A DNA stretch of 64,000 nucleotides from Candidatus Oxydemutatoraceae bacterium (GTDB lineage Bacteria; Pseudomonadota; Gammaproteobacteria; Poriferisulfidales; Oxydemutatoraceae), in contig OZ244717.1 in assembly GCA_965218975.1 (NCBI GenBank), positions 672,001 through 736,000 of the forward strand. Reading direction: 5' to 3'. Positions 1 to 64,000 of this stretch are shown here, one piece after another. Numbering within the stretch: the stretch's first letter is position 1; each line of letters starts with the position of its first letter. Below the pieces are notes generated by a model. It saw nothing but the letters and a program-made list of their open reading frames with translations. It made no database searches and was not told the DNA's origin. The translations under genes were made by a program, and so were the position numbers.

Positions 1-479
1 GGATTGACTCGTGCAAGTGTCAGTTCCGACATAACCGGCTCGCCGGTATTAGACTTATAATAGTGTAAATTAACAGTATATTCACCCGGCACAACCCGCC
101 TGATCGTCACGACTTCCTGATTGATTGGATTCACGACTCTTTGCCCGTCCAAGTACATTAAGTCGTTGGTTATACCGCGGTCGTCTCTGTCAAGATGCAT
201 AAATCCGTCATCAGTGTTTCTGAACCACACCAGTCGCTTTTCAGGATTTTCCACCCAAACATCAATATCGTCGGGATTATGATCGGGCCACTTTACCGTG
301 ATAACGTATTCCGCTTTCAGATCAATAGTGCCGGTCTTGACAGGCGGATTAAGAAAGACGATGGTGACTAAAAATAAAAAGGTGAAGATCAGTAGAATAT
401 TAAACAATAGATCTGTGAACGGATCTATTTGACTGTTGGCGGTTTTTTGCTTGGGCGTCATCGTTTGCAGCCGGTGCAT
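1..479 (-). CDS. Membrane-anchored protein, ExbD/TolR-like TM segment plus YfaP/DUF2135-like periplasmic domain (runs off window start)
   Basis: Manual translation from ATG 479 (or 461): MHRLQTMTPKQKTANSQIDPFTDLLFNILLIFTFLFLVTIVFLNPP...DDIDVWVENP...LDRDDRG...NQEVVTIRRVVPGEYTVNLHYY; open to base 1; directly downstream of the MotA/TolQ/ExbB gene. Confidence 0.75.
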   Translation of the reverse strand, partial: MHRLQTMTPKQKTANSQIDPFTDLLFNILLIFTFLFLVTIVFLNPPVKTGTIDLKAEYVITVKWPDHNPDDIDVWVENPEKRLVWFRNTDDGFMHLDRDDRGITNDLMYLDGQRVVNPINQEVVTIRRVVPGEYTVNLHYYKSNTGEPVMSELTLARVN

Positions 480-480
480 T

Positions 481-1239
481 CTAGAATCGGACCGTTTCAA
501 TAAAATGAATGGCGTTCGCCAGCAGTTTGTCGGCGCCACGATCGAGTAGCAAATACTGGGCTCCAAGCAACATGGTGCCCAGTAGTCCGACCAAAGTAGT
601 GTTCAGCGCAACCCGCATCCCATGCGTCATTTCACTGAAGAAGAGATGTATCTGGGACGGGTCCAGCGTTACTACGCTTGATACCGAAGACAGCATCAGG
701 ATAAAACCGATCACAGTCCCGAGCAGCCCGAGTTTGACTAATGTGCCGGTGAGAAACCAGCCTGTTTCATGCGGTCCTTTAAGATGCTCAAGCAAAATTT
801 CATCCGACCGCCGGAGTTTTTGTTCGGCGTCCTCAGGTGTGTCGGAGCGGCGATAGCGTAACGCACTGCTTATATAAGCGGCAATCGGTGAGTTATCGAA
901 TTCCGCTACGACGGGATTATGCCGCTGGTTTTGCGGGGACTCCGAGTGCATAGTTTGTGCAATGATTTTTATCAATTCATTGCTTTGCGCCGACAAAAAG
1001 CTGCACCTCAGCGCACAATGCGTAGTGCCGCCTAGAAAAAGCGCGGCAATTACTACTGACAGTCTGGTGATATCGGTTTTTACAATGTTCTGGACGAAAC
1101 CGAAATGCCATGCCATCCATGTGGCAAATATTGATACGGAGATAAATGTCAGCCACTGCAACATCAGTATGGAAGAAAGATGGGGCTGAGCGCAGGAATC
1201 ACCGGCGATCAGACTTGAAGGCTGTGTTATTCGACGCAT
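481..1239 (-). CDS. MotA/TolQ/ExbB proton channel family protein
   Basis: LGLLGTVIGFILML and GMRVALNTTLVGL motifs; several TM helices. Confidence 0.85.
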   Translation of the reverse strand: MRRITQPSSLIAGDSCAQPHLSSILMLQWLTFISVSIFATWMAWHFGFVQNIVKTDITRLSVVIAALFLGGTTHCALRCSFLSAQSNELIKIIAQTMHSESPQNQRHNPVVAEFDNSPIAAYISSALRYRRSDTPEDAEQKLRRSDEILLEHLKGPHETGWFLTGTLVKLGLLGTVIGFILMLSSVSSVVTLDPSQIHLFFSEMTHGMRVALNTTLVGLLGTMLLGAQYLLLDRGADKLLANAIHFIETVRF

Positions 1240-1378
1240 GTCGTCAGCCGGTATGCGATCAAGGCTCGGGTTAACCGAGGAGGAGTGCCGGCAGCCGTTG
1301 TTCTTTTAGACTTGACAGACTGCCCGGTACCAAAGTGCATAATCTCCATACGGGAGTGATCGCGATGAGACATACGGG

Positions 1379-1960
1379 CTAGGGGGATATATTGGTGATA
1401 TACACGGAAACCGCTTTTATATCTGCGTCGCTGAATGTCGCCATCAGGGCACTTTTTGCCGGCGAGTTGTTGCGGGTTTTGTTCTTAAAATCCAGCAGAG
1501 TTTTTTCTACGTAGGACGGATACTGTCCCGCTACTCGCGGCACTCCGCTGGCACCTTCGAAGCCGCCAAGATGGCATTGCACACACTGGCCCTGATTTAC
1601 GATCAGTTCGCCTTTGGCCACGTCTTTTTCGGTCGGCGCCGTAAATTCATTCTGCGGCCATTTCTGTTCGGAAAAGTATTCGGCAATCAACATCAAATCT
1701 TCATTTTCCAGTGTCTGCATAACCGGCTGCATAACCAGGTTTTTACGAGCGCCGCTTTTGAAGTCTCTGAGCTGCAGGTACAAGTAGTATAGATGTTGTC
1801 CGGCGAGGATTGGGTTTTGCGGAATCTTTGATGCTCCGTTCTCGCCGTGGCAGGGGACGCAACTGTGCAGTTTCGTGCGCAGCTCTGCGTATTTGCCCCC
1901 CTCCGGATATACCGCTGCCGCAAGCAGTGTCAAAAACAGGAAGACAACAAAGCGGGTCAC
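1379..1960 (-). CDS. Di-haem cytochrome c (c4/c553 type), probable electron acceptor of the PQQ dehydrogenase
   Basis: Two CxxCH motifs (CVPCH, CVQCH), P-x-LAGQ motifs, signal peptide; likely GTG start at 1960 (ORF track starts 2023). Confidence 0.9.
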   Translation of the reverse strand: MTRFVVFLFLTLLAAAVYPEGGKYAELRTKLHSCVPCHGENGASKIPQNPILAGQHLYYLYLQLRDFKSGARKNLVMQPVMQTLENEDLMLIAEYFSEQKWPQNEFTAPTEKDVAKGELIVNQGQCVQCHLGGFEGASGVPRVAGQYPSYVEKTLLDFKNKTRNNSPAKSALMATFSDADIKAVSVYITNISP

Positions 1961-2038
1961 TATCTGTCCATCCTTGCTGAAAGCACCGCCGTACCGAAAA
2001 CGTACGGCGGTGCTTAAGGCCAATAACTAATGCGGTTT

Positions 2039-3730
2039 TTAGTGGTCCAATTTATACGCGATGATCTCGTTGCCGCGTTTGTAGTTCAACTGAACATTCC
2101 CGCCGGCGGCCACCACAATATATTGGTTTCCGGCTACGTTATATGACGACGGCGGTGCGTTCACGCCGGCTTCCGCCTTGTCCTGCCACATCAGTTCCCC
2201 GGTACTCGAGTCATAGGCTCTGAACATGCCGTTACCTTCGCCGGTAAAGACCAGACCGCCACCGGTTGCCAGAATACCCCCGATCATCGGCTGTTCGGTT
2301 TTAACCTTCCATTTGATTTTGCCGGTATTGTAATCGACAGCTGTGACGTTGCCCCATTGCTCCTCACTGGGAATGACCTTAAACGCGCCCCCAAGCCAAA
2401 GCTTGCCGCCGGGGTAAGGGGTTTCTTCGACGTGATAGGTCATCGGTTGATGGAGGTTAATCGCATAAGCTAGGTTTTGATGCGGGTCAATGGCCATAGG
2501 TGACCATTCCACTCCGCCGTTGGCGCCCGGCAACATGCGGGCGCCTTCTTTCGTCGGTAGCACCCAACGGCTTTCCTGAGACACCATGGGCTCGGAGAAT
2601 CTGATCAGCGAGCAGTCGCTTGCGCGGTGAACATAAATATAACCTGTTTTACCGCCGTGCAGCACGCCCTTGACCATATTGCCGTCGTTGTCTTTGACCA
2701 TAGTCAGAATCGGCGGACTGACTGCGTCAAGGTCCCAAACATCATGGGCAATATACTGGAAGTGACAACGGTATTCCCCGGTTTGCAGGTCGACCGCCAC
2801 CAGAGAATCGGTGTAGAGGTTGTCGCCCGGGCGAATCGCGCCGTATAAATCCGGCGAAGGGTTGCCGGCAACAAAGTAGACTATATCGTTAGAACGGTCC
2901 ACCGCCATGTTTTGCCAGACGCCGCCGCCAAGGGTTTTATAAGGGTCGCCCATTTCCTTCAGCATTGCTTTTTCCGCTTCAATATCGCGATGCATATACA
3001 TGCCGGTAGCGTCCTTTGTTGCCCAAACGCCTACCGAGTTTTCCGGTACGGTGTGAAAAGTCCACAATAGTTTGCCGCTATCGACGTCATACGCTTTCAC
3101 AAAGCCGCGAATACCGTATTCTCCTCCATTGGTGCCGATCAACACTTTGCCGTCCACAACTGTAGGCGCCATTGTTTCGCTGTAGCCAAGTGCAGGGTCG
3201 GCAATTTTTGTTTCCCATATCAACTTGCCGGTTTTGGCATCCAGCGCCAGCAGTTTGGCATCCAGCGTTGCCATGAAGACCTTGTTGCCATAAGCAAATG
3301 CGCCTCGGTTGTTCGGACCGCAACAGTAGGTAGTGATCGGACCCATTGTGTGTTTGTAATGCCATAATTGTTCGCCGGTTTTCGCATTAAGCGCATAAAT
3401 ATGATTGAACGAAGTCGTAACATACATCACGCCATTGACAATGATCGGCGATACTTCCAGTGACTCGACAATCTCGGTTTTGAATACCCAGGCACGTTTT
3501 AGCCCGTGTACATTATGGCGATTAATCTGTTGCGCCGGATAGTAACGGGTTTGATTATAGTTCCCGTTCGTATGCAGAAAATTATTCGAGTCGCCCGCCG
3601 CATGATCAAGCATGTCTTGTGTTACGGTCAGCATGTCGCCATACATGACACCTGTTTCGGTTTCTCCTGCCACAGCGCTAGCGGATAGCACGAGCACTAG
3701 TCCTAAGATGAACGTTTTTAAGTAAGTCAT
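2039..3730 (-). CDS. PQQ-dependent alcohol dehydrogenase family quinoprotein
   Basis: Signal peptide, vicinal CC (YCCGPNNRG), PQQ propeller repeats ([11 protein letters not shown]), [16 protein letters not shown]; ATG 3730 follows a GAGGGG RBS. Confidence 0.92.
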
Positions 3731-3847
3731 TTCTTTTCCCCTCGAGAAGTTGTGGGTTAGCAGTGAATGTTTATCTAACCACATTATAATATACCAAAGT
3801 AATAGTACCAGAATATTATATCGGGCGTCGGGCGAATACTTTTTACT

Positions 3848-3915
3848 AAAAAGTGGCCGATACGCAATAGCAACACATCGGCCACCGCATCAAAGACTTA
3901 CTAATGAGCCATTTA
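3848..3915. repeat. Degenerate copy of dispersed hairpin element A; hairpin + T-run on the minus strand could terminate the glycosyltransferase transcript
   Basis: gtggccgatacg...cacatcggccaccgcatcaaag matches copies at 30811, 32098, 32790, 39897. Confidence 0.7.
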
Positions 3916-4054
3916 ACTAACAAATCTTCGGCAACAGAGTACCTGCTGTTGCTATACTTATCCGAAATGCCTCAAGATGAATGCTTATCGCGTTAAACGT
4001 TGATTGCGAACGACTCTCAGAAGACCGGAATGTAATGTATCGACATTGTGCAAT

Positions 4055-5305
4055 TTAATCTTCAGATAAATTTGCTATTTTGAGCGCCGCAGCCATTTCT
4101 TCGTCATACTCATGGAGCATAGGATCATATTTTTTTGGTATTAAACGTTCACGCCTTGATACGGTCCAAGGATTTGTTAGCCCTTCATAATGGTTGAAAT
4201 ATAATTCATTGTCTATGTACTTTTTATAATATCTGTCGTATAAAAAAGGTTTCCTTTTTACTTTTACTATCCTAAGCAGAAAGAGTTTCAATAACTGCTT
4301 AGTTCTTTCTATAAAATATGCCTCAATTTTCCGCCGGCCGGACGGAAGAATATTTCCGTGAAAGCCGATAGATATTTTTAACCTTTTTTCATAGCGATAA
4401 ATGTTTTTTGGACATGAATTGCCATAATGATTAGTACTACGGTACGGAAAATGAAAAACTCTATTTTGAGCGGCGGTTTTCACATGAGCTCCATCCGCAT
4501 ATACGGTCGGCATCCATTTCCCCGTGATCATCAAGTTAAGCGTGGATGCTCTGGTTTTATCGTTCAAATATCCGAACAAAGGTTTATTGCTAGGATTTAC
4601 TAGGAATTCATCGACATCAAAATTCAAGTAATAAAATGTTTGATTTCTTAGTATTTGATAGCAGTGGTTTAATGCCGCTGTTTTTGCGACTCGGCAATTG
4701 GCCGTCAGAAAGGGAAAATCCCAAGATACAATTCTAATTTCAAGCTTGGGGCTTAGATTATGTAATCCTTGCGCCAATTCGTCCAAATTATCACTGCCGT
4801 TATCGTATATAACAATATATGGCACCTGATGAACACGATGATAATACAAACACCAATCCTTGATTTGCCGGATATGGGTGTTTTTCTGCACAGTTACCAA
4901 AGCCATACCGACGGATTTCTTGAGGGAGAAAAACAGGTTGGGGCGAACCTGAGTCTGATAACTAAAAGAGCCTTGCCTAAATTCGATAGGAATATTACTT
5001 TCCCGATCGATAGTCCGAGCGGGCAAATTTATTTCTAACAGGTTTAATCGCACGGCTTTTCCAAAGCTTGGGCTAAGGTTATAAGGTATCTCTCTGGATG
5101 TATATTTGACTTGCTTTCCTCGGCAAAAAATTTCTATCAAAGAGGTGCTTTCATCATCCGCCTCGCGCGGCGTAGCGAATATTGCAATAATCTTTTTATC
5201 GCTAATGGTTCTAAAAATATCGTAGATACGAGGAATGGCAGAGTGTGTCTCAGTTTTTTTATTCCATTGCATCCCTTGCGGGTAATAAACTTCAATCATT
5301 TTCAA
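4055..5305 (-). CDS. Glycosyltransferase (GT-A fold, family 92/2-like), AT-rich
   Basis: IKDWCLYY, IVIYDNGS, ALNHC, FDVDEFL (DxD) motifs. Confidence 0.75.
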   Translation of the reverse strand: MKMIEVYYPQGMQWNKKTETHSAIPRIYDIFRTISDKKIIAIFATPREADDESTSLIEIFCRGKQVKYTSREIPYNLSPSFGKAVRLNLLEINLPARTIDRESNIPIEFRQGSFSYQTQVRPNLFFSLKKSVGMALVTVQKNTHIRQIKDWCLYYHRVHQVPYIVIYDNGSDNLDELAQGLHNLSPKLEIRIVSWDFPFLTANCRVAKTAALNHCYQILRNQTFYYLNFDVDEFLVNPSNKPLFGYLNDKTRASTLNLMITGKWMPTVYADGAHVKTAAQNRVFHFPYRSTNHYGNSCPKNIYRYEKRLKISIGFHGNILPSGRRKIEAYFIERTKQLLKLFLLRIVKVKRKPFLYDRYYKKYIDNELYFNHYEGLTNPWTVSRRERLIPKKYDPMLHEYDEEMAAALKIANLSED

Positions 5306-5546
5306 TAGAGTGCTTTAACTTCAGACTAATAAAATTCATTGAGGACCGAGCAAATTTTTACCATCAAGAAATTTATAAGCGGTAGATATTATAGTACTAA
5401 ATGCTCCTACGGTAGAAAGGAAATATACAATGCCAATACATTGCGGATAAATTCGAGGGACCTGCAAGCAAGGTCAGTCGCAGCGCTTTGTACACCTGAC
5501 GAAACCGTTATCGGGAAAGCAAGTTGACTGGGCTGCACGATAGGAG

Positions 5547-5765
5547 CAAAGTGCCTGTCGTCCGTGACGCGACTGGGTTCTGTCAACAAGCCCCAGCCCC
5601 GACGTCCTTGTCGGGTCGTTCACCGCTGAAAACCAATTGGTTTTCCGGGCGCGTCTCACCCATGACGAGACTTGGTTCTGTCAATGAGTGCCGGCCTCGA
5701 CGTCCTTGGCGGGTCGCTCGCCGCTGAAAACCGATCGGTTTTCCGGGCGCGTCTCACCCTGCGCC
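5547..5765. repeat. Dispersed palindromic element C (two ~97-bp X modules)
   Basis: gacgcgactgggttctgtcaacaagccccagccccgacgtccttgtcgggtcgttcaccgctgaaaaccaattggttttccgggcgcgtctcacc; near-identical at 27184, 40250, 41630. Confidence 0.9.
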
Positions 5766-5782
5766 GGATAGAATGCACAGTA

Positions 5783-6060
5783 TTTCCTTACCCGGTTCAT
5801 GCGCTGCTCGCCGACAGCGGCAGCGGATTAAAGGGTGAGTTTGACTGAGTCGTCAAACGTATGCCTGCTGTCGAACATGGGTTGACTTATCCTAAGTGTC
5901 CGAAGATGAATGCTCGCATTGAACGTTTCAACCGTACCCTGCAAGAAGACTTTACGGACTACAATTGAATTCAACGAGCGTTTATGGTCATACTCGCAGT
6001 GGTACAATATGCGTCGGCCACATGCCGGTTTAGGTCGACAGCTGCCGTGCCGGACGTTGG
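5783..6060 (+). pseudogene. IS481/IS3-type transposase (integrase core) C-terminal remnant
   Basis: FPYPVHALLADSGSGLKGEFD*...TYPKCPKMNARIERFNRTLQEDF, then a frameshift to EFNERLWSYSQWYNMRRPHAGLG; internal stop and frameshift. Confidence 0.8.
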
Positions 6061-6235
6061 TCCCAAACAACCCTAAAAATCCGGAATGGACCGGTATCGT
6101 ACAAAACGGTTCACAATAACTTTTTTTTGGGTATAATCTAACAGTTGAAATCCAACATATATCTAAATATATATATCCTAATAGAGTTAGATAAACAACT
6201 AATAGAATTAGATAAACCACAACGGAGTTTTTATT

Positions 6236-7663
6236 ATGGCGAAACAACTTAAAAATTTATGCTTGGCGGTGCTCGTCGGCATGTTCGTTAACACTGCGGT
6301 CTTTGCCGACGCTTTCGAAGGTCTTTCCATGATGCGCATGGGCGCCTGGGACGTTGACTTCAGCGGCAATGTAAACGGGTTTGCTACAATCATATCGTGT
6401 GATGCCCCAAGTGGCGGCGGTCAGGTCGCGCATGGTCTTGCATGCGGTTCCGACGGTGTCGATGACGATGACACCAACAATGTCCAAACCGGTCTGTTGC
6501 CGTCGTGGTTTAATTTTTCCGCGGCCACGCTAACCGACAGCGGAATTAAAACCGGCGTGCATTTGAGCTTTCAGCCGGGGATTGACACTGCCTCTCCTTT
6601 TGGGGGACCTTTAGACGCCGCACTGGGTCTGAACGCCTCCAACTTCAGGCAGGTGTTCCTGACTTGGGGCAGTGACAGCATGGGTACGTTCAAAATCGGT
6701 CGCGACCTCGGTCTTTTCGGTTCCGATGCAATCCTGAGCGACATGACACTGCTTGGCGTCGGCACAGTTTCCGACTTGACACAAAGGGGCGGCAATACGA
6801 CTTTAGGCCGTATCGGTATCGGCTATCTTTATGCCGACTGGAAATCCCAGGTGCAGTACAAATCGCCGAACTTGAACGGTTTCTCATTTACTGCCGCATT
6901 GGTGGATCCCTGGGGCGCCGACAGCTTGGCTAACGGCACAGGTGCGTGCGGCCCGGAGAAAGAGTTTGTTCTAGACCCAGAAACAGGAAAAATAGAGGGA
7001 GGGAACAAGTGTTCTTATAGTGCAACGCATGGTAATGGTCAAGAAGGCGACACCTACGGGTTTGAAGCCAAAGTCAATTACAACACCGAGCTCGAAGGCA
7101 GTTCGCTCGCGTTGTGGGCCAGCTATATCAGACAGGAAGTGGACTTTGGAGACGCCGAAGTGGAGGATCCGAGGGACCCCAACAAAACGATCCGACTTAG
7201 GAGTCCGGATGCCGACGGTTTTGACGTCGGCGCCAAGCTCGCATTCGGCGGCTTTGACGTGGTCGGCTATTACTACGACGGCGAGGGTATCGGTTCAACC
7301 GGTTTCCTGCTGGACGGTATTGATGCAGTCGGCGAAGAGCGTGATTCGAACGGCTATTATTTCCAAGCTCGTTATCGGATGCCGACAACGGGTACTTTGT
7401 TCGGCTTTAGCTATGGCGAAAGCACCCTTGATGAAAGCGGCTACGACGAGTGGATGCGCACCAAGCTTGATTCGAACATGATGCGCGTGAACCCCGGTTA
7501 TTCCCTGCTTGACAGCAATGAGTCGTGGATAGTCGGAGTTTACCATCCGATCGGAGAAGCTTTGAACCTGGTTGCCGAGTACACCAGCACCGAAGCCGAA
7601 TCGCATGACGGTAACGAAGCCGAAGAAGACGTATTCGCGCTCGGCGCGATTATGTTCTTTTAA
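6236..7663 (+). CDS. Outer-membrane porin
   Basis: Signal peptide, amphipathic beta strands, FRQVFLTWG...GRDLGLF, YKSPNLNGFSF, C-terminal Phe; GGAG RBS. Confidence 0.9.
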   Translation: MAKQLKNLCLAVLVGMFVNTAVFADAFEGLSMMRMGAWDVDFSGNVNGFATIISCDAPSGGGQVAHGLACGSDGVDDDDTNNVQTGLLPSWFNFSAATLTDSGIKTGVHLSFQPGIDTASPFGGPLDAALGLNASNFRQVFLTWGSDSMGTFKIGRDLGLFGSDAILSDMTLLGVGTVSDLTQRGGNTTLGRIGIGYLYADWKSQVQYKSPNLNGFSFTAALVDPWGADSLANGTGACGPEKEFVLDPETGKIEGGNKCSYSATHGNGQEGDTYGFEAKVNYNTELEGSSLALWASYIRQEVDFGDAEVEDPRDPNKTIRLRSPDADGFDVGAKLAFGGFDVVGYYYDGEGIGSTGFLLDGIDAVGEERDSNGYYFQARYRMPTTGTLFGFSYGESTLDESGYDEWMRTKLDSNMMRVNPGYSLLDSNESWIVGVYHPIGEALNLVAEYTSTEAESHDGNEAEEDVFALGAIMFF

Positions 7664-7689
7664 GCGAACAATCGTTTTTGCTTAAAGAG

Positions 7690-7721
7690 ACGGCGCACGG
7701 CCCGGCTGTGCGCCGTTTTTT
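7690..7721 (+). terminator. Rho-independent terminator after porin
   Basis: acggcgcacggc-ccg-gctgtgcgccgt followed by a T-run. Confidence 0.85.
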
Positions 7722-7754
7722 GTGCCGAACAACGCGACGTAGTACAATCGCCCC

Positions 7755-8564
7755 ATGTTCAGCTTGCTTTCGCACCGCCGCACAACAAAATATGTATCAG
7801 CGCTCGCGCTGCTGCTGCTTGTTTCGCCATACTCTCATACGGCTGCCGCGATACAGAAAAACGTCAATGAGTTCGTTCAACTAGTCGTGCGCGACGGCGC
7901 ACCACAAGCCACCAACCGGCATCCGTTCAAGATAAAGTCGCGAAAACTGATGCAAACCCTGTTGAAGCTACGGGCAGCACCCGCTTCAAAACGCGCATTC
8001 AATACCAAAGACACTGCGCAAATATTTTCCGCCGACGTTGCCGAACGACTCGGTGCAGACCTTGCAAGCGCTCTTCGTCGCGCACAGCCGAATCAGGACA
8101 TTATGTTCCAAGTGATCGACGTTGCCCCGTTCCTAGGCAAACTGCTCGACAAAGACGTTATTATTAACGGGCGAGTGTTCTGGCGCCGCGCCCGTCTGAA
8201 TATCATTTTCGGAGCGATACGCCATACACCCAAAAAACGCTGGATGCTTGGCCGCGTCGTTCGCATCGTTGACCCGCCTACGTTACCGACGAGAAACAAA
8301 GCTGCAACGCTGAAGTACCGCATTATTGCGGAGCCGGGAATTAGTCTGGCCAAAACCCGTTCCGGCGCCACACGTGCCGATTGGGTCAAAATCAATCTCA
8401 GCCGCATCGGCGGCGCGGTTCAAGCCGATACCGGATCGGCCGCCGCAACACCGGCGCTGTCGCTTGAGGCGCGCCTCAAAAAACTGAAAGCGCTACGCGA
8501 CAAAAACCTGATTTCCGAACAGCAATACCGGAAGAAGGCACGACAAATTCTTGACGAACTATAA
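7755..8564 (+). CDS. Secreted protein with C-terminal SHOCT domain
   Basis: Signal peptide; C-terminal LEARLKKLKALRDKNLISEQQYRKKARQILDEL. Confidence 0.8.
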   Translation: MFSLLSHRRTTKYVSALALLLLVSPYSHTAAAIQKNVNEFVQLVVRDGAPQATNRHPFKIKSRKLMQTLLKLRAAPASKRAFNTKDTAQIFSADVAERLGADLASALRRAQPNQDIMFQVIDVAPFLGKLLDKDVIINGRVFWRRARLNIIFGAIRHTPKKRWMLGRVVRIVDPPTLPTRNKAATLKYRIIAEPGISLAKTRSGATRADWVKINLSRIGGAVQADTGSAAATPALSLEARLKKLKALRDKNLISEQQYRKKARQILDEL

Positions 8565-8567
8565 GAG

Positions 8568-9617
8568 GTGACCATGCTACACAACGAGTTTTACAGCCGG
8601 AAAAACCATAAAGAATATGCCTTGTTTGATTTAGGCGATTTCGAACTTGAGTGCGGCGACGTGCTGCCCGATTGCAAGCTGGCCTATGCAACGCTCGGCA
8701 AGCTGAATGACGCTAGAGATAATGCTGTTTTATTCCCGGTGATGTTCTCGGGTACCAGCGGAAGCCTGCAACACTTCGTCGGCACAGGCCTTGCGCTTGA
8801 CCCGGATAACTATTGCATCATTATTCCGAATCAGCTGGGCAACGGTCTGTCTAGTTCGCCGCACAATACTCCTGCGCCATACGGCATGTCGGCATTTCCG
8901 GCGCTTGACATAGCGGACGACGTGCGTGCCCAGCATCGCCTGCTAAGCGAACGTTTCGGCATCGAAAAACTGGCATTGGTTACGGGTTGGTCTATGGGCG
9001 CGCAACAAACATACGAGTGGGCGGTGCGCTACCCGAACATGGTTGCTCGCGCCGCACCGATCGCGGGCACAGCGAAAGTCACCCCGCATGATGCGTTGTA
9101 TGTGGATACTTTCTGCACAGCCTTAAAGTCTGACCCGGCATGGGACAACGGCGAATACACCGAACCGCATGCCGTAGAAACCGGGCTACGCAGACTTGCA
9201 CATGTTTTTGCGCTGATGGGTGTCTCTTCCGAATTTTATAAACAGGAATTGTGGAAAAAACTTGACATCCCGTCGCAACAGGCGTTTTTGACCGATTTCT
9301 GGGAAAAATGGTTTTTGCAGATGGACCCAAACGCTTTGCTGTGCATGGCGGATAAATGGAAGAATGGAGATGTGAGTGCGCCCTACGGCAACGACCTGGC
9401 AAAAGCGTTCGGCAGAATTACCGCAAAGACTACCGTGATTGCATTTTCGGAGGATATGTTTATTCCTCTACGCGATTGCCGCGTCGAGCAGGCGCTGATC
9501 CCCGGCAGCAAACTTGAAGCACTGGACAGCCTCTGGGGACACTTCACAATGATGGGTTTATTCTCGGAGGACTTCAAGCGGATCGATAATATTCTCAAAG
9601 AGCTACTGGCAAGTTAG
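8568..9617 (+). CDS. Alpha/beta hydrolase, homoserine O-acetyltransferase (MetX)-like family
   Basis: LAYATLGKLN, GNGLSSSP, nucleophile GWSMGA, WGH; substrate uncertain. Confidence 0.8.
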   Translation: MTMLHNEFYSRKNHKEYALFDLGDFELECGDVLPDCKLAYATLGKLNDARDNAVLFPVMFSGTSGSLQHFVGTGLALDPDNYCIIIPNQLGNGLSSSPHNTPAPYGMSAFPALDIADDVRAQHRLLSERFGIEKLALVTGWSMGAQQTYEWAVRYPNMVARAAPIAGTAKVTPHDALYVDTFCTALKSDPAWDNGEYTEPHAVETGLRRLAHVFALMGVSSEFYKQELWKKLDIPSQQAFLTDFWEKWFLQMDPNALLCMADKWKNGDVSAPYGNDLAKAFGRITAKTTVIAFSEDMFIPLRDCRVEQALIPGSKLEALDSLWGHFTMMGLFSEDFKRIDNILKELLAS

Positions 9618-9656
9618 CCCAAGTTAGACTCGGGGGACATCAACGGGAGCTGTCCT

Positions 9657-11781
9657 GCCGCACCGCCGTCACTGGTGAAATACAGCGCGCCGTCCGTACC
9701 GAATGCCAGACCTGTCGGTCGTGCCAAACGCTTGCCGGCGGTATTTTGAAATCCTTTTATTAACGGGGCAACCGGCAACGCTTTGCCTCGGCCAGAGTGC
9801 CCGATTCACCTTAACGGCTCGCAGCAATAATAACCTATCGGCAGGCAGGTCTGATGGGTTAACGGGAATGTGGCCCTGCTCGTTTGAAACGGAACAACCC
9901 TTCCACTGCACCGCCGTCACTGGTGAAATACAGCGCGCCGTCCGTACCGAATGCCAGACCTGTCGGTCGTGCCAAACGTTTGCCGGCGGTATTTTGAAAT
10001 CCTTTTATCAACGGGGCAACCCGCAACGCTTTGCCTCGGTCAGAGTGCCCGATTCACCTTGACGGCTCGCAGCAATAACAACCTATCGGCAGGCAGGTCT
10101 GATGGGTTAACGGGAATGCGGCCCTGCTCGTTTGAAACGGAACAACCCTTCCACCGCCCCGCCGTCACTGGTGAAATACAGCGCGCCGTCCGTACCGAAT
10201 GCCAGACCTGTCGGTCGTGCCAAACGTTTGCCGGCGGTATTTTGAAATCCTTTTATCAACGGGGCAACCCGCAACGCTTTGCCTCGGTCAGAGTGCCCGA
10301 TTCACCTTGACGGCTCGCAGCAATAATAACCTATCGGCAGGCAGGTTTGATGGGTTGACGGGAATGCGGCCCTGCTCGTTTGAAACGGAACAACCCTTCC
10401 ACCGCACCGCCGTCACTGGTGAAATACAGCGCGCCGTCCGTACCGAATGCCAGACCTGTCGGTCGTGCCAAACGTTTGCCGGCGGTATTTTGAAATCCTT
10501 TTATCAACGGGGCAACCCGCAACGCTTTGCCTCGGTCAGAGTGCAGATTCACCTTGACGGCTCGCAGCAATAATAACCTATCGGCAGGCAGGTTTGATGG
10601 GTTGACGGGAATGCGGCCCTGCTCGTTTGAAACGGAACAACCCTTCCACCGCACCGCCGTCACTGGTGAAATACAGCGCGCCGTCCGTACCGAATGCCAG
10701 ACCTGTCGGTCGTGCCAAACGTTTGCCGGCGGTATTTTGAAATCCTTTTATCAACGGGGGAAACCCGCAACGCTTTGCCTCGGTCAGAGTGCAGATTCAC
10801 CTTAACGGCTCGCAGCAATAATAACCTATCGGCAGGCAGGTCTGATGGGTTAACGGGAATGTGGCCCTGCTCGTTTGAAACGGAACAACCCTTCCACTGC
10901 ACCGCCGTCACTGGTGAAATACAGCGCGCCGTCCGTACCGAATGCCAGACCTGTCGGTCGTGCCAAACGTTTGCCGGCGGTATTTTGAAATCCTTTTATC
11001 AACGGGGCAACCCGCAACGCTTTGCCTCGGTCAGAGTGCCCGATTCACCTTGACGGCTCGCAGCAATAATAACCTATCGGCAGGCAGGTTTGATGGGTTA
11101 ACGGGAATGCGGCCCTGCTCGTTTGAAACGGAACAACCCTTCCACCGCACCGCCGTCACTGGTGAAATACAGCGCGCCGTCCGTACCGAATGCCAGACCT
11201 GTCGGTCGTGCCAAACGTTTGCCGGCGGCATTTTGAAATCCTTTTATCAACGGGGTAACCGGCAACGCTTTGCCTCGGTCAGAGTGCAGATTCACCTTGA
11301 CGGCTCGCAGCAATAACAACCTATCGGCAGGCAGGTCTGATGGGTTGACGGGAATGCGGCCCTGCTCGTTTGAAACGGAACAACCCTTCCACTGCACCGC
11401 CGTCACTGGTGAAATACAGTGCGCCGTCCGTACCGAATGCCAGACCTGTCGGTCGTGCCAAACGTTTGCCGGCGGTATTTTGAAATCCTTTTATCAACGG
11501 GGTAACCCGCAACGCTTCGCCTCGGCCAGAGTGCAGATTCACCTTGACGGCCGCAGCAATAATAACCTATCGGCAGGCAGGTTTGATGGGTTAACGGGAA
11601 TGCGGCCCTGCTCGTTTGAAACGGAACAACCCTTCCACCGCCCCGCCGTCACTGGTGAAATACAGCGCGCCGTCCGTACCGAATGCCAGACCTGTCGGTC
11701 GTGCCAAACGTTTGCCGGCGGTATTTTGAAATCCTTTTATCAACGGGGCAACCCGCAACGCTTCGCCTTGGTCAAAGTGCA
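9657..11781. repeat. Tandem array of ~247-248-bp units: last ~190 bp of the sugar dehydrogenase gene plus ~55 bp downstream (8 extra copies, outermost truncated)
   Basis: ccgtcactggtgaaatacag recurs near 9666, 9913, 10162, 10410, 10657, 10905, 11153, 11400 and 11646 (the last lies inside the gene). Confidence 0.95.
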
Positions 11782-12820
11782 CGACAGCGATCCACGGCGG
11801 TCGGCGTGTCGCTTCGGCGCCAAAAAATCCGCCCGCAGGTTGGGTGGCCCACGAACCATGCAGGGCAACGATGGCGTCGTGTTCCCACATCCGACCCAAT
11901 GCATCCTGCGGCACAAATGCCACGCCCATCGGTGCGTTTCTGGCGGGGAAAGTGACGCTTGGTAAAACCGCATCGGTACGTGGCGGCGTGCGGCCAATAC
12001 ACCGGTCGCGCTGCACCTTTTCTCCGTCAAACCAAAACCACGGCATACCGTGAAAGGAGCCCGGCAAGATGCGGCTAAAGTATTCGGCAGGATGGTCATA
12101 GCCTAAGTGGTCGGGGCCGTGGTTGCTAGCATACATCACGCCGGAGCGCGGATGCCAGTCGAACCCGACCGGATTACGCAAACCCGATGCGTATATGCGC
12201 CAGCGCGCAATTCTCGTGTCCTTTGTATCGCTTGGAGAATCCTGAGCCGCAGCGTTTTCACGCAATACCAGCACACCGCCGCGCCGATTTTCAAAGTCAT
12301 AACCGGCACCGATGTATTCATCGCTGCAATTACCGCTGATACCCAAGCTGACATAAATACCGTTATCCGGTCCGACTTTGATCGTACGCGAGGAATGGCC
12401 GCCGTTTTTTGACGGCAAGTCCGCAATGCGCTGAAAATCTTCCGGCGTATAAGGCGAAGAACGGGGACGATAGGGTATTCGATAAACGCCGCTCTGACTA
12501 GCAACCCAGACCGAGCCGGTGCGCACAGCGACTCCATGCGCATTGCCTCTCTGCAGGGTCGCAAAAACCGTCGCGCGATCATAAGGCGGCGGCACGCGAT
12601 AAACGTCTCCGGTGTGGGAACCAACCAGTAACGCGCTGTCATCTGCAAACGCCAGCATGCGCGGTTTTGATATTTCGACAAGCAATTCCAATTGATAACC
12701 GGTCGGTATAGTCAGCTGCCAGGACGAATCGCCAACCGAAACAGTTTGCGTTCGGTACGACTCGGCGTCTACCCATGCCGGCAACAAACAGAATACGATA
12801 AACAGGCAGCTTTTCCGCAT
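11591..12820 (-). CDS. PQQ-dependent sugar (glucose/sorbosone) dehydrogenase family protein
   Basis: Signal peptide, ASGLRNPVGFDWHP, APMGVAF, HGSW, RPTGLAFGTDGALYFTSD. Confidence 0.88.
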   Translation of the reverse strand: MRKSCLFIVFCLLPAWVDAESYRTQTVSVGDSSWQLTIPTGYQLELLVEISKPRMLAFADDSALLVGSHTGDVYRVPPPYDRATVFATLQRGNAHGVAVRTGSVWVASQSGVYRIPYRPRSSPYTPEDFQRIADLPSKNGGHSSRTIKVGPDNGIYVSLGISGNCSDEYIGAGYDFENRRGGVLVLRENAAAQDSPSDTKDTRIARWRIYASGLRNPVGFDWHPRSGVMYASNHGPDHLGYDHPAEYFSRILPGSFHGMPWFWFDGEKVQRDRCIGRTPPRTDAVLPSVTFPARNAPMGVAFVPQDALGRMWEHDAIVALHGSWATQPAGGFFGAEATRRPPWIAVVHFDQGEALRVAPLIKGFQNTAGKRLARPTGLAFGTDGALYFTSDGGAVEGLFRFKRAGPHSR

Positions 12821-13338
12821 AAGTAAAAGTATAACTTATCCTCATCGAGCATGGCGGCATATCATAGTCGCACTCAATGCGCCTATCTGCATGTATATGC
12901 TAATCCGCACTCAGCACAAAGCATCATCGCGCCGGTCCTCTCCCGTATCACTGCCGATACGTTCGTCGGAGGACGAGCTCACCACAAGCAAGGAATCGCC
13001 CGCAATCAGGCGGTTGCCCTAGCTGCGGCGCATTGTAGAACTTAATTTCCCGACACAGCGGTATATCGCACTCTTTTCCAAGCAAAGCGTTGTTTGTCCG
13101 GCATGTATTGGTCACGTACACAATCTAGGTTTTAGATGAGACGGTAATTCGTAAATCTTATCATTTGCCGACAGTGTCAATCGGCATCCATAGATTGCAA
13201 GTGCCGGAAATACAAATGAACCTTCAAATCAATCACAAAGTTCTTCTGAATCATACCATCTGTTTTTTCACACTGGCGATCATGCGGCTATACGTTCTCC
13301 GCAAAATTATGACCGACGCAATCGTTCAATTCGTGCTC

Positions 13339-14010
13339 CTACAATAACTGCCGTTCGACAAATGACGTGATATTTTCACCAACGACAAAGTGGTCGAGTA
13401 CACGCACATCAATTAAATCAAGCGAATGCTTTAGTTCGTCGGTAATTTGTTTGTCGGCAACACTCGGTTCATCCGAACCGGAAGGATGATTATGCGCCAA
13501 AACAATTGCTGCGGCGTTATGATGCAAGGCACGTTTCACAACCTCGCGCGGATGAACGCTGGCCCCGTCTATTGTCCCGTAGAATAATTCCTCAAAAGCA
13601 ATGACACGGTGTTGATTATCCAAAAAAAGACAAGCGAAAACTTCGTGCTCATAATCACGCATTTTTAATGCCAGATAGTCACGCATATGGTCGGGGCTAG
13701 CGAGTACATCGCCTTTATGAATTGTTTCAAGCAGGCTCCGACGCACCAATTCGGTTGCTGCTTGTAACATCACGTAACGTACTTTACCGATCCCTTTTAC
13801 CGCACATAATACTTCTCGCTTTGCGCGCATAATTTCAGATAAACTACCGAAGTCTTTGAGCAGCTGATGCGCGATCTCCAATACACTCCGCGTTTTAGTA
13901 CCGCTGCCGAGCAGCAAAGTCAGCAGCTCGGCATCCGACAGAACACCCGCTCCGTGCCGTAAAAACTTCTCACGTGGTCTTTCTTGTTCGGACCATTGTT
14001 TGATTGTCAT
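13339..14010 (-). CDS. radC: RadC/JAB-domain protein
   Basis: ERPREK, LSDAELL, HPREVVK, AHNHPSG...D; divergent from coaBC. Confidence 0.95.
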   Translation of the reverse strand: MTIKQWSEQERPREKFLRHGAGVLSDAELLTLLLGSGTKTRSVLEIAHQLLKDFGSLSEIMRAKREVLCAVKGIGKVRYVMLQAATELVRRSLLETIHKGDVLASPDHMRDYLALKMRDYEHEVFACLFLDNQHRVIAFEELFYGTIDGASVHPREVVKRALHHNAAAIVLAHNHPSGSDEPSVADKQITDELKHSLDLIDVRVLDHFVVGENITSFVERQLL

Positions 14011-14134
14011 TGCTTATTTTCCCAAGAATAATCATGCGTGATTTTGCAGGCATTAGGAGAAAAATACGACAAGCGGTAGTATTTAGCAGCTACTATTTGC
14101 TAAACAAACCCCAATTAGGTTATGTAAGAAAACT

Positions 14135-15406
14135 ATGTCGGTTAAAAACAAGCACATTTTGCTTGGCGTTACCGGTGGCATTGCCGCCTACAAAGCCGCA
14201 TTTCTCACGCGCCTGCTATGCAAAGCCGAAGCGAAGGTACAAGTGGTAATGACGCAAACCGCCGAACAATTTATCGGCGCTGCCACATTCCAAGGATTAA
14301 CCGGCAATTCGGTAATTACGCATGCCTCCGGCTTTACCGGCACCGGCGAGATGTATCATATTGAACTGGCGCGTTGGGCGGACCTGTTTTGTATCGCACC
14401 GACATCCGCCAACACTTTGGCAAAGCTCGCTCATGGCGTGGCGGATAATTCACTGACGGCCACTTATCTTGCGGTCGAAAGTATCGTTGCAGTAGCGCCG
14501 GCAATGAATCGTGCCATGTGGCAACATCCGGCAGTACAAAACAACTGTAGAATTCTAAAAAAACACGGCGTGTTGATTTGGGGACCCGACACTGGTGAGC
14601 AAGCATGCGGCGAACAAGGCGAAGGCAGAATGTTAGAACCCAACGAGCTCGTCACCTGCATCAACGAGCAATTCGGTATGCGTTTTTTGACGGGGAAAAA
14701 AGTGGTGGTAACCGCAGGTCCGACACGCGAGCCGTGGGATGCGGTGCGCTGTCTGAGTAATTTTAGTTCCGGGAAAATGGGGTTTGCAATGGCGCAAGCC
14801 GCCCAAGCGCTCGGGGCAAACGTTACGTTGGTCAGCGGTCCGGTCGCGCTGGCGACCCCACACGCTGTCACTCGTATCAATGTTACCACCGCAGAGCAAA
14901 TGCGACATGCTGTCATCGAACAACTTCCCTCAACCGACTTATTGATTGCTTGCGCTGCGGTCGCAGACTATCGCCCGGCGCAACCGCTAACAAAAAAGAT
15001 TAAGAAAAACAAAGCGACGTTGAACTTATCGCTAGAGCGTACACCGGATATTCTTGCGGACATCGGGCAACGCGACACCCGTCCGTTTCTCGTCGGTTTT
15101 GCTGTCGAGACAGATGCGCTCATTGCTAACGCGCGAGCAAAGTTGTTACAAAAAAATCTCGATATGATTGTCGCCAACCCGGTGGGGGAAAATACACCCT
15201 ACGGTTTTGATAGCGACCTCAACTGTGCCACTTTACTTTGGCGTAACGGCGAAAAAACTTTTGACGTGCAGTCTAAAACCGGATTAGCAAAGAAGCTGAT
15301 GCAAATCATTACTAAACACTTTTACTCCCGTATACAATCATCGCAACCCGAAGATAAAAACCATGCAGAAAGTAGCCGACAACGCCATCCAACTAAAAAT
15401 TCTTGA
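14135..15406 (+). CDS. coaBC: Phosphopantothenoylcysteine decarboxylase/ligase
   Basis: [34 protein letters not shown]. Confidence 0.97.
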
Positions 15407-15851
15407 TCCTCGTATCGGCAAAGAATTTCCTTTGCCGGAACTTGCGACCGAAGGCTCGGCCGGTTTTGATTTGCATGCATGCTTGAGAGCGCCACTGACT
15501 TTACAGCCTAGCGACACCGAACTCATTCCGGCCGGTTTTGCAATTTATATCAACGACCCATCGCTTGCCGCGATTATCTTGCCGCGGTCGGGTCTCGGAC
15601 ACAGGCATGGCATTGTGCTTGGCAATCTGGTCGGTTTGATTGATTCGGATTATCAAGGGCAGATTTTCGTTTCCTGCTGGAATCGCGGTTTGTCAAATTT
15701 CACAATCCATCCCGGCGATCGCATCGCACAGATGGGGTTTGTCCCTTTTGTCAAAAGACCTTTTACCATTGTAAAAGAATTTTCTCCCTCACAACGCGGC
15801 GACGGTGGGTTTGGTCATACCGGTGGCACAACACAGCAATATTCAACGTAG
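15363..15851 (+). CDS. dut: dUTP diphosphatase
   Basis: [32 protein letters not shown]. Confidence 0.97.
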
Positions 15852-17214
15852 TATTTTCAAGGCCTATGATATTCGCGGTGTCGTCGGCGAAAACTTCGGC
15901 GAGGAACAGGCGTACACCATCGGTTGCGCGCTCGCACAGCATTATCGTAACAACGCAATTACAGCGGTCGGACGCGACGGCAGGTTATCTAGTCCGGCAA
16001 TCGCCGCTGCTTTGATTCGCGGTTTGAATACTTGCGGTGTGGACACTATTGAAATCGGCGCGGTGCCGACGCCGGTACTATATTTTGCCGCATATCAACA
16101 TGCCGAAGGTTCAGGGCTAATGATCACCGGCAGTCACAATCCGGCGCAGTACAATGGCATTAAAATAATGATATGCGGGCATACTTTGGCAGGAGACGAC
16201 ATGCAAATTCTTTATGAAGTTTGCGCTAATCAAAATTCATTTCCGCGCCCAACCCGACCCGGTGCCAATCAAACACTTGACCTGCTTAACAAATACTTAG
16301 ACCGCATCGTCGCCAATGTTCAACTGCAACGTCCGTTGAAAGTCGCCGTTGATTGCGGCAATGGTATTGCCGGTCCGGCAATGACCGGCATGCTTGATCG
16401 CCTCGGTTGCGAAATGATTCCTTTATACTGCGAAGTGGACGGTAGTTTCCCGAATCATCATCCGAACCCGAGTGTCCCGGAAAATTTAGAAGACCTGATC
16501 CGTACCGTGCAAAAAAACAAATGCGATATCGGCATCGCTCTGGATGGTGATGGTGATCGTTTGGGAGTAGTGGACGATCGCGGACGCGTCATCTGGGCGG
16601 ACCGTCAAATGATGTTGTTCGTAAAGGATATTCTGTCAAGTAACCGTGGCGGCATCGTTATTTATGATGTGAAATCATCGTACCATCTGGAAAAAATCAT
16701 TCGGGAATGCGGTGGCACACCATATATCAGCCGCACCGGACATTCTTTTATTAAAGCCGCATTAAAAGAAACAGGCGCCATATTTGCCGGTGAGATGAGC
16801 GGGCATTTATTTTTTAACGACCGCTGGTTTGGGTTTGACGACGGCGTTTATGCTGCCGCACGTTTTCTTGAACTTTTATCGCGTCAAGACAAACCATGTA
16901 GTGCGCTGTGCGATACATTACCCCAATCGATGCACACGCCGGAGATCAATATTCATTTTGCGCAAGAGAATGCTCAGCATGAATTTATGCAACGCTTTAT
17001 TTCTGCTGCAAGTTTTTCTAATGCAAAAATTAACTTGACAGACGGACTGCGTGCGGAATTTGAGCATGGATGGGGGCTGATTCGTGCTTCAAACACAACT
17101 CCGTGTTTGGTGATTCGTTTTGAAGCGAATAGCAAAACCGAGTTAGAGCAGGTGCAATCGTTGTTTCGTGCGGAATTGTTAAAGGTGAAGCCGACGCTGA
17201 ACATCCCATTCTAA
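15823..17214 (+). CDS. algC: Phosphomannomutase/phosphoglucomutase
   Basis: [31 protein letters not shown]; probable GTG start at 15823. Confidence 0.93.
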
Positions 17215-17241
17215 GCGATATAAAGGCAACTGTTATTTCCG

Positions 17242-18123
17242 ATGATACAAGATGCAAAAAATAGAGTTAGGATCCTGAGTGAGGCACTGCCCTACATTCA
17301 GCGGTTTCACGACAAAGTCATTGTCGTGAAATATGGCGGCAATGCGATGACAGATAGCGATATTAAACGTAGCTTTGCTCGTGATACCGTACTACTCAAG
17401 CAAGTCGGCCTGCATCCGCTCATTGTGCACGGCGGCGGTCCGAGTATTTCAAAAACTTTAACGAAGCATAATATCAACAGCGAGTTTATCCATGGGATTC
17501 GAGTTACCGACAATGCGACAATGGAAGTGGTTGATGAATGCCTTGCGCAAATTAATCGGGAATTGTGCGATACGATTGCTGCGCTTGGCGGTAAAGCAAT
17601 CAGTCTTGCACACGACGGACATCGCATGGTGTATGCACGCAAAATGCGAATCTCCGGTCACCCGGAGGTGGACTTAGGACGCGTCGGCGAGGTCGCAGGA
17701 GTGGATGACAGATTGAAGAAGTTGGCGATTGATTCCGAACAAATTCCGGTGGTATCGCCTGTCGGTGTCGATCAAAATAATCTCATTTATAACGTCAATG
17801 CAGACTTGGCCGCCGCTGGGGTCGCCGCTTTTCTACAAACCGAAAAGTTGATTTTAATGACGAACACACCCGGAGTCATGGATGCCGAAGGCAATTTACT
17901 GGCAACATTGTCAGCGGATGAAACGTGGAAATGGATTGAAAGCGATGTAATACAAGGGGGGATGTTACCGAAAGTGCGGTGCGCTTTTAACGCAGTCAAC
18001 GCAGGCGTACACGCCGCGCATATCATTGACGGGCGCGAACAGCACGCTTTGCTACTAGAGCTTTTGACCGATGCCGGAGTGGGCACTTTGATTGCAAAAG
18101 ACGCCGCGACTAAAACCGGCTAA
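17242..18123 (+). CDS. argB: Acetylglutamate kinase
   Basis: EALPYI, KYGGNAM, VHGGGP, NVNAD, GGMLPK. Confidence 0.97.
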   Translation: MIQDAKNRVRILSEALPYIQRFHDKVIVVKYGGNAMTDSDIKRSFARDTVLLKQVGLHPLIVHGGGPSISKTLTKHNINSEFIHGIRVTDNATMEVVDECLAQINRELCDTIAALGGKAISLAHDGHRMVYARKMRISGHPEVDLGRVGEVAGVDDRLKKLAIDSEQIPVVSPVGVDQNNLIYNVNADLAAAGVAAFLQTEKLILMTNTPGVMDAEGNLLATLSADETWKWIESDVIQGGMLPKVRCAFNAVNAGVHAAHIIDGREQHALLLELLTDAGVGTLIAKDAATKTG

Positions 18124-18758
18124 GCGGCATACTGCGAACGGTACTCCCTTAATACATCCAGCTGTGCGGCATATTGCGGATCATCCCGTATAAATCTGAT
18201 CAAATCGGTAACGTTTGCAATGCTAATGACTCGTAGACAATAAATCTCTTCAATTTCATGCACTGCCGACTGTTGCCCGGCCCCTCTTTCCTGGCGATCA
18301 AAAGCCGTAACGATCGCGACTGCTTGCGCACCGGCTTGCTTAATCAGCGATAAGGCCCCGCGTGCCGCAGTACCCGCTGTAATCACATCATCCACAACGA
18401 CTAACTGCCCGTTCAACGGTGCGCCAAGTATGCATCCGCCTTCGCCGTGATCTTTCACTTCTTTGCGATGAACAGAAAGACATATATTCACATTAAATTT
18501 CTGCTCAAGATAAATCACCGTCGCCGTGGCGATAGGGATGCCTTTATATGCCAACCCGAAAATACCATCAAACTCAATCCCTGCGGCATAGATGGTCTGG
18601 GCATAAAACATGCCTAATTGGCGGAGCGCGACACCGGAGTGCAGCATACCCGCATTGAAAAAATACGGACTGACCCGGCCGGATTTTAGCTTAAATCTAC
18701 CGAACTGCAATGCGCCATGATTGAGTGCAAATTTCAAGAAACGGTGACTGTAAGACAT
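18120..18758 (-). CDS. pyrE: Orotate phosphoribosyltransferase
   Basis: FKLKSGRVSPYFFNAG, AYKGIP, KDHGEGG, VVDDVITAGT; ATG at 18758. Confidence 0.96.
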   Translation of the reverse strand: MSYSHRFLKFALNHGALQFGRFKLKSGRVSPYFFNAGMLHSGVALRQLGMFYAQTIYAAGIEFDGIFGLAYKGIPIATATVIYLEQKFNVNICLSVHRKEVKDHGEGGCILGAPLNGQLVVVDDVITAGTAARGALSLIKQAGAQAVAIVTAFDRQERGAGQQSAVHEIEEIYCLRVISIANVTDLIRFIRDDPQYAAQLDVLREYRSQYAA

Positions 18759-19242
18759 TGGATTTTTATCGAAACTACTAAAACCGGATGGTCGGCTGGC
18801 GATTATCCGCAATTTACTCTACGGTCTAAGTGCGCATACGGCACCGAGCCACATTGGATCTTAAAAGTATATCGCACCCTTACCTAATTGGAAAACACCT
18901 GTACGTGTCCAATACATTCCGGACAAATGAGGCCAGGCAAATAGGGCAGTCGTCGGACAATGACTTGGTACGGAACCATATCGTTTAATCCCCGGTGGAG
19001 GTGCCCGCCGGGGGCGCTCGCCGTTGTAACGTTGCGGGTAATCAATCATCTGCCGGTTAGACTCACCGATGTTTTCAGGCAATCACGCTTCCCGACAAGC
19101 TGTCACTCCTCGTCACCCTTCGTCAAATGCGCTCGGGTACACCCTGGTCCGTAGTTTCTCTCGAAACAGCAAGCCGGTCATTGACCGGCAGGGAACGCCA
19201 TGTGTTGCGGCCGGGCCATGTTTGTCCCGGAATAGCAGGGCT

Positions 19243-20892
19243 TCAAGTTTCTGCCGGGCTTTGGTTCTTATCGTCGTCTCTGTTTTTATTGTATTCTTGA
19301 ATCCATTGCTCGGCCTCTTCCTCGGTGTAACGGCCTGTCACTGCGCGTGAGTCTTGGGGCAATTCATAACTCTCCGGTTGTCCTACATGCTTTTGCAGTC
19401 TCTCCTTGAGGTCTTGAGTACGTTCTTTTTGAGTACGTTCTTTTCCTATGTATCCGGAGACATTTCCGATGATACGCCCCAAACCCTCTTTGCTTAATCC
19501 TCCGGAGAAAACAACGGATGACAAATCCGAGTCCTCACCTATGTGAGACTTAATCTTGTTCTCGAATATGCCAAACGAAAAGCTATCGCAAAACACACCT
19601 TGAAATTGTGCTCCCTCAAGATACGCTCCTTGAAATTGTGCTCCCTGGAGGTTCGCTCCCTGAAATTGTGCTCCCCGGAGGTTCGCTCCCTGAAATTGTG
19701 CTCCCCGGAGATCCGCTCCTTGAAATTGTGCTCTCCGGAGATCCGCTCCTTGAAATTGTGCTCCCTGGAGCTTCGCTCCCTGAAATTGTGCTCCCCGGAG
19801 CTCCGCTCCTTGAAATTGTGCATCCCAGAGATCCGCTCCTTGAAATTGTGCTCCCCGGAGATCCGCTCCTTGAAATTGTGCTCTCCGGAGATCCGCTCCT
19901 TGAAATTGTGCTACCCAGAGCTCCGCTCCTTGAAATTGTGCATCCCAGAGATCCGCTCCTTGAAATTGTGTCCCCCGGAGATCCGCTCCTTGAAATTGTG
20001 TCCCCCGGAGATCCGCTCCTTGAAATTGTGTCCCCCGGAGATCCGCTCCTTGAAATCGGATGCTGTCGTGTAGTGCGACACCTCGAAAATAAGCTTCGGA
20101 CAAGTCCGGTGTCCGGTCTTTCCAGAATTGTTTCAGTGTTTTTTCGGAGTGTATCTTTGTTGTAAACAGCAATTCCAGCAGCGACCGGATTTCGGCAGAG
20201 GGCTTATTCGCATATTCCTCCCGGTATTCTTTTCTGCTCGTGGTCTCGCGAATATGCGCGCATAAGATTTCCGCAATGGATGCACGCAGCCTGTCCTCGT
20301 CCAGGGCAAGGTAAAATAAGGCATAGGCCCCGCCCTGGCGCACAGATACCTGTTCTTTTCCAAGGTGATCTACCGCATCGCGAAAACGCTGCTGACGGTG
20401 ACCCTTCTCTGTTGCTTTGACGACATCGGCCTGAGCTTGGGCGGTCTTGTCCTGGGCTTGGGCGGTCTTGTCCTGGGCTTGGGCGGTCTTGACCTGGGCT
20501 TGAGCGGTCTCGTTCATTGCATCAGCTCTTCGTAAGGCTGCCAGGACTGCCAGTGCGGAAACTAAACCGGCCAGAGCCAACGCCAGGGATTGAATAACAT
20601 CCCGCTTATCTTCTACACCCAGGGAATAACATAAGAACGAGCCAAATTCGAGGCAGTCTTTAGGCACGAAAAACAACGTCAAGATAAGCAGGGCAAAAAC
20701 TATAAAAACGAAAACCAGAATAAGTATTTCTATCCATCGTTCAGGCCAGGCTAAGCGACGCAATCTTTCCCTGTATATGGCCAAGTAGGGCCGAATCTTC
20801 TTCCATGCAGGCCCAGCGAAACCGCGCAATCTTTTCATGCACCTGGTTCGGTAGGACCGAATCTTCTGCCTTAAGTCGGTGAGTTTATTCAT
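19243..20892 (-). CDS. Membrane-anchored pentapeptide-repeat protein, paralog 1 (15 decapeptide units)
   Basis: Two TM helices, AQAQDKT heptads, RFRDAVDHLG...VRQGGAYAL domain, (AQFQG-AxLxx)n; GGAGG RBS. Confidence 0.92.
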   Translation of the reverse strand: MNKLTDLRQKIRSYRTRCMKRLRGFAGPAWKKIRPYLAIYRERLRRLAWPERWIEILILVFVFIVFALLILTLFFVPKDCLEFGSFLCYSLGVEDKRDVIQSLALALAGLVSALAVLAALRRADAMNETAQAQVKTAQAQDKTAQAQDKTAQAQADVVKATEKGHRQQRFRDAVDHLGKEQVSVRQGGAYALFYLALDEDRLRASIAEILCAHIRETTSRKEYREEYANKPSAEIRSLLELLFTTKIHSEKTLKQFWKDRTPDLSEAYFRGVALHDSIRFQGADLRGTQFQGADLRGTQFQGADLRGTQFQGADLWDAQFQGAELWVAQFQGADLRRAQFQGADLRGAQFQGADLWDAQFQGAELRGAQFQGAKLQGAQFQGADLRRAQFQGADLRGAQFQGANLRGAQFQGANLQGAQFQGAYLEGAQFQGVFCDSFSFGIFENKIKSHIGEDSDLSSVVFSGGLSKEGLGRIIGNVSGYIGKERTQKERTQDLKERLQKHVGQPESYELPQDSRAVTGRYTEEEAEQWIQEYNKNRDDDKNQSPAET

Positions 20893-21063
20893 CTTTACAC
20901 CTCCGGCGCGAGAACAGACGTCTTTGTTCTCGATGCCGTAAACATCAGTGATGTTTCCGCAGAAAAAATCCTGCAGAAAATCTCTGCGGGCTGAAAGAAA
21001 CGAGGCGTAGGCCTCAAATTGAAAATCAAGCGGTGCGGATGTTCAGGGTAACGCAAGACGTAA

Positions 21064-21282
21064 TTAAAGCCGGCTCATGCCGGCAAAAGCAGTGATCGGC
21101 GCTGTCACAACCAGAATTACCGAGATCGCCAGGCTAACAAACCAGGTTTTACCTGAATTGATCCTGTCGCAGATATTCTTTACCTCGGCATCAATGTGGG
21201 TACGCAGCCCTTTTACCTCGGTATCAATCTTCTTATCAAGAGCCTGTAGCTGCTGATAGATTGTCTCTAGTGTAACTTCCAT
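21064..21282 (-). CDS. Small coiled-coil protein with C-terminal TM anchor (CCDC90/DUF1640-like)
   Basis: Heptad pattern then hydrophobic WFVSLAISVILVVTAPITAF; AAGGAA RBS; conserved duplicate at 24011. Confidence 0.7.
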   Translation of the reverse strand: MEVTLETIYQQLQALDKKIDTEVKGLRTHIDAEVKNICDRINSGKTWFVSLAISVILVVTAPITAFAGMSRL

Positions 21283-21485
21283 AAATTTTTCCTTATCGGT
21301 GCAAGATCAGCACAAGGGAATCCCTCACGAGCCCCTTCCCTGCAAACGAGTAAAAAGGCAAGGCACGCACCTTACAGGCTTAAAAGCAGAGTAAAGGGAA
21401 GGCGGCAGGTTTGTCAAATCAGTGCATCGATCCAAAACACCCATTTCGTGTAGATGCAGTCTGTGACGGATCGTTCCGCGCATCC

Positions 21486-21707
21486 TCATGTTTGCAGTCT
21501 CGTTATCAAACTAACCGCGGCAATGATGATGCCGGCAATGATAGTCTGGGCATAAAACATGCCTAATTGGCGGAGCGCGACACCGGAGTGCAGCATACCC
21601 GCATTGAAAAAATACGGACTGACCCGGCCGGATTTTAGCTTAAATCTACCGAACTGCAATGCGCCATGATTAAGTGCAAATTTCAAGAAACGGTGACTGT
21701 AAGACAT
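21486..21707 (-). pseudogene. Chimeric pyrE 5' fragment fused to the TM tail of a DUF1640-like gene (duplication junction)
   Basis: MSYSHRF...FYAQT identical to PyrE, then IIAGIIIAAVSLITRLQT identical to the tail at 24433-24490. Confidence 0.88.
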
Positions 21708-22180
21708 TGGATTTTTATCGAAACTACTAAAACCGGATGGTCGGCTGGCGATTATCCGCAATTTACTCTACGGTCTAAGTGCGCATACGGCACCGAGCCA
21801 CATTGGATCTTAAAAGTATATCGCACCCTTACCTAATTGGAAAACACCTGTACGTGTCCAATACATTCCGGACAAATGAGGCCAGGCAAATAGGGCAGTC
21901 GTCGGACAATGACTTGGTACGGAACCATATCGTTTAATCCCCGGTGGAGGTGCCCGCCGGGGTGCTCGCCGTTGTAACGTTGCGGGTAATCAATCATCTG
22001 CCGGTTAGACTCACCGATGTTTTCAGGCAATCACGCTTCCCGACAAGCTGCCACTCTTCGTCAAATGCGCTTGGGTACACCCTGGTCCGTAGTTTCTCCC
22101 GAAACAGCAAGCCGGTCATTGACCGGCAGGGAACGCCATGTGTTGCGGCCGGGCCATGTTTGTCCCGGAATAGCAGGGCT

Positions 22181-23839
22181 TCAAGTTTCTGCCGGGCTTC
22201 GGTTCTTATCGTCGTCTCTGTTTCTGTTGTATTCTTGAATCCATTGCTCGGCCTCTTCCTCGGTGTAACGGCCTGTCACTGCGCGTGAGTCTTGGGGCAA
22301 TTCATGACTCTCCGGTTGTCCTACATGCTTTTGCAGTCTCTCCTTGAGGTCTTGAGTACGTTCTTTTCCTATGTATCCGGAGACATTTCCGATGATACGC
22401 TCCACATCCTCTTCGCTTAATCCGCCGGAAAAAACAACGCGTGACAAATCCGAGTCCTTGCCTATGTGAGACCTAATCCTGGCATGGAATGCGCCAATCG
22501 AACCGCCATCGCAAAACACACCTCGGAATTGTGCTACCTCGAGATCCGCTTCTTGAAATTGTGCTCCCCCGAGCTCCGCTCCTTGAAATTGTGCTCCCCC
22601 GAGATCCGCTCCTTGGAATTTTGCTTCCAGGAGATTCGCTCCTTGAAATTTTGCTTCCCAGAGCTTCGCTCCTTGAAATTGTGCTCCCCTGAGATACGCT
22701 CCTTGAAATTGTGCATCCTCGAGCTTCGCTCCTTGGAATTGCGCTTCCCAGAGCCTCACTACTCCTTGAAATCGTGCTCCCCTGAGCTCTGCTCCTTGAA
22801 ATTGTGCTCTCCGGAGATCCGCTCCTTGAAATTGTGCTACCCAGAGCTCCGCTCCTTGAAATTGTGCATCCCAGAGATCCGCTCCTTGAAATTGTGTCCC
22901 CCGGAGATCCGCTCCTTGAAATTGTGTCCCCCGGAGATCCGCTCCTTGAAATTGTGTCCCCCGGAGATCCGCTCCTTGAAATCGGATGCTGTCGTGTAGT
23001 GCGACACCTCGAAAATAAGCTTCGGACAAGTCCGGTGTCCGGTCTTTCCAGAATTGTTTCAGTGTTTTTTCGGAGTGTATCTTTGTTGTAAACAGCAATT
23101 CCAGCAGCGACCGGATTTCGGCAGAGGGCTTATTCGCATATTCCTCCTGGTATTCTTTTCTGCTCGTGGTCTCGCGAATATGCGCGCATAAGATTTCCGC
23201 AATGGATGCACGCAGCCTGTCCTCGTCCAGGGCAAGGTAAAATAAGGCATAGGCCCCGCCCTGGCGCACAGATACCTGTTCTTTTCCAAGGTGATCTACC
23301 GCATCGCGAAAACGCTGCTGACGGTGACCCTTCTCTGTTGCTTTGACGACATCGGCCTGAGCTTGGGCGGTCTTGTCCTGGGCTTGGGCGGTCTTGTCCT
23401 GGGCTTGGGCGGTCTTGTCCTGGGCTTGGGCGGTCTTGACCTGGGCTTGAGCGGTCTCGTTCATTGCATCAGCTCTTCGTAAGGCTGCCAGGACTGCCAG
23501 TGCGGAAACTAAACCGGCCAGAGCCAACGCCAGGGATTGAATAACATCCCGCTTATCTTCTACACCCAGGGAATAACATAAGAACGAGCCAAATTCGAGG
23601 CAGTCTTTAGGCACGAAAAACAACGTCAAGATAAGCAGGGCAAAAACTATAAAAACGAAAACCAGAATAAGTATTTCTATCCATCGTTCAGGCCAGGCTA
23701 AGAGACGCAATCTTTCCCTGTATATGGCCAAGTAGGGCCGAATCTTCTTCCATGCAGGCCCAGCGAAACCGCGCAATCTTTTCATGCACCTGGTTCGGTA
23801 GGACCGAATCTTCTGCCTTAAGTCGGTGAGTTTATTCAT
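22181..23839 (-). CDS. Membrane-anchored pentapeptide-repeat protein, paralog 2 (15 decapeptide units)
   Basis: Near-identical to paralog 1 except the distal repeats/cap and one extra AQAQDKT heptad. Confidence 0.92.
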   Translation of the reverse strand: MNKLTDLRQKIRSYRTRCMKRLRGFAGPAWKKIRPYLAIYRERLRLLAWPERWIEILILVFVFIVFALLILTLFFVPKDCLEFGSFLCYSLGVEDKRDVIQSLALALAGLVSALAVLAALRRADAMNETAQAQVKTAQAQDKTAQAQDKTAQAQDKTAQAQADVVKATEKGHRQQRFRDAVDHLGKEQVSVRQGGAYALFYLALDEDRLRASIAEILCAHIRETTSRKEYQEEYANKPSAEIRSLLELLFTTKIHSEKTLKQFWKDRTPDLSEAYFRGVALHDSIRFQGADLRGTQFQGADLRGTQFQGADLRGTQFQGADLWDAQFQGAELWVAQFQGADLRRAQFQGAELRGARFQGVVRLWEAQFQGAKLEDAQFQGAYLRGAQFQGAKLWEAKFQGANLLEAKFQGADLGGAQFQGAELGGAQFQEADLEVAQFRGVFCDGGSIGAFHARIRSHIGKDSDLSRVVFSGGLSEEDVERIIGNVSGYIGKERTQDLKERLQKHVGQPESHELPQDSRAVTGRYTEEEAEQWIQEYNRNRDDDKNRSPAET

Positions 23840-24010
23840 CTTTACACCTCCGGCGCGAGAACAGACGTCTTTGTTCTCGATGCCGTAAACATCAGTGATG
23901 TTTCCGCAGAAAAAATCCTGCAGAAAATCTCTGCGGGCTGAAAGAAACGAGGCGTAGGCCTCAAATTGAAAATCAAGCGGTGCGGATGTTCAGGGTAACG
24001 CAAGACGTAA

Positions 24011-24229
24011 TTAAAGCCGGCTCATGCCGGCAAAAGCAGTGATCGGCGCTGTCACAACCAGAATTACCGAGATCGCCAAGCTGACAAACCAGGTTTTGCC
24101 TGAATCGATCCTGTCGCAGATATTCTTTACTTCGGTACCAATGTGGGCACGCAGCCCTTTTACCTCGGTATCAATCTTCTTATCAAGAGCCTGTAGCTGC
24201 TGATAGATTATTTCTAGTGTAACTTCCAT
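24011..24229 (-). CDS. Small coiled-coil/TM protein, duplicate of 21064-21282
   Basis: 72 aa, differs at a few residues from the 21064 copy. Confidence 0.7.
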   Translation of the reverse strand: MEVTLEIIYQQLQALDKKIDTEVKGLRAHIGTEVKNICDRIDSGKTWFVSLAISVILVVTAPITAFAGMSRL

Positions 24230-24432
24230 AAATTTTTCCTTATCAGTGCAAGATCAGCACAAGGGAACCCCTCACGAGCCCCTTCCCTGCAAACGAGTAA
24301 AAAGGCAAGGCACGCACCTTACAGGCTTAAAAGCAGAGTAAAGGGAAGGCGGCAGGTTTGTCAAATCAGTGCATCGATCCAAAACACCCGTTTCGTGCAG
24401 CTGCAATTTGTGACGGATCGTTCCGCGCATCC

Positions 24433-24620
24433 TCATGTTTGCAGTCTCGTTATCAAACTAACCGCGGCAATAATGATGCCGGCAATGATAGTCATCCGCC
24501 AGGTGAGCCCGGCTTCCAGCCAGGCTAACTCGGTTTTAAGTTCAGCTTTTAGCTCAGTCAGACCCGCCTTGGTTGCAGCATTATTTCAATTCGCCGCGAC
24601 CGGCTGCATTTCGTTGGACT
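24433..24620 (-). pseudogene. DUF1640/CCDC90-like gene remnant
   Basis: ...AAN*NNAATKAGLTELKAELKTELAWLEAGLTWRMTIIAGIIIAAVSLITRLQT*; in-frame stop; 5' end lost next to the IS. Confidence 0.7.
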
Positions 24621-24659
24621 GATCACGAGACCAAGCAAGAAGTATATCTACATTTTCAC

Positions 24660-26573
24660 TCTTGACTTCGTAGGTTTTGACCTTTGGGCAAAAAATAAAT
24701 CCTTTATTATCATAGGGTTACCCGGACGCTGCCGAAAAACCCTATTGTAGTGCCCTCAGGCTTGTTTTATCTTGGATTTTGGGTTATCATTCGGGTCTAT
24801 GTACTTGCGTGAAAAATATGATCCCGAACGTGGCCGCACTCGCTTGCAGATCGTGCGTTCCGTGCGCACTGCCGATGGTCCCCGTCAGCGTGTGGTGCGG
24901 CATATCGGCACTGCCGACAGTCCCGAGCAGCTTGCATCTTTGCGCAAGCTCGGCGAGGTCACCTTGGAAGAGCTGCGCCAAGCCGGTACAGCACAACAGT
25001 CGCTGTTCACACCGAAGCAGTACGCGGATCTCGCAGCTGAGGCACGGCGCGCACCACGGCTGGCGCGCTTCGGGGTAGATCTTGCCGAATGCCGTGAGGA
25101 GATGCGGCTGATGCTTGGGGTGCGCGAGGCGTTCACGCAGATTTATTCGCACTTGGGTTGGAACCAGGTGTTGGGGGCGCGGCGCACAGTAGCGAACCGC
25201 ATCCTGCGCGAGCTGGTACTGGCGCGTATCGCGCAGCCGCAGAGCAAGCGCGCTACGGTGTGCGAGCTCGAACGAAGCGGCGTTTCGCTCAATCTCGACC
25301 GGGTTTACCAGACTATGGACCACCTTGAGGAGGCGGTGATTGCGCGCATCCGGGAACAGTCTCATCAGGCGGCACAGAAGTTGTATGATCAGCCCCTCAA
25401 GGTGTTCTTCTTTGATTGCACGACCCTGTACTTTAAGAGCGAGCAAGAGGACCCGTTGCGCGCGAAAGGTTATAGTAAGGACGGCAAGCCGCACCGCTGC
25501 CAGGTGTTACTGGCACTGATGACGACCTGCGACGGTCTGCCGGTGGACTACGCACTGTTGCCGGGCAACACCTTTGAGGGTAAAACCTTGATGCAGGCAG
25601 TGACAAGTCTGCAACAGAGACATCCGGGTGCTGTATTTACAGTAGTGGCCGATGCGGCGATGCTGAGCCGTGAGAACCAGACATTCCTGCAGGAGCAGGG
25701 CTTGGCCTATGTGCTCGGCTATCGTCTCAAGTCGGCCCCGGTCAAGATCAAGCTGCAGGCCCTCAGTGCAGCAGACGATCAAGGCTGGCTCAAAACGCAA
25801 GACCTGCGTTACCGGATGATTCGCCACGAAGGTCGGCAAATCATAGTCACCTATTCGCGCCGGCGCGCGCGCAAGGACCAAGAAGTTCGGGAACGCATAT
25901 TGGCACAGTTGCGCCGGAAGTATCAACGCAGCGAGCGCCCGGCAGGTTTCGTGGCGCGCGGCTATGCCTGTTACTTAAGCTTCCCCGCAAAGGGCCGGGT
26001 TAAGATTGATGCAGCCAAGGTGGCCGATGCGGCGCGTTGGGACGGCCTGCGCGCAATCATCGCACACGGCAACGAGGAGATGGCGCCAAAGGAATTGCTG
26101 TCGCAGTACCGTCGGTTGTGGGAAGTAGAACATTGCTTTCGCACCAACAAGCATGACCTTTGCATCCGCCCGATCTTTCACTGGAAGCCACGGCGTATCC
26201 AGGCACACATTGCGATCTGCTACATGGCCTTCTGCTGTTTGCAGCAGCTGCGCCGGCGGCTTAAGGCACTGGGCTTCCCGATGAGCGCGGAACGAATCCG
26301 GCGCGAGCTCGACACCTTGCAGTTGAGCATCTTGGTATGTACCGACACACAGAAGCGGTATGCGATGCCGAGCCGCGCGAGTGCGGACGCCAATAGGATC
26401 TACCGTAGTGTCGGCCTGAAATGGAACGAAGCTCCGTTCCCGCTTCCCGACAAGTCACGCCCTGGGGGAAGCTGAGCGCGGAGGACTACAAACAACACCG
26501 TAATGTAGTGCCCTTAAGAATCCTGAAGGCAATAATATCAATCACTTACGAGACAAAACCTACGAAGTCAAGA
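24660..26573 (+). mobile_element. IS1634-family insertion sequence
   Basis: 20-bp terminal inverted repeats tcttgacttcgtaggttttg / caaaacctacgaagtcaaga; no target duplication visible. Confidence 0.88.
24799..26475 (+). CDS. IS1634-family DDE transposase
   Basis: FFDCTTLYF, GYSKDGK, VVADAAM, YRRLWEVEHCFRTNKHDLCIRPIFHW, AHIAICYMA; ATG at 24799. Confidence 0.92.
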   Translation: MYLREKYDPERGRTRLQIVRSVRTADGPRQRVVRHIGTADSPEQLASLRKLGEVTLEELRQAGTAQQSLFTPKQYADLAAEARRAPRLARFGVDLAECREEMRLMLGVREAFTQIYSHLGWNQVLGARRTVANRILRELVLARIAQPQSKRATVCELERSGVSLNLDRVYQTMDHLEEAVIARIREQSHQAAQKLYDQPLKVFFFDCTTLYFKSEQEDPLRAKGYSKDGKPHRCQVLLALMTTCDGLPVDYALLPGNTFEGKTLMQAVTSLQQRHPGAVFTVVADAAMLSRENQTFLQEQGLAYVLGYRLKSAPVKIKLQALSAADDQGWLKTQDLRYRMIRHEGRQIIVTYSRRRARKDQEVRERILAQLRRKYQRSERPAGFVARGYACYLSFPAKGRVKIDAAKVADAARWDGLRAIIAHGNEEMAPKELLSQYRRLWEVEHCFRTNKHDLCIRPIFHWKPRRIQAHIAICYMAFCCLQQLRRRLKALGFPMSAERIRRELDTLQLSILVCTDTQKRYAMPSRASADANRIYRSVGLKWNEAPFPLPDKSRPGGS

Positions 26574-26823
26574 TACCCCGCGATGCCCCAGCGCATAAGT
26601 TCAGAAACATCATCATCGCCGGTGTTATCATTGACTGCAGCCATTGATCCGGCTCTCTGGGCATCCCGCCTCGCGGACGAGCACCGGTACGGGAACAATG
26701 TCGCCAATCTGGAGGCCAGTGATCCCTGGTATCCTCTGAAATCCGCGTTTCAACCGCTACCCAAGGAACGCCGTGAGTCGGTACCGGCGGCGTAGAAACC
26801 GGTCCGATCAAGCATTTCCATCT

Positions 26824-27123
26824 TTAACCTTTATAAGATTTCTCTTGCAGTCCTAGTAGCTTATTTATGTTTTTCATCTCGGTGTCTAGTCGCTGATTTA
26901 TACCTTTTATATCGCCTTTTATCGCTTCGTTGCCTACTAATATCTTAGTAATATTCTCATTAATGCTACCGAGAGTATTTGTTAAATCCTCTATATTCTT
27001 TTTATTGTTTTCCGCCTCTTTCTTAGTTTCCGCCAGCGTAATCCCTCCCCATCCCAGGGAGGTAAGAAGTGCTGCCAACAAAACCCCTATAATCGTCTCA
27101 GATGTATACTTTGGAATGTTCAT
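26824..27123 (-). CDS. Small protein, N-terminal TM plus coiled coil, AT-rich
   Basis: IIGVLLAALLTSLGWGGI then heptad-rich region. Confidence 0.65.
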   Translation of the reverse strand: MNIPKYTSETIIGVLLAALLTSLGWGGITLAETKKEAENNKKNIEDLTNTLGSINENITKILVGNEAIKGDIKGINQRLDTEMKNINKLLGLQEKSYKG

Positions 27124-27183
27124 AAAAGCATTGTATCACAAACATATTTTGGTTTTAGTGGCTTTGTACGATGTCACCCTAGA

Positions 27184-27465
27184 GGGTGAGACGCGCCCGG
27201 AAAACCGAACGGTTTTCAGCGGCGAACGACCCGACAAGGACGTCGGGGCTGGGGCTTGTTGACAGAACCCAGTCGCGTCATGGGTGAGCCGCGCCCGGAA
27301 AACCAATTGGTTTTCAGCGGCGAACGACCCGACAAGGACGTCGGGGCTGGGGTTCATTAACAGCACAAAGTCTCGTCACGGATGACATGTACTTTGCTAA
27401 TAATCCGGCACAATCCTCCGACAACCACCAACAAACAAAAACCCGCCACCAAACACAAAACGGTC
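27184..27465. repeat. Element C, inverted orientation (two X modules plus degenerate Y module)
   Basis: gggtgagacgcgcccggaaaacc...ggggcttgttgacagaacccagtcgcgtca is the reverse complement of the 5563/40269 copies. Confidence 0.88.
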
Positions 27466-27578
27466 CCAAATATTCCTGAGCTTATGCATTGCGTGCGTAA
27501 GCGTTGTAAACTCTTGCATGATATTCCCTAAAATAGGTTTTGTATCTCAATAACAACAACCATAAGCGGTGACCAATC

Positions 27579-28685
27579 ATGACAACCAAAGAACTAAGCG
27601 ACGACCTAGAACGAATCTTGAAACTCAATCCACCAGTAAAAAGGGCGGCATACAGTGATCGGATCGCATGGTTAATGGCGATATTCTCCGAGCTTGCCTA
27701 CACACGGTTCGATGAAGAAAACCAAGATTCCTTAATGAGTTTAGCTACCGAACTTGCAGCAATGACCGACGAGAAGAGTATTGCTCAAAAATTACGCACT
27801 TTGTCAAGTTTAGTACCTACCGAAGCCGATGCCGGTAATAAGATACTTCGATCCGTATTGGCTATTGGTGAGTTTGAATTGAAATGTGTGCTGAATAACT
27901 CGGGTACTGACACGCAAGGATTTATTGCCGTTCGAAAATCTGATGATGGCACAGGAATGGTCGTCTTGAGTTTCCGAGGCACGCAACAGATTAAGGATTG
28001 GATGACTAATTTACGTGTCGATAAGATTCCTATTAAGAAGACAGACCGGTCGGGCACTACAACTGTAGGAAATGTTCATAAAGGTTTTCATAAAGCGTTC
28101 GAATCAGTTGAAAGACAGATTCAAGATTGTCTAAACAATTGTGGTGATTTGCCAATTTACATCACCGGTCACTCTTTGGGGGGCGCTTTGGCCGTTCTTG
28201 CAACATGGTTCATCTCGGGTGAAAAGCTGGCTGCTTGCTACACATTCGGAGCGCCCAGAGTCGGCGACGAAAAGTTAATGAATCGCTTTTATACCCCCAT
28301 TTATCGCATCGTGAACGGCGCCGACCCGGTCCCTTTCGTGCCCCCGTCGGGAAAAATCATAGGACCCCTAAAGGCCATCGTGCGAGCTATTGGTGTGGTT
28401 ATCACCCCAATGGATGTATTGACGAATATGTTGGTCAAGTCCCAGGGATATCGTCATTATGGGTTCCAGCGTTACCTCTCAATCTGTGAAAAAGGAATAT
28501 CTGGAACATATCCGGGTCTTAGGAATGAGTACGGCATAGGAAGTGTTGAAAGACTATGGCGCTACGTTGGACGATTAGTACGGGGTGAAATCAAAGAACA
28601 AAAACGAATAGACAAGTACCACGATATTTCTATTTATCGCGATAAACTTAGAGCATTCGCTATCAAGAGACAAAATCAGAAGTGA
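27579..28685 (+). CDS. Lipase class 3 family protein
   Basis: SFRGT, VHKGF, ITGHSLGGALA, YTFGAPRVG, DPVPFVP. Confidence 0.9.
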   Translation: MTTKELSDDLERILKLNPPVKRAAYSDRIAWLMAIFSELAYTRFDEENQDSLMSLATELAAMTDEKSIAQKLRTLSSLVPTEADAGNKILRSVLAIGEFELKCVLNNSGTDTQGFIAVRKSDDGTGMVVLSFRGTQQIKDWMTNLRVDKIPIKKTDRSGTTTVGNVHKGFHKAFESVERQIQDCLNNCGDLPIYITGHSLGGALAVLATWFISGEKLAACYTFGAPRVGDEKLMNRFYTPIYRIVNGADPVPFVPPSGKIIGPLKAIVRAIGVVITPMDVLTNMLVKSQGYRHYGFQRYLSICEKGISGTYPGLRNEYGIGSVERLWRYVGRLVRGEIKEQKRIDKYHDISIYRDKLRAFAIKRQNQK

Positions 28686-29423
28686 CCAGCATTGATGGTG
28701 GTGGTGCTCCTTCAAGAATGTAACATCCTCGCGGCATCGTGTGAAGTGGAGGGAACCATCTGCCAAGCCGGTGGATATTCACCGGTGTTTGCGTTCAACG
28801 TGGGGATATTGACTGCAAGGATAGACGATATCTGTCTTTGAGTATGCCCACTCACGCATAGGGCAGACATTAAAATAGATTACACAGATTGAGGTGGAAC
28901 AACGCAAGTTGATCTGGCATCGTGCTGCGCGTCAGCGGTGGAAAACAATCTACTGGAAGCCGGGCTGCGGCCGGACAACCGCATGACGTAAATGGAATGT
29001 GACACCGGCTAAAATTGCCGGTCACCTGAGCGCGTTAGAGCATAGCGTTAGGGCATAACTAACATTACGATATTGGTTATTGTGCGTGTCCAATACATTC
29101 CGGACAAATGAGGCCCGGGTAAATAGAGCGGCTGCCGGGCAATGACTTGGCACGGAACCATATCGTTTAATCCCCGGTGGAGGTGCCCGCCGGGGTGCTC
29201 GCCGTTGTAACGTTGCGGGTAATCAATCATCTGCCGGTTAGACTCATTGATGTTTTCAAGTAATTGCGCTTCCCGGCAGGCTGTTACTCTTCGTCACCCT
29301 TCGTCAAATGTGCTCGGGTACACCCTGGTCCGTAGTTTCTCTCGAAACAGCAAGCCGATCACCGATCGGCAGGGAATACCATGTGTTGCGGCCGGAACAT
29401 GTTTGTCCCGGAATAGCAGAGCT

Positions 29424-30809
29424 TCAAATTTCTGCCGGGCTTCGGTTCTTATCGTCGTCTCTGTTTTTATTGTATTCTTGAATCCATTGCTCGGCCTTTT
29501 CCTTTTTGTAATGGCCTGTCTCTGCGCCTGAGTCTTCGGGCAATTCATGACCCTCCGGTGATCCTACATGCTTTTCCAGTTTCTCCTTGAGGTCTTGAGC
29601 ATATTCTTTTCCTATGTATTCGGAGATACTTCCGATGATACGTTCCACACCCTCTTCGCTTAATCCGCCGGAAAAAACAACGGATGACAAATCCGAGTCC
29701 TCGCCTATGCGAGACTTAATCCTGTCCTCGAATGTTTGAGACAGATGCTCACCGCAAAACACACCTTGGAATTGTGCTCTCTCGAGATTCGCTCCTTGAA
29801 ATTGTGCTCCCTCAAGATACGCTCCCTGAAATTGTGCTACCCGAAGATCCGCTCCTTGAAATTGTGCTCCCTTAAGATCCGCTCCTTGAAATTGTGCTAC
29901 CCAGAGCTCCGCTCCTTGAAATTGTGCTCCCCAGAGCTTCGCTCCTTGAAATTGTGCTACCCGAAGATCCGCTCCTTGAAATTGTGCTCCCCAGAGCTTC
30001 GCTCCTTGAAATTGTGCTTCCCGGAGATCCGCTCCTTGAAATCGGGCGCCGCCATACGGTGTGACATCCAGTGCGACACCTCGAAAATAAGCTTCGGACA
30101 AGTCCGGTGTCAGGTCTTTCCAGAATTGTTTCAGTGTTTTTTCGGAGTGTATCTTTATTGTAAACAGCAATTCCAGCAGCGACCGGATTTCGATAGATGG
30201 CTTATTCGCATATTCCTCCCGGTATGCTGCTTCTGTACTCGTGGTCCCACGAATGTGTGCGCATAAGATTTCCGCAATGGATGCACGCAACCTTTCCTCG
30301 TCTAGGGCAAGGTAAAATAAGGCATAGGCCCCGCCGTGGCGTACAGATACATGTTCTTTTCCAAGGTGATCTACCGCATCGCGAAAACGCTGCTGACGGT
30401 GACCCTTCTCTGTTGCTTTGACGACATCGGCCTGAGCTTGGGCGGTCTTGTCCTGGGCTTGGGCGGTCTCGACCTGGGCTTGAGCGGTCTTGTTTAGTGC
30501 GGTGGCTCTTCGTAAGGCCGCCAGGACTGCCAGTGCGGAAACTAAACCGGCCAGAGCCAACGCCAGGGATTGAATAACATCCCGCTTATCTTCTACACCC
30601 AGGGAATAACATAAGAACGAGCCAAATTCGAGGCAGTCTTTAGGCACAAAAAACAACGTCAAGATAAGCAGTAGTAAAACTATCAAAACTAAAACCAGAA
30701 TAAGTATTTCTATCCATCGTTCAGGCCCACCGAGGAGACCGCGCAATCTTTTCATGCACCTGGTTCGGTAGGACCGAATCTTCTGCCTTAGGTCGGTGAG
30801 TTTATTCAT
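29424..30809 (-). CDS. Membrane-anchored pentapeptide-repeat protein, paralog 3 (9 decapeptide units)
   Basis: Same architecture as paralogs 1/2, shorter N-terminus; downstream ~340 bp also homologous. Confidence 0.92.
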   Translation of the reverse strand: MNKLTDLRQKIRSYRTRCMKRLRGLLGGPERWIEILILVLVLIVLLLLILTLFFVPKDCLEFGSFLCYSLGVEDKRDVIQSLALALAGLVSALAVLAALRRATALNKTAQAQVETAQAQDKTAQAQADVVKATEKGHRQQRFRDAVDHLGKEHVSVRHGGAYALFYLALDEERLRASIAEILCAHIRGTTSTEAAYREEYANKPSIEIRSLLELLFTIKIHSEKTLKQFWKDLTPDLSEAYFRGVALDVTPYGGARFQGADLREAQFQGAKLWGAQFQGADLRVAQFQGAKLWGAQFQGAELWVAQFQGADLKGAQFQGADLRVAQFQGAYLEGAQFQGANLERAQFQGVFCGEHLSQTFEDRIKSRIGEDSDLSSVVFSGGLSEEGVERIIGSISEYIGKEYAQDLKEKLEKHVGSPEGHELPEDSGAETGHYKKEKAEQWIQEYNKNRDDDKNRSPAEI

Positions 30810-30810
30810 C

Positions 30811-30920
30811 TTTGAAGCAAAATTGGCTCATATAGAAACCTTTGATGCGGTGGCCGATGTGCTGATATTGCATATCGGTCACCTTTTCGAGTCGTGCCGT
30901 GAGTCCCATATGTATCCGGC
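30811..30920. repeat. Dispersed hairpin element A
   Basis: tttgaagcaaaattggctcatatagaaacctttgatgc-ggtggccgatgtgc-tgatatt-gcatatcggtcacc-tttt...; ends 1 nt from the ATG of paralog 3. Confidence 0.9.
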
Positions 30921-30978
30921 GACCGAACCACGCTCGTTGCAATCCTGTTCGGTGTTCAAGCAGCAAAAATAATGAGAC

Positions 30979-31170
30979 TTAACCGGTAAATCGCAGAGCG
31001 AGAAACAAGATCGTGTTGAGAACTCCAACCACAATAAAACAGATTTGCCAAACATCAGCCTTCGTCACAACATCATCAGTGTGCGCAAACATATCAGCAA
31101 CAGATTTGGCTTGTTCATCGCTGACATTTGGAATCTTCTTTAAGATTTCGTATAACTCAATTGTACTCAT
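30979..31170 (-). CDS. Small DUF1640/CCDC90-like membrane-anchored protein
   Basis: Head (ELYEILKKIPNVSDEQAKSVAD), VTKAD neck motif, C-terminal TM. Confidence 0.7.
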   Translation of the reverse strand: MSTIELYEILKKIPNVSDEQAKSVADMFAHTDDVVTKADVWQICFIVVGVLNTILFLALRFTG

Positions 31171-31174
31171 GGTT

Positions 31175-31522
31175 TTATTTTTGTTGTTCTTGCTCTTCTT
31201 TTCTTTGTTGCTTTTGTTCTTCTTTCTCTAATTCTTCAAGTTGCTCAGCTTGTCTTTTATTAACTGTGCCTTTTTCCCCTTGTCGTATCAATCCTTTAAT
31301 TCCTTCGATTATCTCATTACCAAACCTCTCAAGCTGCCTACCTAAATCCTTCATTCGGTCCCACATAGATTTGTCTTTCTGATCTTTTACGTCTTCTTTG
31401 GAAGCTTCAGAGCCACCGCTACCATACTCCTCTCCTGCGGTCACCGCATCCTTTTGTGCAGACGTAGTAAAAGGGGTAATAACTAGTAAAATCGAAAAAA
31501 TCAAAATACAAGTTTTAGTCAT
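31175..31522 (-). CDS. Small secreted helical protein with Q/E-rich tail
   Basis: Signal peptide (TSA|QK), amphipathic helix, charged tail. Confidence 0.65.
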   Translation of the reverse strand: MTKTCILIFSILLVITPFTTSAQKDAVTAGEEYGSGGSEASKEDVKDQKDKSMWDRMKDLGRQLERFGNEIIEGIKGLIRQGEKGTVNKRQAEQLEELEKEEQKQQRKEEQEQQK

Positions 31523-31807
31523 AATGACCGCTAGTATAGCATGTCCCTATTTTCCCCTTGATCAACGCGCCGTAGGCGCAAAGTCTGTTCCGGTTTCTCA
31601 TAATGTATAGGTCCATAACATTTGGCACGAGCCTTCGCGGCCCTCTCAGCCGACGAGCAAAGCGCCGAATTAGAAGGGATTAGGATACCTTCGCCTTCCG
31701 AATCGTCGCGCTACGGGCGAGTTTCGCTGCCGATTTTGCCTCGGAGAAGTGGAAACGGACGAAAACGCCGCGGGGCAGAGGGGCAGGCAACTCAAAGCCC
31801 GGACACG

Positions 31808-31834
31808 GAAAAGCCGCCCGAAGGCGGCTTTCTC
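31808..31834 (-). terminator. Terminator hairpin after ORF 31860-32084
   Basis: aaagccgcc-ttcg-ggcggctttt on the minus strand. Confidence 0.75.
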
Positions 31835-31859
31835 ACGGGCCGGTCGGTAAAGGGCGAAA

Positions 31860-32084
31860 TTATTGATGCAGGGTAAGCACGGTAGAATAAACACCGATGA
31901 TGCTTGCAATCGTCACGATTGCACCGACGAAGATACCTATGACCCACTGAATCGTGGTGATTTTTACCGCGGCAATCTCGAGCTTCAGAGCATGCAGGCC
32001 TTTCTCGAGCTCTTTTTCGAGCTTATGCTGTCCTCTTTCGAGGTTCAGCAATCGCCGGTCGACGTCTTCAAGCGTTATTTCCAT
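31860..32084 (-). CDS. Small coiled-coil protein with C-terminal TM anchor
   Basis: MEITLEDVDRRL...LKLEIAAVKITTIQWVIGIFVGAIV; resembles the 21064/24011 proteins. Confidence 0.7.
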   Translation of the reverse strand: MEITLEDVDRRLLNLERGQHKLEKELEKGLHALKLEIAAVKITTIQWVIGIFVGAIVTIASIIGVYSTVLTLHQ

Positions 32085-32097
32085 AATAGTCTCTATT

Positions 32098-32207
32098 TTT
32101 GAAGCAAAATTGGCTCATACAGAAACCTTTGATGCGGTGGCCGATGTGCTGATATTGCATATCGGTTACCTTTTTGAGTCGTGCCGTGAATCCCACATGT
32201 ATCTGGC
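32098..32207. repeat. Dispersed hairpin element A, joined to a truncated third MEVTL-type gene
   Basis: Matches the 30811 copy; 32210-32259 reads MGVTLETIYQQLQAL on the minus strand and runs into A. Confidence 0.88.
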
Positions 32208-32450
32208 ACTGTACAGAGCCTGTAGCTGTTGATAGATTGTCTCTAATGTAACTCCCATAAATTTTTCCTTATCAGTGCAAGGGAACTTCTCACGGGTCTC
32301 CTCCCCGCAAACGAGTAAAAAGGCAAGGCACGCACCTTACAGGCTTAAAAGCAGAGTAAAGGGAAGGCGGCAGGTTTGTCAAATCAGTGTATAGGTCCAA
32401 AGCACCCATTTCGTGTAGATGCAGTCTGTGACGGATCGTTCCGCGTATCC

Positions 32451-32620
32451 TCACGTTTGCAGTCTCGTTATCAAACTAACCGCGGCAATGATGATGCCGG
32501 TAATGATAATCATCCGCTAGGTGAGCCCGGCTTCCAGCTTGACTAACTCAGTTTTAAGTTCAGCTTTTAGCTCGGTCAGACTCGCTTTGGTTGCAACATC
32601 ATTTACGTGCGCAACTGAAT
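32451..32620 (-). pseudogene. DUF1640/CCDC90-like gene remnant
   Basis: DSVAHVNDVATKASLTELKAELKTELVKLEAGLT*RMIIITGIIIAAVSLITRLQT; TGG->TAG relative to the 24433 copy. Confidence 0.72.
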
Positions 32621-32900
32621 CCGCGGTGCTTTGCCGCGGTCATGCAAGGCACCGGACCCAGTGCGGCGATAACGCCGGCGCCAGCGACAAAGTGCTGCGA
32701 CCGACCTTGAATGCGTTCGGGGGTTACAACCCTCCCAAAATGAGGGCATCGTGTTTCTGTTGAAGCTTAGAGCGCTCATGAGCTTCCATTTTGAAGCAAA
32801 ATTGGCTTATATAGAAACCTTTGATGCGGTGGCCGATGTGCTGATATTGCATGTCGGTCACCTTTTTATTGACGTCCAAGAATTCAGTATGTATCCGGAC
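32620..32900. repeat. Extended element A (~280 bp); inverted copy at 39897-40180
   Basis: atggaagctcatgagcgctctaagcttcaacag...gcattcaaggtcggtcgcag shared in opposite orientation. Confidence 0.88.
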
Positions 32901-33249
32901 ACGTGCAACACCCGCAGAACTATTTTTCAGGCAACGGATAATGTGCATAAGTTCAGAAACATTTGGCACTCCTGCCGACAGGAAGGGGCCGGGCTGATGG
33001 GATTATTCGGCATGCAACACCTTCATATCGTCGGGAATTCTAAAGGAGTCGACACACATGCTGCCAAGAAAACTCACAATTACATTCGCCAAATTCGGCA
33101 TGACGTATATAATAGGAAAAAAGAGCGTGCGTCACGAAGAAATAAAGTAGCCGGCAACATAAAATCCTAATTTACCTCTGATATGCTCAGTGGCAAATGA
33201 TTCCATAGAACCGGCGGGGCTCATAAAAACCATAACTGAAATCTAATAT

Positions 33250-34068
33250 GTGCGTATTATTACACTCAACAGCAATGGCATCCGTGCTGCGGCAAGGAAG
33301 GGCTTTTTTCCTTGGTTAGCGCGTCAATGCGCCGATATCGTGTGCATTCAGGAAACGAAAGCGCAACCGGAACAATTAATTGGCGCCCCATACTTCTTCC
33401 CTAAAAATTATTCATGCAAATATGTCGGTGCACAAAAAAAAGGTTATAGCGGTGTCGCGCTATACAGCAAGATACTCCCCGATGCATGGACGGTAGGCTT
33501 TGGGAATGCCGAGTTTGACGCTGAAGGACGTTACCTCGAAGCGAAATTCGGTAAATTATCAGTAATCTCGTTATATGCACCTTCCGGTTCGTCAAGCGAG
33601 AAACGCCAACAAGCGAAGTTCCGTTTCATGAAAGTTTTTATGCGTCACCTACGCAAGCTTAAAAAACTCGGGCGCGACTATATTATTTGTGGCGATTGGA
33701 ACATTGCGCACAAAGAAATTGATTTGAAAAACTGGCGTAGCAATCAAAAAAACTCCGGATTTCTCCCCGAAGAACGCGCTTGGTTGGACCGGTTGTTCGA
33801 CAAGGAAGGTTTTCACGATGTATTTCGTGAAGTCTGTCGTTTGCCTGATCAATATACTTGGTGGTCAAACCGTGGTCAGGCGTGGGAAAAAAATGTCGGA
33901 TGGCGTATTGATTACCATATCGCATCGCCTCGACTACGCAATAAGGCAACAAAGGCACGCATTTACAAAACACAACGCTTCTCCGACCATGCACCGTTGA
34001 TTATTGATTACAATCTCCCGCCATTAGAACAATGGACAACGAAGCACAAACAAAGCACAAACCTATGA
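33250..34068 (+). CDS. xth: Exodeoxyribonuclease III (Xth; syntenic with the pyrE-linked crc/xth gene)
   Basis: NSNGIRAA, CIQETKA, GYSGVA, GDWNIAH, SGFLPEER, GWRIDY, SDHAP. Confidence 0.92.
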   Translation: MRIITLNSNGIRAAARKGFFPWLARQCADIVCIQETKAQPEQLIGAPYFFPKNYSCKYVGAQKKGYSGVALYSKILPDAWTVGFGNAEFDAEGRYLEAKFGKLSVISLYAPSGSSSEKRQQAKFRFMKVFMRHLRKLKKLGRDYIICGDWNIAHKEIDLKNWRSNQKNSGFLPEERAWLDRLFDKEGFHDVFREVCRLPDQYTWWSNRGQAWEKNVGWRIDYHIASPRLRNKATKARIYKTQRFSDHAPLIIDYNLPPLEQWTTKHKQSTNL

Positions 34069-35381
34069 ACGAACAAACAAATTGGACGGAGACATTACGG
34101 GTTTACTTAATACCTCGAGTATACACGATGTTATTGCTCGGATTTTCTGCCGGATTACCCTACTTGCTTGTATTCTCAACATTATCGGCGTGGCTGACCG
34201 AAGCCGGACTCAGCCGCACAATGATCGGTTTTTTTAGTTGGGTGGGAATTACCTATTCCGTCAAGGTACTATGGGCGCCATTGCTTGACCACTTATCTCT
34301 GCCTCTTTTAACCCGTCGACTAGGACGGCGACGCGCATGGATACTGGCGGCACAATCGGGAATTGTGCTCAGTTTAACGTTAATGGCATGGACCGGTCCC
34401 ACTCAGAACCCTGTCATGTTTGCATTGCTTGCCGTCCTAGTCGCTTTGTTTTCTGCAACCCAAGATGTTGCAATTGATGCTTATCGTATTGAAGTTATGG
34501 CAAAAGAATACCAAGCGGCAATGGCAGCAATGTACATCTTTGGTTATCGTCTTGCACTATTAGTCGCTGGCGCCGGAGCATTTTACGCCGCTGAATTCTG
34601 GAGTTGGAGTTATAGCTACTTGTTGATGGCCGGATTAATGTCGGTCGGCATCCTTACCGTATTGGCAATTACCGAGCCGAGGGTGGCATCAAACACACTG
34701 TCGCCGATATCGCGCGAACAGTCGGCAAACACTACGTTTTACGGTTGGTTGAAACATGCGATCGTTGCCCCTTTTGCCGATTTCTTTCGGCGTAACAGCC
34801 ACCTCGCTTGGCTAATTTTATTGTTTATCGCAATTTATCGGATCAGCGATATAACCATGGGCGTGATGGCAAACCCGTTTTATTTGGATATGGGCTATAC
34901 CAAAATTCAGATTGCTGAAGTATCTAAAATTTTCGGTTTTTTCATGACGCTAATCGGCGCTGCGGTCGGCGGTATATTGGTACTGCGGTTTGGTTTAATG
35001 CAGATATTAATTGTCGGTGCCTTATTGACAGTGGTTACCAATCTGTTATTCATCGTATTATCAATATCCGCTCCCGACACTATCTTGCTTGCAATGATCA
35101 TCAGCACCGATAATTTAAGCGGCGGCATCACAACTACCGCGTTTATCGCATACTTATCAAGTCTTACGCAAACCGCTTACACCGCAACACAATATGCGCT
35201 GTTCAGCTCATTGATGACGTTGCCGGCAAAACTACTTGGTGGAATGTCGGGTGCAATCGTCGACAGCTACGGCTATACAAATTTCTTTACTTATGCCGCA
35301 ATTCTGGGTATTCCGGCGATTGCTCTCGCCGCTTATCTCGCCCGGCGCGAAAGGCGTCAAGCCAGCCACGCATCCAGCTGA
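34065..35381 (+). CDS. ampG: AmpG muropeptide MFS permease
   Basis: LLGFSAGLP, LGRRRAW, SATQDVAIDAYRIE, TATQYALFSS; ATG overlaps the xth stop. Confidence 0.93.
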   Translation: MNEQTNWTETLRVYLIPRVYTMLLLGFSAGLPYLLVFSTLSAWLTEAGLSRTMIGFFSWVGITYSVKVLWAPLLDHLSLPLLTRRLGRRRAWILAAQSGIVLSLTLMAWTGPTQNPVMFALLAVLVALFSATQDVAIDAYRIEVMAKEYQAAMAAMYIFGYRLALLVAGAGAFYAAEFWSWSYSYLLMAGLMSVGILTVLAITEPRVASNTLSPISREQSANTTFYGWLKHAIVAPFADFFRRNSHLAWLILLFIAIYRISDITMGVMANPFYLDMGYTKIQIAEVSKIFGFFMTLIGAAVGGILVLRFGLMQILIVGALLTVVTNLLFIVLSISAPDTILLAMIISTDNLSGGITTTAFIAYLSSLTQTAYTATQYALFSSLMTLPAKLLGGMSGAIVDSYGYTNFFTYAAILGIPAIALAAYLARRERRQASHASS

Positions 35382-35935
35382 CAACGCAGTTGTTCAAGTC
35401 CTTCATACGTCGATGCGGAAAATGTCTGCACCGTCACATCGGTTTCGCATAACGCAGATTTAGTTTGCGCAATTGCCCGACGCACCGCTTGACGCTTGAG
35501 CTTATCCGCTTTGGTTAACACTAAGTGTAGCGACAACGCATCGTGCCATTTTAATAATTGCCAATCCGACTCGGTTAGCAAGCGCCGAATATCCGCCACC
35601 AACACGACACCACGCAGACATTGGCGTGTCTTAAAGTACGCCGTTATCAAATCCTGCCACTGAGCGCGTACTACTTGCGATACCCGCGCATATCCGTAAC
35701 CCGGTAAATCAATCAGACGCGATTGCGCATCAAGCGTAAAAAAATTAACCATTTGCGTGCGCCCCGGTGTTTTAGCAACTTTTGCCAACTTGTTTTTCCC
35801 GCAAAGCACATTAATGAGACTTGACTTGCCGGCATTTGAGCGTCCGGCAAATGCAATTTCGCACCTGACCTCCGGCGGGAACTGGCTGGGCTGCGTCGCA
35901 CCGGTTAAGAATTTAGTTTGTTGATACCGAGACAA
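35357..35935 (-). CDS. engB: Ribosome biogenesis GTPase YihA/EngB
   Basis: GRSNAGKSS, PGRT, DLPGYGYA, TKAD. Confidence 0.95.
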   Translation of the reverse strand: MSRYQQTKFLTGATQPSQFPPEVRCEIAFAGRSNAGKSSLINVLCGKNKLAKVAKTPGRTQMVNFFTLDAQSRLIDLPGYGYARVSQVVRAQWQDLITAYFKTRQCLRGVVLVADIRRLLTESDWQLLKWHDALSLHLVLTKADKLKRQAVRRAIAQTKSALCETDVTVQTFSASTYEGLEQLRCQLDAWLA

Positions 35936-36102
35936 GCGAACGCCACCATAATTTCAGTAAGCAATTCGGCAGTATAATACTTACCCCCGTCGCTTTGTGA
36001 CAAAATTCGCTTTTTGCTATAGAATGCCGCGAATCTACGGCGGATAAATATCGTAAAAACATGTACATAGTCGCTTTCATTAAACCAAAGAGGTTTCTAC
36101 TA

Positions 36103-36705
36103 ATGAAATCGTTATGCGTGTTAGCGTTGCTTGGGAGCTCAATAACGGCAGGCATCGCATCAGCAGAAGGTGATATTGCTGTCGGTAAAGAAAAATCAGC
36201 GGCTTGTGTTGCATGTCACATGGCAGACGGCAATAGCGTCAATCCGGAATGGCCGAAAATTGCCGGCCAGTCAAAGCACTATATCATTAAACAACTCAAT
36301 CTATTTAAAACCAAATCTCGTACCAACCCGTTGATGGACCCGCAGGCGATGATGTTATCCGATCAAGACATTGAAAATCTTGCCGCTTATTTTGAAAGTC
36401 AAGCAACATCGGCCGGCGCCACCGACAAAGGTTTATTCGAACTCGGACAATCTATCTACCGCGGCGGTAATCCGGCAACCGGGGTTCCGGCATGTCTTTC
36501 GTGTCACGGGCCTAACGGTAGCGGCAATCCGGCTGCAGGATTTCCTAAACTCTCGTACCAACACAGCAAATATACCTCTGTCCGCTTAAAGCAATATCGT
36601 AAAGGTGTTAGCTATTTAGGCTCCGAAATCATGAACGGAGTCAGTCAGATGCTAACCGATACGGAAATCGAAGCGGTGTCGTCATATATTCAAGGTCTGC
36701 ATTAA
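36103..36705 (+). CDS. Cytochrome c4 (di-haem)
   Basis: CVACH and CLSCH, signal peptide, conserved position between engB and dsbA. Confidence 0.92.
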   Translation: MKSLCVLALLGSSITAGIASAEGDIAVGKEKSAACVACHMADGNSVNPEWPKIAGQSKHYIIKQLNLFKTKSRTNPLMDPQAMMLSDQDIENLAAYFESQATSAGATDKGLFELGQSIYRGGNPATGVPACLSCHGPNGSGNPAAGFPKLSYQHSKYTSVRLKQYRKGVSYLGSEIMNGVSQMLTDTEIEAVSSYIQGLH

Positions 36706-36714
36706 AGGCAAGCT

Positions 36715-37404
36715 ATGATGCGATTAACCCCCCTCTCAACTGCAAACTTCCGCTTATTTTTGATTATGCTCGGATTGCTGGCAAGTCTCGTCAGTGCCCC
36801 CGCTTTCACACAAAACTTTGTTGAAGGAAAAGACTACATCCGTATCGTGCCGCCGGTGCCGACCGATGTCGAAACAGGTAAAGTTGAGGTGAGAGAATTT
36901 TTCTGGTACGGCTGTATGCACTGTTACTCGATAGAACCTGATATTCAAAAATGGGCAAAACCGGATTCCGTGCAATTTGTACGTACGCCGGCATTGCTCG
37001 GAAAAAATTGGGTTACTCACGCGTACACTTACTACACTTTGGAACAGCTGAAACGAATTGACGATTTGCATGCGGTACTATTTGAAGCGCTACATGAGAA
37101 AAAACTGCGGCTTTTTAATGCCGAGCAACTCGCTGACTTTTTTGCGCAATACGAAATCGGCAAAGAAAAATTCTTAGAGGTTTTCCATTCAATGGTGGTC
37201 GATGCTAAAATCAAAAGAGCGGAAAAGATTGGCACCCGATATGCCCTGCGCGCAGTGCCGACCTTCACCGTTAACGGGAAATATCTGACTTCGCCCTCTA
37301 TGATGACGGGTGGCGCTATGGATGATTTCTTTCAGTTAATTGATCATTTAGTATCACTCGAAACTCGTAGCAGCCCGACATCGGACGGGATAGGTAAAAA
37401 CTAA
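36715..37404 (+). CDS. dsbA: Thiol:disulfide interchange protein DsbA
   Basis: EFFWYGCMHC (CxxC), VPTFTVNGKY. Confidence 0.92.
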   Translation: MMRLTPLSTANFRLFLIMLGLLASLVSAPAFTQNFVEGKDYIRIVPPVPTDVETGKVEVREFFWYGCMHCYSIEPDIQKWAKPDSVQFVRTPALLGKNWVTHAYTYYTLEQLKRIDDLHAVLFEALHEKKLRLFNAEQLADFFAQYEIGKEKFLEVFHSMVVDAKIKRAEKIGTRYALRAVPTFTVNGKYLTSPSMMTGGAMDDFFQLIDHLVSLETRSSPTSDGIGKN

Positions 37405-37429
37405 CCCCGCGCGTTAGCGAACGGGCCGA

Positions 37430-37960
37430 CTAGCTCTTCGCCGGCGCGGAGAACGCAACAGAATACTCCGTCGCTTGATTCATGTTATCAACAGAGAAGC
37501 GTATTGCTTGTGCATCTATGGTCATTTGCGGCACATTGGAATCCGACAGATAATCACGCGGTTGCAATTGGTACCGCGCAACATCCCGCCCCCCCGAATC
37601 GTACAATGTGAGGTTTAACTGTGGCCAATTCATGGTTGATGTGTGCGATATATAACCGTTAAAAATAAGTGTAGTTCCATATTGAATCAGTTGCGCATCT
37701 CGGATAGTTACTCCGTCATATGATTGCGCCGGCATTGCCCACTGCTCGCAATCTAAATACCGGCACAACGGTTGCACCCAAGAAAGTTCGACAATCTCAG
37801 CAGAATCATCCGATAGATATATCGCATTCACACCACTGACTGTCGAAGTCACAAAAAAAAGCGACAGAAGCAATAAAGTGATCAACGTCGATACACTTTG
37901 CGGTTGCGCTCCGCGCCTATGCGTATTTTTGTCCGCATACAACTTAAAGGATTCTGCCAT
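37430..37960 (-). CDS. DUF3426-like membrane-anchored protein
   Basis: TM helix, LCRYLDC, WPQLNLTLYDSGG...QPRDYL. Confidence 0.7.
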   Translation of the reverse strand: MAESFKLYADKNTHRRGAQPQSVSTLITLLLLSLFFVTSTVSGVNAIYLSDDSAEIVELSWVQPLCRYLDCEQWAMPAQSYDGVTIRDAQLIQYGTTLIFNGYISHTSTMNWPQLNLTLYDSGGRDVARYQLQPRDYLSDSNVPQMTIDAQAIRFSVDNMNQATEYSVAFSAPAKS

Positions 37961-38293
37961 AGCACTTGCGCCTACTTACTATAATCCGTAAACTCCGCCA
38001 GCAGTTCTCTTTTTTGTTACTGTGCAATTTTTGCCGCCGAAGTTTTTCCGAACCCGTGCACTTGGAGATCATTTACGCCTCCCGGGCAATCCGATATTAT
38101 ACATTGTCCCCAATTGTCCCCAATTATCATTCCGACGTTTTTTCGGGCAGATCTCTGAATGCCGTTGTGCAGTCGCCATTAAGGTTTCTTCTTGAAAAGC
38201 GATACAATCAATGCGGCACTTCCGTCTTTTTAACGCCGGACGGGAACGATACAGATAAATTCTCTGAGTAATCTTTGGAACAAAGATTTTTCT

Positions 38294-38905
38294 TCACAAT
38301 CCCAAATTGACGATTGCTTGCTTTACTTGTGCTTGGACATTCGCATCCGGTCGTTTTCCGGAGAATATCTGTCGCATGATCCGGCATGTGCGATCAAAGC
38401 AATCGTTCACCACGACAAAATCAAATTCATGATAATGACGCATTTCATCAAATGCCTGCGCATAGCGCTCCTCAATCACTTCTGCGGAATCTTTTCCACG
38501 TTGTTTCAAGCGTGTACACAGTGTGGTTTTAGATGGTGGCAAAATAAACACCGATTGATTTGGCATTAGCGCGCGTATTTGTGCCGCACCTTGCCGATCA
38601 ATTTCCAAAACGACATCGTAGCCGTTGTCAAATAAATTTCGCACCGCGCTACGGGAAGTTGCGTAATCATCACCAAAAACTTTTGCCGTCTCAAGAAATG
38701 CGCTTTTGCTCTTCATCCGTATGAATTCGGCTTTGCTAACAAAATGATAGTCTACTCCGTCCCGGTCACCGTCGCGTCGCAGTCGTGTTGTATGTGAAAT
38801 GGCGACGCGCAAATGCGGAATTCCTTCCGGAACTGTCTTCAGCAGGCTGGTTTTACCCACGCCCGACGGTCCGGTTACAATAAAAATCTTACCTGCCACA
38901 GACAT
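38294..38905 (-). CDS. gmk: Guanylate kinase
   Basis: GPSGVGKTS, SHTTR, DGVDYHFVS, LEIDRQGA, FILPPS. Confidence 0.95.
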   Translation of the reverse strand: MSVAGKIFIVTGPSGVGKTSLLKTVPEGIPHLRVAISHTTRLRRDGDRDGVDYHFVSKAEFIRMKSKSAFLETAKVFGDDYATSRSAVRNLFDNGYDVVLEIDRQGAAQIRALMPNQSVFILPPSKTTLCTRLKQRGKDSAEVIEERYAQAFDEMRHYHEFDFVVVNDCFDRTCRIMRQIFSGKRPDANVQAQVKQAIVNLGL

Positions 38906-39040
38906 ATTTTAATGTATCGGCAACCGTCGCGCTCGCGCCGGATGACCGCCAAAACTGCATTTTAGCTTTTGTTCTCCGGAAAGCTTCAAGGCAATAATAG
39001 TCATAAATCCTGCATAGCTTATAACGGCCACAAATACCGG

Positions 39041-39865
39041 CTATTCACTCCACCTCGCTCTCATCGCAGACACTTCCCGCGCAGAAAAGAAATGTTGCGT
39101 GTGTTTATGGTTGCATATTTGATCTGTGTATTCAGGGGAGAACTTAATTCTTTGTTTCATTTCCTGATATACCATTGCATCAGGGTCCAGCCTGCTTTCT
39201 CTGTAACGCATAATTTCCAACCGGTTCAGCCCAAGAAACTCCCTGATAATCCTACTTTTTTTATCATCGTCCAATTCCGTTCTGAGCACCAGTAAGTTGA
39301 CTTTCTTTAGCAGATGATGATTAGTCTGGGTGTAAATCCTGTATCCGATTTCAGTGGAAAAAGGCGCGGCATAAACGTCAATACCAAAGCCGTTTTTCAT
39401 TTCCTGGTTAAACCATTCCAGCGATCGCGTTATTCTATGTTTGGTCCGCCGTTTCCACACGCTGATGTCTGTGGAAGGCGTACTTCCCCTTTTATTCCTC
39501 TCTGGAATCATAAAGAAGAATACAGCCGACAAGGCTCTCTCAATCGGATTTCGCACCAAGCTGATCAAGTAGTATGTATCGGAATAAACAAACACTTTTT
39601 TCGGGTCCATAATTCCTTGAAAATCATGCGCTTGCGCTACTGCGATTAACCTTGTATGGCCTAAAGATCTTTTTAATGATATGAGGATTGACGTCGAACC
39701 GGCTTTTGGTATCGTATAAACAATGATTGAGCTATGATTGAATATTTTATAAATAGCCCTGAATATCCGGGGCCTCCATGGTCGTAATATGGTTTTCAGT
39801 TTTCTGGCAGGTGTATGGTTTAGAAGCATAGCAGCGGAAAGTATACAGCAAATGTATAGTGCCAA
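39041..39865 (-). CDS. Sulfotransferase-fold protein (putative capsular polysaccharide synthesis family), AT-rich; start uncertain
   Basis: YTIPKAGSTS (5'-PSB-like), LVRNPIERALS (3'-PB-like), WFNQEMKNGFGIDVY. Confidence 0.72.
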   Translation of the reverse strand: MALYICCILSAAMLLNHTPARKLKTILRPWRPRIFRAIYKIFNHSSIIVYTIPKAGSTSILISLKRSLGHTRLIAVAQAHDFQGIMDPKKVFVYSDTYYLISLVRNPIERALSAVFFFMIPERNKRGSTPSTDISVWKRRTKHRITRSLEWFNQEMKNGFGIDVYAAPFSTEIGYRIYTQTNHHLLKKVNLLVLRTELDDDKKSRIIREFLGLNRLEIMRYRESRLDPDAMVYQEMKQRIKFSPEYTDQICNHKHTQHFFSAREVSAMRARWSE

Positions 39866-39896
39866 ATGTTTCTGAGCTTATGCACAGGTGTATACT

Positions 39897-40180
39897 GCCG
39901 GACACATATGGGACTCACGGCTTAACTCAAAAAGGTGACCGATATGTAATATCAACACATCGGCCACCGCATCAAAGGTTTCTATATGAGCCAATTTAGC
40001 TTCAAGAATGGAGGCTCATGAGCGCTCTAAACTTCAACAGAAATATGATGCCCTATTATTTTGGGAGGGTTGTAACTCCCGAACGCATTCAAGGTCGGTC
40101 GCAGTACTTTGTCCCGCTGGCGCCTACGTTATCGCCGCATTGGACTCAGTGCATTGCATGACCGCACCAAAGCGCCGCGC
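39897..40180. repeat. Extended element A, inverted relative to 32620-32900
   Basis: gccggacacatatgggactcacgg...aaaaaggtgaccgatatg...cacatcggccaccgcatcaaagg. Confidence 0.88.
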
Positions 40181-40214
40181 AAGAGGCGTCAGCGGACCTG
40201 GCCGCAACCGATTC

Positions 40215-40705
40215 AGTGTGAAACCGTTTTGCGCTTGTTGGTGGATTGTCGGCAAAGTGCCTGTCGTCCATGACGCGACTGGGTTCTGTCAACAAGCCCC
40301 AGCCCCGACGTCCTTGTCGGGTCGTTCACCGCTGAAAACCAATTGGTTTTCCGGGCGCGTCTCACCCATGACGAGACTTGGTTCTGTTAATGAGCATCAG
40401 CCCCGACGTCCTTGTCGGGTCGTTTGCCCGGAAAACCGATCGGTTTTCCGGGCGCGTCTCACCCTGCGCCAAGCTCATTCGAATCTCGGCAGCAGTAAAA
40501 TCTTTGAGCTGATGAAACCATTTTGTATTTGCTGGTGGATTTTCAGCAAAGTGCCTGTCGTCCATGACGCGACTGGGTTCTGTCAACAAGCCCCAGCCCC
40601 GACGTCCTTGTCGGGTCGTTCACCGCTGAAAACCAATTGGTTTTCCGGGCGCGTCTCACCCATGACGAGACTTGGTTCTGTTAATGAGCACCAGCCCCGA
40701 CGCCC
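40215..40705. repeat. Element C array (partial Y-X-X-Y-X-partial X)
   Basis: ~97-bp X and ~100-bp Y modules as in 41630-42700. Confidence 0.9.
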
Positions 40706-40897
40706 CTGCCTGTGAGTACGCAGACAGGTTTGAGGTCCTGCAAGAATCCCATTTAGGGTGGCATCGTGCACAAGGACGCGCTGGCCCAGGACGAGAAGAA
40801 AGCGCCGGTCAAACTGGCGAAGAAGGAAGCGACGAAAGCGGGATAGCGCTAATAAAGAGGAATTGGACGCCACGGCTCGCTTCCATCGCGAAAAAGT

Positions 40898-41266
40898 CTA
40901 GACTTTTCTCGATTGGATTCCGACTACCAGCGCCACAACGTTCATTACCGATGGCACGAATGGGATGATTCCGAAGAACATGTCAAACAAGCCGCCTAGA
41001 ACCGGGAAGAGGGTAAGCCATCTCCTGTCCGTCGCCTTCCCGCGCAAATAACATGCTATGGCCATAATCGCGTAGCAAATCGCCAAGTAGGTGATTCGTA
41101 TCGTGCCCGCGTCCCCAATCGTGCTGTCATCAACAATCGCGACGACCAGCAACATTCCAGATAGATAGGTGAAAGCCGCTGGCACAAGGAAAAGCAGCAA
41201 GAAAACGCCGATGCTTTCAGACCCTCTTTCCTTAAGCGGCTGCACAGATTTGGTTGTATCGTTCAT
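40898..41266 (-). CDS. Small integral membrane protein (3-4 TM)
   Basis: Hydrophobic 122-aa ORF with GAGG RBS, lying between two element C arrays. Confidence 0.7.
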   Translation of the reverse strand: MNDTTKSVQPLKERGSESIGVFLLLFLVPAAFTYLSGMLLVVAIVDDSTIGDAGTIRITYLAICYAIMAIACYLRGKATDRRWLTLFPVLGGLFDMFFGIIPFVPSVMNVVALVVGIQSRKV

Positions 41267-41629
41267 TTCATTACCTCAGTTAGTTTGCACGTTCGTTCGT
41301 CGTTCAGTTTGCGACGTCCCCGAACCCGTTGAGAGACACCTCGAAAGTGTGTTTTTCGTCCCCGTGCTTGGTTCGCATCTTCGCGACACTGCTGGTCTTG
41401 AATTGATTCTATCACCGCTCGGAGCGTCGCATTGTCTGCGATAAGCTCGTTCGGATACTTGTCCCTTGTATAGCGCCGGATACATACGGGACTTACGGCT
41501 TAATCTAAATCGGTTTGTCGTTTCAGGGGAAACTACGGACCGTCGGCCGGTAACATTTTGTGTCGCCGGGTTCAACGCCTTGCAAGACCGCGGCAAAACG
41601 CCGCGCAAGAGGCGCTGGCGGGTCCGGAC

Positions 41630-42700
41630 AGAATCTCGGCAGCAGTAAAATCTTTGAGCTAATGAAACCGTTTTATGTTTGCTGGTGGATTTTCAGCAAA
41701 GTGCCTGTCGTCCATGACGCGACTGGGTTCTGTCAACAAGCCCCAGCCCCGACGTCCTTGTCGGGTCGTTCACCGCTGAAAACCAATTGGTTTTCCGGGC
41801 GCGTCTCACCCATGACGAGACTTGGTTCTGTTAATGAGCACCAGCCCCGACATCCTTGTCGGGTCGTTCACCGCTGAAAACCAATTGGTTTTCCGGGCGC
41901 GTCTCACCCTGCGCCAAGCTCATTCGAATCTCGGCAGCAGTAAAATCTTTGAGCTGATGAAACCGTTTTGTGTTTGCTGGTGGATTTTCAGCAAAGTGCC
42001 TGTCGTCCATGACGCGACTGGGTTCTGTCAACAAGCCCCAGCCCCGACATCCTTGTCGGGTCGTTCACCGCTGAAAACCAATTGGTTTTCCGGGCGCGTC
42101 TCACCCTGCGCCAAGCTCATTCGAATCTCGGCAGCAGTAAAATCTTTGAGCTGATGAAACCGTTTTGTGTTTGCTGGTGGATTTTCAGCAAAGTGCCTGT
42201 CGTCCATGACGCGACTGGGTTCTGTTAATGAGCACCAGCCCCGACGTCCTTGTTGGGTCGTTCGCCGCTGAAAACCGATCGGTTTTCCGGGCGCGTCTCA
42301 CCCTGCGCCAAGCTCATTCGAATCTCGGCAGCAGTAAAATCTTTGAGCTGATGAAACCGTTTTGTGTTTGCTGGCGGATTTTCAGCAAAGTGCCTGTCGT
42401 CCATGACGCGACTGGGTTCTGTCAACAAGCCCCAGCCCCGACGTCCTTGTCGGGTCGTTCGCCGCTGAAAACCGATCGGTTTTCCGGGCGCGTCTCACCC
42501 TGCGCCAAGCTCATTCGAATCTCGGCAGCAGTAAAATCTTTGAGCTGATGAAACCGTTTTGTGTTTGCTGGCGGATTTTCAGCAAAGTGCCTGTCGTCCA
42601 TGACGCGACTGGGTTCTGTCAACAAGCCCCAGCCCCGACGTCCTTGTCGGGTCGTTCGCCGCTGAAAACCGATCGGTTTTCCGGGCGCGTCTCACCCTGC
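41630..42700. repeat. Element C tandem array (6 X + 5 Y modules, ~197-bp period)
   Basis: Y-X-X-Y-X-Y-X-Y-X-Y-X; no unique spacers. Confidence 0.93.
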
Positions 42701-42858
42701 ACTGTCCTCATGCCGGCAACGGACAGAAAGCACCGATCCGAATGTTGCTGCCGAACGCTTCTCCCGAAGCTCTTTAAAAATCCCATTTAGGGTGGCATCG
42801 TACATCCGAATGCTGCTATACTATAGAGTGTCATGACATAACTTTATGAGGGAGTTTT

Positions 42859-45800
42859 ATGCTGCGTAATATCGCTCTCATGCAAGTAGTTCTACTGGAT
42901 AAGAACAGTAAAATTCTTTTGCTTGGTGTTTTGTCAGGTTTATTTTTAGCAGGAACGAGGTTGCAAGCGCAAGAGACGAGCGATACTTTAACCATCATGA
43001 CCATGTCGGTTGACCCGGCATTAAACGCTTTTGAGGAGAGTGTCACTGTAAAGGAACATCAGCCTTTCTTAGTTTTCACGACATATACCGCGCAAAGGCT
43101 AGCGACTGAAAGCATGAATTTGAGCCTTGAAGTCACTCGGGAGGACAGTACAGTTTTGCCTGCCGGGGATCTCCCCGACGACGGTTTGAGAAAAACCCTG
43201 ACAGTAACCACTGGGACGACGACACAGTCTTTTCTGCAGCTGGGGTTTGCACCGGACTTAGACGAGAATGCGGATTATCAGTACCGTTACTGCGCGGCGA
43301 ATGGTACCTGTTCGTCTACGTTGACGGTGAGTTACTTAACGGCTGAAGCGCCGACGACTGATGTCACGGCAATCAGTCCGCGCTGGAAGGATGTCCTCAG
43401 CGATCAGAGTGTAATCACCGGCGACTGTTTTATAGGTTCGAACGTTGAGACGGTTGCAAATCTCACCCAAGAAAATAACACAGTCCGCTTCGGGCGTATA
43501 GCTCGCGTTGATAACATGCTTCCGCCGCGCGGCGGTGTGTCGGGTTTGATGTATTCATTTGGGTTTCTCGAGGATGATTTTTCCGATGGTACTTATGGCG
43601 AGATTGCTTCTGGCAGCTTTGACGCCTCAAAGCAGGAGTTAGCGCTTAGCGCCAAATGGTGGTGGACCAACGGTTCGGATTCGGCAGAACCGACGTGTTC
43701 GGGTAGTTACACGAGGACTTTAACGCCGTTGCCGGCAACCGTTCCTGAAACCGCGACGACGCCTAGCGCTCCGCTAGACGTGCAGGTGCAAGTGCCTGAA
43801 GAGCCGTTTAGAGTAGTTACTTGGTCTGTGCCGGATAATGACGGAGGAGCGCCGATTACCGCTTATCGCATTTACTGGAGAAAAACCGACGAACAACAAG
43901 AGCAATCAGAGGTGGTTTTCACAAATATCCATTCCTTTTTAATAGAAATTGATCCCGATGCGGGTTATGTATTTGCGGTGACGGCATGGAATGAGCTTGG
44001 TGAAGGTGAACGAAGCGCTGCCGTCTCGCCGCCGGCATCGCCGATATCTTTGACCGCGACGCCGGGCAACGAGGGGGTAGGATTGGAGTGGGCGCCGCCG
44101 GGAGATATCGGCGGCAGCGCAATCACGCATTATCAATATCGGCAGAGAGCCGGCAGCGAGGATTTCGGTCAATGGATAAATATTCCGGACAGCGATGATG
44201 CAGACAGCAACGCCGGTAACGAGACGCGTTCTACGGTCACCAGTTTGACGAACGGCATCGCATACACCTTCCAAGTGCGCGCGGTCAACGTCGCGGGCGC
44301 GGGCGAGGCAACCGACGAAGTAACGACGATTGCGGGAGAGGTTGGCATTTGCGATCGCACACCGCAGGTTCAAGAGGCGATTCTCAACGCGCTTCCCAGC
44401 GTAACCGACTGTACGGTGGTAGCCCATATCAATCTGAACTCCCTCACCGGGGAGTTAGACTTGATCGGCAAAGGAATTACTGCTCTGAAGGTAGGAGACT
44501 TCGTCGGACTCGCTACTCTGACAACGCTGGGTTTGGGGGCCAATCAATTAACGAGTCTGCCTGCGGGCGTATTTGATGATCTTATCTCTTTGACAACGCT
44601 GGGTTTGGGGACCAATCAATTAACGAGTCTGCCTCCGCGCATATTTAATGATCTCAGCTCTTTGACAACGCTGGATTTGGGGTCCAATCAATTAACGAGT
44701 CTGCCTCCGCGCGTATTTGATGATCTCAGCTCTTTGACAGAGCTGGATTTGGGGTCCAATCAATTAACGAGTCTGCCTCCGCGCATATTTGATGATCTCA
44801 GCTCTTTGACAGAGCTGGATTTGGGGTCCAATCAATTATCGAGTCTGCCTGCGAGCGTATTTGATGATCTTGGCTTTTTGATAATGCTGGATTTGGGGTC
44901 CAATCAATTATCGAGTCTGCCTGCGGGCGTATTTGATGATCTTGGCTTTTTGATAATGCTGGGTTTGGGGTCCAATCAATTATCGAGTCTGCCTGTGGGC
45001 ATATTTGATGATCTTGGCTCTTTGAGGACGCTGTTTTTAGATAGAAACAAATTATCAAGTCTGCCTGCGGGCATATTTGATTCTCTAAGCTCGCTGGAGA
45101 TTCTAATTTTGAACGTTAACGCGTTAACGGAGATGGGGTTGCCCGACAGCATATTCGAGCGCCTCACGTCGCTTATAATAATTAGTTTTTTCAGCAATCC
45201 CGGCAGTGACTCCTTCGTACCGTCGGCGGATGCCGGGTCCAACCGGACCGTTGACGTCGGCGAAGTCGTTATGCTGGATGCTACCGCTACCGACGCCGGT
45301 CCGTTCGGGAGCAACGTGAGCTTCGCATGGTTGCAGGACGAAAGCGATAGCGTGTCTGTGACGTTAACTGCTACCGCTACCGTTATGCCGACGTTTACCG
45401 TGCCGGCAGGCACGCCGGACGGGACGATGTTCCGATTCGATCTGGAAGTGATCGGCGGGAATAAGTTTGGGACTCTTGATGATTCGTTTCGACAGGGTCT
45501 GACCGACCGCGACTCAGTGAGGGTAACGGTTAGAATACCGCCTGGCGCGCCAACGTCCTTGACGGCAACGCCGGGTAACGGGCAGGTAGAATTGGGGTGG
45601 GTACCGGGCGACGTCGGCGGCAGCGCGATCACGCATTACCAATATCGGCAGAGAGCCGCCGGCGAGGGTTTCGGCGCTTGGACGAATATCTCGGACAGCG
45701 ACGATGCGGGCAGCAACGCCGGCAACGAGACGCGTTCTATAGTCACTAGTCTGACAAACGGCGTCGCATACACCTTCCAAGTGCGTGCGGTCAACGCCGC

Positions 45801-48800
45801 GGGCGCGGGCGAGGCGACAAACAGAGTAACGGCGATTGCAGGAACGGGCTTTGGCATTTGCGCCCGTACGCCGGTGGTTCAAGGGAGGATTCTCCGCCGA
45901 CTTTCCAGCAGAACCGACTGTGCGGCGGTAACCGAGGCCGATCTGAACTCCCTCGCCGGGGAGTTGGACTTGTCCGAAAGAAGGATTACCGGTCTGAGGG
46001 TGGGGGACTTTAATGATCTCGGCTCTTTGACAACGCTGGATTTGCAGGATAATCAATTATCGAGTCTACCTGCGGGCATATTTGATGATCTCGGCTCTTT
46101 GATAACGCTGGATTTGGAGTTCAATCAATTGTCGAGTCTGCCTGCGGGCGTATTTGATTCTCTAAACTCACTGGAGACTCTAAATTTGAGGGTTAACGCG
46201 TTGAGGAAGGCAGGGTTGCCCGACGACATATTTGATAATCTTGGCTCTTTAACAGAACTGGATTTTGGGTTCAATCAATTGTCGAGTCTGCCTGTGGACA
46301 TATTTGATTTTCTAAGCTCACTGAAGACTCTAAAATTGAACTCTAACAGGTTGACGGAGAGAGGGTTGCCCGACGGCATATTTGATAATCTTGGCTCTTT
46401 GACAACGCTGGATTTGGGGTTCAATCGATTCCCGAGTCTGCCTGCGAGCATATTTGATGATCTTGCCGCTCTGACAACGCTGGATTTGGCGGCCAATCAA
46501 TTGTCGAGTCTGCCTGAAGACATATTTGACGATCTTGATTCTTTGACAACGCTGGATTTGGAGGATAATCGATTATCGAGTCTGCCTGCGGGCATATTTG
46601 ATGATCTTAGCTCTTTGAGAATGCTGTTTTTGACTAGAAACGGATTATCGAGTCTGCCCGACGGCATATTCGAGCGCCTCACGTCGCTTGAAGAAATTAC
46701 TCTGGGCCGCAATCCCGGCAGTGACTCCTTCATACCGTCGGCGGATGCCGGCTTCGACCGGTTAGCTGGCGCTGGCGAAGTTGTTATGCTGGATGCTACT
46801 GCCACCGACGGCGGTCCGTTCGGGAGCAACCTGAGCTTCGCGTGGTCGCAGAACGAAAGCGATAGCACGCCTGTGACGCTGACCGGCGCCGATACCGCCA
46901 CACCCACATTCACCGTACCGGCGGACGTGCCGGACGGGACCGTGTTTCGATTCAATCTGACAGTAACCGGCGGGAATAAGTTTGGGACTCTCAATGATTC
47001 GTCTCGACGGAATCTGACCGACCGCGACTCGGTGAGGGTAACGGTTATGACGCCACCCGGCGCGCTGACGTCTTTGACGGCAACACCGGGTAACGGGCAG
47101 GTAGAATTAGAGTGGGTACCGGGCGGCGCCGGCGGCAGTGCGATCACGCGTTATGAATATCGGCAGAGATCTGCCGGCGAGGATTTCGGCGCTTGGATAA
47201 ATATCCCTGACGGTGATGATGTGGACAGCGCCGCCGACAACGAGACGTATTTTACGATAACCGGTCTGACGAACGGCATCGCATACACTTTCCAAGTGCG
47301 CGCGGTCAACGCTGCGGGCGCGGGCGCCGCTTTGAGCACGGTTTCCGTTACCTTGCCCAAAATAGGGCAAGAAGCAAGCGATATAGCCGTCTTGACCGCA
47401 TCGTCCAATTTGGCATTAGACACTAGGGATATCACCGTCAGCGAACATCAACCTTTCTTAGTTTTCACGACATATACCACGCAAAGGCCATCGACTGAAA
47501 GCATGAATTTGAGCCTTGAAGTTACTCGGGAGGACAGTACAGTTTTGTCTGCCGGGGATCTCCCCGATGACGGTTTGAGAAAAACCCTGTTAGTAACCAC
47601 TGGGACGACGACACAGTCTTTTCTGCAGCTGGGGTTTGCACCGGACTTAGACGAGAATGCGGATTATCAGTACCGTTACTGCGCGGCGAATGGTACCTGT
47701 TCGTCTACGTTGACGGTGAGTTACTTAACGGCTGAAGCGCCGACGACTGATGTCACGGCAATCAGCCCGCGCTGGAAGGATGCCCTCAGCGATCAGAGTG
47801 TAATCACTGGCAACTGTTCGGCAGGTTTGAACGTTGAGACAGTTGCAAATCTCACCCAAGAAAATAACACAGTTCGCTTCGGCGATATAGCTCCCGCTGA
47901 TAACGTGCTTCCGCCGCGTGGCGGTGTGTCGGGTTTGATGTATTCATTTGGTTTTCTCAACGATGATTTTTCCGGCGGTACTTATGGCGAGATTGCTTCC
48001 GGCAACTTTGACGCCTCAAAGCAAGAGTTGGTGCTTAGCGCCAAATGGTGGTGGACCAACGGTTCGGATTCGGCAGAACCGACGTGTTCGGGTAGTTACA
48101 CTAGTACTTTAACGCCGTTGCCGACAACCGTTCCTGAAACCGCGACGACGCCTAGTGCTCCGCTAAATTTGCAGGTGCAGGTGTTCGAGGAGTTTCCCGG
48201 GGTATTGATCACTTGGTCCGCACCGGATGACGGAGGAGCGCCGATTACCGATTACCGCGTTTACTGGAGAAGGACCGACGAACAACAAGAGCAGTCAAAG
48301 ACGGTTTTTCCAAGTAACAATCAGTACTTCCTAGCAGGAATTGATCCCGATGCAGATTATGCATTTGCGGTGACGGCATGGAATGAGCTCGGTGAAGGTG
48401 AACGAAGCACTATCGATACTTTAACCATTATGACTACGTCGGTTGACCCGGCATTAAACGCTTTTGAGGAGAGTGTCACTGTAAAGGAACATCAGCCTTT
48501 CTTAGTTTTCACGACATATACCGCGCAAAGGCTAGCGACTGAAAGCATGAATTTGAGCCTTGAAGTCACTCGGGAGGACAGTACAGTTTTGCCTGCCGGG
48601 GATCTCCCCGACGACGGTTTGAGAAAAACCCTGACAGTAACCACTGGGACGACGACACAGTCTTTTCTGCAGCTGGGGTTTGCACCGGACTTAGACGAGA
48701 ATGCGGATTATCAGTACCGTTATTGCGCGGCGAGTGGTACCTGTTCGTCTACGTTGACGGTGAGTTACTTAACGGCTGAAGCGCCGACGACTGATGTCAC

Positions 48801-51800
48801 GGCAATCAGTCCGCGCTGGAAGGATGTCCTCAGCGATCAGAGTGTAATCACCGGCGACTGTTTTATAGGTTCGAACGTTGAGACGGTTGCAAATCTCACC
48901 CAAGAAAATAACACAGTCCGCTTCGGGCGTATAGCTCGCGTTGATAACATGCTTCCGCCGCGCGGCGGTGTGTCGGGTTTGATGTATTCATTTGGGTTTC
49001 TCGCCGATGATTTTTCCGATGGTACTTATGGCGAGATTGCTTCTGGCAGCTTTGACGCCTCAAAGCAGGAGTTAGCGCTTAGCGCCAAATGGTGGTGGAC
49101 CAACGGTTCGGATTCGGCAGAACCGACGTGTTCGGGTAGTTACACGAGGACTTTAACGCCGTTGCCGGCAACCGTTCCTGAAACCGCGACGACGCCTAGC
49201 GCTCCGCTAGACGTGCAGGTGCAAGTGCCTGAAGAGCCGTTTAGAGTAGTTACTTGGTCTGTGCCGGATAATGACGGAGGAGCGCCGATTACCGCTTATC
49301 GCATTTACTGGAGAAAAACCGACGAACAACAAGAGCAATCAGAGGTGGTTTTCACAAATATCCATTCCTTTTTAATAGAAATTGATCCCGATGCGGGTTA
49401 TGTATTTGCGGTGACGGCATGGAATGAGCTTGGTGAAGGTGAACGAAGCGCTGCCGTCTCGCCGCCGGCATCGCCGATATCTTTGACCGCGACGCCGGGC
49501 AACGAGGAGGTAGGATTGGAGTGGGCGCCGCCGGGAGATATCGGCGGCAGCGCAATCACGCATTATCAATATCGGCAGAGAGCCGGCAGCGAGGATTTCG
49601 GTCAATGGATAAATATCCCGGACAGCGATGATGCAGACAGCAACGCCGGTAACGAGACGCGTTCTACGGTCACCAGTTTGACGAACGGCATCGCATACAC
49701 CTTCCAAGTGCGCGCGGTCAACGTCGCGGGCGCGGGCGAGGCAACCGACGAAGTAACGACGATTGCGGGAGAGGTTGGCATTTGCGATCGCACACCGCAG
49801 GTTCAAGAGGCGATTCTCAACGCGCTTCCCAGCGTAACCGACTGTACGGTGGTAGCCCATATCAATCTGAACTCCCTCACCGGGGAGTTAGACTTGATCG
49901 GCAAAGGAATTACTGCTCTGAAGGTAGGAGACTTCGTCGGACTCGCTACTCTGACAACGCTGGGTTTGGGGGCCAATCAATTAACGAGTCTGCCTGCGGG
50001 CGTATTTGATGATCTTATCTCTTTGACAACGCTGGGTTTGGGGGCCAATCAATTAACGAGTCTGCCTGCGGGCGTATTTGATGATCTTATCTCTTTGACA
50101 ACGCTGGGTTTGGGGACCAATCAATTAACGAGTCTGCCTCCGCGCATATTTAATGATCTCAGCTCTTTGACAACGCTGGATTTGGGGTCCAATCAATTAA
50201 CGAGTCTGCCTCCGCGCGTATTTGATGATCTCAGCTCTTTGACAGAGCTGGATTTGGGGTCCAATCAATTAACGAGTCTGCCTCCGCGCATATTTGATGA
50301 TCTCAGCTCTTTGACAGAGCTGGATTTGGGGTCCAATCAATTATCGAGTCTGCCTGCGAGCGTATTTGATGATCTTGGCTTTTTGATAATGCTGGATTTG
50401 GGGTCCAATCAATTATCGAGTCTGCCTGCGGGCGTATTTGATGATCTTGGCTTTTTGATAATGCTGGGTTTGGGGTCCAATCAATTATCGAGTCTGCCTG
50501 TGGGCATATTTGATGATCTTGGCTCTTTGAGGACGCTGTTTTTAGATAGAAACAAATTATCAAGTCTGCCTGCGGGCATATTTGATTCTCTAAGCTCGCT
50601 GGAGATTCTAATTTTGAACGTTAACGCGTTAACGGAGATGGGGTTGCCCGACAGCATATTCGAGCGCCTCACGTCGCTTATAATAATTAGTTTTTTCAGC
50701 AATCCCGGCAGTGACTCCTTCGTACCGTCGGCGGATGCCGGGTCCGACCGGACCGTTGACGTCGGCGAAGTCGTTATGCTGGATGCTACCGCTACCGACG
50801 CCGGTCCGTTCGGGAGCAACGTGAGCTTCGCATGGTTGCAGGACGAAAGCGATAGCGTGTCTGTGACGTTAACTGCTACCGCTACCGTTATGCCGACGTT
50901 TACCGTGCCGGCAGGCACGCCGGACGGGACGATGTTCCGATTCGATCTGGAAGTGATCGGCGGGAATAAGTTTGGGACTCTTGATGATTCGTTTCGACAG
51001 GGTCTGACCGACCGCGACTCAGTGAGGGTAACGGTTAGAATACCGCCTGGCGCGCCAACGTCCTTGACGGCAACGCCGGGTAACGGGCAGGTAGAATTGG
51101 GGTGGGTACCGGGCGACGTCGGCGGCAGCGCGATCACGCATTACCAATATCGGCAGAGAGCCGCCGGCGAGGGTTTCGGCGCTTGGACGAATATCTCGGA
51201 CAGCGACGATGCGGGCAGCAACGCCGGCAACGAGACGCGTTCTATAGTCACTAGTCTGACAAACGGCGTCGCATACACCTTCCAAGTGCGTGCGGTCAAC
51301 GCCGCGGGCGCGGGCGAGGCGACAAACAGAGTAACGGCGATTGCAGGAACGGGCTTTGGCATTTGCGCCCGTACGCCGGTGGTTCAAGGGAGGATTCTCC
51401 GCCGACTTTCCAGCAGAACCGACTGTGCGGCGGTAACCGAGGCCGATCTGAACTCCCTCGCCGGGGAGTTGGACTTGTCCGAAAGAAGGATTACCGGTCT
51501 GAGGGTGGGGGACTTTAATGATCTCGGCTCTTTGACAACGCTGGATTTGCAGGATAATCAATTATCGAGTCTACCTGCGGGCATATTTGATGATCTCGGC
51601 TCTTTGATAACGCTGGATTTGGAGTTCAATCAATTGTCGAGTCTGCCTGCGGGCGTATTTGATTCTCTAAACTCACTGGAGACTCTAAATTTGAGGGTTA
51701 ACGCGTTGAGGAAGGCAGGGTTGCCCGACGACATATTTGATAATCTTGGCTCTTTAACAGAACTGGATTTTGGGTTCAATCAATTGTCGAGTCTGCCTGT

Positions 51801-54800
51801 GGACATATTTGATTTTCTAAGCTCACTGAAGACTCTAAAATTGAACTCTAACAGGTTGACGGAGAGAGGGTTGCCCGACGGCATATTTGATAATCTTGGC
51901 TCTTTGACAACGCTGGATTTGGGGTTCAATCAATTATCGAATCTACCTGCGGGCGTGTTTGATAATCTTGTCTCTTTGGCAACGCTGGATTTGGGGTTCA
52001 ATCAATTATCGAGTCTGCCCGACGGCATATTTGATAACCTTGGCTTTTTGAAAACGCTGGATTTAGCTAACACTCAATTATCGAGTCTGTCCGACGGTAT
52101 ATTTAATAACCTTGGCTCTTTGGAAACGCTGTTTTTGGGGTTCAATCAATTATCGAGTCTGCCCGACGGCATATTTAATAATCTTAACTCTTTGACAGTG
52201 CTGGATTTGGGGGGCAATCAATTATCGAATCTACCTGCGGGCGTGTTTGATGATCTTGGCTCTTTGACAGGGCTGTATTTAGATAGAAACGAATTATCAA
52301 GTCTGCCTGCGGGTGTATTTGATTTTCTAAGTTCGCTGGAGAGGCTAATTTTGAACGTTAACGCGTTGACAGAGACGGGGTTGCCCGACGGCATATTCGA
52401 GCGCCTCATATCGCTTAGAGTAATTAGCTTGCTTAACAGTCCCGGCACTGATTCCTTCATACCGTCGGCGGATGCCGGATTCGACCGGACCGCTGCCGCC
52501 AGCGAAGTCGTTATGCTGGACGCTACCGCCACCGACGGCGGTCCGTTCGGGAGCAACCTGAGCTTCGCGTGGTCGCAGAACGAAAGCGATAGCACGCCTG
52601 TGACGCTGACCGGCGCCGATACCGCCACACCCACATTCACCGTACCGGCGGATGTGCCGGACGGGACCGTGTTTCGATTCAATCTGACAGTGGTCGGCGG
52701 GAATAAGTTTAGGACTCTTGATGGTTCCTCTCGACGGAGACTGACCGACCGCGACTCTATGAAGGTAACGGCTGGAATACCGCCCGGCGTGCCGCAAAAT
52801 GTCATGCTTGAAGCAGGCGATACGACGGTCACTGTCACTTGGGCAGCTTCGGACCTTGCAACGGGCAGCGCACCGGACACATATCGGGTGCGCTGGCTGA
52901 GCGAGAATCAGCAGATAGGTACCGCAACCGTCGCGGCGATTTCCTACCAGGTCTACGGTTTCGCCCGACATGTCGGGAGTGTTGGGCCAGGATTTAATGT
53001 CGATGAGTTTGACCCGGGCGGCCTCGCCTCGCACGGAGGCCAACTCTATCTGATAGGTTTGAGTGGCTTCTACACCCTTGACCCCGAAACAGGCGTAACC
53101 GTCCGAATAGGTTCAGGGAGATTTAATATCGGTGTCGGTGGGTTTGACCCGGGCGGCCTCGTTTCGCACAACGGCACACTCTATATGGTAGGCACTGATG
53201 GTGAGACTCGCCTCTACACCCTTGACCCCGGAACGGGCACAGCCGAGCAAGTAGGTGCTGCGGATCAATTTAATGTCGGTGAGTCTGACCCGAACGGCCT
53301 TGCTTCGCACAACGGCATGCTCTATATGGTAGGTGCACGGAATGATGCCCTCTACACCCTCAACCCCGAAACGGGCATAGCCTCCCAAGTAGGCCCGGCG
53401 GGATTTAATGTCGGTGAGTCTAGCCCGGGCGGCCTCGCTTCGCATAATGGCGTGCTCTATATGGTAGGCTCCAATGGGGATGCCCTCTACACCCTCAATC
53501 CCAGAACAGGCATAGCCTCCCAAGTAGGCGCTGCGGATCAATTTAATATCGGTGAGAGCGTTCCGTCCGGTCTCACCTCGCACAACGGCATACTTTATAT
53601 GGTAGGTGCCGATGCTGATACGCTTTACCAGCTACACTCCGAAAGCGGACGCTATACGATCGAGGACCTGACCAACGATACCGAATACACAATTGAAGTC
53701 GCGGCCGTCATCAATGCGGTCGCTGCGACTACCGCGGCCGCCGTGACCGTGACCCCGACCGTACCGCAACCGCCGCCGCTACCAAGCACCCCGCAAAACG
53801 TCATGCTTGAAGCAGGCAATAAGACGATCACCGTCACTTGGGTGGCCTCGGACCTTGCAACGGGCGGCGCACCGGACACATATCGGGTGCGCTGGCTGAG
53901 CGAGGGCCAACAGATAGGCACCGCAACCACCGCGGCGATTTCCTACCGGATCTACGGTTTCGCCCGGCAGGTCGGGAATGTTGGCCCAGGATTTAATGTC
54001 GTTGAGTTTGAGCCGACCGGTCTCGCTTCGCACGGAGACCAACTCTATATGGTGGGGCGTCAGCGCGAGGCTCTTTTCACCCTTGATCCCGGAACAGGCA
54101 TAGCCGACCAAGTAGGTCCAAGGAGATTTGATGTCGGTGAGAGATTTCCGACCGGTTTGGCCTTGCACAACGGTACGCTCTATATGTTAGGTAGCAATCC
54201 CCCTTCTGATCCCTCCCTCTACACCCTCGACCCCGAAACGGGCATAGCCTCCCTGGTAGTTTCAGTAGGGATATCTTATGCCGGAGGCCTCGCCTCGCAC
54301 GGAGACCAACTCTATATGGTAGGAGGTATTGATTTGGGGAATCCTGCCCTCTACACCCTTGATCCCAAAACGGGCGCCGCCGACCAAGTAGGCACTGCGG
54401 ATCAATTTAATGTCAATGAAAATCTCCCATCCGGCCTTGTCTCGCACGACGGCACACTCTATATGGTAGGTGCCGCTGAGTATATGGCAGGAGACGCTGA
54501 TAGGGCTGCCCTCTACACCCTTGACCCCGAAACAGGCGTAGCCGAACAAGTAGGCGCTGCGGACCGATTTAATGTCGGTGAGGGCACTCCGTCCGGCCTC
54601 GCCTCGCACAACGGCATACTTTATATGGTAGGTTCCGATACTGATACGCTTTACCGACTACACTCCCAGAGCGGCCGCTATACGATCATGGGTTTGATAA
54701 ACGGCACCGAATACACGATTGAGGTTGCAGCCGTCAATGCAGCCGGTGCGACCACCGCGGCCGCTGTGACTACGACTCCGAACGTGCCGACGTTCACGGT

Positions 54801-57800
54801 CTCGTTCGATCCGAGCGAGTACACGGTCAGTGAAGGCGCCGGAGGTGATTCCTCGGGTGAGCTAACTCTCACGCTCAAACTGATCAGCGCCGGGCGCCCG
54901 CCACGCGGTGATGTAACCGTGACTGTCTCGACGCGCGACGGCAGCGCGTTAGCCGTTGAGGATTATGATCCCCCTCTTAACAATGAGGAAGTCGTCTTTT
55001 CATCCGCAGCAGGCGTGACCGAGTCGTCGCAGACAATTAGTATTCGGATTGTCAATAACATTGTTCAAGAACACGGTGATGAGCTCTTTGATCATGAGAG
55101 TTTTTCGGTGGTTATTACGGATGTAACGGCGGCGCATTCCGATGATACGGTCGTGATTGGTCAGGGCGAAGCGACGGTTGCCATCGTCAATGACGATCCG
55201 TCTCCTATCTGGAGTTTGGACATGTTGCCGAGTACTGTCGGTGAAGGTATGGACACAGTGGTACCGATTGTGATGAGACGGATGCATCATATTGATCGGG
55301 GACATCCGTTGACGCTTGAGCTGGGGGGGACGGCGACGTTCGGTGAAGACTACGTCATCACGGATATGCAGGACAATCCGTTCGCGCTACCGCTTACATT
55401 CACTGCGCCGCATATTGTTGTTCCTGACCCAACGTATAGAGCCCGCCTGATGATAATGGACGACTTAGTGTTTGAGGGCGTCGAGACGATTGAAATAAGG
55501 TTGACCACAACGCACCCGTCTGTCTTCACAGATGATACGTCTCAGACGATCACCATCACCGACAACGATGCCGACGCGGCGCCGGTATTCACCAGTTCGG
55601 AAAGTTTTGAGATCAACGAAGGGCAGACGTTAGTCGGTACGGTGGCGGCTGCGGATGCGAACCCGCAAGACGAGGTAACGTATTCGGTTACCGGCGGCGC
55701 AGATCAAGATCAGTTCACCATCGACTCGTCTTCGGGCGAACTGATCTTCACAACCGCACCGGACTATGAGAATCCGGCGGATGCGGACGGAGACAATGTA
55801 TACATGCTCACGGTGGCGGCGAGTGGCGGCACAAGCGCTCGGGCGTTAACGACGACGCAAGCGATTACGGTGATGGTGCTTGATGTGGCTACTACGATCA
55901 CGGTTACGGCAGAGGAGCCGGCAGTAACGGAAGGCGAGCCGACGGTGTTCGTGTTTGAGCGGACCGACTCGACGGATGCGTTGGATTTGTTGGTGAACGT
56001 TACGGTAGTTGCGACCGACGACGAAATGCTTGCGGATGCGGCGCCTAGTAGGGTGACTTTTGCTGCCGGTTCTGCGACAACGGTACTTAGCCTTGCCACC
56101 GTCATTGATGAAATGATTGGCGACAGAACGGTGATGGTTACCGTGAACGACGGTATGGGTTATGAGGTCGGTATTGAGAATAGCGCCGAGGTGCGGGTGA
56201 TCAACGTCAACGTGGCACCGGTATTCACCAGTTCGGAAAGTTTTGAGGTCAACGAAGGGCAGACGGTAGTGGGCACGGTGACGGCTGCGGATGCGAACCC
56301 GCAAGACGAGGTAACGTATTCGGTTACCGGCGGTGCGGATGAGGCCTTGTTCACCTTCGCCGACTCGTCTTCGGGCGAACTGATCTTCACAACCGCACCG
56401 GACTATGAGAATCCGGCGGATGCGGATACGGATAACGTTTATATGCTCATCGTGACGGCGGCCGGCGGCACGGACGCTCGGGCGTTGACGACGACGCAAG
56501 CGATTACGGTGACGGTGCTTGATGTGGCTACTACGATTACGATTGCGGCGGCGGAGCCGGCGGTAACAGAAGGTGAGCCTGCGGTGTTCGTGTTTGAGCG
56601 GACCGACTCGACGGATGCGCTGGCATTGGCGGTGAACATTACGGTAGATGATCCCGACGGGGTGCTTGCGGCAGCGGCACCTGAAATGGTGACTTTTGCT
56701 GCCGGTTCTGCGACAGCGGAGCTCAGTCTTGCCACCGACGACGATACGCTTGAAGAAGACGACAGCGTAGTGACGGTTACCATCATAGACGGTGCGGACT
56801 ATAGGATCGGTATTGAGAACAGTACTTCGGTGCGTGTTGTCGACGACGACGTCAACGTGGCGCCGGCATTCATCAGTGCAGCAAGTTTTGAGGTCAACGA
56901 AGGGCAGACGGTAGTCGGCACGGTGACGGCTGCGGATGCGAACATAGAAGACGAGGTGATGTATTCGGTTACCGGCGACGGTGTGGATGATGCTCTGTTT
57001 GCAATCAACTCGTCTTCGGGCGAGTTGAGTTTTGTCACCGCACCGGACTTTGAGAATCCGGTGGATACGGATGAAGACAATAACTACATGCTCACGGTGA
57101 CGGCGAGCGGCGGCACGGACGCTCGAGCGTTGACGACGACGCAAGCGATTACAGTGGCGGTGCTTGATGTGGCTACGACGATTACGATTATGGCGGCAGA
57201 GCCGGTGGTAATGGAAGGCGAGCCGGCGGTGTTTACATTCAGTCGGACAGACGCGACGGAGGCGCCGGTATTGGCGGTGAACATTACGGTAGATGATCCC
57301 GACGGGGTGCTTGCGGCAGCGGCACCTGAAATGGTGACTTTTGCTGCCGGTTCTGCGACAGCGGCGCTCAGTCTTGCCACCGACGACGATACGCTTGAAG
57401 AAGACGACAGCACGGTAACGGTTACCGTTGTCGCCACTACGGATTATGAGGTCGGCATTGAGAATAGTGCCGAGGTGCGGGTTGTCGACAACGACGTCAA
57501 CGTGGCGCCGGTATTTACGAGTTCGGCAAGTTTTGATGTCAACGAAGGGGAGACGGTAGTCGGCACGGTGACGGCTGAGGATGCGAACATAGAAGACGAG
57601 GTGACGTATTCGGTTACTGGCGGCGCAGATCAAGATCAATTCACAATTGACTTGTCTTCGGGCGAGTTGAGTTTCGCCACTGTACCGGACTATGAGAATC
57701 CGGCGGACGCGGATACGGATAACGTTTATATGCTCATCGTGACGGCGATCGGCGGCACGGACGCTCGGGCGTTAACGACGACGCAAGTGATTACGGTGAC

Positions 57801-60800
57801 GGTGCTTGATGTGCCTACGACGATTACGATTGCGGCGGCAGAGCCGGCGGTAACAGAAGGCGAGCCTGCGGTGTTCGTGTTTGAGCGGACCGACTCGACA
57901 GAGGCGCCGGTATTGGCGGTGAACATTATAGTAGATGATCCCGACGGAGTGCTTGCGGCAGCGGCGCCTAGTAGGGTGACTTTTGCTGCCGGTTCTGCGA
58001 CAACGGTACTTAGCCTTGCCACCGTCATTGATGAAATGATTGGCGACAGAACGGTGATGGTTACCGTGAACGACGGTATGGGTTATGAGGTCGGTATTGA
58101 GAATAGTGCTTCGGTGCGTGTTGTCGACGACGACGTCAACGTGGCGCCGGCATTCACCAGTGCAGCAAGTTTTGATGTCAACGAAGGGGAGACGGTAGTG
58201 GGCACGGTGACGGCTGAGGATGCGAACCCGCAAGACGAGGTAACGTATTCGGTTACCGGCGGTGCGGATGGCACCCTGTTCACCATTGACCCGTCTTCGG
58301 GTGAGTTGAGTTTTGCCACCGCACCGGACTATGAGAATCCGGCGGATGCGGATACGGATAACGTTTATATGCTCATCGTGACGGCGGCCGGCGGCACAGA
58401 CGCTCGAGCGTTGACGACGACGCAAGCGATTACGGTGACGGTGCTTGATGTGGCTACGACGATCACGATTACGGCGGACGATGCAGAGGTTACGGAAGGC
58501 GAGCAGGCGATGTTCACGCTTGAGCGGACCGACGCGACGGATGCGCCGGTATTGGCGGTGAACATTACGGTAGATGATCCCGGCGGAGTGCTTGCGGCAG
58601 CGGCACCTGAAATGGTGACTTTTAACGCCGGTTCTGCGACAGCGGAGCTCAGTCTTGCCACCGACGACGATACGCTTGATGAAGCCGACAGCGTAGTGAC
58701 GGTTACCATCATAGACGGTGTGGGCTATAGGATCGGTATTGAGAACAGTGCTTCGGTGCGTGTTGTCGACAACGACGTCAACGTGGCGCCGGTATTCAGC
58801 GATCCGGTAAGTTTTGAGGTCAACGAAGGGCAGACGGTAGTGGGCACGGTGACGGCTGCGGATGCGAACCCGCAAGACGAGGCAACGTATTCGGTTACCG
58901 GCGGTGCGGATGAGGCCTTGTTCACCATCGACTCGTCTTCGGGCGAACTGATCTTCACAACCGCACCGGACTATGAGAATCCGACGGATGCGGACGGAGA
59001 CAATGCATACATGCTCACGGTGGCGGCAATCGGCGGCACGAACGTTCGGGCGTTAACGACGACGCAAGCGATTACGGTGACGGTGCTTGATGTGCCTACG
59101 ACGATCACGATTACGGCGGATAAGGCAGAGGTCACGGAAGGCGAGCCGGCGACATTCACGCTTGAGCGGACCGACGCGACGGATGCGCCGGTATTGGCGG
59201 TGAACATTACGGTAGATGATCCCGACGGAGTGCTTGCGGCAGCGGCGCCTGGTATGATGACTTTTGACGCCGATTCTGCGACAGCGATGCTCAACCTTGC
59301 CACCATTGATGATACGCTTGAAGAAGACGACAGCGTAGTGACGGTTACCATCATAGACGGTGCGGACTATAGGATCGGTATTGAGAATAGTGCTTCGGTG
59401 CGTGTTGTCGACGACGACGTCAACGTGGCGCCGGCATTCAGCGATCCGGTAAGTTTCGAGGTTGACGAAGGGCAGACGGTGGTCGGCACGGTGACGGCTG
59501 AGGATGCGAACATGGGGGATGAGGTAACGTATTCGGTTACCGGCGGTGCGGATGGCACCCTGTTCACCATTGACCCGTCTTCGGGTGAGTTGAGTTTTGC
59601 CACCGCACCGGACTATGAGAATCCGGTGGATGCGGATACGGATAACGTTTATATGCTCATTGTGACGGCAATCGGCGGCACGGGTGTTCGGGCGTTGACG
59701 ACGACGCAAGCGATTACGGTGATGGTGCTTGATGTGGCTACTACGATCACGGTTACGGCAGAGGAGCCGGCAGTAACGGAAGGCGAGCCGGCGGTGTTCG
59801 TGTTTGAGCGGACCGACTCGACGGATGCGCTGGCATTGACGGTGAACATTACGGTAGATGATCCCGGCGGAGTGCTTGCGGATGCGGCGCCTGGTATGGT
59901 GACTTTTGACGCCGGTTCTGCGACAGCGGTGCTTAGCCTTGCCACCATTGATGATACGCTTGAAGAAGCCGACAGCGTAGTGACGGTTACCATCATAGAT
60001 GGTGTGGGCTATAGGATCGGTATTGAGAACAGTGCTTCGGTGCGTGTTGTCGACGACGACGTCAACGTGGCGCCGGCATTCACCAGTGCAGCAAGTTTTG
60101 ATGTCAACGAAGGGGAGACGGTAGTGGGCACGGTGACGGCTGAGGATGCGAACCCGCAAGACGAGGTAACGTATTCGGTTACCGGCGGTGCGGATGGCAC
60201 CCTGTTCACCATTGACCCGTCTTCGGGCGAGTTGAGTTTCGCCGCTGCACCGGACTTTGAGAATCCGACGGATGCGGACGGAGACAATGCATACATGCTC
60301 ACGGTGGCGGCAATCGGCGGCACGAACGTTCGGGCGTTAACGACGACGCAAGCGATTACGGTGACGGTGCTTGATGTGCCTACGACGATCACGATTACGG
60401 CGGATAAGGCAGAGGTCACGGAAGGCGAGCCGGCGACATTCACGCTTGAGCGGACCGACTCGATGGATGCGTCGACATTGACGGTGAACATTACGGTAGA
60501 TGATCCCGACGGGGTGCTTGCGGCAGCGGCACCTGAAATGGTGACTTTTGCTGCCGGTTCTGCGACAGCGGAGCTCAGTCTTGCCACCGACGACGATATG
60601 CTTGAAGAAGACGACAGCGTAGTGACGGTTACCGTCATAGGCGGTGCGGGCTATAGGATCGGTATTGAGAACAGTGCTTCGGTGCGTGTTGTCGACGACG
60701 ACGTCAACGTGGCGCCGGCATTCACCAGTGCAGCAAGTTTTGATGTCAACGAAGGGGAGACGGTAGTGGGCACGGTGACGGCTGAGGATGCGAACCCGCA

Positions 60801-63800
60801 AGACGAGGTAACGTATTCGGTTACCGGCGGTGCGGATGATGCCCTGTTTGATATCGACTCGTCTTTGGGCGAACTGATCTTCACAACCGCACCGGACTAT
60901 GAGAATCCGACAGATGCGGATACGGATAACGTTTATATGCTCATCGTGACGGTGGCCGGCGGCACAGACGCTCGAGCGTTGACGACGACGCAAGCGATTA
61001 CGGTGACGGTGCTTGATGTGGCTACGACGATCACGATTACGGCGGACGATGCAGAGGTAACAGAAGGCAAGCCGGTAATGTTCACGTTTGAGCGGACCGA
61101 CTCGACGGATGCGCCGGCATTGACAGTGAACATTACGGTAGATGATCCCGGCGGAGTGCTTGCGGATGCGGCGCCTGGTATGGTGACTTTTGCCGTCGGT
61201 TCTGCGAGAACGGTGCTTAGCCTTGCCACCATTGATGAAATGATTGGCGACAGAACGGTGATGGTTACCGTGAACGACGGTATGGGTTATGAGGTCGGTA
61301 TTGAGAATAGCGCCGAGGTGCGGGTGATCGACGTCAACGTGGCACCGGTATTCAGCGATGCGGTAAGTTTTGATGTCAACGAAGGGGAGACGGTAGTGGG
61401 CACGGTGACGGCTGAGGATGCGAATATAGAAGACGAAGTGACGTATTCGATTACCGGCGGCACGGATGGTGCCCTGTTCACCATTGACCCGTCTTCGGGT
61501 GAGTTGAGTTTTGCCACCGCACCGGACTATGAGAATCCGGCGGATGCGGATACGGATAACGTTTATATGCTCATCGTGACGGCGGCCGGCGGCACAGACG
61601 CTCGAGCGTTGACGACGACGCAAGCGATTACGGTGACGGTGCTTGATGTGGCTACGACGATCACGATTACGGCGGACGATGCAGAGGTCACGGAAGGCGA
61701 GCAGGCGATGTTCACGCTTGAGCGGACCGACTCGACGGATGCGCTGGCATTGACGGTGAACATTACGGTAGTTGCGACCGACGACGAAGTGCTTGCGGAT
61801 GCGGCGCCTGGTATGGTGACTTTTGACGCCGGTTCTGCGAGAACGGTGCTTAGCCTTGCCACCATTGATGATACGCTTGAAGAAGATGACAGCACGGTGA
61901 CGGTTACTGTTGTCGACAGTACGGATTATGAGGTCGGCATTGAGAACAGTGCTTCGGTGCGTGTTGTCGACGACGACGTCAACGTGGCGCCGGCATTCAC
62001 CAGTGCAGCAAGTTTTGATGTCAACGAAGGGGAGACGGTAGTGGGCACGGTGACGGCTGAGGATGCGAACCCGCAAGACGAGGTAACGTATTCGGTTACC
62101 GGCGACGGTGCGGATGATGCTCTGTTTGCAATCGACTCGTCTTCGGGCGAGTTGAGTTTCGCCACCGTACCGGACTATGAGAATCCGGCGGATGCGGATA
62201 CGGATAACGTTTATATGCTCATCGTGACGGCGGCCGGCGGCACGGACGCTCGGGCGTTGACGACGACGCAAGCGATTACGGTGACGGTGCTTGATGTGGC
62301 TACTACGATTACGATTGCGGCGGACGATGCAGAGGTCACGGAAGGCGAGCCGGTAATGTTCACGTTTGAGCGGACCGACTCAACGGATGCGCTTGCATTG
62401 ACAGTGAACATTATGGTAGATGATCCCGACGGAGTGCTTGCGGATGCGGCGCCTGGTATGGTGACTTTTGACGCCGGTTCTGCGAGAACGGTGCTTAGCC
62501 TTGCCACCATTGATGATACGCTTGAAGAAGATGACAGCGTAGTGACGGTTACCATCATAGACGGTGCGGGCTATAGGATCGGTATTGAGAACAGTGCTTC
62601 GGTGCATGTTGTCGACGACGACGTCAATGTGGCGCCGGCATTCACCAGTGCAGCAAGTTTTGATGTCAACGAAGGGGAGACGGTAGTGGGCACGGTGACG
62701 GCTGAGGATGCGAACCCGCAAGACGAGGTAACGTATTCGGTTACCGGCGGTGCGGGCACCCTGTTCACCATTGACTCGTCTTCGGGTGAGTTGAGTTTTG
62801 CCACCGCACCGGACTATGAGAATCCGGCGGATGCGGATACGGATAACGTTTATATGCTCATCGTGACGGTGGCCGGCGGCACAGACGCTCGAGCGTTGAC
62901 GACGACGCAAGCGATTACGGTGACGGTGCTTGATGTGGCTACGACGATCACGATTACGGCGGACGATGCAGAGGTAACGGAAGGCGAGCCGGTAATGTTC
63001 ACGTTTGAGCGGACAGACTCAACGGATGCGCCGACATTGACAGTGAACATTACGATAGATGCGACCGACGAAGTGCTTGCGGATGCGGCGCCTGGTATGG
63101 TGACTTTTGACGCCGGTTCTGCGAGAACGGTGCTTAGCCTTGCCACCATTGATGATACGCTTGAAGAAGACGACAGCACGGTAACGGTTACCGTTGTCGC
63201 CACTACGGATTATGAGGTCGGTATTGAGAGTAGCGCCGAGGTGCGGGTTGTCGACAACGATGCCGTACCCGGGGCGCCGATGAACTTGACGGCTGGGGCA
63301 GGCAATACTCGGGTAGCGCTAAGTTGGGAAGCGCCTGCCGACCCTGGCACTGCGCCGATTGAGCGTTACGAATATCGCGCGAGCAATGACGCCGGAACGA
63401 TTGGGGATCAGGAATGGAATGCCGCCGGCGATGCGACGGGCGAAGTCAGAACTCAAATCGTATCGAGCTTAAGCAACGACACGGAATACACATTTGAAGT
63501 ACGCGCGGTCAGCGCGGCGGGCAACGGTGCAGCCGCGCAAATCATGGCGACACCGAGTTCCGAGACGGCGGTATTCACTCTGACGTTTGACCCGAGCGAA
63601 TATACGTTCACTGAAAGTGCCGAGAGGGTAACTCTCACGCTCAGACTGATCGGCGAAGGGCGTGCGCTGCAAGATGATGTAACCGTTACTGTCTCGACAC
63701 GCGACGGCAGCGCGGTCACTCCTCAGGATTATGTGGCTATTGAGAATGCGACGGTTGTCTTTGAACCCGAAGAGGGCGTGACCGAGTTAACGCAAACGGT

Positions 63801-64000
63801 GACGATTCAGATTGTCAATGACATCGTTTTTGAGTTAGATGACGAGATCTTTTCGGTGGTGATTAACGATGTAACGGCGGCGGCTTCCAGCGACACGGTC
63901 GTGATTGATCAAGACGAAGCGACGGTTACCATCGTTGATGACGGCGGCACACCGATTTGGGTATTGGACCGGTTGCCGAGTTCTGTCGGTGAAAGCACGG
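42859..64000 (+). CDS. Giant secreted multidomain surface protein/adhesin (>7,000 aa, 3' end outside window): novel Cys domain x3, FN3, 24-aa LRR blocks x4, PKD-like x4, propeller-containing FN3 x2, Calx-beta, cadherin units x12
   Basis: ATG 42859 after GAGGGAG RBS; MLRNIALMQVVLLDKNSKILLLGVLSGLFLAGTRLQA|QET signal; frame +1 reads as sensible domains wherever checked up to 64000; absent from the ORF track, consistent with no stop in the window. Confidence 0.92.
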   Translation, partial: MLRNIALMQVVLLDKNSKILLLGVLSGLFLAGTRLQAQETSDTLTIMTMSVDPALNAFEESVTVKEHQPFLVFTTYTAQRLATESMNLSLEVTREDSTVLPAGDLPDDGLRKTLTVTTGTTTQSFLQLGFAPDLDENADYQYRYCAANGTCSSTLTVSYLTAEAPTTDVTAISPRWKDVLSDQSVITGDCFIGSNVETVANLTQENNTVRFGRIARVDNMLPPRGGVSGLMYSFGFLEDDFSDGTYGEIASGSFDASKQELALSAKWWWTNGSDSAEPTCSGSYTRTLTPLPATVPETATTPSAPLDVQVQVPEEPFRVVTWSVPDNDGGAPITAYRIYWRKTDEQQEQSEVVFTNIHSFLIEIDPDAGYVFAVTAWNELGEGERSAAVSPPASPISLTATPGNEGVGLEWAPPGDIGGSAITHYQYRQRAGSEDFGQWINIPDSDDADSNAGNETRSTVTSLTNGIAYTFQVRAVNVAGAGEATDEVTTIAGEVGICDRTPQVQEAILNALPSVTDCTVVAHINLNSLTGELDLIGKGITALKVGDFVGLATLTTLGLGANQLTSLPAGVFDDLISLTTLGLGTNQLTSLPPRIFNDLSSLTTLDLGSNQLTSLPPRVFDDLSSLTELDLGSNQLTSLPPRIFDDLSSLTELDLGSNQLSSLPASVFDDLGFLIMLDLGSNQLSSLPAGVFDDLGFLIMLGLGSNQLSSLPVGIFDDLGSLRTLFLDRNKLSSLPAGIFDSLSSLEILILNVNALTEMGLPDSIFERLTSLIIISFFSNPGSDSFVPSADAGSNRTVDVGEVVMLDATATDAGPFGSNVSFAWLQDESDSVSVTLTATATVMPTFTVPAGTPDGTMFRFDLEVIGGNKFGTLDDSFRQGLTDRDSVRVTVRIPPGAPTSLTATPGNGQVELGWVPGDVGGSAITHYQYRQRAAGEGFGAWTNISDSDDAGSNAGNETRSIVTSLTNGVAYTFQVRAVNAAGAGEATNRVTAIAGTGFGICARTPVVQGRILRRLSSRTDCAAVTEADLNSLAGELDLSERRITGLRVGDFNDLGSLTTLDLQDNQLSSLPAGIFDDLGSLITLDLEFNQLSSLPAGVFDSLNSLETLNLRVNALRKAGLPDDIFDNLGSLTELDFGFNQLSSLPVDIFDFLSSLKTLKLNSNRLTERGLPDGIFDNLGSLTTLDLGFNRFPSLPASIFDDLAALTTLDLAANQLSSLPEDIFDDLDSLTTLDLEDNRLSSLPAGIFDDLSSLRMLFLTRNGLSSLPDGIFERLTSLEEITLGRNPGSDSFIPSADAGFDRLAGAGEVVMLDATATDGGPFGSNLSFAWSQNESDSTPVTLTGADTATPTFTVPADVPDGTVFRFNLTVTGGNKFGTLNDSSRRNLTDRDSVRVTVMTPPGALTSLTATPGNGQVELEWVPGGAGGSAITRYEYRQRSAGEDFGAWINIPDGDDVDSAADNETYFTITGLTNGIAYTFQVRAVNAAGAGAALSTVSVTLPKIGQEASDIAVLTASSNLALDTRDITVSEHQPFLVFTTYTTQRPSTESMNLSLEVTREDSTVLSAGDLPDDGLRKTLLVTTGTTTQSFLQLGFAPDLDENADYQYRYCAANGTCSSTLTVSYLTAEAPTTDVTAISPRWKDALSDQSVITGNCSAGLNVETVANLTQENNTVRFGDIAPADNVLPPRGGVSGLMYSFGFLNDDFSGGTYGEIASGNFDASKQELVLSAKWWWTNGSDSAEPTCSGSYTSTLTPLPTTVPETATTPSAPLNLQVQVFEEFPGVLITWSAPDDGGAPITDYRVYWRRTDEQQEQSKTVFPSNNQYFLAGIDPDADYAFAVTAWNELGEGERSTIDTLTIMTTSVDPALNAFEESVTVKEHQPFLVFTTYTAQRLATESMNLSLEVTREDSTVLPAGDLPDDGLRKTLTVTTGTTTQSFLQLGFAPDLDENADYQYRYCAASGTCSSTLTVSYLTAEAPTTDVTAISPRWKDVLSDQSVITGDCFIGSNVETVANLTQENNTVRFGRIARVDNMLPPRGGVSGLMYSFGFLADDFSDGTYGEIASGSFDASKQELALSAKWWWTNGSDSAEPTCSGSYTRTLTPLPATVPETATTPSAPLDVQVQVPEEPFRVVTWSVPDNDGGAPITAYRIYWRKTDEQQEQSEVVFTNIHSFLIEIDPDAGYVFAVTAWNELGEGERSAAVSPPASPISLTATPGNEEVGLEWAPPGDIGGSAITHYQYRQRAGSEDFGQWINIPDSDDADSNAGNETRSTVTSLTNGIAYTFQVRAVNVAGAGEATDEVTTIAGEVGICDRTPQVQEAILNALPSVTDCTVVAHINLNSLTGELDLIGKGITALKVGDFVGLATLTTLGLGANQLTSLPAGVFDDLISLTTLGLGANQLTSLPAGVFDDLISLTTLGLGTNQLTSLPPRIFNDLSSLTTLDLGSNQLTSLPPRVFDDLSSLTELDLGSNQLTSLPPRIFDDLSSLTELDLGSNQLSSLPASVFDDLGFLIMLDLGSNQLSSLPAGVFDDLGFLIMLGLGSNQLSSLPVGIFDDLGSLRTLFLDRNKLSSLPAGIFDSLSSLEILILNVNALTEMGLPDSIFERLTSLIIISFFSNPGSDSFVPSADAGSDRTVDVGEVVMLDATATDAGPFGSNVSFAWLQDESDSVSVTLTATATVMPTFTVPAGTPDGTMFRFDLEVIGGNKFGTLDDSFRQGLTDRDSVRVTVRIPPGAPTSLTATPGNGQVELGWVPGDVGGSAITHYQYRQRAAGEGFGAWTNISDSDDAGSNAGNETRSIVTSLTNGVAYTFQVRAVNAAGAGEATNRVTAIAGTGFGICARTPVVQGRILRRLSSRTDCAAVTEADLNSLAGELDLSERRITGLRVGDFNDLGSLTTLDLQDNQLSSLPAGIFDDLGSLITLDLEFNQLSSLPAGVFDSLNSLETLNLRVNALRKAGLPDDIFDNLGSLTELDFGFNQLSSLPVDIFDFLSSLKTLKLNSNRLTERGLPDGIFDNLGSLTTLDLGFNQLSNLPAGVFDNLVSLATLDLGFNQLSSLPDGIFDNLGFLKTLDLANTQLSSLSDGIFNNLGSLETLFLGFNQLSSLPDGIFNNLNSLTVLDLGGNQLSNLPAGVFDDLGSLTGLYLDRNELSSLPAGVFDFLSSLERLILNVNALTETGLPDGIFERLISLRVISLLNSPGTDSFIPSADAGFDRTAAASEVVMLDATATDGGPFGSNLSFAWSQNESDSTPVTLTGADTATPTFTVPADVPDGTVFRFNLTVVGGNKFRTLDGSSRRRLTDRDSMKVTAGIPPGVPQNVMLEAGDTTVTVTWAASDLATGSAPDTYRVRWLSENQQIGTATVAAISYQVYGFARHVGSVGPGFNVDEFDPGGLASHGGQLYLIGLSGFYTLDPETGVTVRIGSGRFNIGVGGFDPGGLVSHNGTLYMVGTDGETRLYTLDPGTGTAEQVGAADQFNVGESDPNGLASHNGMLYMVGARNDALYTLNPETGIASQVGPAGFNVGESSPGGLASHNGVLYMVGSNGDALYTLNPRTGIASQVGAADQFNIGESVPSGLTSHNGILYMVGADADTLYQLHSESGRYTIEDLTNDTEYTIEVAAVINAVAATTAAAVTVTPTVPQPPPLPSTPQNVMLEAGNKTITVTWVASDLATGGAPDTYRVRWLSEGQQIGTATTAAISYRIYGFARQVGNVGPGFNVVEFEPTGLASHGDQLYMVGRQREALFTLDPGTGIADQVGPRRFDVGERFPTGLALHNGTLYMLGSNPPSDPSLYTLDPETGIASLVVSVGISYAGGLASHGDQLYMVGGIDLGNPALYTLDPKTGAADQVGTADQFNVNENLPSGLVSHDGTLYMVGAAEYMAGDADRAALYTLDPETGVAEQVGAADRFNVGEGTPSGLASHNGILYMVGSDTDTLYRLHSQSGRYTIMGLINGTEYTIEVAAVNAAGATTAAAVTTTPNVPTFTVSFDPSEYTVSEGAGGDSSGELTLTLKLISAGRPPRGDVTVTVSTRDGSALAVEDYDPPLNNEEVVFSSAAGVTESSQTISIRIVNNIVQEHGDELFDHESFSVVITDVTAAHSDDTVVIGQGEATVAIVNDDPSPIWSLDMLPSTVGEGMDTVVPIVMRRMHHIDRGHPLTLELGGTATFGEDYVITDMQDNPFALPLTFTAPHIVVPDPTYRARLMIMDDLVFEGVETIEIRLTTTHPSVFTDDTSQTITITDNDADAAPVFTSSESFEINEGQTLVGTVAAADANPQDEVTYSVTGGADQDQFTIDSSSGELIFTTAPDYENPADADGDNVYMLTVAASGGTSARALTTTQAITVMVLDVATTITVTAEEPAVTEGEPTVFVFERTDSTDALDLLVNVTVVATDDEMLADAAPSRVTFAAGSATTVLSLATVIDEMIGDRTVMVTVNDGMGYEVGIENSAEVRVINVNVAPVFTSSESFEVNEGQTVVGTVTAADANPQDEVTYSVTGGADEALFTFADSSSGELIFTTAPDYENPADADTDNVYMLIVTAAGGTDARALTTTQAITVTVLDVATTITIAAAEPAVTEGEPAVFVFERTDSTDALALAVNITVDDPDGVLAAAAPEMVTFAAGSATAELSLATDDDTLEEDDSVVTVTIIDGADYRIGIENSTSVRVVDDDVNVAPAFISAASFEVNEGQTVVGTVTAADANIEDEVMYSVTGDGVDDALFAINSSSGELSFVTAPDFENPVDTDEDNNYMLTVTASGGTDARALTTTQAITVAVLDVATTITIMAAEPVVMEGEPAVFTFSRTDATEAPVLAVNITVDDPDGVLAAAAPEMVTFAAGSATAALSLATDDDTLEEDDSTVTVTVVATTDYEVGIENSAEVRVVDNDVNVAPVFTSSASFDVNEGETVVGTVTAEDANIEDEVTYSVTGGADQDQFTIDLSSGELSFATVPDYENPADADTDNVYMLIVTAIGGTDARALTTTQVITVTVLDVPTTITIAAAEPAVTEGEPAVFVFERTDSTEAPVLAVNIIVDDPDGVLAAAAPSRVTFAAGSATTVLSLATVIDEMIGDRTVMVTVNDGMGYEVGIENSASVRVVDDDVNVAPAFTSAASFDVNEGETVVGTVTAEDANPQDEVTYSVTGGADGTLFTIDPSSGELSFATAPDYENPADADTDNVYMLIVTAAGGTDARALTTTQAITVTVLDVATTITITADDAEVTEGEQAMFTLERTDATDAPVLAVNITVDDPGGVLAAAAPEMVTFNAGSATAELSLATDDDTLDEADSVVTVTIIDGVGYRIGIENSASVRVVDNDVNVAPVFSDPVSFEVNEGQTVVGTVTAADANPQDEATYSVTGGADEALFTIDSSSGELIFTTAPDYENPTDADGDNAYMLTVAAIGGTNVRALTTTQAITVTVLDVPTTITITADKAEVTEGEPATFTLERTDATDAPVLAVNITVDDPDGVLAAAAPGMMTFDADSATAMLNLATIDDTLEEDDSVVTVTIIDGADYRIGIENSASVRVVDDDVNVAPAFSDPVSFEVDEGQTVVGTVTAEDANMGDEVTYSVTGGADGTLFTIDPSSGELSFATAPDYENPVDADTDNVYMLIVTAIGGTGVRALTTTQAITVMVLDVATTITVTAEEPAVTEGEPAVFVFERTDSTDALALTVNITVDDPGGVLADAAPGMVTFDAGSATAVLSLATIDDTLEEADSVVTVTIIDGVGYRIGIENSASVRVVDDDVNVAPAFTSAASFDVNEGETVVGTVTAEDANPQDEVTYSVTGGADGTLFTIDPSSGELSFAAAPDFENPTDADGDNAYMLTVAAIGGTNVRALTTTQAITVTVLDVPTTITITADKAEVTEGEPATFTLERTDSMDASTLTVNITVDDPDGVLAAAAPEMVTFAAGSATAELSLATDDDMLEEDDSVVTVTVIGGAGYRIGIENSASVRVVDDDVNVAPAFTSAASFDVNEGETVVGTVTAEDANPQDEVTYSVTGGADDALFDIDSSLGELIFTTAPDYENPTDADTDNVYMLIVTVAGGTDARALTTTQAITVTVLDVATTITITADDAEVTEGKPVMFTFERTDSTDAPALTVNITVDDPGGVLADAAPGMVTFAVGSARTVLSLATIDEMIGDRTVMVTVNDGMGYEVGIENSAEVRVIDVNVAPVFSDAVSFDVNEGETVVGTVTAEDANIEDEVTYSITGGTDGALFTIDPSSGELSFATAPDYENPADADTDNVYMLIVTAAGGTDARALTTTQAITVTVLDVATTITITADDAEVTEGEQAMFTLERTDSTDALALTVNITVVATDDEVLADAAPGMVTFDAGSARTVLSLATIDDTLEEDDSTVTVTVVDSTDYEVGIENSASVRVVDDDVNVAPAFTSAASFDVNEGETVVGTVTAEDANPQDEVTYSVTGDGADDALFAIDSSSGELSFATVPDYENPADADTDNVYMLIVTAAGGTDARALTTTQAITVTVLDVATTITIAADDAEVTEGEPVMFTFERTDSTDALALTVNIMVDDPDGVLADAAPGMVTFDAGSARTVLSLATIDDTLEEDDSVVTVTIIDGAGYRIGIENSASVHVVDDDVNVAPAFTSAASFDVNEGETVVGTVTAEDANPQDEVTYSVTGGAGTLFTIDSSSGELSFATAPDYENPADADTDNVYMLIVTVAGGTDARALTTTQAITVTVLDVATTITITADDAEVTEGEPVMFTFERTDSTDAPTLTVNITIDATDEVLADAAPGMVTFDAGSARTVLSLATIDDTLEEDDSTVTVTVVATTDYEVGIESSAEVRVVDNDAVPGAPMNLTAGAGNTRVALSWEAPADPGTAPIERYEYRASNDAGTIGDQEWNAAGDATGEVRTQIVSSLSNDTEYTFEVRAVSAAGNGAAAQIMATPSSETAVFTLTFDPSEYTFTESAERVTLTLRLIGEGRALQDDVTVTVSTRDGSAVTPQDYVAIENATVVFEPEEGVTELTQTVTIQIVNDIVFELDDEIFSVVINDVTAAASSDTVVIDQDEATVTIVDDGGTPIWVLDRLPSSVGEST
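42980..51930 (+). repeat. Intragenic duplication: ~42980-46430 repeated at ~48413-51930
   Basis: Offset 5433, changing to 5505 after one extra 72-bp LRR (visible in paired antisense ORFs 43919/49352 and 44798/50303). Confidence 0.9.
55575..63265 (+). repeat. 12 tandem ~640-bp cadherin + Calx-beta-like units
   Basis: APxF...NEGxTVVGTV...PDYENPxD.D.DNxY units begin near 55575, 56215, 56860, 57505, 58143, 58786, 59428, 60070, 60712, 61340, 61987, 62630. Confidence 0.9.

Follow-up and report, generated by a model that had tools for sequence, protein, structure and literature searches.

The window analyzed here (a stretch of 64,000 nucleotides from a "Candidatus Oxydemutatoraceae" bacterium, contig OZ244717.1) carries three genes for pentapeptide-repeat proteins that we tentatively interpret, at somewhat short of an even chance, as intact solo members, amplified recently, of a horizontally mobile, inner-membrane-anchored family involved in the cytoplasmic recognition of phage or mobile-element proteins. 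All three combine a constant repeat scaffold with a small number of variable positions, two of the genes stem from a tandem duplication, and relatives in other genomes are found directly upstream of Type III restriction-modification genes.

Domain architecture and membrane anchoring

The three paralogs are encoded on the reverse strand as intact open reading frames, namely A (positions 19243 to 20892, 549 amino acids), B (22181 to 23839, 552 amino acids, 92% identical to A), and C (29424 to 30809, 461 amino acids, 84% identical to A). Compared with A, paralog C is without 21 N-terminal residues and ca. 6 repeat units. The start assigned to C in the public gene call (P0004) lies 18 codons further downstream. 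The order of domains in A is a basic N-terminal tail, a transmembrane (TM) hairpin, a heptad stalk, a helical domain, a beta-helix of 15 decapeptide units, and a C-terminal domain. The 30-nt arrays that encode the decapeptides were delimited by TRF, all on the reverse strand, at 19598 to 20056 in A (15.3 copies), 22527 to 22982 in B (15.1 copies, with one unit of 11 residues), and 29764 to 30042 in C (9.3 copies). Together with the units in register, they confirmed the 15, 15, and 9 units counted in a previous interpretation made from the nucleotide letters (here, the sequence-only reading). The difference in length of the AQAQDKT stalk, also claimed there, was equally clear from the 21-nt arrays on the same strand, with 3.9 copies in A (20430 to 20510), 4.9 in B (23356 to 23457), and 3.0 in C (30431 to 30493). 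In A, this array falls within a single long predicted helix (residues 96 to 177).

All three proteins matched the Pfam family Pentapeptide (PF00805), with E values of 2.4e-57, 5.7e-48, and 7e-28 and scores of 190.4, 160.5, and 96.3 bits for A, B, and C, respectively, against a gathering threshold of 20.2, which places them within this superfamily. With the Pfam entry Decapeptide (PF25296; cut-off of 45 bits), A scored above the cut-off (74.0 bits), B just below (44.6 bits), and C below (34.9 bits), and precomputed matches to this entry are present in many homologues. The beta-helix of A was modeled with pLDDT values of 96 to 98 (residues 270 to 430), and the model could be superimposed on solved structures with VIA Z scores of 24.1 for 4yfo (rmsd of 2.6 over 215 aligned residues) and 21.3 for 2j8k. 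Foldseek E values against pentapeptide-repeat structures ranged from 1e-13 to 1e-10. The repeat domain is predicted, with high confidence, to be a right-handed quadrilateral beta-helix. Each coil of the Rfr fold holds four pentapeptides, and in the predicted beta-helix the 10-residue period would place AQFQG on one pair of opposite faces and AxLxx on the other pair, as had been anticipated from the letters.

The same helix of A(D/N)LXX-type pentapeptides is found in the solved proteins Np275/276 (2j8k), HetL (3du1), Rfr23 (2o6w), and alr5209 (6omx), as well as in the designed beta1 solenoids (4yfo). However, those proteins are soluble and have about 100 to 240 amino acids, whereas in the window proteins the helix is preceded by the TM hairpin, stalk, and helical domain and followed by the C-terminal domain. 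Also unlike in the solved proteins, every second pentapeptide is near-constant (AQFQG), resulting in the 10-residue period. The conserved helical domain (residues 158 to 272 of A; 20077 to 20421, reverse strand) is the constant module of the family, and the C-terminal domain (residues 436 to 540 of A; 19273 to 19587, reverse strand) matches no recognized fold. HMMs of both domains built from homologues matched A, B, and C with 158 to 169 bits (N-domain) and 116 to 126 bits (C-domain).

The TM hairpin of A (20533 to 20727, reverse strand) consists of two segments, TM1 (residues 56 to 74) and TM2 (residues 102 to 120), both ahead of the stalk, so that hydropathy agreed with the two TM helices proposed in the sequence-only reading; two hydrophobic segments were also found in 84 of the 97 family proteins examined. 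There are 17 K/R among the 55 residues N-terminal to TM1 and an RR pair right behind TM2, and the 27-residue loop between the two segments contains 2 Cys and only 3 K/R. According to the positive-inside rule, basic flanks stay in the cytoplasm. Judging by this charge distribution, both termini and the whole repeat domain are probably cytoplasmic, and the repeats therefore would not act as a surface receptor; no signal peptide was found in the window proteins either. The "receptor" of the sequence-only reading, understood as a protein exposed at the cell surface, thus finds no support.

A likeness exists with HglK of Anabaena, which also joins an integral-membrane anchor to a long C-terminal pentapeptide-repeat domain but differs in how many membrane segments it has and is not known to show the decapeptide alternation. 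A works-like analogy only can be drawn with HalA, the membrane effector of the anti-phage system Hailong, described in the passage of PMC13434031 that summarizes Tan et al. 2025 as having an N-terminal transmembrane part and a ligand-sensing cytoplasmic extension. Membership in the HalA family was rejected given the negligible similarity (NCBIfam NF051894, 16.9 bits versus a cut-off of 250). Among the Pfam matches of the genes around the paralogs in the window, no ORF stood out as a HalB-type nucleotidyltransferase.

Duplication history and site-specific variation

Paralogs A and B belong to a tandem duplication of a ca. 2.94-kb unit (18584 to 24480), with the copies located at about 18584 to 21532 and 21533 to 24480 (approximate boundaries). 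Each unit comprises the pentapeptide-repeat gene, an ORF of 72 amino acids located upstream of it, and the 5' portion of pyrE. The intact pyrE is found at 18120 to 18812, and the truncated copy of its 5' end (21486 to 21761, reverse strand) is a by-product of the duplication. The 72-amino-acid ORF, which has a C-terminal hydrophobic segment, lies 171 nt upstream of A (21064 to 21282, reverse strand), and a second copy, 93% identical, precedes B (24020 to 24229). An IS1634-family transposase (24772 to 26475, forward strand) is located between B and C as part of the context, separate from the repeat proteins; the neighbors in the window are pyrE, this transposase, and a lipase.

The duplicated units share 98 to 100% identity outside a patch of 451 nt (19414 to 19864 in A and 22351 to 22790 in B, reverse strand), where identity drops to 82 to 87%. 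The patch covers the later repeat array (from about codon 343) and extends past the repeats into the first ca. 60 residues of the C-terminal domain. In this region, A, B, and C are roughly equidistant, and no other segment diverges as much in any of the three pairwise comparisons. The sources of variation among the paralogs are tandem duplication, gain or loss of units, and this divergent patch.

To describe variation along the decapeptide, we used the 38 window units in register (15 from A, 14 from B after leaving out its aberrant 11-residue unit, and 9 from C). F3, Q4, A6, and L8 were invariant and G5 was present in 37/38, and entropy reached 1.92, 2.11, and 1.87 bits at positions 7, 9, and 10, versus 0 to 0.91 bits at the remaining ones. 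Constant positions nearly always used the same codon (e.g., TTT in 36/38, GCG in 37/38, and CTC in 33/38), and therefore the variation is neither even nor mostly synonymous, two of the outcomes named beforehand as speaking against the sequence-only reading; changes concentrate in codons 7, 9, and 10. These entropies support its claim of a fixed scaffold with three variable, outward positions per decapeptide. The pattern extends to the whole family (1333 units from 95 proteins), with 3.3 to 4.1 bits at positions 7, 9, and 10 and less than 0.75 bits at positions 3, 6, and 8. Positions i-1, i+1, and i+2 vary in pentapeptide-repeat proteins in general, and the three "hypervariable" positions are these canonical ones. 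The unusual feature is the conserved alternate pentapeptide, in which Q4 and G5 are found in 68% and 64% of the family units, respectively. Trp accounts for 5.9% of residues at exposed position 9 versus 1.0% in the flanking domains, an enrichment of about six-fold, and occupies this position in 9 of the 38 window units.

Between A and B, the variable codons accumulated 28.8 non-synonymous versus 3.2 synonymous changes (omega of 2.83), with an omega of 0.20 for the scaffold codons and 1.5 for the C-terminal domain. When six unsaturated pairs of tandem paralogs were pooled, of which five came from other genomes, omega was 1.69 for the variable repeat codons (one-sided Fisher P = 0.0018), 1.48 for the C-terminal domain (P = 0.010), 0.39 for the N-terminal helical domain, and 0.38 for the scaffold codons. 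Several single pairs gave values close to 1, with 0.89 to 1.6 at variable codons and, in some, 1.08 to 1.4 for the C-domain, and three older, saturated pairs gave 0.22 to 0.29 for the C-domain. The N-domain was better conserved than the C-domain in 16 of 20 within-locus paralog pairs (14 loci) and better than the repeats in 18. These values suggest that the scaffold (A1, F/L3, Q4, G5, A6, and L8) is under purifying selection and that the exposed triplet of the alternate pentapeptides and the C-terminal domain diverge after duplication at a dN/dS of 1 or more, in agreement with the expected concentration of non-synonymous change at variable codons, although the ratios are near or slightly above 1, come from small samples, may also reflect relaxed constraint after duplication, and at the variable codons may be inflated by the pairing of non-orthologous repeat units.

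The same figures could be expected from ordinary membrane-associated scaffolds with unconstrained x positions, in which redundant duplicates drift and the patch is a chance gene-conversion tract. We consider this rather unlikely. The variable positions are indeed the canonical ones, the copies sit in a duplicated segment adjoining an IS element, and omega is near 1 in several pairs, with purifying selection on the C-domain in the older ones. However, in the pooled pairs two distinct regions, including one beyond the repeats, have an omega above 1 at nominal significance, and the gradient from conserved N-domain to divergent C-terminal half recurs across loci. Drift would fit poorly with three open frames whose scaffold codons are strongly conserved, with the enrichment of exposed Trp, or with a patch that is the most divergent segment beyond the A-B comparison.

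The sequence-only reading had seen here an outward-facing family of diversified receptors comparable to VLR or TALE repeats. As in lamprey VLR, TALE, and LRR immune receptors, there is a fixed scaffold with few exposed variable residues, the number of repeats varies (9 to 15 units, together with the stalk length), and signs of diversifying selection appear, with variable codons at a dN/dS of 1 or above. The window proteins differ from those receptors in fold, in being probably cytoplasmic, and in that their diversity resides in germline paralogs; neither somatic assembly nor hypermutation nor a cassette system was detected for them. The A/B substitution spectrum is symmetric (16 G>A and 15 A>G), and no reverse transcriptase (PF00078) was detected in the 99.4% complete genome, whereas the same search gave matches in control genomes, which argues against a target of a diversity-generating retroelement. 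Around the genes, neither cassette donors nor inverted repeats were found, with 0 inverted pairs of 60 nt or longer between 17000 and 33000. Contigs carrying exactly the same A and B alleles were recovered from three to four runs belonging to a single study. The symmetric spectrum, the lack of PF00078, and the recurrence of the same alleles leave programmed diversification of the VLR/TALE style unsupported, and the receptor interpretation, already weakened by the placement of the repeats, is very improbable.

Type III restriction link in the family

The window proteins belong to a large, uncharacterized family that is present in metagenome-assembled genomes (MAGs). The search provided 1268 matches among 8000 candidates scored and 169 confirmed loci in species-representative genomes, of which 79, taken from the best-scoring 80, were analyzed; their record titles span ten or more higher taxa. 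The N-domain HMM matched 97/97 family proteins and the C-domain HMM 95/97, and tandem paralogs (2 to 4 copies) appeared at 19/77 loci. In 31/79 sampled loci, the family gene immediately preceded a Type III mod, the N6_N4 methylase gene following in the same orientation at a distance of up to 800 nt; this proportion is not a population estimate because the loci are the best-scoring ones and include relatives of each other. A ResIII gene was also within the examined flank in 24 of these 31, and stop and start codons overlapped by one base in 18 of the 27 pairs with a full-length methylase. In our literature searches, no paper turned up that describes Type III mod-res operons headed by genes for membrane-anchored pentapeptide-repeat proteins.

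The restriction-linked members have the domain order, the helical and C-terminal domains, the decapeptide pattern, and the tendency to form tandem paralogs in common with the window copies, but they adjoin mod/res, whereas the window copies stand alone. The latter have neither a methylase nor a restriction gene next to them, and 0 of the 13 Mod-like matches of the genome fall in the window; Type III mod-res homologues are present elsewhere in the genome. In a midpoint-rooted FastTree phylogeny, the window copies grouped with another solo copy (L025) in a clade that contained none of the 30 restriction-linked members, and the restriction link therefore applies to the family and is only putative for the window clade. 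Beside L025, the closest homologue (51% identity), there is an IS1595 transposase accompanied by a methylase, a fragment of a Type I S-subunit, and a DUF6602 gene. PADLOC gave no match for A.

Given that roughly one in three sampled loci has the family gene translationally coupled to a Type III restriction-modification operon, the most likely function would be cytoplasmic, membrane-tethered recognition in phage or mobile-element conflict. The constant half of the protein (basic N-terminal tail, hairpin of two helices whose short loop would be periplasmic, Ala-rich heptad stalk that varies in length, and conserved helical domain) may act as an anchoring and oligomerizing, perhaps signaling, module. 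The fast-evolving half, i.e., the distal decapeptide-type beta-helix and the small C-terminal domain, would provide a protein-recognition surface with which phage or mobile-element proteins could be recognized, or responded to, at the inner face of the membrane. If so, the three window copies would represent a small repertoire of differing specificities.

Another use of the same fold would be DNA mimicry, in which a Qnr/MfpA-like helix binds a DNA enzyme (the adjacent Type III Mod/Res in the relatives) and tethers or restrains it at the membrane, with the window copies acting in trans on the Type III enzymes of their own genome. The topoisomerase protectors Qnr, MfpA, and AlbG have this fold (VIA Z of 18.4 to 19.3) and set a precedent for a pentapeptide helix that binds a DNA enzyme, and both the coupling to mod and the mod-res homologues elsewhere in the genome would be consistent with such a role. 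However, the surface of Qnr and MfpA is DNA-like and strongly acidic, and the window proteins are membrane-anchored with a repeat domain near neutral by net charge (-2 in A, -5 in B, and -1 in C; family median of +1, range of -18 to +16). A conserved enzyme partner would also leave the fast evolution of the surface unexplained, with Mod proteins 61 to 86% identical where the repeat proteins are 50 to 70% identical. We regard this mechanism as improbable, and NCBIfam equivalog scores far under the cut-off (69.6 versus 240 for Qnr and 61.9 versus 360 for MfpA) led us to reject membership in those families.

Even less probable is a repeat protein of one animal-associated community that acts on the host, in the manner of ankyrin or TPR "eukaryote-like" proteins, which would need release or exposure. 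The record titles of the family include Latescibacterota, Binatia, Nitrospirales, Entotheonella, Dehalococcoidia, Gemmatimonadota, Acidobacteria, and Oxydemutatoraceae, and taxa like these are contained in sponge microbiomes. WD40 proteins adjoin the family gene at several examined loci, and Oxydemutator is named as a sponge symbiont in a passage of PMC11685487. Opposed to this are the predicted cytoplasmic topology without a signal peptide and the nature of the operon partners in the relatives, which are cytoplasmic DNA enzymes; our literature searches gave no report of pentapeptide repeats among the host-interaction proteins of sponge symbionts. Membership among the type III secreted effectors PipB2 and PipB was rejected by the NCBIfam scores (69.6 versus 354 and 57.9 versus 274, respectively). 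The name "PipB2" carried by the homologue P0006 is an automatic label.

Repeat genes, predicted architecture, and membrane orientation

The three paralogs are intact minus-strand genes: A (19243-20892, 549 aa), B (22181-23839, 552 aa, its protein 92% identical to that of A), and C (29424-30809, 461 aa, 84% identical to A). Tandem Repeats Finder delimited 30-nt arrays of 15.3, 15.1, and 9.3 copies in A, B, and C, together with 21-nt arrays of 3.9, 4.9, and 3.0 copies encoding AQAQDKT heptads. All three proteins scored well over the threshold of the Pfam family Pentapeptide (PF00805), and A also passed that of the "Decapeptide repeat region" (PF25296). When 38 decapeptide units were placed in register (AQFQG at positions 1 to 5 and AxLxx at 6 to 10), F3, Q4, A6, and L8 were invariant, G5 was altered once, and the entropy at positions 7, 9, and 10 was 1.9 to 2.1 bits. 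Codon usage at each constant position was close to a single codon. Both the arrays and the register bear out the unit counts and the length-variable stalk described in an earlier sequence-only reading; the observation is confirmed, and the interpretation then attached to it is supported in part.

An AlphaFold2 model of A, computed from a 64-sequence alignment, had a mean pLDDT of 88.4, with values of 96 to 98 in the repeats. It begins with a helical, very basic N-terminal tail and two hydrophobic helices, continues into a single unbroken helix (residues 96 to 177) that includes the second transmembrane segment (TM2) and the heptads, and then forms a helical domain (residues 182 to 256), a regular beta-solenoid with the DSSP pattern "EEE--E----" per ten residues, and a small helix-rich C-terminal domain. 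Foldseek and VIA firmly grouped the solenoid with solved pentapeptide-repeat proteins (VIA Z scores of 24.1 for 4yfo, 21.3 for 2j8k, and 19.3 for EfsQnr). In the Rfr and MfpA structures, each coil comprises four pentapeptides. Combined with the ten-residue period, this gives AQFQG one pair of opposite faces and AxLxx the remaining pair, as had been proposed, an assignment based on the register and not on measured geometry. For the helical domain no recognizable relatives were found outside the family, the best profile match in the PDB being an alpha-Rep (HEAT-like) design at E = 0.38; its ESM Atlas features retrieved only other pentapeptide-repeat clusters (0.90 to 0.92), which we treat as a lead and no more. 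The C-terminal domain had no match under E = 0.075 in a profile search of PDB sequences, and because its separate model had a pLDDT of 77.6 and a best VIA Z score of only 5.1, we assign it no fold.

The sequence-only reading saw a candidate diversified receptor with a modular binding surface, and the orientation of this surface is where it needs its main correction. Protein A lacks a signal peptide and carries 17 Lys/Arg within the 55 residues preceding TM1, only three (plus two Cys) in the 27-residue loop between the helices, and an Arg-Arg pair directly after TM2. Since basic residues flank transmembrane segments on the cytoplasmic side (the positive-inside rule), this distribution puts both termini, including the repeat domain, in the cytoplasm and leaves only the short loop in the periplasm. 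The two-segment hairpin is common to 84 of 97 family proteins examined, and the charge bias is weaker across the family than in the window proteins. Judged from these charges, the presumed binding surface probably points into the cell. With the charge pattern of the window proteins against it, we find a receptor at the cell surface scarcely credible.

Duplication history and selection

A tandem duplication of ~2.94 kb contains A and B, and each of its copies also holds a 72-aa ORF upstream of the repeat gene and a 5' portion of pyrE; the intact pyrE is at 18120-18812, and its truncated copy, a product of the duplication, is a 91-aa ORF at 21486-21761. The 72-aa ORF (21064-21282, minus strand, 171 nt upstream of A; second copy at 24020-24229, minus strand, upstream of B and 93% identical) has a coiled-coil-like N-terminal part and a C-terminal hydrophobic segment. 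By tblastn it was absent upstream of C and in all other fetched loci, and it may be a lineage-specific partner or no gene at all.

The two duplicates differ by 0 to 1 mismatch per 100 nt everywhere outside a 451-nt patch (19414-19864 in A), within which there are 13 to 18 mismatches per 100 nt. The patch takes in the latter portion of the repeat array and ~60 residues at the start of the C-terminal domain. Inside it, A, B, and C are about equally distant from one another (82 to 87% identity), whereas outside it A and B are 98 to 100% identical and either is 89 to 94% identical to C. The patch was possibly imported by recombination, or it is possibly the sole tract that escaped homogenization; with either history, it is the module in which the copies stay different. 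A and B constitute a clean natural experiment, as near-identical copies that differ at a 451-nt patch over the presumed specificity module. Substitutions between them are symmetric (16 G>A and 15 A>G) and the genome has no reverse transcriptase, so that a diversity-generating retroelement or hypermutation is ruled out. Donor cassettes or inversions were also rejected, as the interval 17000-33000 contains no inverted repeats of 60 nt or longer.

Selection was estimated from Nei-Gojobori counts, which are small and in which units paired inside the arrays may be non-orthologous; the unit caller constrains positions 1, 3 to 6, and 8 and leaves 2, 7, 9, and 10 free. Between A and B, the variable repeat codons (7, 9, and 10) had 28.8 non-synonymous and 3.2 synonymous differences (omega 2.83), the scaffold codons 6 and 9 (omega 0.20), the C-terminal domain 22 and 4 (omega 1.5), and the N-terminal 276 codons 2 and 0. 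We then pooled six unsaturated tandem paralog pairs, five from other genomes plus A-C of the window, and obtained an omega of 1.69 for variable codons (one-sided Fisher P = 0.0018), 1.48 for the C-terminal domain (one-sided Fisher P = 0.010), 0.39 for the helical domain, and 0.38 for scaffold codons. In three older, saturated pairs the omega of the C-terminal domain was 0.22 to 0.29. Among 20 within-locus paralog pairs, whose global identities are depressed by length differences, the helical domain exceeded the C-terminal domain in conservation in 16 pairs and the repeats in 18 pairs. Tryptophan was enriched about six-fold at the exposed unit position 9, an enrichment that would fit an interaction surface. 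Within the caveats stated, one half of these proteins, which anchors them, is constant, and the distal half changes rapidly. Neutral drift on an ordinary scaffold would find room in the small counts and in the low values of the older pairs; with the excess of non-synonymous change at the variable codons against it, we regard it as unlikely.

Public sequencing runs were usable solely as short assembled contigs. Seven matched, of which four, all from one study, contain 66 to 78% of the sampled words, and no RNA run was listed. All 29 in-gene variants checked (among 40 listed, with 83 further) matched paralog C in the corresponding alignment column, and we attribute them to cross-mapping from C. 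Joints between the A and B arrays were left uncounted, since their sides extend over only 20 to 22 letters.

Distribution of the family and its link to Type III restriction

In a clustered protein database, 1,268 matches were obtained among 8,000 candidates scored, mostly with 80 to 95% query coverage. A profile of the helical domain retrieved 237 sequences at E ≤ 1e-30 and 9,959 at E ≤ 0.001 from 1.84 billion cluster representatives, and in these matches the domain mostly begins near residue 100, that is, directly behind a hairpin. All 17 NCBIfam matches for A were under their cutoffs, and PADLOC gave no match for A, the lipase described below, or two small ORFs. The species-representative genomes yielded 169 confirmed loci; of the best-scoring 80, some of them mutually related, 79 were kept. 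According to record titles, these belong to Latescibacterota (24), Nitrospirales/Nitrospira (14), Binatia (11), Alphaproteobacteria (8), unclassified "bacterium" (7), Gammaproteobacteria (4), Dehalococcoidia (2), Gemmatimonadota (2), and Oxydemutatoraceae (1, the closest among the kept loci at 51%), with one each from Limisphaerales, Entotheonella, Acidobacteria, Vicinamibacterales, Versatilivorator, and a MAG labeled Enterobacteriaceae. None of 438 phage records or 2,521 plasmid records covered at least 80% of A; their matches comprised the repeat part only or the helical domain plus repeats. Large WD40-repeat proteins (779 to 1,093 aa) are encoded immediately downstream of the repeat gene, on the opposite strand, at loci L040, L045 (7362-10169), L064, L076, and L083, and their protein cluster has members in eight fetched loci.

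The composition of sponge microbiomes may tie the taxa of the family to sponge symbionts. A passage of PMC11685487 names Oxydemutator as a sponge symbiont, and the link draws on this passage as well as on that composition. A symbiosis factor directed at the host would suit such a setting; with the predicted cytoplasmic orientation and the genomic neighbors of the family set beside it, we hold it to be very improbable.

Recurrent among these neighbors are genes of Type III restriction. Flanking-ORF clustering placed an N6_N4 DNA methylase (~513 aa) directly downstream of the repeat gene and on the same strand in 31 of the 79 kept loci, and 24 of these 31 have a ResIII helicase-nuclease (~880 aa) in the fetched flank. 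A full-length methylase was available for 27 pairs; in 18 of them its start codon shares one base with the stop codon of the repeat gene, and in 24 the spacing is -13 to +3 nt. Alignments of 26 loci showed that, across phyla, the cassette methylases are 61 to 86% identical and the coupled repeat proteins 50 to 70%, which indicates, at the level of sequence comparison, that the cassette has been transferred recently between phyla and that its first gene evolves faster. In a midpoint-rooted tree of the two non-repeat domains, whose support values were not inspected, the restriction-linked members (30 of 92) were scattered through the main clade. The window copies grouped with L025 outside it, and none of these four is linked to restriction. 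L025 (1929-5262), the closest homologue, adjoins an IS1595 transposase accompanied by genes for a DNA methylase and a DUF6602 protein and by a fragment of a Type I S subunit; none of eight window neighbors was found in L025, L007, L022, L008, or L021.

The genome of the window has its own methylase (574 aa) and restriction subunit (902 aa), homologous to those linked to the family, at another locus (L108, ~1.590 to 1.606 Mb). There the upstream position is taken by a 772-aa SMC/AAA-like ATPase, and the two genes are flanked by an SNF2 helicase and an AbiEi/AbiEii pair, forming a defense island. A regulator of Type III enzymes acting as a DNA mimic would accommodate the tight coupling of repeat gene and methylase, but the near-neutral charge of the helix speaks against this reading, which appears improbable. 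In the literature searched, we found no published description of the family or of its restriction link; the supplementary neighborhood tables of PMC7159879 and PMC10853773 could mention them.

Proposed role and further features of the genome

The family comprises membrane-anchored, decapeptide-type pentapeptide-repeat proteins whose distal module evolves fast and whose genes are recurrently linked to Type III restriction, and it is represented in the window by three solo paralogs. It is quite possible, though short of probable, that these proteins serve in recognition, tethered to the membrane and facing the cytoplasm. A constant anchoring and oligomerizing module would then be made up of the hairpin, the Ala-rich heptad stalk, and the conserved helical domain, and the conserved Q/G pentapeptides might stabilize the solenoid or provide faces for self-association. 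The three residues that each alternate pentapeptide of the distal coils exposes would, jointly with the C-terminal domain next to them, make up the specificity surface. The genes found around family members may point to conflict with phages or mobile DNA, and the window copies would be a three-member repertoire working without an adjacent restriction enzyme.

A fuller version of the recognition reading, to which we give a low probability, is a germline repertoire of intracellular sensors resembling immune receptors. A constant membrane module would carry a modular beta-helix with three positively selected contacts per decapeptide which, with the C-terminal domain, would recognize proteins of phages or mobile elements where DNA enters. 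Such recognition would recruit or license the adjacent Type III enzyme or, in solo copies, act through the hairpin, and the cassette would have spread horizontally over ten or more phyla within one kind of community.

Pentapeptide-repeat proteins are very common, but few of them have a known function. This family combines the fold with a membrane anchor, a split between constant and fast-evolving parts, multiplication as tandem paralogs, and, in a large number of genomes, translational coupling to an operon for Type III restriction-modification. If the variable faces are a recognition surface, it would add to restriction-based defense an accessory or sensor component of a new kind, and it would be a natural modular beta-solenoid binding scaffold.

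Several other features were found in the window and its genome. A class-3 lipase gene (Pfam Lipase_3, E = 3.3e-30) lies between B and C at 27579-28685, adjoining an IS1634 element. A 98-nt unit is present in 2.1 tandem copies at 27184-27385 and again at 5565-5759 and 40270-42697; across the 2.08-Mb genome it has 97 matches (83 to 100% identity), frequently in arrays. Two ORF sets of equal lengths (162, 218, and 180 aa) at 43939-47147 and 49372-52880, ~5.4 to 5.5 kb apart, suggest a further segmental duplication; from the first set, two ORFs were scanned, and neither had a Pfam match. Finally, a fourth, distant repeat gene (449 aa, 37% identical over the repeats) is located at ~1.873 Mb (L109, 5414-6763). 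Its start is 4 nt ahead of the mutS stop, and it adjoins an IS1634-type ORF of 567 aa, the same length as the IS1634 ORF of the window.
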